From Chara braunii (lineage: Eukaryota; Plantae; Charophyceae), in the NCBI GenBank assembly GCA_003427395.1, contig BFEA01000014.1, forward strand, positions 2,773,461 to 2,836,518: 63,058 nucleotides of DNA, given 5' to 3'. The notes under the pieces are model-generated. The model saw nothing but the letters and a program-made list of their open reading frames with translations. It searched no databases and was not told where the DNA came from. This document shows positions 1 through 63,058 of this stretch, piece by piece. Within the stretch, counting starts at the first letter, position 1; each line of letters begins with the position of its first letter. The translations under genes were made by a program, and so were the position numbers.

Positions 1-938
1 AAGAAGAAGAAGAAGAAGAAGAAGAAGAAGAAGAAGAAACGGTGGAAGAGGAGGAGGAGGAGGAGGAGGAGGAAGAGGAGGAGGATCCGAAGAAGACGAA
101 GATGAAGACGAAGACGAAGAAGAAGAAGAAGAAGAAGTAGTAGAAGAAGAAGAAGACGAAGAAGAAGGAGGAGGAGGAGGAGGAGGAGCAGAAAAAGAAG
201 AAGAAGAGAAGAAGANGANGAAGAAGAAGAAGAAGAAGAAGAAGAAGAAGAAGAAGAAGAAGAAGAAGAAGAAGAAGAAGAAGAGAAAGAAGAAGAAGAG
301 AAAGAAGAAGAAGAAGAAGAAGACGAAGAAGAAGGAAAGAAAAAAAAAAAAGAAGAAACGGTGGAAGAGGAGGAGGAGGAGGAGGAAGAGGAGGAGGAGG
401 AGGAGAAGAAGAAGAAGAAGAAGAAGAAGAAGAAGAAGAAGAAGAAGGAGAAGAAGAAGAAGAAGAAGAAGAAGAAGAAGAAGAGAAAGAAGAAGAAGAA
501 GAAGAAGAAGAAGAAGAAGATGAAGAAGAAGAAGAAGAAACGGTGGAAGAGGAGGAGGAGGAGGATCTGAAGAGGAGGAGGAGGATCCGAAGAGGAGGAG
601 GAGGAGGAGAAGAAGAAGAAGATGACGAAGAAGATGACGAAGAAGAAGAAGAAGAAGAAGAAGAAGAAGAAGAAGAAGAAGAAGAAGAAGAAGAAGAAGA
701 AGAAGAAAAAGAAGAAGAAGAAGAGAAAGAAGAAGAAGAAGAAGAAACTGTGGAAAAGGAGGAGGAGGAGGAGGAGGAGGAGGAAGAGGAGGAGGATCCG
801 AAGAGGAGGAGGAGGAGAAGAAAAGAAGAAGAAGAAGAAGAAGAAGAAGAAGATGACGAAGAAGAAGAAGAAGAAGAAGAAGAAGAAGAAGAAGAAGAAG
901 AAGAAGAAGAAGAAGAAGAAACGGTGGAAGAGGAGGAG

Positions 939-973
<35 letters not shown>

Positions 974-1212
974 GGATGCGAAGAAGAAGAATACGAAGAC
1001 GAAGACAAACACGAAGACGAAGACGAAGAAGAAGAAGAAGAAGAAGAAGAAGAAGAAGAAGAAGAAGAAGAAGAAGAAGAAGAAGGAGGAGGAGGAGGAG
1101 GAGGAGGAGGAGGAGGAGCAGAAAAAGAAGAAGAAGAGAAGAAGAAGAAGAAGAAGAAGAAGAAGAAGAAGAAGAAGAAGAAGAAGACGAAGAAGAAGAA
1201 GAAGAAGAAGAA
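1..1212. repeat. Compound (GAA)n/(GAG)n purine microsatellite tract with internal higher-order duplication
   Basis: Almost pure GAA/GAG/GAC triplets. The marker AAACGGTGGAAGAGGAGG recurs near 38, 357, 538 and 919. The poly-E/K/R ORFs are by-products. Confidence 0.95.
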
Positions 1213-1429
1213 GTGGTGGCTTACGTCAATAACCGAGAAGAGCAACCAGGCATACTGCACTTCTGCTACTGGCACTACTGTTTTTAAAAAACACAAGGAA
1301 GTTACTGACCACGGGTGCGAAACTGATGGAGACAAAAGCGTCAAATCCAGCAAGGCTTCATCAACTGCGGTGGGAATTACAACTCCTTGGCAGGAGGGGG
1401 AGCAGGAAGAGACAGTTAGTGACCATGCA

Positions 1430-4400
1430 TCAGGAGTGAAATTGCGACTGATTTTGTCGTGTGGGAGTGTGGAGATTGGTTGCAACAGATACTCTCCTGG
1501 AGGTAGCCAGGCTCATTCTGGGTGTTTGTATTCGAGAGCCACGGCGTGAGGATCGCCTCGATGAGGTTACACTAGATTGCCTAGAAGGTGGGCGTATCAC
1601 TGGGAAATCCTTTAGGTCTTCGAGGCCAGCAACCTGCAGCACGGAGTTCCTGCGAGACTGAGGAATGACGCCTCCTTCCGAGGCACCTTGGGCAGCAGTT
1701 GACATGATCTCCTCTCTCTCACCAGCGGCCAATTCTCCTTGCACTGTTTGAGGTGTGGAACCTCCGTCTGTCTTGTTGGAATCGTCATGATCATCACCCA
1801 TGGCCACTGAGGATGGGATCATGGGAGCTGGTATTTCAACAGTCAGCGCCTTTGGAGGCATTGGAACTCCCGTCTTATGCAGGTGGCCTCTTGCTGAATC
1901 AGGTTCACGAAGGACATCGGCAGTCTGAGGTCCCATGGGAGCAGTCAGCGCTGCTGCCACCACAGGAGCTGCAGGAGCTGAAACTGCTGCAGGCTGTTCA
2001 ATAACTGTAGAGATGGGTAGAAGAGAGGTAGGGAGAAAGCTCAACAAAGAGGAGCTCCTCGGGACTGGTGGGGGCGAGACCACCTCTATAGAAGAGAACG
2101 CGCCCGATTTCTTCATGTAGTCATGACAGGAGGCGGAGTAGGCGAGTGACATCTCTGTCAGGTCCAACGGTTGTTCCATCTGCAACATCTCTCGGATGGT
2201 CGTCTCAAGCTCGTAGGTCTCAGAAATCAAGGCACGCATGCTGAAAACCAACGCGTTGAAAGTTAGAGCTGCTGTGTTGTCTATGATTTCTAAGGAAGGG
2301 TGCTCCTTTTTCGCCACAATGAGCTTTATGATCACTTCCTCGTAACGCCTGTCGAACGCTTCCAAGGGACTTAGGCCTATATCGCAGGCGTCTTCCTGCT
2401 CAACACAGCAATCTCCCGATCCCCCTGCTCCCCCTCCTCCTCCTCCTCCTCCTCCTTGCCCCGAGCCTCCCTCACGTCCTCCTAATCCTCCTCCATGTTG
2501 GGGAGCACGATTACTTCCACTTGCCCCCGCTGCTTCTGAAAACATAGGTGAGCTAGGCATGTGTGATGCTTTCCACTGTCCCATCTCTATCATTCTCGCC
2601 TTGGTTCCAAGGGTCATGTAACTGCTGAGACTTGCAGGACTTGGACTGTCCCCAGCATCCCTTTTCCCAGAGGAATCCGATAGAACCTGGTAGCTGAAGC
2701 TTTTCAGAGGAGCTAGAGGTTTCATCAAAGACAGCGGAGAACCAAACCAGAGCCCATACAGTCTCTTCATGAAGCGCGTTATCTTCCGCTGACCCCTTTT
2801 CATAAACCTGTACCTCAGAGCACTGCCATGCAACCTCTGGAATAAATACCCCATTTTGCTATTGTTTCTATTTCTTCCCCTGCCCTTGTCTCCAATCAAT
2901 CTCATCTGTCCCTCGTCTTCCTCATTCTTCAACTCCTGCTCTTCATCTTCCTCCTTCCCTTCATGTTCCTCCTCTATCCCCTTTACCTTTCCGTCCCCTC
3001 CACTTAATGACTCCTGATCACTGTCCGCACCTGCCTCTTCCTCAATCTGCCCCGATCTAATGTCTTCCCCTTTCCTTTCTCCTCCACCTCCTTCCCCTCC
3101 TTCCCCTCCTTCCCCGAATCCTCTTGCCCCCACAGATGGCTCGTCTGCCTGAGCATTCACCCTCGACGGGTCAAGTATCTCTAGGACCATCCTTAGAGTG
3201 GAAATGAACTCGTCCTGCAACGCCTTGAGCGGCTGCTTTAAAGGTCTCACCAGGCTCTCAGCTTGAAAGCTTATGCCTTCTGTGTTAGTAGCTCGGAGCG
3301 CACAATCCATGAAGTAGATGAGAAGAACCATCCGCGTCTGAATCTCCACTAGACGGCAGAATGGTGCATATGGAAAAGGGGTCTTCCATAGGCCTGGCTC
3401 TGCCTTGGCCTCTTCCTTCAGGTTGTCCTGTTCAAGTACATTCTCCTGTATCTTCGTCTCCATAGCCTTCACTTCTTCCGTGGCCCTCGTCTTGCACCTC
3501 CCGCACTCCTCCTGTGCCACATAGAAGGCCAAGATTGCAGAGAACGTAGTCTGGCATTCAGCCAGCGTGTTTACCAGGGCTACACGTGCCAGTTTCGACG
3601 CTCTCGTGGGCCAGAGAGCAGACTCCACTGCGAAATAGCAACAGATCCCAATACACGTTTGAGTTATCCTCTCCATAGCGTATTCCTGTATGGACAGCTT
3701 GGAGGCCTTGTAGCCCAGAACCACAATGGCGGCCGTTGAACCCCCAACTTTCGCAGGATACCCGAAGGCCTGACTGTCCCTCACAAACGCACAACAAGCC
3801 ACCCAGACGATAATGGCCATGAGGACAAATACCGGGTGCCCTTTAGAAAAGACGATGACCAGGTACCCAAAGATTGCCCCCACAACAGTGCCCTGCAATT
3901 GCAAGATAGACACTCTGAAAGACCCCCCCTGCCCATTGGAGATCATGATGCTGACCGTCATGGGGGCCCAGAAGTTAGACCGGGTGACCCGTGCCCCCAC
4001 GACCGTCGCAAGAAGTATAGCCAGGCAAATCTTGCACGCAGTCTTGGCTCTAGGGACGCTGATTGACTCCGGCCGTAGGCTGGATACCCCCGCTACTAGA
4101 ACAGCCTTTGTGGCAACCCAAGCTGCGTGCCAGCTGCGACGATCGGACGGGTGGGCAAGAATCAACTGAGCAGCCTTGCTGACCAGTTCCGACGGTGGGG
4201 AGGACTGGTCCTTGTCTGCGTCCGTATCTCGACAGTGAGGACAGGCCTTGGTGTACGAAAACCTTTGTGTGATCAAACTGCTAGTCTCCTTTTCCAATAC
4301 TGATGTGCCCCCGACGACCTGCAACCCCTCTCCTCCTCTAAGACTTCCTCTCTCTCCTTCTCTTCGTTCCCCTACATCCATAATAACGGGAACCTCTCCT

Positions 4401-4495
4401 CCTCCTCCTCCTCCTCCTCCTGCTCCTGATGCTGATGCTGATGCTGATGCTGATGCTGATGCTGATGCTGATGCTGATGCTGATGCTGACGCTGA

Positions 4496-4552
<57 letters not shown>

Positions 4553-6490
4553 CGATGATGATGATGACGTTGATGCTGGCCCCCCTCCACCTGCCACTCC
4601 TCCTCTCCCTCCTCCTCTTCCTGCTCCTTCTTCCGTAACGTCCACGAGGACAGGGACAGCTCCTTCTCCTCCTGCTCCTATGACTGGCGCCACTCCTACT
4701 CCTGTTCGTCCGGCTGGTGGGATTGCTGCCGCTGAGCGCTCAGCGACCGAGGCACGCAGGCTAGGCTGCCGGCTTAATTGCTGCGGGCGAATGGAATGAC
4801 GACGAGGAGGAGTTGGGGGGAGCTGCGTTCTCATGCTTTGTAATGACAACCGAGTCTTAAAGGAGAGATCGATGGGAGGAACGACTGGCCTTTTCTTCTC
4901 CTCTTCTCGCCCTCCACCTCCCCCTCCACCTCCCCCTCCTCCCCCTCCTCCCCCTCCTCCCCCTCCTCTTTCGCCAGGGACTTGCTTTTCTAGCTGCTGC
5001 TGTGCCCTTTGTCGTTCCTCTATCTGCTCATGTAGGGGTTGCTGATGAATACGGGAAGCTGATCGGTCACGCTCTCGTACTCTATCTCCGGCATCAGCAA
5101 GGAGGATCATCCCTGATGGACAAGCCGGACCTTGGCTTCTGAGGATTAGCCCGATCAGGCTGTTGGATCGACTTTGGGTGTCGAATTCGAGCAGCTTCAG
5201 TACTTCGGAAATGAACAGTTGCACATTGAACAAGAAGAAATGTGCATCCATCATGCTCTTCGTTGCTGGTGTGCCCGAATGCATCCCTCCTCCTCCGTCA
5301 TCCCCTCCTCCTCCTACCACTCTCATTTCTCTCATACTCGTCCCCCCCCTATTATGCAGTTGCAGTTCGATAGACTCCTCAATTATTCTCCTCCTTTCCT
5401 CCACCCCTACGTATGCTCGACTGCTTTGATTGCCATCGTTACAGCCGTACAAATCCATCTTCGAGGGGTCCTCGTAGCTCAGCTCCCTTGCTTGTTTCAG
5501 CGAGCTGCTGAAATTCTCCAGAGCCAGCCTTCCATCTTGCAGTATTCTTAGCGACTTGGCCATCAGCTGGGCATTGGACTTCTTCTTCTGCAGACATTCC
5601 ACTGCGAAGTTCAGCGCCAAGCCCCCGCATTGGCCCAGGACAATCAACGGCTCCTGCAGCACCTCGCGGAACGCCCTGGGGCAATCTACCATGCTCCCAG
5701 AGACCAGAGCCATGTCCATCCCTTGGCAGTGTTTAATGGCTGCTTCGAGAACAATCACGAACTTCTCAAGCGTGGAAAGGATACCTAACTGGCCTAGTTC
5801 CCAGGCGAGATCTAGCTGCCTCTCCTTGAGAGGGGCAAGATCCTCCTGAATCATCTTAATCAACATCTCAACGTGGCTGCGAGCAAAGACGATGCCACGG
5901 GGATCGTCAGCCTGAAAGGCGTCGAGGAGAGTGATGAACATGGCAGATGTGCAGCGACTGATGATGGCAGCTCTCTCTTGGACCTCTTCGAGAGCGCGAA
6001 GAGGCCAAGGGATAAGCACAGCCAAGAGGGCACAAATGGCCCCCACGAGGGTGGTCGATACAAGACGGAAAGCGAAGAAGTTGGTAGTGTTGGGGGTCAT
6101 TGCAAAGGTTAAGTAGAGGATAGTACTCAGAGAAACAGAAAGCCTTTTTATAGACACGTGGATGTCTACATAGGTGAAGACAAAACCGGACACCACCATG
6201 CAGCAGATCATTGCCACCTGGCCTGTGCCGAAAGCCTTCCGGGCAGTGGTAGCCAGACAAGCAGAGAACAAACAGCCGAACAACCCAGTGGAAGAGTTAT
6301 ACAACACACGACCTAACGTCGTATCGACGGTTGAGATTGAGTTAACGGACGCAAAGAACAAGTGAGGAAAAGACTGACCAACATGCGGAATGAATGTTAT
6401 CAATCCAGCATATAAAGCCGCACTCCCAGCTCTCATTCCAAACCAGGCTCTCCACCAGAACAACCGCTGATGAATCGTCATTGACCCCAT
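1430..6490 (-). CDS. FUSC/ALMT-superfamily membrane transporter (plant 'p-hydroxybenzoic acid efflux pump subunit'-like family), single exon, ~1686 aa
   Basis: Uninterrupted 5-kb ORF. The ORF track starts at TTG 6526; the first ATG is at 6490. Two hydrophobic multi-TM modules, each followed by a helical region. Recognised family-like motifs: DTTLGRVL, ALLAVLIPWPLRA, FWAPMTVSI...SFRVSILQLQGTVVGAIFG, ERITQTCIGI...LWPTRASKLAR, EAKAEPGLWKTPF. The assignment is from motif memory, not a search. Confidence 0.85.
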
Positions 6491-6527
6491 TCTGTCTCTC
6501 TTTTTCACCTTTCTTCCCTTCTCCAAT

Positions 6528-6651
<124 letters not shown>

Positions 6652-7056
6652 GTCTCCGTGCCCCTTGGTCGTCCGAAACTCCTTTTGCAGCCTACCACGG
6701 CGTTTTCTCGGGGTCTCTTCAACCCCCCTGGGGCCTCAGCCACTGCGGACCTGCTGGCAGACTACAGCACTGGAATCGATTGCCAAGGTAATACCTTGGC
6801 TCCAAGGGAGGCCTCATCCACTATTGAGGGAAGCGTCGCGGAAAGAAGAATCCCCCCCCCCCCCCCCCCCCCCCTCCCCCCTCTCCTCGCCTCCCCCCAA
6901 TCCCTTTTGCTTGCAAGCTGAACGTTCCGAGACTCGAGTTGGAAAGGCATGTGATTTGCCATCAGATCCTCCTGTATCGCTTTTCATGATCTCACCTTAT
7001 GATTTGATTGGCGTCCATCCCGGTCGCAGCGTCTTCACGAGGAGTGACCCCTCATT

Positions 7057-7178
7057 GGGCCTCGCTCCACTACTCTCGAAATGTGCAAAACGAGAGTGAA
7101 TCTTCCGCTAGAATATGGAAAGATGCACCGTCATGATTCTTCTCTTTTCTGCATGTCGAGAGTAGTGGAGCGACGCCC
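7057..7178. mobile_element. Tourist/PIF-Harbinger-like MITE (122 bp)
   Basis: Terminal inverted repeats GGGCCTCGCTCCACTACTCTCGA / TCGAGAGTAGTGGAGCGACGCCC (1 mismatch), flanked by ATT on both sides. Homologous copies lie at 58226-58346 and ~62650-62770. Confidence 0.75.
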
Positions 7179-7514
7179 ATTATTTGAGCGAGCCAGTGCC
7201 TCGGCAGAGCTCCCACGTCGGATCTCTCCGAGATAGCCTCCGTTCGACCAATCTGTTCAAATACGGAAATTAGGATACCGATCAGACTGTGCCACGTGTC
7301 CCTCTGGCGAAGTCAGCAGGCTCATCATTGGGCCGAAACTGCACGGAAAGCGCGAGCGGGGGCCGGCCTGCGTGCCAGACCTTACCCCCCAACATTAGCC
7401 CGACTACGGGATGGAGGGGGTCAGGGGTGCACCCTCTTATCCCCGATTCACAGGAGTTGATGCACCCCCTTATCACCGCTTTAATGGGGTTAATCGAAAT
7501 GAAGGTGCAACCCC

Positions 7515-7980
7515 GTATCCCCGCTTCACGGGGCTTAACGGGCGCAAGAGCGCACCCTTAACCCCACGGCAGGGGGTTTTAAGGTGGCTCAGGGGCTCAC
7601 CCTCGCCCCCCCCCCCCCCAAAGACACAGGGCTTAAGGGGAGGGCTCAATACGCACCCTTAAACCCTAGGGAAGGGGTTTAAGGCGGCGCAGGCGCGCAC
7701 CCTCACCACGCTTCACGGGGTTTAAGGTGGCGCAAGAGCGCACCCTTAACCCCACCCTTAACCCCACCAAGGCTTTAAGGTGGCGCAAGAGCGCACCCTT
7801 AACCCCACCCTTAACCCCACCAAGGCACGGGGTTTAAGGTGGCGGACGGGCTCACATTCATCCCCCCCCTCCCTTCCCCACCACACCACCACACGACACA
7901 GGGCTTAAGGGGGCGCAAGGGGCGCACCCTCAACCCCACGGGACGGGGTTTAAGGGGCCACAAGGCCGCACACTTATCCT
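7515..7980. repeat. Array of ~10 degenerate palindromic (hairpin) units of ~40-55 bp
   Basis: Consensus GGGGTTTAAGGTG-GCGC-AAGA-GCGC-ACCCTTAACCCC, repeated with variable linkers. Confidence 0.8.
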
Positions 7981-9322
7981 TATCACTGAGACACGGGAAC
8001 GAAGTCGGGAGCCCGTCCCCCATACACCACGGTTGTGCGTCACTCCCCCATCACATTCCCCCCGTTTTTAATTAGAGGGGTTAGTTGCAAACGTTTTGTA
8101 TCCCTCCGGTTCCTACAAGATTCGAACTCATGATCTGTTCCCAAACAGTTGCTCGTGTGTACCGTCCAGCCACATGGGGGGCTGGTTATCGTTCCACCAC
8201 CATCTCCCCAAATGTCGGCGCGGCTTTTGTGGGGTAATCATTATGATCATCACATCAAGGGATCCAACGGGATCGGGATCGGGATCGGTATTGAAGGCGA
8301 CAACAAGAAAGGAGAGGGCGCCGGCCATTGTGGAGGAATTGGGAGTCGGGCTTGCTTCGCAGTATTCTCCTCGGTAAGAACCATCTTTTATGGGCCTTTA
8401 GTACACAGAATCCAGCTCGAACAAGAAAGGAGCCCCCCCGTGCTACCTTCGTGCCCCGGACGCAATGCCCAAGTATTGTGGCCGTATTTGGACCGAAATA
8501 GGGTATGTATACGTTCATGATAGATGGGGCGTTGTGCTCAGGGGAAGAAGGCAGTTCCAGCTGGAATGCATTGGCAATTGATGGCTGATAGGTGGGGACC
8601 ACAGCGGGTATGGCGTCGTAGGTGCACCTTGGAGACCTTGAACTCTCACCTCGAGTCTGTTTCTCTCTCTCTCTCTTCTCTCTCTTCTCTCTCTTCTCTC
8701 TCTCTCCCTCTCCTCTCTCTCTACTCTCTCTACTCTCTCTTCTATCTCCGGTGCTTTCTCTCGAATGGGTGTGAAGAAAGATAGAGCGCAGCGAGCCACG
8801 ATGAAGATGCAGCACCTGCTACCGCAATCAAAGGTTCTCTCTTCTCTCCCTTCTCTCTCGTCTCTGTCTTCTCTCTCTTCCTCTGTATTCTCCCAGCAGG
8901 TGTGAAGACAGATGGGCAGCAGTGAGAGACCATGGAGTCGTTGGAGCAGGCACCGCGATCAGAAATGACGTCCCATTTGCGCGGGTTCTTCATGTCTGAC
9001 GGTCGATCACGACCTTCAGAAGATCGACCGCCAGAAAAGAAGAAGACTCTGACCGAGGGGTAGCTCGAGGGGCGCCTTCAGTGAAACTTGGGAGGAGTGT
9101 TGAAGTAGGTGTTGTATGGTGTTGACAGTTCTCCGCAGTTGTGGTATCAGAACAACAACATCCCTGTTTCTTAGATGAGGATAAACCCATTGTAGTGTAG
9201 CACAACCAGATCCAGATATGACATTGATTGACAGGATTGAGAGCTCTTTCTTCAGAAAAGGGGTTTCAAAAAAAAAAAAAAAAAAAAAAGGAAGAAGAGA
9301 ACGAGAAAAAGAAGGATCCAAA

Positions 9323-9354
<32 letters not shown>

Positions 9355-10593
9355 AGGGTAATGAAAAGAACAGAACGATGCTCCCTTTCTCCTCCTATTC
9401 TGTTTCCTGACCGCAGTTGCCGGGATGCCACTCGGCATCATCACGGCGGCGTTTGAAGGTTGGAAAGCCAGCAAGCCCCCATACCCTCCCTACTCAGTGC
9501 GGAGTGAACGTTCTTGTGTTTGGCCTTTATTTCGCGTCAGATAGCTCAACCAAAGTCCGACACGGCTATTGTTGCTGTCGGATAAATAGACACATCAACA
9601 ACCACCGTCCGATCGCGAGCATGCGTCAATTCTGACGGGAGGAGATCGCTGGATACATGGCCGCATTATAGACGCAGACAGATGCCCCAAATACTGGTGG
9701 CTACTGATCTGCAAATGGAAGCCCGCTCGGCAAATCCGGAAGCGCGCGACTGAGGAACTCACGTGGCGGAGTGGTACACCCGTGTACCACTCCGCGAACT
9801 GCTGATAGATGGACGTACGTTCGAATCCCCCACAAACAAAACGAGAGAAAGAACCCCTTGGCCAGTCCAGATGGGTACCCCAAGCCTGTTGCGACCAGTA
9901 CCTCGGAGCTTTGTTGCTTTGTTTTTCCCGTAATGTAAATAAAGGATTTTTGCCCCAGTGCAGGCACATTTTCCTTTTCCTTGCCTGGCGTTGGCAGCCA
10001 TTTCGGTCCAGTGCGCCCAGCCCTAAACCACGAGTTCCTCCGACCCCTTCTCCCAACACGAAAAATTGTCTACCGCGTGGGCGCGGGGAACACAGCCCTA
10101 AGGTAGCCAAATCAGTGAGACTAAGAGCTAACACAAAGAGAGAGAGAGAGAGTTGTTCCATTTATTGTTATGAGTGTGAGAGAGAGAAAGAAATAGAGAG
10201 AGAGGGAGGGGANNNNNNNNNNNNNNNNNNNNNNNNNNNNNNNNNNNNNNNNNNNNNNNNNNNNNNNNNNNNNNNNNNNNNNNNNNNNNNNNNNNNNNNN
10301 NNNNNNNNNNNNNNNNNNNNNNNNNNNNNNNNNNNNNNNNNNNNNNNNNNNNNNNNNNNNNNNNNNNNNNNNNNNNNNNNNNNNNNNNNNNNNNNNNNNN
10401 NNNNNNNNNNNNNNNNNNNNNNNNNNNNNNNNNNNNNNNNNNNNNNNNNNNNNNNNNNNNNNNNNNNNNNNNNNNNNNNNNNNNNNNNNNNNNNNNNNNN
10501 NNNNNNNNNNNNNNNNNNNNNNNNNNNNNNNNNNNNNNNNNNNNNNNNNNNNNNNNNNNNNNNNNNNNNNNNNNNNNNNNNNNNNNNNNNNNN

Positions 10594-10636
<43 letters not shown>

Positions 10637-10637
<1 letters not shown>

Positions 10638-11030
10638 AATGGCAAAATTGAAATATGGGTCAAATTGCGGCCGCGATCTATTTTGCAGTTGGAATGATTT
10701 TTTTAATTTATTTAGCATTTTTCCTGGAAAGATCACAACAAAATCTACGAGTATTCCGAGTTTCATGTTTCTTCACGCATTCTTCTGAGCGCGAAAGGTC
10801 ACTGAATTTGGAGTACTTTTTTAGTTGGCCCAGGCATGGCTGAGTGGCAAAAATTGAAAATATGCCGAATCGGCGCGGCGATTATTTCGCAGTGTAAATG
10901 ACTTTTTGTAAATGTTCTGTTATTATTTCTGGAAAGAACACGACCTCATCTGTGGTTTCTCAAAATTTCAGATTTTTGTGCATGTTCGTCCGAGCACAAA
11001 AAATCGCCAAAGTTGCCTCCTGCAAAACGC
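10637..11030 (+). repeat. Two diverged ~205-bp tandem units of a dispersed repeat family; an inverted homologue lies at ~62130-62315
   Basis: Shared motifs GA(A/G)TGGCAAAA and CTGGAAAGA(T/A)CAC. The reverse complement GTTGTGATCTTTCCAGG...TTTTGCCATTC is at 62213-62313. Confidence 0.65.
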
Positions 11031-11642
11031 CTATTTCGTTGTGTCTGACCTCCCTATTTTAAGAAGACGGGGCTCAATGCCTGGGCCTGAGGGCCCTTTT
11101 GCAGTTCACATGCCCGCACTTCTTTTGGGGGTCCGCTTCTACCCGGGGACCGGTGCAACGCCCCCCACTTCTTTTTGGGGTCCACTTCCACCCGAGGACC
11201 GGTCCTTCCTTTTTCCAAAAGTCCCGGTTCTAGAAGAGCTAGCTGTAGGTAGTCCGCAATTTTGCCAAGGACCGGTCCCCAAAAAACATTTGTCCCCTAA
11301 GAACCCACTTTGCGTCCTGGTCACCCGCCACCAAAAATGCGACACATTGACACCGACGCGGAAGCACACTATACCGCAGCCTAAGGGCTGCAAATTGTCA
11401 TTGTCATGGGCCAAGTGCTGCTGGGCATGAAGGAGGCCTGTACTGGTTGTGGGGAAAAGAGGGTTCTGCTGGTACCGGCCTCTTCCTGGGACTCGGCAAT
11501 TGCACGGTCTGGGCCGGTGGACATCGTGAAAGTAAGCCGATGGTGTCTGGCAGAATATTGATCTGTTTTTACTATGTACCGCGCACGGCGCGGAGGCGCA
11601 ACCCGGAGGGTGTGGGGTCTTGGAGCGCATTTGGAGACCCCA

Positions 11643-11855
11643 CCTGCTGACCCTCCGCCCCTCCCAAACGCCCCCCACTTTCCCATTTCCCTCGGAGTCC
11701 ACACTTTTCTCTATTTCTCGAACTCGAATTCGAACTTTGCCTGAAGAAGAAACTCCACCAGCTGACCCTCCGCCCCTCCCAAACGCCCCCCACTTTCCGG
11801 TTTCCCTCCACACTTTCTCGATTCCTCGAACTCGAACTACCTGAAGAAGAAACAC
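11643..11855. repeat. ~115-bp direct tandem duplication
   Basis: GCTGACCCTCCGCCCCTCCCAAACGCCCCCCACTTTCC...CCTGAAGAAGAAAC occurs twice. Confidence 0.8.
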
Positions 11856-14800
11856 CTGGGCGTCGTCCAAAACGACCGCTGCACGACCTCTGCAGGCTAC
11901 TGCTGGTCGTTCGGTTTTTGCCTCTACTGTGACCACCTAAACGACCGGTCGGTCTTATGACAACAACCGCACCCTTCTGGTCTATATTCTCGCCCCCTCT
12001 TCGCCGCTCTGAACCCCAAAAAGGTCGTCGACATTTCCCAATCGGGAAACCCGCTGTGCGCCAGAAATGCAACCGGGTATAACGCAGCCTCCTAGCTGCG
12101 AACTAAACCACCAGTACCTTGGGCTTTTTCTGTGGTAAGTCACAGAAAGGGGTGCAGCACTACGAGCCGGCACAAACAGGCGCGCTTAGCCTGAACTGGG
12201 GCTTTCGCACGAGGAGCGGATCAGCGCCCCTACACACAAAGTGGGAGCACAAACAGGAACACTTAGCCATAGCTGGCGTTTCATTACTGAGAGTGGAGGG
12301 GTGTCGCCACATGTGGAATCGCAGTTCGAGCACGAACAGTCGTGCTCAGCCATAGTTGGCACCGCCACACGCCAAACTGGAGTTCAAGCTGGTGCGTTTA
12401 CATGGAGAATGGACAGGCAGTGCAGCATCGGAGGTTGGAGATCGATATGTGGGCGTTTCGCACGAAGATGGCTGGGGTGGATAGTATGTCGTGAAGAGAA
12501 GTAGTTATTGAGTGGCGATGCAACCTCCAAGTCTGTTGGGCTTGGGCTAGTTGAGTTTGCTATAATAGGAACACAACCTTGGAAGACGGCTCACCGATCT
12601 GATATGGCGTCTTTTTGCAGTCATCCTTCGTACTCCACAGATCCTATTGGGACGGGTTGTAGATCAAGGGGGGCTGCTTTGCGCCTTGCTCTGCCCGCAT
12701 CAAAAAATTGGCGGGGTGAGAGTGGAAAGGGGCCACCGTTGGGGAGTCTGTGACACCGGGTCCATTAATGTTTCCCTATGGCTATCGGCAAGATAACCTC
12801 TGATGCCTCAAACGCTTTTGTTGTCGACCATTCGGGTAACGTGGCGTGAGGGCAAAGTTCCCACGAGGTAAGGGCAACATAACATGAAGTGGTAGGTGAG
12901 TGAAGTGGTGGATTCGCAGACGTATGTCGGTCACCCGCTGATTGCTTTGCTTTTCATCAAACGCTTGTGCTACGCTTACCTTTGACTAGATAGTAATCAT
13001 AATTCGGTTCCTGATTCTCATCACCCTGATTGATCCTTTGTTTGGAATTTTTGCGGTTTACACGAACTTAAGTATAATACACGCCTTGCAATCATTTCGT
13101 ATTATACTTCCCTAATTACGGTCTGGATTTGCATTGGGCGACATCTTCCTCTACTTCCATCATCTAAATTGTCAGGAATTACTATCACCATAGTCAATAA
13201 ATTTCCCATAATCTTGTGATTCCAATTCCAAAGTCCAATTTTTATTCCTAGTTCCTATTCAAATTCCTAAGCTTTTGAAGTCTAAAACCTAAACTTCTTA
13301 TTTTCATACTTCTTGAATCATATTTGAATGTGATCTTAGTGATTAATTTTCGTTAATAATTTTTGGATGTCACAGGCTTAGAAAGTTAGCGTACATCCAT
13401 CAATTACTATATGGTGGGGGATAATTCTCAGTCGTTGGAGAGGAGTTGTCAATGTTAAACATAGGTTAAAATTCATGAAGCATTGATGGATTTAACAATA
13501 AGGTATTAATTTGTATGCTGTGTAATGGGGGTAAGCTATCATGAATCAGATATAGTTTCTTGAATTTTATGGATGACATGAGAGTGGCTATTGTGGAAAT
13601 TTAATTTTCTTGATTTGCGTCCTTTGCTCAATCACAATTTTCACATCATCAATTGTCGGGTTCTGTTCAAAATTTTCTGCACCCTTCTTAATTTGTTGGC
13701 CTCCTGTAGAGTTTTTTTACGTATGTGACACTCAGCAACTCATCGGTGATCGTGCTATGGTGATCGTAATTCAACAGCCCTCGAAGACCGATGCCAAAGT
13801 GACATTGGCCGGAGCGAGAGCAAGGTGGCTCAACTACGTAACCTAGCCTATTGGGGTTGTGAGGCCTGACATACAGATCTGGGGGACTGTTGAGGGGGCA
13901 GTTTCAGTGGTCAATCGAGGGTCTAGGCTGGAGCGACGCTAGCCGAGGCTGCTGCAAGGTGGTGCAACTCTACAACCCAGCCTGTCAGGGCCACGAGGCC
14001 TAGTCGAGGGATCTATTTTTTCTTTTAATATGGTCGTATCAGCGGGAGATCATGTGCAATGGGGTAAGTGGGTATTCACCCATCTCAATAGTTTTTGTGG
14101 GGTTCGATATCTCATTGATCTCCATTTGATTTCCCGAGTCTTAAACAGGAATGGATATCCAACTTTTCACCAGTCCTTCTGTTGAGGTGGTAGTGTTCAG
14201 TGGCCAGCCCCATGAATGGCTGATGCTAGAGCAACAAGAGCCGGAGCCGAAGCAAGGTGGTGCAACTATGTAACCTAGTCTGTTGAGTGTGCGAGGCTTG
14301 ATAGAGAGGTCTGGGGGGTAATTTGGAGGGGGCAGTTCTCGTGGACATCGGTGGTTGAAGCCAGAGTGATGCTTCCCTTAGTTGGAGCAATGTGGCACAA
14401 CTCTTTAACAACTTGTTGGGGGTGTGAGGCTTGGAAGAGATATCTGGTTTCTGAAACATGACTGCGTTGGTAAAGGTTTTAGTTGGAGTTCAATGGGTGT
14501 TCATTCATTATATTGAGTTTGAATGATTTAGTCAAGCACTGTTATGGTAGTTAGTAGTTGATTGCAGTGTCCAAAATTTGGTTACTTAAACACTTTTGTC
14601 TCTTTGTTTCGTGGGTTGCTACATGACCTGATAACATTGCATCTATGAATCCCCCCCGACCGCAGTCACGGAGTTCACGATCGCGCCCCCGTGGTCATGA
14701 CCATGGAGGTCACGACGATCGTGGAAGCGCTGTAGTGGCCAGACGAGGGGGGGGGGGGTTCTGAAGGTTGGGGTGCCCAATCTGTTTGTGCACCTCCGGC

Positions 14801-17009
14801 CCCAGGTTATTTTTTTGATTTTTAGGGGGGTTGAAAATACACCCCCCCCCTTTTTTTTGGATTTGAAGTTTCGGGGGTATGTAAGACGTGTGAAAGTATG
14901 CCTGCGCAAAAAAAAAAAAAAAAAAAAAAAAATCAAGTTAGAAACTGTCCTTTTTCATGGTGGTGCAACTTGTCTTCACACCCCCAACAAGCTAGGTTAA
15001 AAAGTTACAGGGGTTTGATATACATTATGTCCTTTTTTATTTCTCATCTTTACAAATAGGATAGATTGTGAATTTCCTCGTATTTTCTTTTGTTTCCTGT
15101 GAAGTTCCTACTAGTTTTATTCCCATACTATGATGAGTGCACACAAGTTTTTGAATTTCTTACGATGACATGCAAATTTGCTTATCGGAATAAAGACACA
15201 ACTTCTCTTTTCTTTCCGGTGATCCGCATAACAAACATTTATTCTCTTTGCATTTCTTTTGATTTTTTCTTTGATTGCAAGTCCGATTTCATACTTCCAT
15301 GTGTGATTCCTTGCGATGCTTTGAATCCTCTAGCGACTTTTTTTTCCGCTCTTTACTTTATTTGTTAAAGTTATTTCCCTCTCTCCCTTTGTGTCATTCC
15401 CGTTCATTCCCTTTACGTCTCTAATTGCCCTCATGGCTGCATATATGAAATTGGCGCATGGAAATGTGATATGTCTCTTACACCATTATTCTACCATGTA
15501 GAACCTACGAGCCTCTCATATTCCCATACTCATGTTTCTTCCGTACGACGCATGGACCCCTTGCTTGCATACTTCTCTCCCTCCGCTCGCAACTATCAAA
15601 TTCCATAAGTGCAACTTCCTTGCACTTTATTTTTTACTCTGTGATATATCGGGTGAATCGACTAATTTTTGTGGTTAATTGAAAAGTTAGGGAATCCGGA
15701 CACACAGACAAGTAGGGTTCGTAAATTCGTCGCAATGGAGTGTAGGGATTACACAAACCTAGCATGCTATTAGCCTAGCATGATGAAAACAGTTATGGCA
15801 GTCAACAAGTGTACAATAATTGATTATCGGTGTTTAGGCAAAAGGAGATGTGATCAAGTGTTGTTGATTGTTTTTTTGTCAATTCTTGGGGAAGCAAGGT
15901 GACACACTTCTTAGTCCTTTTTATTTATATAAGTCGAGTACTTTTTTTCGATGTTCTTTCTCTCTTTCTCCAACTAATGCGTGAAGGTGATCTTTTTGTC
16001 AACATTATTGGTTATGTGTGATGCATAGTTGAGAGTCGGTTATAGAAGTTTGAAATTTCAAAAGTTTTGCATGTCATTGATACGAAAACCTAAAGATCTG
16101 TTCTCTAGAACTTGCCACCGATACATAGAGTAAACATCATATTAACTAACAACAACAAGAAGAAGGAGAAAAAAAACAATATAAATTGAAAGACAATGGT
16201 GCACTTTCCTGCAAAATTCGTTAAAGTTCATCTGACCTAAATTTTAAAAATTTGGGATATGAATGCGCAAAAATTTGAAGCAGTATGAAAGACACCAAAT
16301 TTCAATACTAAGCAACCCTTATTTCAGTTTTGGACTCGTTAGCCACGAGTTGAAAATGGGGTTTCCATTTAACCAATTGTTCTATGGTTGACGATGTGTA
16401 TCTTCATTTCTATTCTGAAGCATTTGCATATAGAATGTCGATTAAGTACCTTAGCGATATTGTAATGGTTACCTATTATAAACAGTTTTCCCTCCATGAG
16501 TGCACATTTGAAATCTGCCGCGTATCTATCACCTCGTTCTCGCACCACGATTTCTGGAGGTAAGTATTTGAAGGCATGCAAGAGAAATGGCGGTCCAAAT
16601 TGATAAGCCATGCATCTTTTGTACTGCAAACGTGAATGAGTCGTGTCACATGGTTCCACTTATGGCACATAAAGAAACGAGACTCGGAAATGGAAGGTTT
16701 GGCTAAGACTAACTGATGTGGTTTCCAAACTTTATCAAATGTGTAAGTGGGCCCTTGTCGAATTTTACAATCCCACATGTACACCCATAACATTTCGTAG
16801 ATGGAAGCAAAGACAAAGACAGTATAACTTTTGTCCTTAAGCTCTACACTACTCTAACTTGAAGTTCATTTTTTTTTTTCTTCATTTTGTTTTTGTCTAT
16901 ATTAACGAGGGAGTGTGTTTTGGCCTTCTTCCCGCCTTCCTCTTGAAGTGTCACTTTTATCATTTTTGAATTTTCCCTTTTAATTACCTAAATACTACTA
17001 ACTCACACA

Positions 17010-17800
17010 GTTCAGAGAAGCAGTTCATACCCGGAACTCCAACCTTGTGTTTTCAAAAGTATTGGCACACCCCTTTCACTACGTTTTTAGGGACTTACAG
17101 TCCACTATAAACAAAAAACAATGTTGAGCATGACATTGGTATCGAGTTTGCCTACAATACTTTGTTGCATCTGGTGATTGGCATTTCTCCATTCGGGCTT
17201 CACCACAGTGGTTGGAACGGCCGCATCTTCGCAGACCTCCATTCAAAAGATGTTGGAGTTGTTGGCCAAAGCCGAACCCACACAAATATGCAAAAGGCCC
17301 AGGCCCACATGCAAGTTGATGCAACAACAACAACTCAAGTGTCTTATCCCATCAGTGAGGGTGACCTTGTACGGGTCTCCCCTAAGGAGCGTCACGTGTC
17401 TCGCAAACTCCTCCCCTACTGGTTTGGACCTTGGCCCATTCGTTCCGCAACTGGTAATCAGCCCGATGGCCCTTCCTTCATCATCAACATACCACCTCCC
17501 CTGCCAATCCACCCGGTCATTCACACTCCCAAGCTGGCTACCCACATTCCGGGCGACAACACAATGTTTCGAGCAGGCGTTTGCATGACCCTCCTATGGA
17601 TGGACATCACGAGGTTGATTGTGTCATCACGTACAATACAACAACAACCCAATGTAGTACAAAGTGTGTTTCAAGCAATGCAACTGCAACGATGCGCGCT
17701 GTATCTCTCAAACAAACTTGCAAGCATTTGCACCACTCATCTACGCTGACTACGAGAAACAACATCTGGCTACGGAGACTTCACAGAGCAGACTGCCCGT
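17010..17800 (+). pseudogene. Degenerate Ty3/gypsy integrase C-terminus and chromodomain remnant (older element)
   Basis: Translates to IEFAYNTLLHLVIGISPFGL, EGDLVRVS...KLLPYWFGPWPI...HPVIHTPKL and DPPMDGHHEVDCVI, collinear with the tail of the element at 24800-25374. Followed by the purine tract AAGAAGGGGGCAG and then TG. Confidence 0.8.
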
Positions 17801-18580
17801 CCCACCAAAACTTCGGTCCCCCCTTCCAATCAACAATTGTGCTATCCTCTGTAGGCTCAATTCTTCAAGAAGGGGGCAGTGTGGTATGCACGGATCCCAC
17901 CTGGTTTGTCTGCATTTGTCTGAAGTTCCTTTTTTGTTGTTGGTCTTAGCTGTTTTGTCTATACTGAGTTCATTTGTTTGGTCAGGATGCGTCCATTCAG
18001 CATTTTGTCCAGACCGGTAGTTCTCTCGACCAGGTGGACCGTTTCAGGCCCAACGACCGTCTTTCAGGCCTGGCGCACATGGTTTAGGGCAGAACTGCAT
18101 TTTCGGTCTAGCCCTTGTTTTGTCCTCTTGTGAGGGCACCTCTGCTGGTTCAGCAAAGGAGCCTGGACGTCCAGTTGGGACCTAGGTAGGCTCTTATGAG
18201 GCCAGGATTCAGGACCAGGTTTTGGGCCTGCATCCTGGACCGTCGATCCGCATTACGATCGGGAGACCCAGGATGCAGACTGCAGCAGCACCAGTAGGCC
18301 CAACACTTCGAGACTAGGGTTGATATGCTGCTGGAGCAGCAGTAGTGGAGCTATAAGGATCACGACGGAGGCCAGGAGTATGGGACAACTCACCTGGGCG
18401 CCATCGCTGTTGTTCGTCTTCAGGGAGCTCCCAGCTGCATCACGCTCAAGATGACGTCTTTACCCCGATTAGTATCTAGCCATGAGGGAGAGCGAAATTG
18501 TGAGGATTCTTCTTATTCTTCTTCGTTTCCTCCCTCGATTCTCCTCCATCTCCCTTCCGTGTTCTCCTTCTTCTTCTTGT

Positions 18581-19357
18581 TGTTGCATGCTGCGCCTGCA
18601 ACAGGCTGCACGGGCCATTGTCAGGCCCGTGTCGTTTTCAGCCTGAAAGCCTGAAAACAAGGGCCCACAGGCCCTATGTCGTTTCAGCCTGAAAGCTTGG
18701 AAACAAGGGCCTACAGGCCCTGTGTCGTTTCAGCCTAAATCAGGGCCTTTCTGGCCCTGAGTCTTTTCAGCCTGAAACCGAGGGCCATTTTGAGGCCCTC
18801 ATAAAATCGACCTGCCCTGAAACTCGGGCACCAGACCAAGGTTTTAGCTCAGGCCATTTTGACCTATTTTCAAGACAACCTTCGTTTGAGCTTCAACACC
18901 AGGGTCTGGCACGTTTTGGCATTGGCAAGAGCAGCCTCCTGGACGGGCCAGCACTATATAAGACTGGCCCGCCCTGCAGGCTGCAGGTAGTTCATAGGGA
19001 CTTCCCAGGCACTTCGCGTGCAGTTCAGGAGGCAGGAGGTAGTCTTCATGATTCGGCAGCAGCACTCTGGAGGAGCGCTGCAGAAGTAGTGGTAGCGCTA
19101 GAAGTAGTCTTCAGCGCTGGGTGCTAGTAGCGGCTAGAGTAGTACTGGAGAGAGAGAGAGATTGGGCGGAGGCCAGGGATACTTACCTGCAGCGCCATAG
19201 CTCCAGCTTCGTCTTCGAGGTACCTGCAGAACAGCGCCAACTTCACAGGTTAGTACCTGGCACGTGAGAGAAAGAGAGAGAGTTCTTCTTCTTCCTCTTC
19301 TCAGTCCACCATCTCCCTCCCACCCTCCCGCTATCTAACTTCACTGCATCAGCAGAC

Positions 19358-19423
<66 letters not shown>

Positions 19424-19893
19424 GTGACATTGGATCCAGACTTGACATTGGGCTTCAGACATTTTGACGAGGGACTATTTGGGACTTGTAACGAATACTT
19501 CCCATCTCCCCCTTCCTCTTCGTCTGATCCCCTCCTCTTCATCTGTGTATGATGTAAACCTGGCGCACTCTTCCTGTGTGTTGCGCCAGGCCCCTTCACA
19601 CCTCGTGATGTGGATGATGTATGTTTGGTCTGTAATGCGACATTGATTGGGCTGGTCATTGGTTTCCTAGCATTCTGCTGCGTTGTGTTGCACTACGTGA
19701 GAGAGGTCAGTCCCGGTTAGATCAGGACTTGTATCTAAGTCTTCCACTGCGCTATTAAGCACCATTCTTGTATGTATCGGAATGCAAACTGTTTGTTGAG
19801 ATTCTTACTTGCACTGCATTGTCCATTCAATCCTGTTTATCACATCGTGGATCCTTGGTTATATATGTACATTGCCCAACTGGGCATGTAATA
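18581..19893 (+). repeat. 5' LTR of element 1
   Basis: TGTTGCATGCTGCGCC...GGGCATGTAATA. Highly similar to 25437-26814. Contains ~42-bp subrepeats and a (GA)n tract. Confidence 0.93.
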
Positions 19894-19895
19894 GT

Positions 19896-19907
19896 TGGTA
19901 TCGGAAC
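19896..19907 (+). promoter_or_regulatory. Primer-binding site (tRNA-iMet type)
   Basis: TGGTATCGGAAC, a 10/12 match to TGGTATCAGAGC, 2 nt after the LTR. Confidence 0.8.
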
Positions 19908-20768
19908 ACCGCATGTGAATCAGGACAACCTGATCTGACACGTGTGTGGGGACTGAGTAGCCGATTAGTCTTGATTGATTGATTAGAGCACACTAGTTAG
20001 CCCCCCCAAAATCACAATTTTGACCTCACTGCCTTGAAATCGATTTTTTTTTTCTTTTCTTCGATTATGTTTTCTCACTATTTCTGTTGTGGAAAATCGC
20101 AATAGCGCAACATCTGAAATTTTTGATTTCGTTATTCTTATGAAAATTCAAAATTTCGTTGTTGAAAATCCAGAATATCTTTTTTTTTCGAAAATTTCGA
20201 TTTCCTTTTGCAATTTCCTGTTTTTTGGAAATCCGGAATATTTTTTCCCAAAATTCATTTTTTTTTTAAACAGTATGGGAATCCCTCTTGCAGTTATCAT
20301 TCTCCAAACTGCGCGTACTCTCATCCGAGTAATTCTGAAAATTTTCTTGTACTTTATTTTCAAAATTATTTTATTGAAAAATCATTTGCGGTCTGAAAGC
20401 TCGAATTTTTTTCTCATTGGTAATTTCGCATTTCAAGGAAATTGGGAGGCCTACTGAACTTGCAAACGAGTATTATTTTTTCCTTTTTCTCGAATTTTTT
20501 TGCAAAGTTCAAACTTTGCTTTTTTTTATTAGTGGCTCCTTATTTGGGCGATTTATCCCACCCCTCCCCACATATGTTGTTGCCCCCTTTGGTTTTCTCT
20601 ATCTGCCTCCGGGTACCCTCTGTGGCGGCATTGGTGAGTTGCCACGTTAGCAGGCCATGTCAGCAGGACACGTCAGCAGGACACGGCAACAGTGCCACAT
20701 CAGCAACCAGTCACCGGAGCAGCAGGTCACGTCAGTGCATGGTGCTCACCTGCTCAAAGACAAGCGGC

Positions 20769-23700
20769 ATGGATCAGCAGCGAAGCGAGACTACCGAGGC
20801 CTATGAGACCCGCATGCTAGACATGGTAGCAGAGTTCAAGCAACGGGCAACTGCGGCGACATCCGCACGTAAGAAGGAAGATCAGGAAGCAGAGGAACAA
20901 CGTCGCCTCGCTGAACAGCCGCGACAGGAGGACGCTGAGGCAGCAAGGAAGGCCGTCGACAACGCCGAGACAAAATCCTCGAATGCGAGGGGGACATCGA
21001 GGTCATCGCCGACGAATGGGCAGTGGCTGCTGAAGAGGAGGGTCCCCCCCTTGCTTTGTGCGGCCTTGCAACCACAACTGAACATGTGAGCGACTTGGTC
21101 ACCACCTGTACAACAGAACAAGAGGACATCCTCTACGTCGACACCCTGGTCTGGAAGCAGGCTCGACTTATCGACGAACTGCTTGACCGGGTACGCCGGC
21201 TGGAACAACAACCAACAACAGCCACCCCCGCCGGACCCTCCAACTTGACGGACTGCGTCAACGTCTTGGAAATCGACGTCGAGATTCTCAAGGACGGCGC
21301 TCTAGCGACAAATCAGCGGATTGACCAGCAGATTTGTGCCGCCGCAGCCAGTCCGACCGCCACTACTGGCGAGAGCATCCCAAAGTTTGACGGCCTGCTG
21401 ATCTTCTGCGATGCAACGAAGACAGACCCGATCCCATGGTGGCACCAGTTCGAGTTGAAGTTGGACATTCACCACGTCATCAACCCGAACCGGCACGCAT
21501 ACTTATACTCCCGCTCAGGGGGCGCGTGCCAGGCATGGTTGTTGTCCACGCACAATGTCGCCGTCTCCGAGCTGCATACGAAGATCAGTTGGGCTGATCT
21601 CAAGTCAGCATGGCATAAGTGGTTCCAAGTGGAGCCGCCCGAGCTTCAGGCAGCCGAGAAACTTCAATGGTTCTATCAGAACGACCTGACAAGCACGGAT
21701 TGGATAACCGAGTACCAACGCTTGGCATCCACGCCCAACTTGCCGTCGACCTTTGTTGCCATCAAACACTTCTTCATCAAGAGGAGTTGTCCGGCGTTGC
21801 AGAACACCTTGACACAAGTTGCGGAGACGCTCACCACAAGTGAGCAGCTTTTGATAAAGCCTCGTAGATCATCGAGATGAACACCGAAGCCAAGAATTTG
21901 GGCCGTTCGTCCGCTGCGAGCCAGGGCAGAGATCAGCATCGACCGAAAGTGACAGTGGTCACAGCAACTACAACGACCGACCCTTTAAACGAGGCTGCCT
22001 CTTCTAATGAAGGAGATAGATAAGCAGCCGCCCGGGATGGTGGCCGACCCGCCAGAGGGCGAGGACGCGGCAAACCGAAGACACACCAATTCATCCCGTG
22101 GGCCGGACCAGCGGCTCAAGAGCCTTGGACACATTACGGTATCTCGGAAGGCGTGTACCGCATCCGTACTAAGTACTGACACTGCTTGTGGTGCAACAGC
22201 GCAGTGCACGACACCGCAACGTGCCCCACGGAAGTCAAAGGCAAATTCCCTTTGGGAAAGTGAGCACCACCGAGAGTGATGCGGCTCCACTCGCGACGCC
22301 TTCGGAACTGGTTGCTTCGCGAGCAACCTCTCTTCATTCCGAGGCACATGCGAAAGTCAACAGTCCTCTCGTATATTCTTATGATGACTATGCTGCCCGA
22401 CTCGTTCCTTCGCTGGGTTCTCAAGCTCAAGGACAAAATGTGTGTGTGGCTTCTTCTCCGTCCGGCAACAACGGCAATGAATCGTCTTCAAGTGGTTCTT
22501 CAAGGGATTCGACGCACGAGTTCAACATAGAGGCCTTGGACCCGTTGACGTCCGAGGATTTTGCATGGCTTCCTTTCCCTTCCACAGGCTGCTTGCCGGG
22601 ACCGCAATGCACAACACTATGCGCCCATCTCCACACATAATTAGCCTTCTATGCACCACCACCTTCGCCAACGGATGACGAAGCTGCGGTGGGGCACATC
22701 CTTGCGTATGTTACCAAGGTGGCCAGCGAGTTTCGCATGTAGCGGTACGATGATAACAACACACCGCTCCTTTATGTCCGCATCCAAGTTGGGCAAGCGT
22801 CCTGCAGCGCTTTGCTGGATAGCTGCGCGACTGGCAATTTCATCAGCCAGTCCTTCATCCAAAGGGCCGGCCTTGGCGCACAAGTTCGAAGGAAGCCAAA
22901 CCCGACGGCAATCAAGTTGGCGGACGATTGGACACAACAACTCCTCGATCGCTACATTGAAGCTGTGCTGGTTTATTTTGCACCTCATGCACGCGAACCG
23001 ACGAATTTTTGACATCTTGGACACGAACTTCGACATCATTTTGGGGATGCCTTGGCTTGCAAGTCGGATCACACGGTTAACTTTCATCGGCGGACACTTA
23101 CCATTTGCGACGCCTTTGGCGCAAAGGTGTCGTGTACCATTCCTCTTCTGCACCCCTCGATCCGGTGTCAAGTTGCAATGGCCAAGTCTTTTCAGGCCAC
23201 TTGCGCTTACGAGCGGACCGACGAGATAGACCTATGTTTTCTACGAGTTGTCGCGACGACCGAATCTTCACCTACGGACTTGTCTTCGGACCCCCGAGTG
23301 GTGCGGGTGCTCGACGAGTTCACCGACATCTTCCAGTCTCCTACCGGTGTGGTGCCGGATCGGCCGATCTCCAACGAGATCATTCTTGAGGCCGGTGCCG
23401 TGCCACTGAAAGGATGCATCTATCGCATGAGCGAGGAAGAGCTCGCGGTTCTCCGCACGCAACTCAATGATCTGTTTGACAAGGGCTGGATCCGCGCTAG
23501 TAGCTCACCATACGGTGCGCCAGTTCTCTTCGTACGAAAGAAGAACAAGGATCTTCGCTTGTGCATCGACTACCGCAAGCTCAACGCACAAACCGTCGAG
23601 AATGTGGGACCTCTTTCTCGGATTGACGACCTTCTCGAGCGTTTGGGCGGCACACAATTCTTGTTGAAGTTGGACTTAAAGTCGGGCTATCACCAAATCT

Positions 23701-25374
23701 CGATCCGCCCGCAAGATCGCTACAAATCCGCATTCAAGACACGATACGGGCATTTTGAGTGGATCGTTATGGCTTTTGGCCTCACCAATGCCTCGACGAC
23801 CTTTCAAGCGACAATGACCAACGAGTACCTTGCGATGTTGGACCGGTTCGTACTAGTCTACTTAGACGACATTCTCGTCTATAGCTGGACATTGGAGGAT
23901 CATCTTGAGCACCTTCGACGAGTGTTGGAGACGCTCCGCCGCGCCAAGTACAAAGCCAACCGCGACAAGTGCGAATTTGTCTGGCAAGAGCTGGAATACT
24001 TGGGCCATTTTGTCACACCGGAGTGCATCACTCCGTTGTCAGACAAGATTCAAGCCATCCAAGAGTGGTCGGAGCTGAAGAACGTCACAAATGTTCATTC
24101 CTTCCTTGGCTTAGCCGACTACTATCAACGCTTCATCAAGGGATACTTCGAGATCGTGGCCCCTTTATCCAAGCTTCAATGTGAGGACCGACCATTCAAC
24201 TTCGACGACAATGCGGGAACTTTCTTTTTGGCTCTCAAAGCTACATTGCTATCCACGGAGGTGTTGCGCACCTACGACCCGCTCCTGCCGACACGTGTCA
24301 CTACTGATGCGTCCGCTATGGCATTGGTGCCGTCCTCGAGCAACATGATGGCGTGGAATGGCACCCGATCGAGTACTTTAGCAAGAAAGTGACCGCCGTG
24401 CACTCGATGGACGATGCACGAAAGAAGGAATTATTGGCCTTCGTACACGCGCTCAAGCGCAGGCGGCATTTTCTTCTCGGTCGACGGCAGTTCCGATGGG
24501 TAACGGATAACAATCCATTGGTCTTCTAGGAGACCGAAGACAGTCAATAGCACCATTGCCCGTTGGACGACCTTCATTGACCAGCTTGACTTTTCCCCGA
24601 CCACATTCCAGGCAAGTCAAACCGTTTTGTGGATGCTCTTTCACAGCGTCTGGACCATTGTACCGCAGTCTGCTCAACTTTTCAGATTCACGACGACTTG
24701 TGAGACAACTTCATCCGCGGCTACCAAGTCGACCCCAAGTTTTGCCACAATTACGCAAATTGCTCCTCTCCCAATCTGGCGCCACCGCACTATCGGATCC
24801 AAGAGAGCTCCTTGTCAAGGCACGAGACCAGATGGCAAAGACGCAGCAACGCATGAGCCAACAAGCCAATCGCCAGCGTCTTCCCTGTTCATTCCGCGCC
24901 GGCGACCTTGTCTGGGTTTCCGCCGCGGAATTCAGCCTCGAACAAGACATCTCTTGCAAGCTCCTCCCGAAACGGATGGGGCCTTGGCCGATCGTGGCAC
25001 CCGCTGGGGATGCACCCGAAGGACCTTCTTTCAACATTCAGGTGCTCGCCCACTTGCCCGTCTACCTGGTCTTTCATTGCTCCAAGTTGACTCTTTACAC
25101 GCCAACGGAACATGACGACTTCCCCGGGCGACGATCCCAAGACCCACCCTTGATGGACGGTTTTCAAGAGGTTGGTGACATCATCTCCCAGCGACGCTAC
25201 GACAACAGGCCAACCGAGTACTTGGTGGTACACTTTGCGTACTGCACCCACAAAGCTGACCGTTGGTTGACCCGTGCGGAACTCCAAGCAACAGCTCCAG
25301 ATGTTCTCGCGCGCTACGAATGCAAGATGCAAGGCAAGCCGGTATCTTCGGCTCCACATTGCACCCGCGTCTAG
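20769..25374 (+). pseudogene. Frameshifted gag-pol of element 1
   Basis: Gag-like ORF 21023-21880; protease LLDSCATGNFIS; RT LRLCIDYRKLN, LDLKSGYHQI and YLDDIL; RNase H VTTDAS; GPWPI motif and chromodomain-like FQEVGDII...EYLVVHF...DRWLTRAEL. Confidence 0.92.
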
Positions 25375-25423
25375 GTTCCACCTTCAGATAGTCACCTTTG
25401 CCCTCGACCCCGTTTGACTTCAT

Positions 25424-25436
25424 AAGGAGGGGGGGG
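25424..25436 (+). promoter_or_regulatory. Polypurine tract of element 1
   Basis: AAGGA followed by a G run, directly before the 3' LTR. Confidence 0.85.
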
Positions 25437-26279
25437 TGTTACATGCTGCGCCTGCAACAGGCTGCACGGGCCATTTTCAGGCCCGTGTCGTTTTCAGCCC
25501 GAAAGCCTGAAAACAAGGGCCTACAGGCCCTGTGTCGTTTCAGCCTGAAAGCCTGAAAACAAGGGCCTACAGGCCCTGTGTCGTTTCAGCCTAAATCGGG
25601 GCCTTTCCGGCCCTGAGTCTTTTCAGCCTGAAAGTGAGGACCATTTTCAGGCCCTCATAAGATCGACCTGCCCTGAAACTCAGGCACCAGACCAGGGTTT
25701 TAGCTCAGGCCATTTTTGGCCTATTTTCAAGACAACCTTTGTTTGAGCTTCAACCCCAGGGTCTGGCATGTTTTGGCATTGGCAAGAGCAGCCTCCTGGA
25801 CGGGCCAGCACTATATAAGACTGGCCCGCCCTGCAGGCTGCAGGTAGTTCATAGGGACTTCCCANNNNNNNNNNNNNNNNNNNNNNNNNNNNNNNNNNNN
25901 NNNNNNNNNNNNNNNNNNNNNNNNNNNNNNNNNNNNNNNNNNNNNNNNNNNNNNNNNNNNNNNNNNNNNNNNNNNNNNNNNNNNNNNNNNNNNNNNNNNN
26001 NNNNNNNNNNNNNNNNNNNNNNNNNNNNNNNNNNNNNNNNNNNNNNNNNNNNNNNNNNNNNNNNNNNNNNNNNNNNNNNNNNNNNNNNNNNNNNNNNNNN
26101 NNNNNNNNNNNNNNNNNNNNNNNNNNNNNNNNNNNNNNNNNNNNNNNNNNNNNNNNNNNNNNNNNNNNNNNNNNNNNNNNNNNNNNNNNNNNNNNNNNNN
26201 NNNNNNNNNNNNNNNNNNNNNNNNNNNNNNNNNNNNNNNNNNNNNNNNNNNNNNNNNNNNNNNNNNNNNNNNNNNNNNN

Positions 26280-26345
<66 letters not shown>

Positions 26346-26814
26346 GTGACATTGGATCCAGACTCGACATTGGGCTTCAGACATTTTGACGAGGGACTAT
26401 CTGGGACTTGTAACGAATACTTCCCATCTTCCCCTTCCTCTTCGTCTGATCCCCTCCTCTTCGTCTGTGTATGATCTGGACCTGGCGCACTCTTCCTGTG
26501 TGTAGCGCCAGGCCCCTTCACGCCTCGTGACGTGGATGATGTATGTTTGGTCTGTAATGTGACATTGATTGGGCTAGTCATTGGTTTCCTAGCATTCTGC
26601 TGCGCTGTCTTGCACTACGTGAGAGAGGTCAGTCCCGGTCAGGTCAGGACTTGTATCTAAGTCTTCCAGTGCGCTATAAAGCACCATTCTTGTATGTATC
26701 GGAATGCACACTGCTTGTTGAGATTCTACTTGCACTGCATTGTCCATTCAGTCCTTTTTATCACATTGCGGATCCTTGGTTATATATGTACATCACCCAA
26801 CTGGGCATGTAACA
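25437..26814 (+). repeat. 3' LTR of element 1 (contains an N gap)
   Basis: TGTTACATGCTGCGCC...GGGCATGTAACA. Confidence 0.93.
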
Positions 26815-27517
26815 TTGTTCTCCTCCCTCTGCTGTTCTTCGTCTATGAGAGAGAGAGTTCCAGAGAGATGTTGAGAGTAGAGACTTGGTGACTTCGGGGG
26901 ATTGGCAGACTCGTACATAGTATTAAGACAGAGACTTTGGTCGATTATTGTTCATGACTATTCATTCATAGGTCAGGCTATTGAGTTGACATCTCCCCGC
27001 TTCGTCTCTTCCTCCACCTCCTTCGTCCACGGGTGTTTGCAGACATGGCGGCTATCCTCTATGTATGAGCTGCCATGTCCGTCTGTGTTCGACTGATGAT
27101 GGATGTAACAGATCTGTATTTTTCAGACTTCCGCTGCATTGTCATTTCTACTTCTCCTTCAGGTGAACTTGGTTCTTGGGTTTTGCGCCATGCCAGTCTG
27201 TTTTGTATAGGCATGTGACATCCACGACAAACACCAGAGGACAACACTTATAGTATGAACGATTTGAGCAGAAGCTGGAACTTGGTACACCTCCGCACAG
27301 CAACGAGCCTAGCTCTGTTGGTACATCCACACATTGTTTTACATACAGACCTGACTTTCAAATCTAGATGTGCACAACACCAAAAACAAGCACCACCACG
27401 ACAAACACCGGAGCACACCACCTACATCAACGATTTGTGTAGAAACTGGGACTTCGTACACCGCCGCACACCAATTAGCCTAGCAACTGTTGAAATACAG
27501 ACCTGATTTTGAATCCA

Positions 27518-27847
27518 TGGCTCAGTGGTTCGGGCACCGGTTCGAAATGCGGATGATTGTGGTCCGGGTACAAAACTCCGCACCTCCGTGCAGGACACCA
27601 GCGGGCGTTCACATAATGCACGCGGCACGACCATCTGCACATCCCCTTGGGCTGACGCAGGTAAAGGTATTACAGACATGGTGGCTCAGTGGTTAGGGCA
27701 CCAGTTGGTAATACGCATTCAATTTGTGGTCTGAGGTTATGGGTTCAAAACTCCACACCTCTGCGCAGGACACCGGCGGGCGTTCACATAACACACGGCC
27801 ATCTGCACACTCCCTTGGGCTGATGCAGGTAAGGATATTACAGACAC
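27518..27847 (+). repeat. Tandem dimer (~164-bp period) with a tRNA-like Pol III head; SINE-like
   Basis: Each unit starts with A-box-like TGGCTCAGTGGTT(C/A)GGGCACC. B-box-like GGGTTCAAAACTCC at 27741 (GGGTACAAAACTCC in unit 1). The 3' bodies are shared. Confidence 0.5.
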
Positions 27848-30178
27848 TGCTGCCGCACCACCCAAGGGCTCTAGTTCACAGCTGTTGTATGCTGGGTCTA
27901 GACTATGAGGGGTTGCCTGATGTTCTTGGTCCACGGGGTTGTCTGGATGCTTGCACACTTGTCCCTTACTCAAGCTCAGCGTAGCACACATTTAGAACTT
28001 TAGACCATTCGACACTGGTCACTGATAAGCACGATGTTCGGAGTTGGAGGTTTGATACCGCAAAAATGAGTTCAGGAATAGACATTGTGGGGATGCAGAC
28101 CAGGGTTGTGGGCGGTTGATCACGTGGTATTGGTTACCTTAGGGCTCAACTTTGGGGGGGCTTGGGTTCTGGGTGGGATTTGATCAGGGACTCAGCTGGG
28201 GGGAGGGTTGGTTGGGCACTATCCCTACTGGAGAGTTGGGGCCCCTGCGGTAGTGGATGTCGTAGGGGTCCTCTGGGTTGATGTAGAGCTGGTATAGGCC
28301 CTGGTGGAGGATATCGTCGGGGAAACTGCATTAGAGGCTGTCTTAAGGGGTGGAGGCTCATCTGTTACCTGCATGGCGACTACTGTCAGATTAGAATAGC
28401 CCAGTGTAGCTCTCGTTGATGATAGAGGTTGGGGGAGCGGATGCTGGTCGTGAACCCACTGAGGACAGAAACTGGAGCTACTCTGGGGGATGCTAATAGA
28501 ATGCCTAGACATCCAGTTGATGATAGAGGTACGGGAAGCGGATGGTGGACGGAAACTGGAGATGCTTTAGGTTCGAATAACCTCCGCAAGAATTCAAAAA
28601 TAACCATAGTGCAAGGAAAATGAGCAACAGCGAGATGACAAATCCAGATTACACAATCACATTGAAAGCCAGATAGTCCCACCGTGTGCAGAGAGCAGCA
28701 CTGCACCACTAATACACCAATGGAGGTTCGTGGTACTGAAAACCAATGTCAAGGAGAGCTTTCTCTCTCCACACCAACACAAGAGTCCAGTCCCTTCGCT
28801 CTCCTACTTGGCGCTCAGCGCCCAGCCTACTCCTACACAGCTATTATCAGCCTACTAATTGACAATGCAACAACCCGAAGTACTTGAAGATGCCGCCCAA
28901 TGCAGACCATCGCCAATACAAGGTATGTGCCCTTACATCATCATCATCATCATCCTTCACCCTTCCCTGACTTTACACCCACGTCTTCCTCCCTTACACC
29001 CGAAGACCACTCATGCGCCTCACTGTAGTCCAAGCCCACCGGCTATGGTGGCTGGGCTATGGCGCTGCCCTCAGCAGCGCCCTTCTTCCCTGCACGACCG
29101 CACGTGCTGCACCTCGCCTCTAGCGCCAGCAGCAGCCCATGAGCCTTTGCTCCAGCAGCGCTGCCGCTAGCATGCGAGTGCCTGAATGAGGCTGAGAGTG
29201 GCGAGCCCTTTCCTTTATGGAAAGAGCCTGTCTGCTTCGCAGCGTGGCTGGGTTGGGCCTGGGCCCAGAAGCTTCCGGTAGGCCCCAGGATGCTGAGTGC
29301 TATTTTGCAGCTACTGGGCCGCTTTCGGTTGGGCCTCCCAACTGTCAGTGTATGAGGCTGCGTTTCTCGCCCAGGGCCTGCATTCTTCGGAAAGGCCCAG
29401 AAGGCCGTGGAAATGTCTTGGTTGCTCAGCCTGTGTTCCTCTCAACCAACTGGCGCGTCGCAACTGCCTGTACCCCAAATATGAAATTGACAGTCAAATG
29501 CCTCTTGTGATATGTTAGGCCCGCCTTCACTTAGGGCGGGCACCACTGCAACCGGGGCCCCTTAGGCCTGCCGAGGACCCAGATCCTCGCAAGAGGGATC
29601 TGATGATGATAAGGCTAGGATCTCTCCAACAGGAAAAACTAGGGGTCGCCTATGGACTTGTAGTGGCATGCTTACCCCTAGTGCTCGAAGTGCCCAGTAC
29701 GACATGTCTCGTTCGATAGTGCTTCAATCGGAACCGGGAAGGGAGGTGAGAACCTGCTTAGCCCTGATGCCTATAACCGCCGCCTGGTCAAAGGTCCCAC
29801 TACAATGATGATCCTGGGTATACTCAGGTAGGACCTTGGGAGTAGGGATGCGCCGCGGATCGTGATGACGAGTAAGGGTGGGAAGGTTTCTCATAGGGGA
29901 CCGGTTCGGCAATACATCGTGATGATCAAATGGTCAGTTGCTGAGGGGCCTCTCATATGCCTCTAAGCCAGCCTCTACAACAACCAGGCCTTTGGGAACA
30001 AACAAAAAAAAAAAGACAGACGGATATGCACAGAAGCTTAAGAAGCACCACCATGATAAACACCAGAGCACACCAGCGATATGAAATTATGAATTACTTG
30101 GGTAGAGTACACTGTTGTTGCATACCAAAGAGGTTGAATGAGCCTAGATCAGGTGGTACACCAATGAACTCTTGAAAT

Positions 30179-31031
30179 TGAAACGGTTTTCACCTTTTAG
30201 CAGTAGCAGATGCAGTACCCAGGGTTCGATCCCTAGACCTCACCCTGCCCGTGTACAGTATTGGTGTAGACCCCGAGGGTTGAACCTGTGACCTGTGACC
30301 TGTGTATTCGTAGACAGTTGGTAGGTCTGTCGTAGGTCCATAGGCAGCAGGGGTTCGATCTGTAGGTCTATAGAGTAGAAGTCTTAGCGAGTTCCAGAAG
30401 TCTAGCCGTAGTCCTTCTAGAAGGTCGGCAAGTGGTCAAGTGGCGAGGCAAGTGGTGGACTAAACTGCAGTGCAATCGCAGTACGACAACGGTAGGATAG
30501 CAGTGAGTCCACAGACAGTCAGCGGTAAAGTCCAGTCAGTCCCAGTCCGGTCCAGCAAGTACCACGGGGGACTGTGAGCACCATGGGCCGATGGCAAAGG
30601 GCAGACCAACGAGTTTCCGAAGTATAAATCAAGAGGCAGCGCCCANCCTTNCATTCATTCCTGCGTGAGCCATGCGGAAGCGCTGTCACAGCGACTTGTG
30701 CAAGGAGGTCTGCAATGAGCCCGGAGGACGCAGTGGGCGAGAGAGGAGTTAGCATAGCGATAGGGTAGAGGCAGCCATAGCTGCCATAGCTGTAGTGAGA
30801 GTGAAGTGTGTGTGTATATGCGCGAGTGTTCAGAGTTACGCGTGTGGGATATCCAGGGTGATCCGGTGTGTGTGAACAGTGAGTTGTTTGGGCGCTGAGT
30901 TGCCATAGCCAGTTGGAAGTGAATTCGTATCTGGAAGCCATATCTCTGAGTTTTGAGTGGGCGCATGTCGCCAGTTGGTGCGTTGCTGTTTACATGCATG
31001 AAAAGTGTGAATGAGTACGAGTCTGATTGCA
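30179..31031 (+). mobile_element. Solo LTR related to the element 2 LTRs, in opposite orientation
   Basis: TGAAACGGTTTTCACC...GAGTCTGATTGCA matches the reverse complement of the termini of 32857-33837. TSD AAAT at 30175-30178 and 31032-31035. Confidence 0.88.
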
Positions 31032-32856
31032 AAATACAGAACTGAGTTCGAATCCAGATGACATTGTGCACAGCTGCAGCAAAACAAGCACGACCAGGAC
31101 GGACACCAGAGCACAGCAGCAAATCCTCTGCTGAACAATTACATATACACTGGATCGTATGTGCACTTTGACATCTGCACACATCAGAGTATAGGGACGC
31201 TGGGCCTGACTTCCAGCTCACACATCTCACATCATTCTTGGGGTTGGTAGTAGATAAGGTGGATAGGGTAGATAGGGTAGATAGGGTTCTTCCTTCATGG
31301 GTCATATATTGATGAACATATACAGACAATACTGGATGCACAGTAGGACATATCCACACATCACTGCATAGGGACGCTGGGCCCAATTCCCAGCTGATAC
31401 ACAACACATCTTTGTATAGGGACGCTGGACCCAATTTCCAGCAGGTGTAGCTCCCCACCAATAGATGGAGTCTAAGACGCTGGGGCCTACTTAACGAGGA
31501 TGCTCTTATCACCTCGTTAAGTAGGTTTTCCCGGATGTGAAGTTCAAAAAAAAAAAAAAAAAAGCAAAAAAAAAAAAAGAATGACCTGGGTAGAAGCTGG
31601 GACTCAGACGTGGTACACTGTTGCATACCAACGAGCCTAGACCAGTTCAGTTGGTACATGCATGAACTGTCGAAATACAGAACTGAGATCGAATCCAGAT
31701 GGACCTAGTTGAACTAGCTCCCTTGGGACACCCACGAAGTATTGAAATGCAGTTACTCATTCACAGATTGTGAGGCCAGTATGTATGTGCTGATATAGTT
31801 TATACCTCACCATAGAATTAAGATCAAAGGTTGCAGAACTGCGGCAAGATCGAATATGCTGGAAAGACTGGCATAATTCAATTCCAGAAAGGGGCTTTCA
31901 ACAGCAGACAACGTCGGAGAGTATAGCCACTTCTTAGAACGCAAGGGGATACTTACAATTTGCTAGAGATCCAAGGGGCACAGACAAAGAGGGAACGTAG
32001 GAGAAGGGAGGACAAGTCGGAGAAGGGGTAGAAATGGTACATGAACGGGGGTTGCTGGGGAGGTTCGGTCACAGTGGTCTGGAAATAAACGGAATTCTGC
32101 CAGCGCCCAAGGTCGACATTTCAGAAGATAGGAACACTGGCTGAGGGCTTAGGGTTTAAGGTGATCTGGTCGTTCATACCAAGGGACAGGGAGGTGGGTG
32201 ATGAATGGAACAGGTCGGCATGGACAAAGGATGAACTCTTCCTAGGGGCAAAGGTGCTATCTGGCAGATCTGGATACCAGGTCTGAGAGGGAAGAGAGGG
32301 GCAGGGCAAGCTGACANTCAATCCTCCACTGCGGTGGAGTAATCAATGNTGTTCNGGGGTCCTTCGGCCTGACGGAAGGAAGCGTGTGTGAGTTTTCATT
32401 GATGTAATGTGTATTTTGACTTGCCGGTGGAATAGGAACCGGATTGATGCTCCCCAGAATAGAAGGAGCTAGGACCATAAGGCCCTGTTTTCCTAAAGAA
32501 AAAAAAAAGGAATTAAGATCATTACTATCATCATCAACAGCTCATTATCGGCAGTTCCATCCTCATCATCGACGAAGTTCTTGAGGGACCCTGGGCCTAG
32601 GCTCGTTGTATCAACTCAACCACGTATCTCAGGGGACGCTGGACCCGCTTTCCAGCAGGTGATAGCTCACCACTAATAGACTGGAGCCCCCTGCAAGAGC
32701 GGTAGGAGTGCATGCTCTTCTCTTCACTCCTATCTGTTCACTCGGGTGGATTTAAAAAAAAAAAAAAGAAGAAAAAAAAAAAGACAAAGAAAACAGACCT
32801 GAGTTTGAATCCATCTGGAGTCTGGACCTATAGACGAATGAAGTAAAATAAGTCTG

Positions 32857-33837
32857 TGCAATCAGACTCGCTTTCTTCTTCACTTCGCAATGTTCGCATA
32901 CATGCAAACAGATGGCAATTCACACTGGAGCCAAGCGCCCACTCAAAGCTCAGAGATATGGAAAACGAGAACACAGTTTGAATGCAAACTCGCTGCAACA
33001 GGCTATGGCGCATCAGCGCCTGTACATCCCAACTCTCGTCACTGTGTCCAACACCACCGTCCGCACACACTCAACACTGGATCACCCTGAATACCCCACA
33101 TGCGCTCACTGCATCACACACGCATACACACACATTAACATCTAATGCTAGCTATGACGGCTATGGCCGCCGGCTACTACTAATTATGGCGCACTAACTT
33201 CTTCAAGCCCACTTCGACCTCGGGCATCTGCAGACCACCTCGCACAAGATGCTCGGGCAGCGCTTCCGCATGGCTCACGCAGGAATGAATGAATGGCTGG
33301 GCGCTGCCTCTTGATTTATACTTCTGTAAGTCGCTGGGCTGCCTTTTCCACCGGGCCCATGGTGCATACAGTCCCTCATGGTACTTGCTGACTGTGCAAA
33401 GTGAGACTGGGACTGGGTACTGCTGACTAAGCGAAGTTGGACTCACCACTTGCCCACTTGCCTCTGGTCTACTATGAGTAACGTGAGACAAAACTCGAAA
33501 GGCCACACTTCCGGACCTTCCGGAAGTCTGTGGACTTGGCCTTTCGGGACTGTAGCAGCTACGACATTGACCTTTCAGGACTGTAGCAGCTACGACCTTG
33601 ACCTTTCAAAATTGCTACAGCTACGACCGCTGCACAACTATGACCCCTAGTCGACAGACCTACAGATCAAACCCCTACAGCTACACAGACCTACGACAGG
33701 CAACAGTCAACTATCAGAACACAGGTCACGGGTTCAAACACACAGGGGTCGACTTGATACTGTACATGGGTGTGATAAGGTCTAGGGATCGAGCCCTGGG
33801 ATCTGCATCTGCTAGTGCTAAGGTGAAAACCGTTTCA
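32857..33837 (-). repeat. 3' LTR of element 2
   Basis: On the + strand it reads TGCAATCAGACTC...GAAAACCGTTTCA; direct repeat of 40835-41777 with indels. Confidence 0.93.
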
Positions 33838-33875
33838 CTCCCACCGGCCTAAATTCGAGGTCCTCCGAGAATATT

Positions 33876-36800
33876 TTAGTCCAAGGTAGGATCTTTACCT
33901 TTCTTATCTCTCTCATAGGCTTGAACTACATCAGGAGCGGTCTCAAGAAGTTCTGTTCGTGTAAACCAGCGGTCATCCTCCGGTTCCTGAAAAGCGAATC
34001 TGACTTTATACTGCTTCTGTGGACGACCTCTACCTCCCGTTCTGAACACATCTTCACCTACGATGCCGTCAATGTCATAATTTCCATCCATGTCCGGAGG
34101 GATCATGGACCTTCGCGATGGAAACTGTTGGCTTGTGGTACAGGGCAACAACTTTGACGCATGAAAAACTGGGCAGGTGTGGAGGTGTGCTGGAATCTCG
34201 ACCGTGTAGGACTGTCCATCCTCTCCGCCTTTAACTTCTAAGACTGGGTAGCTCCTTGGTAAGCAGGCAATAACTTTTGTGAGATGTTTTCCTCAGGAGC
34301 AAACTCCTTTGACTTGACCCAGACTAAGTCGCCTACTTGAAATTGTGATGGGCGACGGTGCTTATTGGCTTGCTCTATCATTCTATGCTGGGCCTTCCTG
34401 AGGTTCTCTACTACGGTAGCAATTTCTTTCTCATGCTCTATCGCAAACTCCCTAGTTCCGGGTGGCAGCCTTTGAATCTGATCCCAGTTGAGTCCCTCGA
34501 ACGGTGTACGTGGTCTAAAGGACTTATGCAATTCGTTGGGAGTGCGACAAGTGGCTAAGTGCACACTGTTATTATAAGCACTGGCTACCTTCGGGAGCAT
34601 CTCATCCCAGTTAACTTGGTCAGGTCTAATGTACATTCTCAGAAACTGCTGCAGGACTTTGTTCATTTGCTCAGTTCGACTGTTGGTCTCTGGGTGACGG
34701 CCAGATGACATCAACAACTTGGATCCGTAAACTCTCATCAACTCTTGCCAGTTCTGACTAGTGAACCTGGTACCCCTATCGCTAACTATAGAAAGAGGTA
34801 AACCATGTTCACTGACCCAATAATCGAAAAACTTTTGTATCACTTAATCTGTCTGTGCCTCGGAAGGCAAAGGAACAAACACTGCATACTTACTAAATCG
34901 ATTAACTATCACCATGACTTGGCTCTTGCCATGCCTACTCCTGACCTTAGCATCCATGAAGTCGATGGATACAAAGTCTCCGAGCCCATCGGGAATAGGC
35001 AAGGGTTTGAGAAGACCAAGAGGGGCTTGCCTAATAGTCTTATTTTGCTGGCAGACCTCGCAACTGCGTACATACTCTATGCAGTCGGCCTTCATACCTG
35101 ACCATATATATGCGCGCATAAGGTTGGCTAATGTCTTCTGCCAACCGAAATGTCCTTCTGTATCATGGCATTCCCCTAGGATCAGGCTACGCATTTCCTC
35201 ACTGCTGGGGACGCACAGACGGTCAACTACATTAGTCTTTTCGAATAACAACCCATCAGTAGTGCGGTAATCTGGTTCAGTCTCTGGAGCCTCCTTAACT
35301 CTTTTGAGGAGATCGCTATAGATGGGGTCCTGCGCATACACTTCCTTAACTTTCTATTGCAGGTCTCTCCCTATATATCGCTCTAAAGTAATCAGCCCTC
35401 CTACTCAGAGCGTCCGCAACTACATTATACTTTCCTTTTACTGGCTTGAGCTCAAAGTCAAACTGATCTATCTCGACGGCCCACCTAGTAAGCTTTGGTG
35501 TCATTTTGGCCTGAGTCTTTAACCATCTCAACATCTCGTGGTCTGAATAGACATTGAAGTTCCTCCCAAGCAAGTAGTGCTTCCGGTGATCTAATACTTG
35601 CTTAAGAGCGTAGAGTTCCCTCTCATAGGTAGATGTCGCTACCTTCTCTAAAGGCATCCTGGCGGACATGAACTCTACGGGCCTATACCCATGACCATCA
35701 TCCTGCTGTAAAACAACACCTATACCATACCGACTTGCGTCAGTGGTGACTACAAAAGGCAAAGACGGATCGGCTACCTTGAGGACTGGATACTCTATCA
35801 AGGCCTTTTTTAACTTCTTTAGAGCCGACGTACAGTCTCTATCCCACTTCCAAATTGCTTCTTTCTTCAGTAACCTGCGAAGGGGTGCAGCGATAGTGGA
35901 GAAGTTTCTGACGAACTTCCCATAATAATTGGCTAGGCCTAGGAATGACCGCAATTCTGTCAATGTGCGAGGCGTTGGCCAATCTCCGATTGCTGCTATC
36001 TTCCTCGGACTTTATGCCATCCCCATCTAAGACGTGGCCCATGTATAGGACTTGCGTCTTGGCCCACTCACACTTCTTTGCGTTGATCTTGAAGTTAGCT
36101 TCTCTCAGCTTCTCCAAGACCTGCCTCAGATGACCCTCATGCTCATGGAGGGTCTTGCTAAAGACTAAGATGTCATCTAAATATACAACTACAAACCTAT
36201 CTAGCCACGGTCTAAACAAATCATTCATGCAACGCTGAAATGTGGTTGGCGCGTCAGTAAGTCCAAAGGGCATCACTATAAATTCGTAATGCCCATACCT
36301 GGTCCTGAATGTCGTCTTGTACTGATCATCAGGATGGACCTCTATCTGATGATAGCCTGATTTTAAATTTGTCTTTGAGAAATACTTGCAACCTTGCACC
36401 TGATCTAACAGATAATCTATACGGGGCAGTGGTTCAATATTCTTCACGGTAACGGCATTGAGACCGCTCTCCCTCCTTGGGAACAAAAAGAACAGGCGCT
36501 CCAAATGGAGATGAACTAGGCTTAATTCAACCCTTCTCAAGGAGCTCATCTAACCGCATACGCAGTTCCTCTAACTCTTTTGGGGACATTTTGTACACGG
36601 CCCCCTTCGGAGTTATACTGCCAGGTTCTATCTCGATACGATGCTGGATCGACCGCGCCACTACTCCTGCGGGCGGCTGAGCTAAATCCGTATACTCCTC
36701 CAACAACTTGGCAATGACTGGCTCGATAGGCTTCTCTTCCTTAAGCTCAGTAACGGGCCTAACATAGGCTGCAAAGACCTGTTCTCCTAATTGCTCCTTC

Positions 36801-37417
36801 CTTACTAATCGCGCAAACGCGGGAGCACTGAGACAATACGCTACGGAGTTGTCTACTCCTGACACATGGAACAGCCGAGCAGTCTTGACTGCGCCTGATG
36901 GGCTAGGGAGCCTACACTCATGCTCTCTCAAGTGAAGTGTGGCCCCTGCTGCCTCTCCCCAATCCATTCCTATGACCATGTCGAAAGGAAGGCTGTCCTC
37001 TACGAGGAGAGTGAGGGAATGGAAAACTTTCTCCACCTTCCCATTCTTCTCTAGGCGAAAATACGCCTCGACTCCCTCTATGTAATCCTCGACTCGCATA
37101 GTGCGATTGTCTGCGAGGATACTGACTACAGGGTCTTCTAACTTCTGGACTTTCAGATTCAACTTCAGCTTCTGCATCGCTTTCCTGCTGATATAACTGC
37201 GGGTGGCCCCACTGTCTATAAGGGCCCCTACTCTACTTCTAAAGACCTCTACATCTGTTAAGACTAGTTGCCCTTTTGCCTCCTTCTTCATCTTGGCCCA
37301 GGCAGGCATCCTCTCCTTCAACTCTCCTGCCACGCATGTGAGGGAAGTGCCTAGAGAGACTATAACACAAGCAGTCTTTGGACAGTTGTCTTGGCACTGG
37401 CCAGCAACCTTTGCCAT
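33876..37417 (-). pseudogene. pol of element 2 (protease, RT, RNase H, integrase, chromodomain), broken by frameshifts and stops
   Basis: ALIDSGATRSYI; LKSGYHQI and YLDDIL; TTDAS...YSDH; integrase zinc-binding CHDTEGH...CEVC; SIDF and SDRG...HPET; chromodomain YDIDGIVGE...QYKVRF...DDRWFT. Confidence 0.93.
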
Positions 37418-37499
37418 AGAAACATGTGGTTTGGGAGTTCCTGTGTGGTGCGCGCACTCTTCTCCACATGGTCTAGGGATAGGGGCAGTTGCAACCCCT

Positions 37500-39370
37500 A
37501 CCGGCGGTTGCCTTTTGCTGCTTGTGCGGCGAACCGGGCCTCTTTGTACTTAGGGCAGTATTTAATAATATGGCCAGGATCACCGCAATAGATACACCGA
37601 TCCTGATCTATCCTCCTCTGCCTCAGTGTTTGTTCTAGGCCCAGATCCTCCCAAGGCCTACCTTGCGGCAGACCAGGGTGCCATCCACTCCTTCTGCGTG
37701 ACCGATTGTAACTAGAGCGGTTTTGCGGGGCACCTTGACCCCTACCTCCCGCTTGGCGGCCTCCTCTGTCGCCAACCTCCTGATCGCTCTGTCCTCAACC
37801 ACCTGAAGCCTGACCCCCTTGGCCCCGACCTCCTCCTCTTCCTCGTGACCTCCCTCCAGCCGCAACAACAGCGTAAGTCATCCCCTGACTATCGCCACTG
37901 TCATCCTCCTCCAAGCCCCACTCTATCTGGCTGTAAGGGACCTGTTCCATACCACCCTCATGTAGTGTAAGGTTCAGGTGATCCTTGCCCTTAACCTGAC
38001 CTGAGATGGTACAACCCTTCCACTTCTTACCCTTATCGAGGTCCTTATGCCAGAAAGTGGAAACTGGCATGGACCATGCTTCAAACGCTACCACTTCCCT
38101 ACTCAGAGTATCGTAGGTCATGGTAAACTCCCGACTCTTCTCAAAAAAGTGCCCGCGCAAAGGTTCGGGCATGGCACGATAGAACATGTTGACTAACTGG
38201 GTTTCAGTAACCCCATGACCAGGAACAGCTACCAACTCATCGATAACTCCCTTGAGTGCTCTAGCATTCCTCCATTGGCGGGAATGGATGGTCTGCAGTT
38301 TGTCTGAAGCTCTAACACACGCAGGGGGGTAATTTGGGAGTACGCGACCATATCATTTTCACACTTCGCAGCACGACAGAGCGATATGCTCCTCAGGAGC
38401 TATCTTCTGGAGGTGTACGTAGGAGTTTACATTTGCCTCCCAGTTATCAAAGTTCTCCTCCTTCCTCCCGCTGTAGGAATCAGGGAACTTCACCTTCACG
38501 GGTACTCTACGAGGACGAACTTCCTCCTCCCTAGGAGCAACAAGTTTCGCGCCTTCTATGGCCCCAGTGCAGAATCGCTCTGTGCTCTCCATCCTGGCTT
38601 TTACTTTTGTGCCCACGTGCATCATCATTTCTCGTGCAAACTCCCTGAACCCTATGCGTATGGACCGCAGAGCTACATCTTGGCCCCATGCAAACTGATA
38701 TTGCTCTTCTTTGGCCCTAGCTAGGAGTTCATTATTCCTAGCCATCACATCCATCTTCCCCTGCAGGTCCGCCTGCGCTTCCATCTGCGCCCTTAGCTGC
38801 TTCACTGCCTCCAATTCTTTCGCAGCTTCGCTGGCCTCCTCCATTCTTTTTTTCTTCTCCCTGGTCAATCGCAACTTCCACTCCAACTTCTTCTCCTTTT
38901 TATATTCTGGTGTTTTAAGGGATCCTCTTCTGCTTCCCACTCTTTCACTACTGCCTCCTATTCTGCCTTTGATACATACATCATTGCCTCCTCGTCCTCT
39001 CCCAGGGATAGATTAGCGACCCACTCAGACACCTTCTTTTCAAACCATGGGTCCTCCTCCTTCTTTGTGCCACTGGATTCCCCTCTGTCCCTGAAACTCT
39101 TTCTGAACAGGGGAACTTCCTCTTCTGCCTTTTTCTCCTCTTCTTTTTTTTCTGCCTCCACTGCTTTCAACCTTCTTCCTCCTCCTTCAGCCTTTCCAGC
39201 TCTTCCTCCAACTTCTTTTCTTCGCGGCTTGCTCCTCCAACAAGACCAACTTCTTGGCCTGCTTCACCACTACCCTCTTCTCTTTCGTGGCCTTCTGTTC
39301 GGCTAGAATCCTCGTGGCCTCTTCCTCCTGCTCCCTCGTGTAGCGAGTAGTACTAGCACCACCCCTCGTG
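37500..39370 (-). pseudogene. gag of element 2 with CCHC zinc knuckle
   Basis: Coiled-coil fragments, FPDSYSGRKEENFDNW, LVNMFYRAMPEPLR. The minus strand at ~37553-37597 reads RCIYCGDPGHIIKYCPK (CX2CX4HX4C). Confidence 0.85.
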
Positions 39371-40054
39371 TCAACTCTACACGTGAAGGTATTCCAAAAG
39401 CCTAATGGAAAGAGGCGACGCCAGAGGGTCCCCCACAAGGAGAACCCCACGAGCAAGCCGTACATGGGGTAGTCATCCATGGTGTTGATGCACGACAATG
39501 ACTGTCCCACTCCTCACCACTTAGACCTACCCACTAACTGTCTAATTGACTCTCTAAGGACTACAGGATCTTGGTAGGACCCTGTCAACTATGGTCTCTA
39601 GCCTAGACCTATTACTAAGCTGTCACTACAGGACTCAATGCTGATCAGGAGGCATTTAAGGAGATCCCCCGTAACTCCTCAGGAATTATTTAACGTCCCA
39701 GACAGGACGACGCGATCAGCAAGTCCTCTCAAGACTTAGACAGCTTGTTGTGCACCCCACAACTCGGATTTTGGGCCTACTATGCCACACAGAGCAGCCC
39801 GCCGGTCTGTNCCGGTCCTTGGGAGGGTTTGTCCTCCGGGTCCGTCAGTCGTTAGACACGGCCTTTAGCCCTACTCAACCTGTGTGGGTTCGGTCAACAA
39901 AGCTCTACGACCTCATACACAGAGTTCCTATCACCTGGACAGACGAGACTCAATGCAGAAAGAAGAGACAGACAGACTCAACAAGTACCATGGGTGAGTG
40001 CACATCCATAGGCGAGGGGATAGGCTGAAGGGTTGCGAGAATATACCGACTCCA

Positions 40055-40290
40055 GCTTGGTCAATTTCGTGGTCAACAGCTCCGGTCAATGCCTTGGTCA
40101 ACGCTTGGTCAACGTCTTGGTCAATGCTTGTTCAACGCCGGTCAACCTCTCAGTCAACACCCCGGTCAACCCCCGGTCAACTCCTGGTCAACTCCTGGTC
40201 AACTCCTGATCAACTCCTCGTCAACACCTTGGTCAACCCTGGCCAACTCCTCGATCAACTCCCCGGTCAACGTCTTGGTCAACGTCCAAC
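40055..40290. repeat. Degenerate ~11-bp GGTCAAC tandem repeat in the element 2 leader
   Basis: About 20 copies of (T/C)GGTCAAC variants. Confidence 0.85.
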
Positions 40291-40516
40291 TCGTTTATGG
40301 CTGCCGACCCCTTGTCTCCTTTCAACCTTCACTTCGCCTTCTCCCTCCTTCCTTCTTTCTCACTTTCTTCTCCTTCACCCCGGCTACGTCTTTCTTTTCC
40401 TTCGTCTCTTCCTTCTCCTCTACTTCATCTTCCTTCTCCCTTATAACCCTGTGTCCGAGCTTCGACGGTTATGGCCGCCACCTCCTGTCTTGGACCGCAC
40501 AACCAATCTTGTATCG

Positions 40517-40560
<44 letters not shown>

Positions 40561-40616
40561 NNNNNNNNNNNNNNNNNNNNNNNNNNNNNNNNNNNNNNNN
40601 NNNNNNNNNNNNNNNN

Positions 40617-40706
<90 letters not shown>

Positions 40707-40821
40707 TTGTCTTCTTTGCAGGTACGCAGCACCTTTCTTCTATGGCGGACCTTCCTCCTTCGATGGCGCGGCTACAACTATGGCGCCCAGACAATGATAG
40801 CGCATGGGATAACGAGAACCA

Positions 40822-40833
40822 GCTCTGATACCA
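40822..40833 (-). promoter_or_regulatory. Primer-binding site (tRNA-iMet) of element 2
   Basis: The + strand GCTCTGATACCA is TGGTATCAGAGC on the minus strand, 1 nt from the LTR. Confidence 0.93.
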
Positions 40834-40834
40834 A

Positions 40835-41777
40835 TGCAATCAGACTCACTTTCTTCTTCACTTCGCATACATGCAAACAATGGCAATTCACACTGGCGCC
40901 AAGCTCCCACTCAAAGCTCAAAGATATGGAAAACGAGAACACAGTTCAAATGCCAACTCGCTACATCCCAACTGTCATCACTGTGTCCAACACCACCGTT
41001 CGCACACACTCAACTCTGGATCACCCTGAATACCCCACACACGCTCGCTCACTGCATCACACACGCATACACACATTAACATCTAACACTAGCTATGGCG
41101 GCTATGGCCGCCGGCCACTACTAATTATGGCGCACTAACTTCTTCAAGCCCACTTCGACCTCGGGCATCTGCAGACCACCTCGCACAAGACGCTCGGGTA
41201 GCGCTTCCGCATGCCTCAGGCAGGAATGAATGAATGGCTGGGCGCTACCTCTTGATTTATACTTCTGTAAGTCACTGGTCTGCCCTTTTCCACCGGGCCC
41301 ACGGTGCAGACAGTCCCTCATGGTACTTGCTGACTGTGCAAAGTGAGACTGGGACTGGGTACTGCTGACTAAGCGAAGTCGGACTCACCACTTGCCCACT
41401 TGCCTCTGGTCTGCTGTGAGTAACATGAGACAAAACTCGAAAGGCCACTTCCAGACCTTCCGGAAGTCTGTGGACTTGGCCTTTCGGGACTGTAGCAGCT
41501 ATGACCTTGACATTTCAGGACTGTAGCAGCTACGACCTTGACCTTTCAAAATTGCTACAGCTACGACCTCTGCACAACTATGACCCCTAGTCGACAGACC
41601 TACAGATCGAACCCCTGCAACTACACAGACCTACGACAGGCAACAATCAACTATCAGAACACAGGTCACGGGTTCAAACACACAGGGGTCGACTTGATAC
41701 TGTACATGGGTGTGATAAGGTCTAGGGTTCGAGCCCTGGGATCTGCATCTGCTATTGCTAAGGTGAAAACCGTTTCA
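40835..41777 (-). repeat. 5' LTR of element 2
   Basis: Direct repeat of 32857-33837, adjacent to the PBS. Confidence 0.93.
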
Positions 41778-42899
41778 TTCATCTGAAAAAAAAAAGACAA
41801 AAGTCTGAATTACCTGGGGCTGGTGTGACATCTCATGGCCTTTCACTACCTACCTACTCCTAAGGATATATAGAGGATACGCCTCGAAGCATAGTTACCT
41901 CTCACGGTGAAGGGGATAGATATTGCATGTTGCCCCTTGCCCTAGTGGTGGAGATCGCTGGCCCTGCGCTTATCCAGCTGCCCAAGGCATGAATCAAAAC
42001 ACTGGATGGCGCTGATCGGTACTGATTGGTATTTCTAAGGCCTTGGATAGCTGAATTGTACACATTTCAAGATGGCACAATGTGACAATGCCCTTGCTAC
42101 ACTCTTCACCCGAATACAACATATGGTCATTATTGCTCTATCTAGACTCCGAGTTTACCCAAAGACAGCTATTATATAATAACTGTACGTCGCATTTAGT
42201 GAAGACGGTACTCACACATAGAACACAACTCCTCCCACAAAACTCCCTCCCTGCTGCTCCACGATAGGTGACGATGACAGTGCACCAGCCATGCCACACA
42301 TGTCAACAAAACGTGGCGCACTTGCAACGCGAACTTAATGCCTCTCGCAACATAACTGGTCTTGCTTGCCAGATCACATATATCGCCGTTGCGCGCATTA
42401 AGCCGCCAGAACATCACCCCGGCAAACTTGAGTTTTTTGTTTTTTTGAAAGAGCCAGCATTCGCCTAATAGGAGGGGTGATAGGAGCAACCCCTGCTACG
42501 AAGACGGCAAACTGGGGAATCGACATCAAGCCAATCTCAAAATTTTGGAGGCTCGATCCTACCGGACCAAAATGGGAGGTGGTGCCAGCCAAAAAGGAAA
42601 AAATAAAGACAAAACAAGGCTCTGACATTTCAGCAAGGCTTGGCGCGCAGGGGAAGTCAGCCCCGGCAAAAAGAAGCCTGGATGTACTGGTGGTTTAATC
42701 AACAACTTGAACAGTTCATGACACTCCCGAATAAATATAGTCCAGTCAAGGGTTACACCCCTGTTTCACAAGCAAAATGACGAAGTTGGGCGCTCTGCGC
42801 CACCTGCGTAGAACCTTCTGCTCATATCTTGATGAAACTTCCTACATCCCATGAACAGGAGGGGCGTGGAAGCCCATTCCTTACCCCTCTTGGTCAATA

Positions 42900-43041
42900 C
42901 ATAGCCTGCTCAAGAATGAATCTCTCCTTACGTAGCCTGCTCAAGAAAAAATTGCCTGCTCAAGAATGAATCTCTCCTTACGTAGCCTACTCAAGAATGA
43001 ATCTCTCCTTACATAGCCTGCTCAAGAATGAATCTCTCCTT
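42900..43041. repeat. ~31-bp minisatellite
   Basis: TAGCCTGCTCAAGAATGAATCTCTCCTTAC, about 4-5 copies. Confidence 0.85.
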
Positions 43042-43069
43042 CCTTGCTTCCTTGTCACACGTAGATCAA

Positions 43070-43141
<72 letters not shown>

Positions 43142-43146
43142 CACAG

Positions 43147-43179
<33 letters not shown>

Positions 43180-43568
43180 TATAAAGGCTGAAGGAAAGAG
43201 GAAAAAGAAAAAAAGAAAGAAGGAAAAAAGAAAAAAGAAAGGGAGGAGGAGGAGATAAAGGGAATGGAAGGAACAACGGACTTGAACTGGCTAACTTAGA
43301 AAAAAGAACAGGAAAGGATCGGGACCGCAACGCTTCACCTACAGGCAGAAAGAGGATTCACCTGTCAAGCGAAGGATAAACAAACAATATGGCTCAAACT
43401 CTGCACCTACACAACAAAAACCTGTTCAGTATAAGACAGAAAAGTGGGGGGAAACGGAGTACCCGAAGGACCAGACACCGTACGGTATCCTCGAAAGCAC
43501 CAGATAATCTGACACAAGGGATATAGCATGGCAAACAGAGCTTATAATACCTTATATATATATCATAT

Positions 43569-44033
43569 TGTCAAACAGAGCTTATATATATATCGTATTG
43601 TCAAACAGAGCTGCCCGGTAAACCGAAGGCAGAGAGGGAGAAGAGGACAAAAACGAGGGGCTGTGACAAACTGTTTCGTCGGATTTTATGTATATCGTCA
43701 AACAGAGCTGCCCGGTAAACCGTAGGCAGAGAGGGAGAAGAGGCTGTGACAAACTGTTTCGTCGGAGTTTCACCGGATCATCAGGAGGCTGAACCCTCAG
43801 CAGTCTGCAGAATCCCCCAACTGATTACACTGTAAGTGATAATCCACCTTAACCCCGGCTGTGATTAAGCATCAACGACTGCCCGACAACTGATACCCTT
43901 AGGTGGGCTTCAACCAAATGCATATATATATATCGTCACAAACAGAACTGCCCGGTAAACCGTAGGCAGAGAGAGAGAAGAGGACAACAAACGAGGGGCT
44001 GTGACAAACTGTTTCGTCGGAGTTTCACCGACT

Positions 44034-44103
<70 letters not shown>

Positions 44104-44553
44104 TCAAATAGAACTGCCCGGTAAACCGTAGGCAGAGAGGGAGAAGAGGACAACAAACGAGGGGCTGTGACAAACTGTTTCGTCGGAGTTTCATATATAT
44201 ATATATCGTCAAACAGAGCTGCCCAGTAAACCGTAGGCAGAGAAGGAGAAAAGGACAGCAAACGAGGGGCTGTGACAAACTGTTTTCTCGAAGTTTCACC
44301 GACTCATCAGGAGGCTGAACCCTTATATATATATATATTATGCAGCCCCTCGTTTGTTGTCCTCTTCTCTCTCTCTGCCTACGGTTTACCGAGCAGTTCT
44401 GTTTGTGACGATATATATATATATATATATAGTCAAACAGAGCTGCCCGGTAAACCGTAGGCAGTGTGGGAGAAGAGGACAACAAACGAGGGGCTGTGAC
44501 AAACTGTTTCGTCAGAGTTTCACCGACTCATCAGGAGGCTGAACCCTATTTGA

Positions 44554-44556
<3 letters not shown>
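43569..44556 (-). mobile_element. Cluster of ~9 variably 5'-truncated copies of a hammerhead-containing short element inserted in (TA)n
   Basis: Copies at ~43569, 43599, 43695, 43933, 44101, 44206 and 44432, plus inverted copies at 44343-44411 and 44548-44556. Nearly all share the end TCGTCAAACAGAGCTGC next to (TA)n. Outlying copies lie at 58060-58154 and 60319-60333. Confidence 0.75.
43749..43808 (-). ncRNA. Type III hammerhead ribozyme, probably inactive copy
   Basis: Minus strand: GCAGACTG-CT-GAGG-GTTCAG-CCTC-CTGATGA-TCCGG-TGAAACT-CCGAC-GAA-ACAGTTTGT. The cleavage triplet is GCT instead of GUC, and the base of stem II is mutated. Confidence 0.75.
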
Positions 44557-44593
<37 letters not shown>

Positions 44594-45511
44594 AGACTTT
44601 ATACCCACGGCAAAACGTGGAATAGTCCCCATGGATCATGCTGACATATTAAGATTCTACAATCAGAGAATACTCGGAATCCTGAATTACTAGCGTGCCA
44701 GACTTGCCAGTTAATGTGGTGAGGGCAGCCGCGCGCGCGGTGTGGTCATCACCTATGCTCTGCGTGAGTTTGTGTGCTCGCTTGTAAGACACTGCGTTAA
44801 AAAAAGAAAAGAAAAGAAAAGAAAAGGCTTTCCTGAGGTACCGAGTCTTATCGACTGTATTGAGCCATGCCATTGGGCAATCTGCTTTATACCGATTTCC
44901 CTGAGGAGCAAAGCGACGATGACGTGGTATAAGATACTCCATAGCTCTACCTCCACCATGCCTGATTGGCTCTGTTATTGTGAAAGAATCTATGATGCAG
45001 GTACATGATCCCTCCGACGATTCGTTGGTGGCGGCGGTGAAAAACGTTTTAGGGGCGGCCACACCTTTCCTGCTGCTTGTATGACCTCTGCATGACTGTT
45101 GTTGCCTCGAAAGGCTGGTTTGCTTCATGTGTTACTCATCTGAATTCAGAAGCGGTGGTCCCCCACATGCCATGGTCCTGACGAAGACGATGACACGGGT
45201 CACTGACGAAATTTGTGCACGCTGGGAACAGCAGTCACTCTGAGGAAACCCCTTTATCATCCTTTACTGGGCACTTTTCGTGTCGCATTAAGTTTCAAAT
45301 CTGACACCACGTACTGTTTGGAAACCCCTTTTTCCCCTCTCGCATTTCCCCCCCCCAACGGAATAACCTCACCCCGATATCTCGGACCCATCTGTGCGGA
45401 TGCTTTCATGACCCCACTTACCTTTCCTGTGTAATTGCCAGCAGAATACCTCTAGATATATCCTCCTTGGTAATTGCCTGCCCTGAACCCCTCTGCTTCA
45501 CTTGCTCCCCC

Positions 45512-45600
45512 CTCTAGAATACCTCTAGAATACCTCTAGAATGCCTCTAGATATTTCTAGAATACCTCTAGAATACCTCTAGAATACCTCTAGATATTTC
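45512..45600. repeat. 11-bp tandem repeat CTCTAGAATAC
   Basis: About 8 copies, directly visible. Confidence 0.9.
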
Positions 45601-46344
45601 GGTACCTATGAACCTTGGTGTCGGCAACACCGTGAGCAATGGGGTGCCACAGTCTCAACGACAATGACAGGAAGTGGAAGTGTCGAGTCATTGTTTAGTT
45701 CGATTGATCTTATCGGCTGGGCTTGGATGGGAATGGACCAGATTCAATTGATCTTATCGGGGGCATGTTTATGACAGCGATGGAGTGAAGGGGGAAATAA
45801 ACGGGTGGGACGAACCAGATTCAATTGCAGGATGTTTTGTCGTCAATACTTGTTGCCTTTTTTTTTCTTTCTTTCTTTTGACAACTTCGCAGGAAGGGGT
45901 CACTTGAGGAGGTGGTAAGAGCATCCTCCTCAAGTGGCCCCTCTGATGAAGGCTCCATCTATCTGGACTGACAGCTCTTACGATACTCAAGGTTGCTGAA
46001 ATGGTATACTAGGTTCTTCGCTTCCATGTTCCTGATGGCTACAGTCCCGATAGCTTCGAAGCAGGCTGAAACCTGTGGATAAAGGAAGTAGCTTCACGCC
46101 TTCAACCGATCCTAGCAATTGCTTTCAAAAAATCCTAGGCCCCTCCGCTGTGTAACCATTGGAAGAATAGTCCTACATATTCCCCATGATGATGGCTTGT
46201 ACAAGTTGTACCCCACTAGTTCAATTTCCGCAACGCTTTTTCTTGTGCTCAACTCTTACGACAAGGCTTGCTCGATTCTGCTTCCACCAGGGCTGGGTCA
46301 TGCCTGTCACTGCTGCTTGGTCCAATTTGCCCTCGATACTGGTA

Positions 46345-46400
46345 GGGCAATTGTCGGGCAATTGTCGTGGCAATTGTCGGGCAATTGTCGGGCAATTGTC
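46345..46400. repeat. 11-bp tandem repeat GGGCAATTGTC
   Basis: About 5 copies with a palindromic CAATTG core. Confidence 0.9.
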
Positions 46401-47496
46401 CTGAGTGCCGGTCACACAGAGGTAGGATAGTAGGGATAGGGGGTGCGCTAGGAGTATTGATGCAAAGATGGGATGAGAGGTAGCATCGTCTTCTCGGGAC
46501 AGCCGTGGCTGACCGCTTCCGGTAATCACCCTCTGCCTAGAGACTGTCCTCTACAACACCCTGGACTTTCAAGGAAAATAGTTCAAAATACAAATCTGTT
46601 TTGCTGGTTTTGCGGCCATACATGTTACTTCTTAATCCTTTTTGAATCTGAGATGAAGAGTTCGATGATACTCAGAATGGGCAATATCCAAGGCTGAAGG
46701 GCCATGTGAATTTGGAAGCAAGCTTCTTCATTTCAGTGTTTACCCCTTCCCCCACACCCCTTGGTTATGTTTGGATTGGGCGAAGGATGGAGTGTATTAA
46801 AACAAAAAAAAATTAAAAGGGGTGTGGTGGGGGGGGGATAGAGGGGAATTTCACTCTGATATTTCCAGTTGGTCTCTACAATCGCTTACGTGTCAATATT
46901 CCTAGATATTCCCCACACCGACGCCTCACACCCCACCTTTTGACCTTTCTCTTATGTCTTGTTCTCCGCAACGGCGCTCTTTCTCCTGCTTCGAACGCAT
47001 GCAACATTAAATACGGGACTATTTCCGGGAAAAAAAAAAAGAAAAAAAAAAGGGATTACATCATTGCACTGTCAGGACGACATCTTACACAAAACTGGCT
47101 TACGACTCCTCGCGCACTTTTGCATCATTATTTATTATCCCTCTACAACGAATTGCTACACAAGACGTCACTGCCAAATAGCAAGGGATGAGCACGATGC
47201 AGTTGGGATCTGGGTTACGGACTGGGGAAAAGGGTGAAATGATGAGAAAAGAAACTAGGATATAACCAGGGGAAGGGGAGCTGGGAACAGCTTGGAACGA
47301 CTATACACGAATGGACATGGTACCATACTATTCTTGTATGTCCTCAGGTCTAAAAACGACTACGACTACTAAGCATGATCTTGATGTTTACATCGGAAAT
47401 GTCGATGCTTCCCTTCCCCCTTCTTTTTTTTTCTATCCTCACACATGTACTGGCACAGCCATGCCTTTCTTGTGGAGTTGATACAACGCACATGAC

Positions 47497-47561
<65 letters not shown>

Positions 47562-48353
47562 CCAGTTTTTGGATTGTTTGTTTTTTCTGCCTCCCCACCA
47601 ATTTTTCTGAGTATTTTTGTATGCCCAACTGAGCACCTTTAAGTAGTGCCAAACAGTCGGTGGTTCCTCGTTTGGAGTGCCTACTACACGCTTATGGGGG
47701 CTTCTCAGTTCGGGATGTCTGTGTTGCCTGTAGGTGATGACAGATGCTCGTCGGAGTGTCTCCCTGGCTCAGTGGGTGGTGGGAACCAACAGTCTGTGGG
47801 GTTTACCTGTGATGTGAGGGTGATGTGCTGCTTTGCTCCGTGTTGGATGTGTGTACGGCCTCGTCTGCGCTCCGCCACTGCTTTGCTGCCCATTCCGCTT
47901 GCCTCGCAGGTCGTTCTTGGCAAGCTGCTGTCTTCGCTGTGTGGTGTGGCTGGGTTGTGGTGTTGCCTTACGCTTCGCTGCTCCGCTGTCGTGCCGCCCT
48001 TCCGCTGGTCGTGCCTTCCGTGTACTTCGCTTGCGCGCCGTGTGGTTCGCTTGCCATGTTGGTGCTTCACAGCATGGTTGCTCTGCAACTTGTCCGCTTG
48101 CCCTGTCGTCCCTTGCAGTGTGGTTGTCTTGGTGGTGTTGCCTGGTGCTTCACTGCTTGGTTGCCGTGCTGCAAGTCCTGAGTGCCATGTCGTTCCTTGC
48201 AGTCGTTTTTGGCGCTGTGCAGCCGTGTTGCGTCTACTGCGTTGCCTGGTGCTCCGCAGGGTTGCGGCCCATTGCTATGTTCCACTTGGGGACAGTCTGC
48301 CTTCAACAAGGGTCAAAGGGTACATGACCCGAACCATGAATACGGGCATTCCT

Positions 48354-48412
48354 GCATATTCTCGAGGGTTCAGCCTCCTGATGAGTCGGTCCAACTCCGA
48401 CGAAACAATCTT
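48354..48412 (+). ncRNA. Type III hammerhead ribozyme (core intact, stem III imperfect)
   Basis: ATATT-CTC^GAGG-GTTCAG-CCTC-CTGATGA-GTCGG-TCCAACT-CCGAC-GAA-ACAATCT; predicted cleavage after 48363. Confidence 0.8.
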
Positions 48413-48421
48413 GTCATCATC

Positions 48422-48475
<54 letters not shown>

Positions 48476-49778
48476 GTGCTTGCCTTGTGTGCTGGTTGTT
48501 GTAGTTTCCCTGCCTTTTGTGCTTGTGTTGTCTGCTCTCGCGCCTCCCCCGTGCCCTCTAATCTTTGCGTTGCCATGAATCCTTTTGCTTTCCCCGTGTG
48601 CCTGTTGTGCCTTCTTTGTGTTGCCTTGAATCCTTCTGCTTTCCCCGTGTGCCCGTTGTGCCTTGTCATCCAACAGCTCAATGCCTCTCTGCCCCTCGAC
48701 TTCGTCGACTGCTGGTTGTTGTTGTCGGCCTGCCTTGTGTGCCTGTGTGTTGTCCGCATTAGGGGACGAGCCCTTCGCCGCTAGGTAGCAATGAGACCAC
48801 GAAGAACGTGAAAATACATTTGCCCCAGTAAAAGTCGGTCCTACCACGCTTGGGGCATGCCATACCTGCACAGTTACGGAGTACAAGGTGCGCCGGTGGC
48901 CTTTCATCGGAGATTATTATAATCATAAACTGACACACATACACAAAATCAGTTTTATGTTTGTGTGTTTTCCTGTTGTTTCTGTCCTCCCCCTGATCTT
49001 TTTCTAAGTACTTTTGCTTACCCAAACTGAGCACCCTTTGGTAGTGCCAAACAGTCAGTGGTTCCATTTCTGGAGTGCCTGCTGCAATATTAGGGGGGGC
49101 ACTCGGTTCAGGGTGTCTGTGTTGCCTGTGGGTAATGACGGATGCTCGTCGGAGAGTCTCCCTTGCTCAGTGGGTGGTGGGAACCAACAGGCTGTGGGGT
49201 TCAGTCGTGATGTGAGTAGGTCATGTACCGCTTTGCTCCGTGTTGGATGTGTGGACGGCCTCGTCTGCGCTCCACTGCTGCCCCTGCTGCCTGTCCCGCT
49301 TGCTTCGCATGTGGTTCTTCGCAGGTTGATGTGTTCAATGTGTGGTGTGGCCGTGTTGTTAGTGTTGCCTTGCGCTTCACTGCTCCGCTGCCTTGCTGCC
49401 CTTCCGCAGGTCGTGCCTTCCTTGTTTGCTGCTTGCGGGCCTCGTTGGATGGTTGCCTTGTTGCTGGTGAGTGCCTCGTGCTTCGCTCCATGGTTGTCGA
49501 GCGGCTGGTCCGCTCACCCTGTCGTCCCTTGCAGTGTGGTTACCTTGCTTGCGTTGCCTTGTGCTTCACTATACGCTTGCCGCGCTGCACGTCCTGCATG
49601 TCATGTCGTTCCTTGCAGTCGTTTTTGGTGTTGTGCAGCTGTGTTGCCTCTACTGTGCTGCCTGGTGCTCCACAGGGTGCTGCCCGCTGCTATGTCCCGC
49701 TTGGGGACAGTCTGCCTTCAACAAGGGTCAAACAGTCAAAGCGTTCATGACCCAAACCATCAAATACGGAGAATCCGC

Positions 49779-49834
49779 AGATTGTCGAGGGTTCAGCCTC
49801 CTCATGAGTCGTTGCAACTCCGACGAAACAGTCT
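49779..49834 (+). ncRNA. Type III hammerhead ribozyme (all stems intact, core G5>C)
   Basis: AGATT-GTC^GAGG-GTTCAG-CCTC-CTCATGA-GTCG-TTGCAACTC-CGAC-GAA-ACAGTCT. Stem III is AGATTGT/ACAGTCT; predicted site after 49786. Confidence 0.8.
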
Positions 49835-50210
49835 ATCATCATCAGGCTTTATTTTTTTCGGTCTTTCGATTTTGTGGGACTCAAATATTTTTTTGGTTTG
49901 CCTGCCCGAACATGCCGTCTTCCCTCTCGCCGCCTATTGTTCACCTGCTGGTCTTCGCATCTTTTGGGAGTTGTTTTTTTTGGGTTTGCCAACTTTGCCT
50001 GTGTGTAGTTTGCCCTCCCGCCTCCCCCGTGCCCTCCATCCTATGTGGGACTCTTAAGGAAGCTAGTCATGATAAGCCACGGATGTATGAGGTACCTTCA
50101 GAGAAGTAAAGTGGCATCCGAGAGCGTTCGTTTGGACATGACCAGGGCCTGGTGTACCACTGTGGTGGTAAGATACATGACATCGATTTTGCCATGGGAT
50201 CTGATTTTCA

Positions 50211-50273
<63 letters not shown>

Positions 50274-53200
50274 GCGCTCCACAGATGCAACCATTCACAG
50301 GCACAGGCAAAACTCCCGGTAGGCCTATGCCTTTTACAGGCCCAGGGGAGTTCTTTGCAGGCCTGAGCCAAACTGAGGGTCTGGCCACAAATCGTACCAA
50401 TCACAGGCCCAGGCAAAACTCAAGCCTAGCTTTTAACAGGGCCAGTCTGGTTGTCCTAGTTGGTATACACATAATGTTCATTTTCTCCATTTGCTGCTTG
50501 TGTGGCTTGTGAGCACCAGAACACCCAGTTTTTTTTCACAACCGGGCAACACTCAGAATTGGGTTTTTCAGGCCTGTGTTTTTTACAGGCCCAGGCCTGA
50601 GCTTTTGGCAGGCCTGTGCAACTCTTAAGGCCTTGGTAAGATGTCCAAACCCCCTCTCATTTGAGGAATTTGGTTTCCGATGAGTCGCGATGACCGATAC
50701 CCCATTCCAAAAAAAAAAAAAAAAAACATTGAGGAATATGCTTTCCAATGACCAATAACCCATTCCAAAAAAAAAAAAAAAAAAAGGTAAGATTACTAAG
50801 GATTTTTTTTTTTCTTAAAAATATTATGTGGTAGCATCTACGCAATGTTGGTTTTGCTCTCTTGCCGCGTCACGCCTTNNNNNNNNNNNNNNNNNNNNNN
50901 NNNNNNNNNNNNNNNNNNNNTTTTTTTTTTTTAAACTAAGCTACATATAGTCTTCTCTGAATTCTCTCCATCATACCTCACGCTACCTACCTAGATGCCT
51001 AGAGTCTGATCCCACTTTTTTTTTTTTTTTTTGGTCTGATCGCACTTCTTATAGGCAAGGCACTTTTTTAATAAATTTTGGGATCCCACTTCTTTCCGCG
51101 AGAGCTGGAGGTGGCCCTTTTTTTCAAAGAAGTGGAAACGGCCTAGTATGTGGCAGTGCGAGCGCGATTTGAGGACCGGTAGTTTTTCCAAAAAGCGAAA
51201 GACGCCACCCCCGTACCCTGCACCGTGAAAGAAGGTGCCCTTGGTTTTTTTTTCCCCCTTTTTTTTTCCCTGATGTGCAGGCCATCGGATCCTCGAGGCG
51301 CCACAAGATAGTGCCGCTCCGTTAGGAAAATTCCCGCAGAGGTCGGGCATGTGGCGTCACGTTTTTCTTTCACGTTCCGTGCGCTGTGTCTCCACCTTTT
51401 GCGACACTTTTATGTTCTTTCGAAACAGAAAAGAGGTGGGATCATAGTACCATCATACCCTTAGTTTATTTACAGACCTTGGCAGAACTCGGCGCTGAGC
51501 TTTTGAGATGTCATGACCGAGTTCTTTAACTGACGCTGATTTTTGCGAGGCCTGAGCTTTTACAAGGTTCTGCGAGCCAAGCTCGGCCGTTACACCCACG
51601 AACAGTTTGAAATATGAAATATGAATCAGACCCAGGTTAAAGTCCAGGTGCAATCAAATGAACAGAAAAAAATAATAAGAATCAGATCCAGGTTCAAGTT
51701 CAGGTTCAATCAAAAAAATAATAAGAAACAGAAAAAATAATAATTCTGAATTAAGTTCAATTAACTGGGGCCGGTCCACATTCAATGATGATGGTATCTC
51801 AAGGCCATCACCTTTTTATAAGGAAAAAGAAAAAGAAGAAGAAAAAGAAAAAGAAAGAGAAAAAGAAAAAGAAAAAAAGAAAAAGGGTTTCACATGCCCC
51901 ATTATTGCTTGTGCCTTATACATGAGCATGCCTGAGTTTTTCTTACAGGCCTGAGCAAAACTCAGCCCTGAGACTTTTAGGCAGGGCGTCATGACTCGGT
52001 TCTTTCGCTGAGGCTTGCCACCCCACTGCCCGGCGGCTGGAAAAGTTTTTTTGCCGTGGAAGGCCAGGCCATTTTAAAACCCCACTTAGCCACCAGGAAA
52101 GCAGTTTTTCCAACCCCCAACCCCCTAGTGTAGTTTGCAACACCACTGACCAGAAAAAAAACATCACCCAGCAGAGCAGGAAAGAAGGAAGGGGGGGGGA
52201 AGGGGGAGGGGGAGGGAGTGGGGTATTCCTTCTGATGGGCGGGAGGATGTGTGGTCCAATCGACAATGCAGGGGACCGTTATGTGAATCAAATGGACATT
52301 CTTAACCGAACTCAACTGATTCGGGAGGGACCCCTTCGGGTTTCCCTTTTTGGAAGAGTGGCACTGTTCCCAGTGCCGTTTTTTAAGTGGTGGATTGAAA
52401 TCTCTACCAATTTTTTCTTTTTTCTTTTTTCTTTTTTTTTTTTTGGGAAAATCTACCAATTTCTTTCAAAATGCCTTTACCTGTTTTTTTTTGGTGGCCA
52501 ACCTGGTTTTCCACCCGCCGGCCAGTGGGGTCCAAGCCTGAGGGCTATTTTTGCAAAGCTGAGCTTTTACAAGGGGTTTTACAAAAGCGGGAGGAAGACA
52601 CTCTTTGTCGTCGGAACCAGGCTGGTCGGCACTGGGGAAGTTTGCATTGCTCTGTAACCCTAGCGCAGGGGGTATGAGATCGGCGGAGTTTTGGTACGAG
52701 GACGGAATGCTCGGACTTACGTTTTTTTTTTTTGATTGATGAAGGGGAGGTGGAAATAGTCCGAGGTTTGGATTGTGGTTGGGTGGATCATAGGCGTTTT
52801 TTTTTCTGAGAACTGTAGTTGTTCTTAAGGTTTTTCTCATAGTTTTTCGCAGGTGGTTTGGTAGTGTCGACTGATTGTTTCTCTTATTCGCCGAAGGCGG
52901 GTAATGGCCCCGGGATTTGGAATGTGTCAAATAATCTCTCACTTGTACTTCAAACTTCAAAGGGATGCTGAGCCCGGTTCTCAGCACATGATGCTCCCTA
53001 CATAATCTCACTTGTACTTCAAACTTCAAACTGATTGTTCAGTTAATTTCTCTGCACAACAGTCTTGCACGGCCGGCCCGCCCGCCCAGGAAAATAGGGT
53101 GACCTGGGCGGCCCGGCTGGTAGCCTAGTTTACAACAACAACAACAAAAAAAAAAAAAAAAAAAAAAGGTTTTAATTTTGAAGGCTTTTGCACAAGTGTC

Positions 53201-54474
53201 CTTCAGGGCATCCATTACAATTTGGAACAATAAATTGTCCGAATTTTGAACAATAAATGGTCCCAATTCATATTGTTCGAAATTCGCGCATTAAATTAGC
53301 ATGGCCCCTTTGCAAGGAAGAGGACATGCATAAGGCAACAAAATGGTCCGAATGAAAAAGAAAAAGAAAAAAGAAAAAAAAAACAAAAAAGACTCCGGAG
53401 TCTGAACAGACAAAACATCCACAAGCCTCTGCTCGAAGACGGCCAGGCGCGCGGGCAAAGTTGCCATCCTGCTGAATGACGCTCTCTCCGTCAGTCGTGT
53501 GCCTCAAAGACGGCCAGGCGGGTGAAGCTGCCATCCTGAAGAACTCGAGTCCCCTCACACAAGGACTTTTTTGACTCGGCTTTCGACGTGATTGCTGTCA
53601 GGTGCATCCAAGTCTCTGGCCATCATTGCATTCAGATACATTTAAGAAAGTGCTAGTGTGAATGTCCTCAAAAGACGAGTTAGTGTGTGCACCTCAAAGA
53701 GGGCCAGGCGGCCGAAGCTTCCATCCTCGAACCACCAGTACCTATCGCATCTTTAGGCGTTGATTCGAAGGCTGAATCTGTGCGCCGCGCGGATCCGCCG
53801 GGGGGCCTAAGACCCCTCGGGGTACTGGTCGGTTTAAGAAGAGTCCACTCACATGAGGACTTATTCCACTCAGCTCTCGACACGATTGCCGTCACGTGCA
53901 CCCGAGTCTTCCCATAATTGTGTCCCGATGCGTTTGAAAAAAAGTGCTCGTGTTGTGAATACAGCCTCAAAAGATGACTACGTGCGTGTCACAAATGCAT
54001 GCTACGTAGGCCTCGCTAGCAACCACAGCTGCAGCACCTGCCAGCACTTCAGTTGCCCGCATGCCCACCACTTCCCGTGTCGACGCATCCACGCAGAGAA
54101 GGGCAATCAAATCAACAAACTCAGAACACAAGAGATGATAGTATCATGATACACGTCACAGTCACGATATAAGGTATAGAAGCGCGCCATGTCATCAATC
54201 GCTGCATCCAAAACTGCAGCTGAAAGTAAAATGGCTTCTACACATAAGAAGGTTGTGTGATTGCGGCCGGTCTGTTTCTGGTTATCAGCACTTTATTACG
54301 GTATGTACCAGTGAAACTTCCAATGATAAATCAGAAGGAGCATATTCTACCAACTAGATTTAACTACAGTAGCTAGGATTAAATTAAATAGCTAGGCTTT
54401 AAATTCCTTTGATCGTGAATACAAAAAAAAAAAAAAAAAAAAAAAAAAATCACTCCAGTGACTCCATCTATATC

Positions 54475-54512
54475 CTGTCTCTTATACACATCTAGATGTG
54501 TATAAGAGACAG
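54475..54512. other. Nextera mate-pair junction adapter (assembly artefact)
   Basis: CTGTCTCTTATACACATCT+AGATGTGTATAAGAGACAG, followed by an exact copy of ~47796-47890 and then an N gap. Confidence 0.98.
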
Positions 54513-54641
54513 GTGGGGTTTACCTGTGATGTGAGGGTGATGTGCTGCTTTGCTCCGTGTTGGATGTGTGTACGGCCTCGTCTGCGCTCCGCCACTGCTT
54601 TGCTGCCNNNNNNNNNNNNNNNNNNNNNAGATATTCCTTCT

Positions 54642-54675
<34 letters not shown>

Positions 54676-55201
54676 ATTCTCCGATATTCGATCATGTGGC
54701 GGGCGGTTCTACCCGGGTGTCAGGACACTGACTGTATATGAACTGGACACTGACTGTATATGAACTGGTACCAAATGCTCAGACCCTGCTTCTATCTCCT
54801 GTCGTATATCGTATTATAGCGCGGAGGAGGAGGGGGCGAGGGGGGCGCGCGGGGACTAATCGCGCCTAAAAGGTCTTAAACCAATGCAACAAAAAAAAAT
54901 GCCAAAACGTATTCGCTACGTAAAGGGTATCACATAATAAAGCAAAAGTGCAGCAGTCGATCTATATGTATTGCGATCCACATCATGCCAACAGATGAAA
55001 CTGCCAACGGTCGCAATCTGGCAATCGGCCATGTGAAACACCCACTCAACATGCAAGGGTTCGCCATAACATAAAGCGGCAGACCCATAACCCATATTGA
55101 CCAAGTACATATTTGATTTGCCTAAAAGGGGATTAAAACTTAAGAGGAAAGAACGGCGCGGGGCAAGAAAATATAATATATATCATCATCATCTGGAGCA
55201 C

Positions 55202-55357
55202 GGTCCCACTAGCAACGAGGATAGAATCAAGCTCCTGAATCTGGATGTGATTTCTGCAGAGATGCAGAAAAGCAGTTCAATCTTGATTTAATGCACCTCT
55301 CCACAAACACGTCCAGATTCAGGCATTCTATCCGATCCCCTCTTTGCTAGTGGGACC
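55202..55357. repeat. Imperfect ~155-bp inverted repeat (hairpin)
   Basis: Paired blocks GGTCCCACTAGCAA/TTGCTAGTGGGACC, GGATAGAAT/ATTCTATCC and CCTGAATCTGGATGTG/CACGTCCAGATTCAGG. Confidence 0.8.
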
Positions 55358-55660
55358 ACGCCCCTGGTACCACGTGCAGTAACCTTCCTGCTCCTGCTCC
55401 TTGTTAGTTAATTGCACGCCCACATTCAATCCGCAAATCCGCACCGCAAATCCGCAATGCAAATATTCTACACATATATAATCAGGTCAGGAAAAACAGA
55501 AAGGCACGCTTGTCCATTGAACCATCCTGCTCCTCTGTGCCATCTCGTTCCACGCCATCAACTGGACAGAGAACACAAAAAAAATCACTCGAAATGGTTG
55601 CCTTGCTGATCCAACATCAGCAACAGCAGCTCTGGCATCCACTACGCTTCTTCTAAAATA

Positions 55661-55716
<56 letters not shown>

Positions 55717-56833
55717 GCATGTAGCTGCCCCTACATAAATATGTCTAGAGTGGAACTACAACAGTGCGCTTACATTTACACAATCAATTCCAACCATACG
55801 CATGTCAGATAACTGCATGACAGTCATAACCCAGATGCATCGCTCGCGATCAGCTCGATCAAACAGCCTTGCAGGAGAGTAACTGCATTTCTCAACTTCG
55901 CATCCACTGATTGCACCCAGAGACTTCACTCACCGCGAGCAGATCCCCGAATCAGAAACCACAACTGTTCCTCAAAGCCTATTGACAACCAACCGCCACC
56001 GAGCCACCATCTCACCTCGTTGCAATCACCACGGACTGTGTTCTCCCTCACTGCACGGACTAATCAATCCGCTTCATCCGCTGGTCGCTGTGTGATCGCC
56101 CATCGCCGCCGCCATCACGATCAATCCCCTTCATCCGCCGATCGTTGTGTGATTGCCCATCACCGCCGCCATCACGATCAATCCCTTTCGTCTGGCGATT
56201 GCTGTGCGATCGCGATATCACCGCGGCCATCACGATCAGCGTCAGTTACATGTTTGCCAAGTACACACATCCCTCGAAAACCAAATAGCCAAATCGTCAG
56301 ATTTCCTTGTGGTCGCCCACCTCCGCCGTCTCTGGGCTCAGCTCCTCTTCCACCCTTGCACCGCTGTACCCAGGCATCAAAACGTTTTGACGATTTGCAT
56401 GACGGCAATGGGACGGACTATTGGCAGTCATTACTAACAGGGCATCAACATGTGTCTGGGACATCATCCTGGTGTGACCAAACATTCGCTGCACACACGC
56501 TGTTCAGGCGCATCATCCTGGTGATGACCCATTGGATGCAATTGTCGTTGCATCCAGTCTCGTTGTCCATCCAGGTTCAATACATTAGCGCATCACCATC
56601 ATCACGTGCTGCTTAGTTCCCAGTTTAATACTATCGCCAAGTGCTCCATATCCACCCCGTCTTGCAAAGACTGCCGGTGCAGGCATCACCCAGCATCATC
56701 ATCAAAACACGTGCCACGATGCAGGTCCTTCGCTCATTACCACCACCGGTGATTTAGTGGCCACTCATCAGTCGGACCATCCTCATCACGCAACATCAAG
56801 CATGACGGCATGTGGAGTAAGGAGCCAACCCAC

Positions 56834-56926
<93 letters not shown>

Positions 56927-56982
56927 NNNNNNNNNNNNNNNNNNNNNNNNNNNNNNNNNNNNNNNNNNNNNNNNNNNNNNNN

Positions 56983-57032
<50 letters not shown>

Positions 57033-58225
57033 CTCTCTGTGTGCGTGACAATTGGCACTCTGTGCTTATCGTCCAATAGTTCGTCCCATTGCCGTCCAGC
57101 CGACCTCCACACCACATCCACTTCAAGCTGGACGAGGGACCCAACCCACCTCCCTTCACATCCACTCTCTGCGTGACACGTGGCACTCATTGTCTCTCGC
57201 CCAATAGTACGTCCTGTGATGCTGTAGGCGGCCTCTACGTGGCACTTAATGCTGGCCCATTATCGTAGCAATCAAGACTTTTTCGCCAAGGGTGCACTCT
57301 CATCGACCGATGCCATGTCCAGTCCATGCATTACATCAACCTATTTTTAATCTATGTCGTTGACTACCGCATCCCTTGGTGCCTGACGTGGACCAATCAC
57401 ACTCCAGGTGACTCCACCAATATATGTCACTCGTCGTGCCTTGAAGTATTCTCGATGTATGATTGATGATTACCGCATAATTGCGCGTATCCCTTGGTGC
57501 ATGCCGTGAACAGGTCATCCTCCACCAGTGTATCAGCCATCCTGCCCCGCCAGCTCACGGACGGCCACCTCGTCGTCATTACCCGTCATCATGCTCATGC
57601 TCGATCACTCGCCTCAAACAAACGTCGAATGTGCGGTCGCTCATCGCTGGCCCGTGAAAAGGCAGAGGATGATGTCGCACATTATACGGTCACTGATCGG
57701 TCCCATCCTGCCGGATCGCCCACCACCATCACAAGCCATTCATCATCTCGACCTGTCCGTGTGGGACCGTCCCATTCGATTCATGGTTGCATACCCTGCC
57801 ACCTGTCTCCGTGTGGGACGCGCCTCACTGCGACCACCGGTGTCCCAAATATAGCCCCGGATCATCATGTCGAGTGCCAGGGAAATATCCGCCTGTCGCC
57901 CGAAGTACCGACGCCCGGCACCGGTTTCTGGGAAAATTTTACAGCTACTACTGGTAGCCACCACCACCTGTCCATCGGTCAGAGGTTCGCCATCAGGATG
58001 TTCAGTCCTCAGAGACACACAAAACTTTCATACTAGTTCATAATACCAATACCAATATATCGTCAATTTAACAGAGCTGCCGGCTAAACCGTAGTAGGGG
58101 CAGAGAGGGAGGTAGAGAAGAGGACAACAAACGAGCAGCTGTGAGAAACTGTTTACCATAAATTAAATTTGCCTAAAAGGACACAAAAAGTGATTATAAC
58201 AAAGATCCATATGATATGATGCAAA

Positions 58226-58346
58226 GGGCGTCGGTTTACTAATCTCCAAGCGTGCAAAATGAGACCGAATCTTCCGCTAGAACATGGAAAGATGCATTGC
58301 CATATATTTGTCTTTTGTGAGTGTGGACACTAGTGGAGAGAGGGCC
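58226..58346. mobile_element. Diverged copy of the Tourist-like MITE
   Basis: Shares GTGCAAAA...GAATCTTCCGCTAGAA(C/T)ATGGAAAGATGCA with 7057-7178. Ends are GGGC...GGCC, flanked by AAA on both sides; 121 bp. Confidence 0.65.
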
Positions 58347-58484
58347 AAAGTCTCAAGGAATGATGATTCCGAAGCAGCAATGCCATACATCTGGCCGGTC
58401 AGATGGTGGTCGCCGCCGACCTCTTGTACATGTACTATCCCCCCTCGCCACCACCGCCAGTTTGAGTTGATCCACCCATAACCG

Positions 58485-58522
58485 CTGTCTCTTATACACA
58501 TCTAGATGTGTATAAGAGACAG
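58485..58522. other. Nextera mate-pair junction adapter (assembly artefact)
   Basis: Same 38-bp palindrome, separating two identical 153-bp copies (58332-58484 and 58523-58675). Confidence 0.98.
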
Positions 58523-61500
58523 AGTGGAGAGAGGGCCAAAGTCTCAAGGAATGATGATTCCGAAGCAGCAATGCCATACATCTGGCCGGTCAGATGGTGG
58601 TCGCCGCCGACCTCTTGTACATGTACTATCCCCCCTCGCCACCACCGCCAGTTTGAGTTGATCCACCCATAACCGTGAGCAGCACAGCCACCGCATAAAT
58701 TGCATAAATCGTCCGGTTGTTATGCTCGTCCCAGGTCATGTCGCTCGCTCGCTCGCCAACCCATAACTGCAATATGGAGGGTACATAGGGCATCGCCAAA
58801 CCATTCACGGGATGTGAAAAAGAGAACACCTACAGCAGGGGGTGTATCTTTCTCTGTGTTTGCTGAAGATGCAAGCTCCAGTTTGGAGATCCCAGGAGAA
58901 GTGAGGCGGCACCCGGAGTCGCTTAAACTGCCAGTAAATAGCCCCAGCCTTGCAGTGTTTCTTTCTTTTTCTTTTTTTTCTTTTTTTTTTACCACACAAC
59001 ACACTCACCCCTTCTATTCTGTGGCCCCTACTTCTAAAAAATTGGAGGCTTGGGGTCACCGAACACAATGGCCGGGGGTGCAGCCAAAAAAAAGAAAAAA
59101 AGAAGTGTGCAGCTGGCAGTTCGGCAAAGCTTGGCGCTCAGTGTAGCGCCGCCAGGCCAGGGTGTACTGGTGGCTTGAACCACCACTGCCATCGACGACT
59201 CGAAAACCCACAATTGGGTGCCTGCGGATGCGTACGGGGTGGGTCATGATACCAGCTGCATGCCATCGATGACTTCTCTGCGAAATTTTGAGTGCAGCAA
59301 TATTCTGTGCTCAGATTTTTAAAAACAAAATCTGAAAAGAATAAGGTCATGGGTTGAGTGCCAATCTTTTCAGAAGAAGCTCATATATATTTCAGAAGTA
59401 AAATCTCTGCACAAAGTGTTGGTGTCTTTTGGTGTCTCACTTTCCAGCCCGCGCTAGGTCGTAGGAGTTTGGGTGCTGCTCCCCGCACAGAGCAGAGTTA
59501 GGTAGGCTAAGAGTCGAAGACCCATAACCTTAGGATAGCTTAGGCATATTCAGTACATTTATTTAAACCGCAAGTACACGGCCCCAGCCTTGCAGAAAGT
59601 TTTTGTCACCACAAGCAAAACTCGGAGGGGCCGCGCGGCGTGGGGCGCCGTTGAAAAAAAAATTGGCGGCCTCCAAAGTTGTGCAGGTTTCATGCTGACA
59701 CCCCCAGCAGTCCGATGTGTGGTGTACTCGTGCTTTAACGCTGGTCTCCTGAATACAGGAAAATAGGGTGAGGTAGATACAAGATTGAGAGAAGAAAATA
59801 GGGTACCAAAATACAGCTTGTCCCCCCCATATATGAGGAGAAGACAGCTGTATTTTTTTTTTTTTAATCTGCAATTCTGCATGGCAAAAAACATTTTGGC
59901 CGCAAAGGAGCACACTTTTTTGCTACTTCCTGCGGCTGTCAGGGCGACATCTTCACGGTTCAGTGCGCAAGGGTCACAAAGAAAGCGCGGCTCGCTTAAG
60001 TTTGTTTCAGGCCAAGTGGTCATTTGAAAACCACGAGTTCAGTCGAGCTTATTTGTACGCAGCTACCTTCCGACGCTCATGACCCTCCAACTGTGCCATT
60101 GCATTGTGGCCTGCAAAGGACAATGCCGGCCGACGCCGAAAGGGGTATGCCCCCTTACCATATACACTGGTAAGAGCCCAGCTCACTTCTTCCTTCTGCT
60201 TCAGGGCAAGCGGCGAGTTCAAACCACCGGTTGAATGCACGTCTATTTGACTTTGACTGCAGCTACACCTTCCATCCAAGGCCCAGGACTGTCCAAATGG
60301 GCCGACAGTTTTCCGACAAGTTCTGTTTGACGATATATATATTATACATTTGTTTATACATATTAAACACAGTGTCTACCCATGTTATTATGCGAGGATT
60401 GAGCCCTCGCAAAGGCCTTTTTGGCCTGAGCACGCGACTGCCACTTTGGGCCCCAGCAAGCATCGCGCCCGCCCTAAGTGAAGGCGGGCCAGCATTCCGA
60501 GATGAGGCCTTATTTCTGTCATTTCCGAATTGTGGTGCGCAGGACAGTTTCCACGCGCCAGTTGGTTACACGGCCATGCCTGTGTGTCCATGACATGCTG
60601 CGCGTCTGGGCTCACTCAAGGAGCCACGTAGCCAGAGGCTCTCAGATAATGAGAGGCGAGGCTGCTACATGGCTTGAGGACCGCAGGCCAATGAGCATAC
60701 AGCGAGTGACAGCACCCACGTCACACAGTTGGGCAGCTTAACGGCTGCGGGCTCAGGCAACTGTCTGAATGGGCCTGGGCGCAGACACTTTGGCCCAACG
60801 CGAAGCTACTGGGCACACGCACGCCAGGCCCAGGCGGCCAGGGGCTGGGCAGCACTTCCCATATAGGAAAGTGCCTCGCCCAGCAGAGTCACATTCTGGC
60901 TTTGCACCTCTGGGCAGCGGCGCTGGTGCGTTGAGCACAGGAGGCGGCCTGGGCACTGGCCAGAGGCGAACGCGGGCACACGAGGTGAGAGGGGAGCTGC
61001 GGTGGCAGCGGCCACACGGCGGCCATAGCCGGGCTGCTTGGGCGCAGGCTGGTATGGGCAATGGTCGTCTTCAGGCGAACAGGTCGCACACTTTGGGAAG
61101 GAAGGGGAGGAGGTTGAAATGAGAAAGAGACGCGTATCTGGCGTATGCTGGCAGTCTGCATTGGCGATGTCGTAACGTACATTGGTCTTCAGCATGAAGG
61201 GACTCATGTTGCATACATGTACTGGTAGGCTAGATAGCTGGCTACTCAGTAGGATAGGCTGGGCACTGAGCGGCAATCAAGAAGGGCGGGCGACATTGGA
61301 TACTATGTTGGTGGTGGCGAGAGAAGGCCGACATTGACATTTGAGTTCATTGTATTGCTCTTATTCGGAATGTATCTCGGTGCATTTGCGCTTTCTGCTT
61401 GGGACAAGACTATCTGGTCTTCAGCATGATATTGCAATTTGGTTTTCTGGTCTTCAGCGTGATATTGCAATTTGGTTTTCTGTTTATTGCTCTCGCTCAT

Positions 61501-63026
61501 TCTCCTTGCAATTTTATATTATTAATAAAGATTTGGATGTCTAGCGAGAAGAGCAATCATGCCATGAAGAGGCAGATCGATGATGAATGCCAGGACTCAA
61601 GGACGCAAAAAAAAAAAAAAAAAAAAAAAGGCAGGAAAAAGAAAAGAAAAGAAAAGAGAAGAAAAGAAAAAAAACAGAAGGACGAGCAACAACCAGAAGG
61701 GGAGCGCTGGGTTCGCGCATACGACCAGCAGCAGTGCCGTATCTGCAGACCCCTTGACTAATGGCAAGAACATTTGGTGGGAATTTGAGGGTATTTTGCT
61801 GCTAAGGGGATGGTCACGCACTTACCGGAGCGATCCAGCCGCCTAGCTCAATTGCTTAGGCATGCAAGTTGCATTCAGGAGGCCATGGGTTCAGAGAGAG
61901 GTAACCTCCCTTCCCCGAGGAGAGGTAGAAAGCTATGCTTGCGGGGGTCTCCCCTGTGTATAGCCTTTGGGAGTAGTGGGAGGTTGGTAGTGAAAGGAAT
62001 AGATACGTTCCATGACATGCCAGAGTCAGCACTACCCCCGCCAGCCTAAATTTGGCTTTCCTGGCCTTACGAACCGGGTTCTTAGGGGGGGGGCGGCGAC
62101 CAAAGGCGCAGGCAGGTCCAGTCCAAGGATTTTCAAGCACCAACTTTGGCAATTTTTCGTGATCAGAAGAATTGGCGAAAAAAATCTGAAATCTTGAGGT
62201 CCTGTAGATTAGGTTGTGATCTTTCCAGGAAAAAAAATCAAAAAGATGAAAAAGGAAATTTCGACCGTGAAACGAATGCCGCGCCGTTTCGTCTGATTTT
62301 CCATTTTGCCATTCTACCACATGTGTGCGTGCCAATGGGAAAAGTACCCCAGCTTCCACAATTTTTGCGCTCAAAAGGATGACTTGACAACTCTGAAAAT
62401 TCGAGGGTCCGTAGATTTTATCATGATCTTTATACAAACAGGTCAACCCTGCCGCGGAAGCCGCGGCCCAGCACCAGCTCCACCCCATATCCGGCCAAGG
62501 CAACATTGAGGGTGTTTGTTTTAGAATCGAGGGACACGGGGGGGCATCGGCCAAGGCATCAGTATGGCATCGAATCCTTTGAAAACCAGAACTATTTTAT
62601 TGTGGTCGCCACTGGATTCGAACTCACGTTTGCAATTCAACACTGTGCATCAACTCAGTAGCCTGGCAATGTGCAAAATGCGAAGGAATCTTCCGCAAGA
62701 ACATAGGAAGATACACCGCCACGGACAGATACATTGAAAAGAAATCCACGTGTGAGTATGGACTAAGGAGCTGTCAGCTCGATCCCATTTTGCTCATTTG
62801 GTGAACCCTGGCAATGTCGGTCTGTGTGTGTGTGTGTGTGTGTAGGATGAGCAAAATCGGAATGAATCTTTTCAGCCAGAACATGGAAACATACACTGCC
62901 TGTGCCTGCCACACTATTTTTTTTCCCTTTTTTTTTCTGTGTGTGTGTGTGTCTGTGCGTGTGTGTGTTGTCATATTCGCTATACACTCAAAAAAAGCAT
63001 GAATGTACCAGACTGTTTCTTCGGAC

Positions 63027-63058
<32 letters not shown>

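Follow-up and report, generated by a model that had tools for sequence, protein, structure and literature searches.

The described systems that come closest to the elements examined here are Penelope-like elements (PLEs) and retrozymes. The main text of Craig, Yushenova, Rodriguez and Arkhipova (Craig et al. 2021, PMC8557442) describes canonical hammerheads in the Chlamys-2 and PLE-X families of Chara braunii and, for the PLEs of this alga, a preference for inserting at (CA)n and (C)n, truncation at the 5' side, and insertions in tandem or inverted arrangement. The same main text ties (TA)n targeting to Naiads rather than to Chlamys, includes non-autonomous Chlamys derivatives of green algae (MRC1 of Chlamydomonas among them), and leaves the hammerhead type of the Chara families unstated; non-coding derivatives of this kind are known to rely on an autonomous relative. 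Other PLE hammerheads are of type I wherever the type is stated. Animal non-LTR retrozymes are now proposed to be non-autonomous derivatives of PLEs (Cervera and de la Pena 2020, PMC7229834; preprint 10.64898/2026.07.22.740005).

We analyzed 63,058 nucleotides of C. braunii contig BFEA01000014.1 (positions 2,773,461 to 2,836,518, assembly GCA_003427395.1; hereafter the window), which carry two repeat families, A and B, built around one hammerhead module. The two families resemble the Chara PLEs (PMC8557442) in host, in the terminal-region hammerhead, in a microsatellite bias that includes (CA)n, in 5' truncation and in head-to-tail and inverted insertions, but have no open reading frame for reverse transcriptase (RT) or GIY-YIG endonuclease; this comparison is by description only. 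Like the LTR retrozymes of plants (Cervera, Urbina and de la Pena 2016, PMC4918200), A and B have a type III hammerhead and are non-coding, non-autonomous and transcribed. In contrast to those elements they show no LTRs, primer-binding site (PBS) or 4-bp target-site duplications, and their 5' truncation and their junctions with microsatellites are of the kind that target-primed reverse transcription typically leaves. The animal elements (PMC7229834) are likewise non-LTR, non-coding, hammerhead-bearing, arranged head to tail and presumed to rely on a PLE helper. However, they consist of regular tandem units of 170-400 nt with a type I hammerhead in every unit and form circular RNAs, whereas here the hammerhead belongs to type III, truncation affects most copies, and the ribozyme is incomplete in most A units.

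A type III hammerhead module at five sites

The first-pass annotation had placed the module at three sites, and it is present at all of them: in the long copy of family A (A1-long, 43751-43806, minus strand) and in the two family B copies of the window, B1 (48356-48411, plus strand) and B2 (49779-49834, plus strand). Two further copies lacking the 5' strand of helix III were found on the minus strand, in the family A copies a5 (44273-44325) and a7 (44497-44547). The module is 56-71 nt long. Its helix I is a stem of 4 bp capped by a 6-nt loop and its helix II one of 5 bp capped by a 7-nt loop, whereas the 7-bp helix III has an open end. With loops on I and II and none on III, the topology is that of a type III hammerhead, as had been proposed. 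Loop 2 (UGAAA) matches the Rfam type III consensus, and Hammerhead_3 was the top Rfam family, and top in its clan, at all five sites. Membership by score did not follow. B2 reached 38.4 bits (E 1.2e-5) and the other four sites 26.3, 24.6, 23.5 and 19.9 bits, with the related contig L002 at 37.1 bits, so that no copy attained the gathering score of 48.5.

The idea that any copy in the window is an intact ribozyme had to be given up, as each is damaged or incomplete. The CUGAUGA ... GAAA core is intact in B1, A1-long, a5, a7 and L002. B1 (24.6 bits) also retains helices I and II and a CUC triplet, with cleavage predicted after position 48363, but two of its seven helix III pairs are broken. In B2, helices III and I are fully paired around a GUC triplet, with cleavage predicted after 49786; however, its core reads CUCAUGA and the top pair of helix II is lost at U49812 (1 of 16 pairs). 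A1-long (19.9 bits) has lost 3 of 16 pairs, the base of its helix II is broken, and its GCU triplet violates the NUH rule, which the triplets of B2, B1 and L002 (GUA) satisfy.

The low scores could be taken to mean a chance likeness inside ordinary repeats, and an alignment of the helices, which holds only six sequences, shows seven one-sided and no two-sided changes and does not exceed its shuffle control. Against this, the core is complete in its 11 nucleotides and comes with the three helices and an NUH triplet, at an E-value of 1e-5, and the module is kept in two otherwise unrelated families. The 21-nt core string (up to three mismatches) has five matches in the window, compared to 0.01 expected from shuffles. 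The hammerhead fold pairs 81% of cells, compared to 33-60% when the partners are slid. Both the L002 hammerhead and the majority sequence of RNA reads form 16 of 16 pairs, and in that majority sequence the defects peculiar to individual copies are mended. The evidence against coincidence prevails to the point that its probability is negligible; the hammerhead motif is real.

Family A: truncated copies in (TA)n

The family A unit is about 125 nt long, occurs in both orientations and has a fixed 3' end, GACGA(TA)n, with 5' truncation of variable extent. Roughly nine copies and fragments in both orientations, with a common 3' end, varying 5' ends and (TA)n joining them, make up a cluster at 43531-44590 within a (TA)n tract. 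A1-long (43696-43921, minus strand) comprises a leader of about 115 nt, the broken hammerhead and a tail with a 13-nt deletion; it is the sole A copy that extends past the cleavage site. Its leader matches the consensus of the loose ends of RNA reads before 49777. In a5 (44207-44325, minus strand) homology starts directly after (TA)n at A1.2 (44323), which lies 1 nt 3' of where cleavage is predicted, and in a7 (44431-44547, minus strand) it also starts at A1.2 (44547). At its 5' end a7 meets, head-to-head, an inverted 3' fragment of 11 nt (44546-44556). Between a5 and a7 lies a6 (44341-44412, plus strand), which is inverted and 5'-truncated. Sub-threshold miRNA matches here were rejected as false; they were drawn by the 80-nt hairpin that a6 forms with a7. 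Outside the cluster, an older copy at 58055-58154 (minus strand; 77% identical) is 5'-truncated and ends in GACGA(TA)3, and a short 3' fragment at 60301-60342 (plus strand) ends in GACGA(TA)n.

The 3' end is constant in nine A copies and all nine end in (TA)n. Measured against a reference A unit (44417-44560), copies have their 5' ends at query positions 46, 80, 93, 104, 106, 114, 131 and 131, and one copy extends beyond. Position 131, where a5 and a7 start, is 1 nt from the cleavage site. The 5'-truncated character ascribed to both families in the first-pass annotation is borne out for A, where 5' ends vary and the 3' end is fixed; in B, whose polarity is ambiguous, the variable end is on the tail side.

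Family B: a conserved core next to (CA)n

Family B consists of a core of about 0.93 kb adjoining (CA)n and a variable tail. A (CA)32 tract at 47497-47560 adjoins the left end of the B1 core (47561-48436, plus strand), which is 79.5% identical to B2 and stops, about 25 nt past the hammerhead, where a stretch of 51 T begins (48424-48474). The A-poor tail of B1 (48475-48760, plus strand) is variable, and only a patch at 48524-48558 resembles B2 and L002. The B2 core (48941-49860, plus strand) lies between a (CA)n remnant (48925-48940) on its left and an A-poor tail (49861-50050, plus strand) with the shared patch at 50002-50036; a (CA)n tract at 50208-50271 closes the pair. The (TA)n anchoring of one family and the (CA)n bounding of the other therefore hold as first proposed. 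All three B copies (B1, B2 and L002) adjoin (CA)n and share that end, while the other end differs. Loose ends of contigs show (CA)n before truncated modules.

The arrangement of B allows a reading in which A and B are retrozyme-like circular RNA elements without LTRs. Here head-to-tail hammerheads would release unit-length RNAs, about 1.4 kb for B, to be ligated into circles and copied into DNA, as in the circle-and-copy-back route proposed for animal non-LTR retrozymes. The hammerheads of B1 and B2 are 1,423 nt apart in direct orientation, and L002, with a terminal redundancy of 86 nt, implies a unit of 1,448 nt that is either tandem or circular; the module is also read on both strands in RNA-seq. 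But a tandem DNA junction gives the same reads as a circle junction, and two-stranded coverage would in any case arise from longer transcripts that contain A copies in either orientation. The stretches that follow the tails, at 48760-48925 and 50050-50207, are not alike, and neither is homologous to the corresponding spacer of L002. With a similarity of just 80% between B1 and B2, the pair in the window is no unit-length tandem, and A copies end in GACGA(TA)n rather than at the cleavage site. On balance we consider this circular route improbable.

What the two families share and lack

As the first-pass annotation had noted, the two families have nothing else obvious in common; the shared stretch is limited to about 71 nt around the module. 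Within it A and B are 88-93% identical, and the hammerhead-sense strands of both have the same A-poor composition. B1 and B2 are 90% identical in the module compared to 79.5% overall.

The reported lack of LTRs, a PBS and a reading frame also stands. No LTR was found for A or B, and family A has no terminal repeats. A search allowing up to two mismatches detected no PBS within or next to either family, and no Pfam domain or protein homologue is associated with them. ARAGORN gave no tRNA-like head and Rfam no small-RNA match in A or B, so that neither has the head derived from tRNA, 7SL or 5S RNA that marks a SINE. No PLE reading frame occurs in the window, where the sole RT matches are Gypsy-type RVT_1.

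These absences bear on whether B1 and B2 might be the two LTRs of a plant-type retrozyme. The two repeat one another in direct orientation, both contain a type III hammerhead, and the host is of the streptophyte lineage. Yet no tRNA-Met PBS lies near them (the sole exact match, 40822-40833, belongs to a Gypsy element), there are no TG..CA ends, and repeats of about 0.9-1.2 kb that are 80% alike around a 165-nt unique spacer contrast with LTRs of 300-400 bp. Family A clearly has no LTR structure. An LTR retrozyme is thus very improbable and the idea is largely refuted.

Transcripts of the two families

Families A and B are both transcribed. Reads of the family cover the B core at a depth of 100-440, falling to about 0 at 49872-49987, and 778-1681 reads per run cross from the module into the A tail. 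In 93-98% of the family reads a G stands at 49803 (C>G, 93-95% of reads) and 49812 (T>G), restoring CUGAUGA and GUCGG. With those two letters the hammerhead fold of B2 becomes the minimum free energy structure (-16.9 kcal/mol, 16 of 16 pairs). The family is better preserved than its copies in the window, and its majority sequence keeps an intact core. No pile-up of read ends was seen at the cleavage site in RNA-seq, but oligo-dT libraries would lose cleaved RNAs that carry no poly(A) and are therefore unsuited as a cleavage assay.

Reads over the B core are biased about 10:1 toward first mate on plus. In the common dUTP libraries this corresponds to minus-strand RNA, although the strand call is uncalibrated and the library type is off record. 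If, as is probable, the library is of the dUTP type, the fixed end on the (CA)n side, the variable end on the tail side and the 10:1 bias would mean that B is transcribed chiefly as RNA antisense to the hammerhead. The ribozyme might then serve family A alone, with B a separate minus-sense retroposon that has a 3' (UG)n end, variable 5' ends and a non-functional antisense module. The (CA)n-side end common to the three B copies parallels the fixed 3' end of A, and the minus strand is A-rich (plus-strand AT skew -0.445). On the other hand, the B module is better kept than the remainder of the element, the family majority retains its core, and the A-poor composition is common to the hammerhead-sense strands of A and B. 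We regard a ribozyme confined to A as unlikely.

A model for mobilization

We favor the view that A and B represent two non-coding, non-LTR retroposon families, present here as decayed copies, that share the type III module and were most likely mobilized in trans by a PLE helper, and assign it a probability of about 0.55. Movement in trans is the natural reading. The tandem and inverted packing of the A cluster, its partial insertions and its head-to-head junction fit the PLE style of insertion, and the 5' truncation in this cluster and the microsatellite bias of both families are traits of PLE derivatives.

Family A would be a SINE-like element with no tRNA head. Its precursor, of about 240 nt, would consist of the leader, the hammerhead, a 65-nt tail and (UA)n, and is predicted to cut itself after GUC in vivo. 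The resulting RNA of about 125 nt would bear nearly the whole ribozyme at its 5' end, and at (TA)n sites its 3' end, GACGA(UA)n, would probably serve as the start of target-primed reverse transcription. Such copying would yield 5'-truncated copies, tandem and inverted pile-ups, and, as the ribozyme cut sets the 5' end of the template, full-length copies that start at the cleavage site. A new A copy would have no 5' strand of helix III and so could not cut itself. Family B would use the same module and insert in (CA)n. For both, RT and endonuclease would be supplied in trans, probably by the hammerhead-bearing Penelope-like Chlamys-2 or PLE-X of C. braunii.

The non-LTR retrotransposons R2 and RTE reportedly carry HDV-like ribozymes at their 5' ends, a finding attributed to Eickbush and Eickbush in 2010 and to Ruminski and co-workers in 2011. 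The hammerhead of family A may work in an analogous way, cutting just upstream of the ribozyme, shedding the upstream transcript and setting the 5' end of the template. Unlike the HDV-like ribozymes, it belongs to another ribozyme class, and it would lose one strand of helix III in new copies, whereas they stay complete.

The first-pass annotation had seen in these repeats a possibly undescribed family and a candidate new system. Its description of non-LTR, non-coding, microsatellite-tied elements with a type III hammerhead is supported, but the status of a new system is not, as C. braunii PLEs with hammerheads, (CA)n targeting and 5' truncation were already described in the main text of Craig et al. 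2021 (PMC8557442). The presence of the type III topology in non-LTR elements, outside the LTR retrozymes, may be novel, with the known PLE families compared from their descriptions. A ribozyme at the 5' end of a retroposed unit, setting the 5' end of the element, may be new as well.

We tentatively propose, as a possibility still open to considerable doubt, that a streptophyte alga carries type III hammerheads in Penelope-style, microsatellite-targeting non-LTR retroposons, in which they act as 5'-end-defining ribozymes. If true, this would break the current rule that assigns type III to the LTR retrozymes of plants and type I to PLEs and animal non-LTR retrozymes. In a host that is close to land plants, such elements would provide the missing link for the proposed descent of plant retrozymes, and perhaps of viroid-like hammerhead RNAs, from PLE-associated ribozymes.

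The window holds two families of repeats that are real and transcribed: non-LTR retroposons, tied to microsatellites, each with a type III hammerhead ribozyme. They have in common a hammerhead module of 56-71 nt; family A is a non-coding repeat of ~125 nt that ends in GACGA(TA)n, and family B has a core of ~0.93 kb that adjoins (CA)n and is followed by a variable tail.

The hammerhead module

The stretch 43400-50400 was inspected by direct reading of the sequence. A string search of the window for GAGGGTTCAGCCTCCTGATGA (three or fewer mismatches) gave five occurrences compared to 0.01 expected from shuffles, and a search for the pattern CTGATGA-N(4-30)-GAAAC gave six compared to 0.5 expected. 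Rfam returned zero matches in the window at gathering thresholds. When matches were reported by E-value, Hammerhead_3 was the top family at all five sites, each below the gathering score of 48.5: 49779-49834 (+; 38.4 bits, E 1.2e-5), 44501-44551 (-; 26.3 bits), 48362-48405 (+; 24.6 bits), 44198-44331 (-; 23.5 bits) and 43751-43806 (-; 19.9 bits). The first-pass annotation had placed the module correctly at three sites, where Hammerhead_3 is the top Rfam family; two additional copies, cut at their 5' ends, were found. No further hammerheads or hammerhead variants were detected in the Rfam E-value scan of the whole window.

The module has an open helix III of 7 bp and a cleavage triplet followed by helix I (GAGG/CCUC, loop GUUCAG). 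CUGAUGA sits 3' of helix I and leads to helix II (GUCGG/CCGAC with a 7-nt loop) and then GAAA. This is type III topology. In an alignment of six module sequences, the predicted fold pairs 81% of cells, compared to 33-60% in slid controls; two-sided compensatory changes numbered zero in the same alignment and the shuffle control was not exceeded.

Family A

The sense strand of family A is the minus strand of the window. Nine copies or fragments have the same 3' end, with ...CTGTTTGACGA preceding (TA)n, and differ at their 5' ends. With the unit at 44417-44560 as reference, the 5' ends of eight fall at query positions 46, 80, 93, 104, 106, 114, 131 and 131, and the ninth copy extends beyond the reference unit. 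Position 131 is hammerhead nucleotide A1.2, 1 nt 3' of the predicted cut. We put the probability that two of nine 5' ends would fall at the cleavage site by chance at P ~0.02, a rough estimate and not a value computed by a tool. In the cluster at 43531-44590, copies lie head to tail and are linked by (TA)n; the cluster also holds one inverted copy and a head-to-head junction at 44546. Two copies that lie elsewhere in the window (58055-58154 and 60301-60342) have short (TA)n only. The sole copy that extends upstream of the cut, A1-long (43696-43921), has a broken ribozyme.

This layout is what target-primed reverse transcription of a self-cleaved RNA, begun at its 3' end, should produce. Under such a mechanism, family A RNA would cut itself at the hammerhead, leaving a 5' end at the cut, and the cleaved RNA would then be reverse-transcribed from the 3' end with the target as primer. 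Family A offers a simple built-in way to test whether the ribozyme is used: copies made from cleaved RNA should start at the cut, and those whose ribozyme is dead should continue past it.

Two copies, a6 and a7, form an inverted pair at 44331-44509 that makes a near-perfect hairpin of ~80 bp around (TA)n. Several plant miRNA families match this hairpin in Rfam at 45-62 bits, compared to gathering scores of 84-200. Since the scores are below gathering and the matches stem from the hairpin of inverted family A copies, we do not regard 44331-44509 as miRNA genes; the hairpin could still give rise to small RNAs.

Family B

The two copies of family B in the window, B1 (47546-48436) and B2 (48933-49858), are 79.5% identical. 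A 23-nt query from the module matched two contigs in a scan of the metagenome collection, and no match was found on scanning the viral and prokaryotic collections. One of the two, L002 (BFBZ01011546.1, 1,534 nt), is a true family B copy with 80-84% identity to B1 and B2. Its ends carry an exact terminal redundancy of 86 nt, so that the unit measures 1,448 nt, and the contig is a circular assembly or else a tandem that was collapsed. The other, L001, is a GC-rich contig of bacterial origin in which Rfam finds no hammerhead; it was taken as a chance match to the 23-mer.

The conserved core has the same bounds in the three copies: it starts at the (CA)n tract, continues for ~25 nt beyond the hammerhead and stops in a T run (51 T in B1). 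The tails that lie 3' of the T run are A-poor and have a single patch in common. Tracts of (CA)n lie beside B1 (47497-47560) and after the B2 tail (50208-50271), and a (CA)n remnant precedes B2 (48925-48940). No homology was found among the stretches that run from tail to next (CA)n, namely F1, F2 and the L002 spacer, and B1 and B2 are therefore neither a unit-length tandem nor an LTR pair. The fixed end of family B is the (CA)n side and, by analogy with family A, the minus strand would be its sense strand.

The absence of a PBS and of a recognizable ORF, reported in the first-pass annotation, was borne out. No tRNA-Met PBS was found near family A or B, and a reading of either as an LTR retrozyme was rejected accordingly; a SINE reading was set aside because the elements have no detectable tRNA-like head. 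ORFs within or near the elements, neighboring ORFs included, gave no Pfam domain and no homologue. The long plus-strand ORFs of family B (310 and 347 aa), likewise without Pfam domain or homologue, are explained by an A-poor strand with few stop codons.

A 95-nt piece at 54513-54607 is 84% identical to the B core, with an adapter pair directly before it and a run of N after it. The region 54470-54629 contains CTGTCTCTTATACACATCT and then AGATGTGTATAAGAGACAG, which we take to be a palindromic Nextera/Tn5 mosaic-end adapter pair, and has the look of an assembly artefact, from mate pairs or gap filling, rather than of a real insertion.

Transcription and state of the ribozyme copies

Raw oligo-dT RNA-seq reads with the same organism label were aligned at 85% likeness to 48480-50205 only, a target picked to skip long runs of (CA)n, (TA)n and T. 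Read depth over the B core was 100-440, with an excess of ~10:1 of pairs whose first mate lay on the plus strand, compared to 0-12 over unique spacers and ~0 at 49872-49987. Module bins were covered on both strands (260-816). In each run, 778-1681 reads ran on from the module into the tail of family A and 115-347 derived from the A-long leader. The aligned oligo-dT RNA-seq showed no pile-up of read ends at the predicted cut; its libraries are poly(A)-selected, so that cleaved RNAs lacking a poly(A) tail would be lost from them. Contigs from one run held truncated modules with (CA)n or A/C-rich repeats immediately in front of them (49756-49871), and their loose ends before 49793 and 49800 suggest more hammerhead-first copies in (CA)n elsewhere in the genome.

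None of the copies in the window has an intact hammerhead. In B2, helices I and III are fully paired and the triplet is GUC, with defects in the core (CUCAUGA) and in helix II (one pair lost). The core of B1 is intact, with mismatches at two of the seven pairs of helix III. In A1 the triplet is GCU and the base of helix II is broken, and a5 and a7 are without the 5' strand of helix III. The hammerhead of L002 has 16 of 16 pairs, an intact core and the triplet GUA (37.1 bits). At least 93% of the RNA reads on B2 (93-98%) show G at 49803 and at 49812, so that CUGAUGA and GUCGG are restored; once G is placed at both positions, the hammerhead is the predicted minimum-free-energy fold.

Neighboring features

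A 1,698-aa ORF at 1430-6526 (-) is probably a host gene; its residues 827-1040 match a FUSC / aromatic-acid-exporter / ALMT-like membrane domain (Pfam E 1e-23). Remains of Gypsy-type LTR retrotransposons, with RVT_1, RNase H and aspartyl protease, lie at 21000-25400 (+) and 34200-41000 (-); the sole exact tRNA-Met PBS match, at 40822-40833 (-), is part of a Gypsy element. The unique DNA that separates families A and B holds two short arrays of tandem repeats with a period of 11 nt, at 45500-45610 (TCTAGAATACC-like) and 46340-46400 (GGCAATTGTCG-like).

Relation to published elements

The first-pass annotation proposed a new system of microsatellite-targeting retroelements, most of which is already covered by the description of C. 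braunii Penelope-like elements (PLEs) by Craig et al. 2021 (PMC8557442). That study reports three types of Chlamys-clade PLE in C. braunii, distributed genome-wide, two of them with canonical hammerheads, and terms that of Chlamys-2_cBra a "3'-HHR". It places insertions of Chlamys at (CA)n and (C)n and of Naiads at (TA)n, and describes 5' truncation, tandem and inverted pseudo-LTR structures and non-autonomous derivatives whose 3' ends are common to autonomous families. Its main text gives no hammerhead type for the Chara elements. Where a type is stated for PLE hammerheads elsewhere, it is type I, and Selaginella is one such case. Two groups are recognized in reviews and in a 2026 preprint (10.64898/2026.07.22.740005): type III hammerheads belong to plant LTR retrozymes, and type I to PLEs and the non-LTR retrozymes of animals. 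Plant retrozymes require LTRs, a PBS and a PPT, and families A and B differ from them in this respect.

The best reading of families A and B is as non-autonomous partners of the Penelope-like elements already published for Chara. What may be new is the type III topology in a non-LTR setting, together with a putative role for the ribozyme in defining the 5' end of the element. If the hammerhead of the Chara elements of Craig et al. is the same module, the finding amounts to no more than non-autonomous members of an already published family. The position of Chara is near the base of the lineage of land plants. Non-LTR, target-primed, microsatellite-linked elements of Chara with a type III hammerhead would bridge the two groups and would open the proposed origin of plant retrozymes from PLEs to testing.
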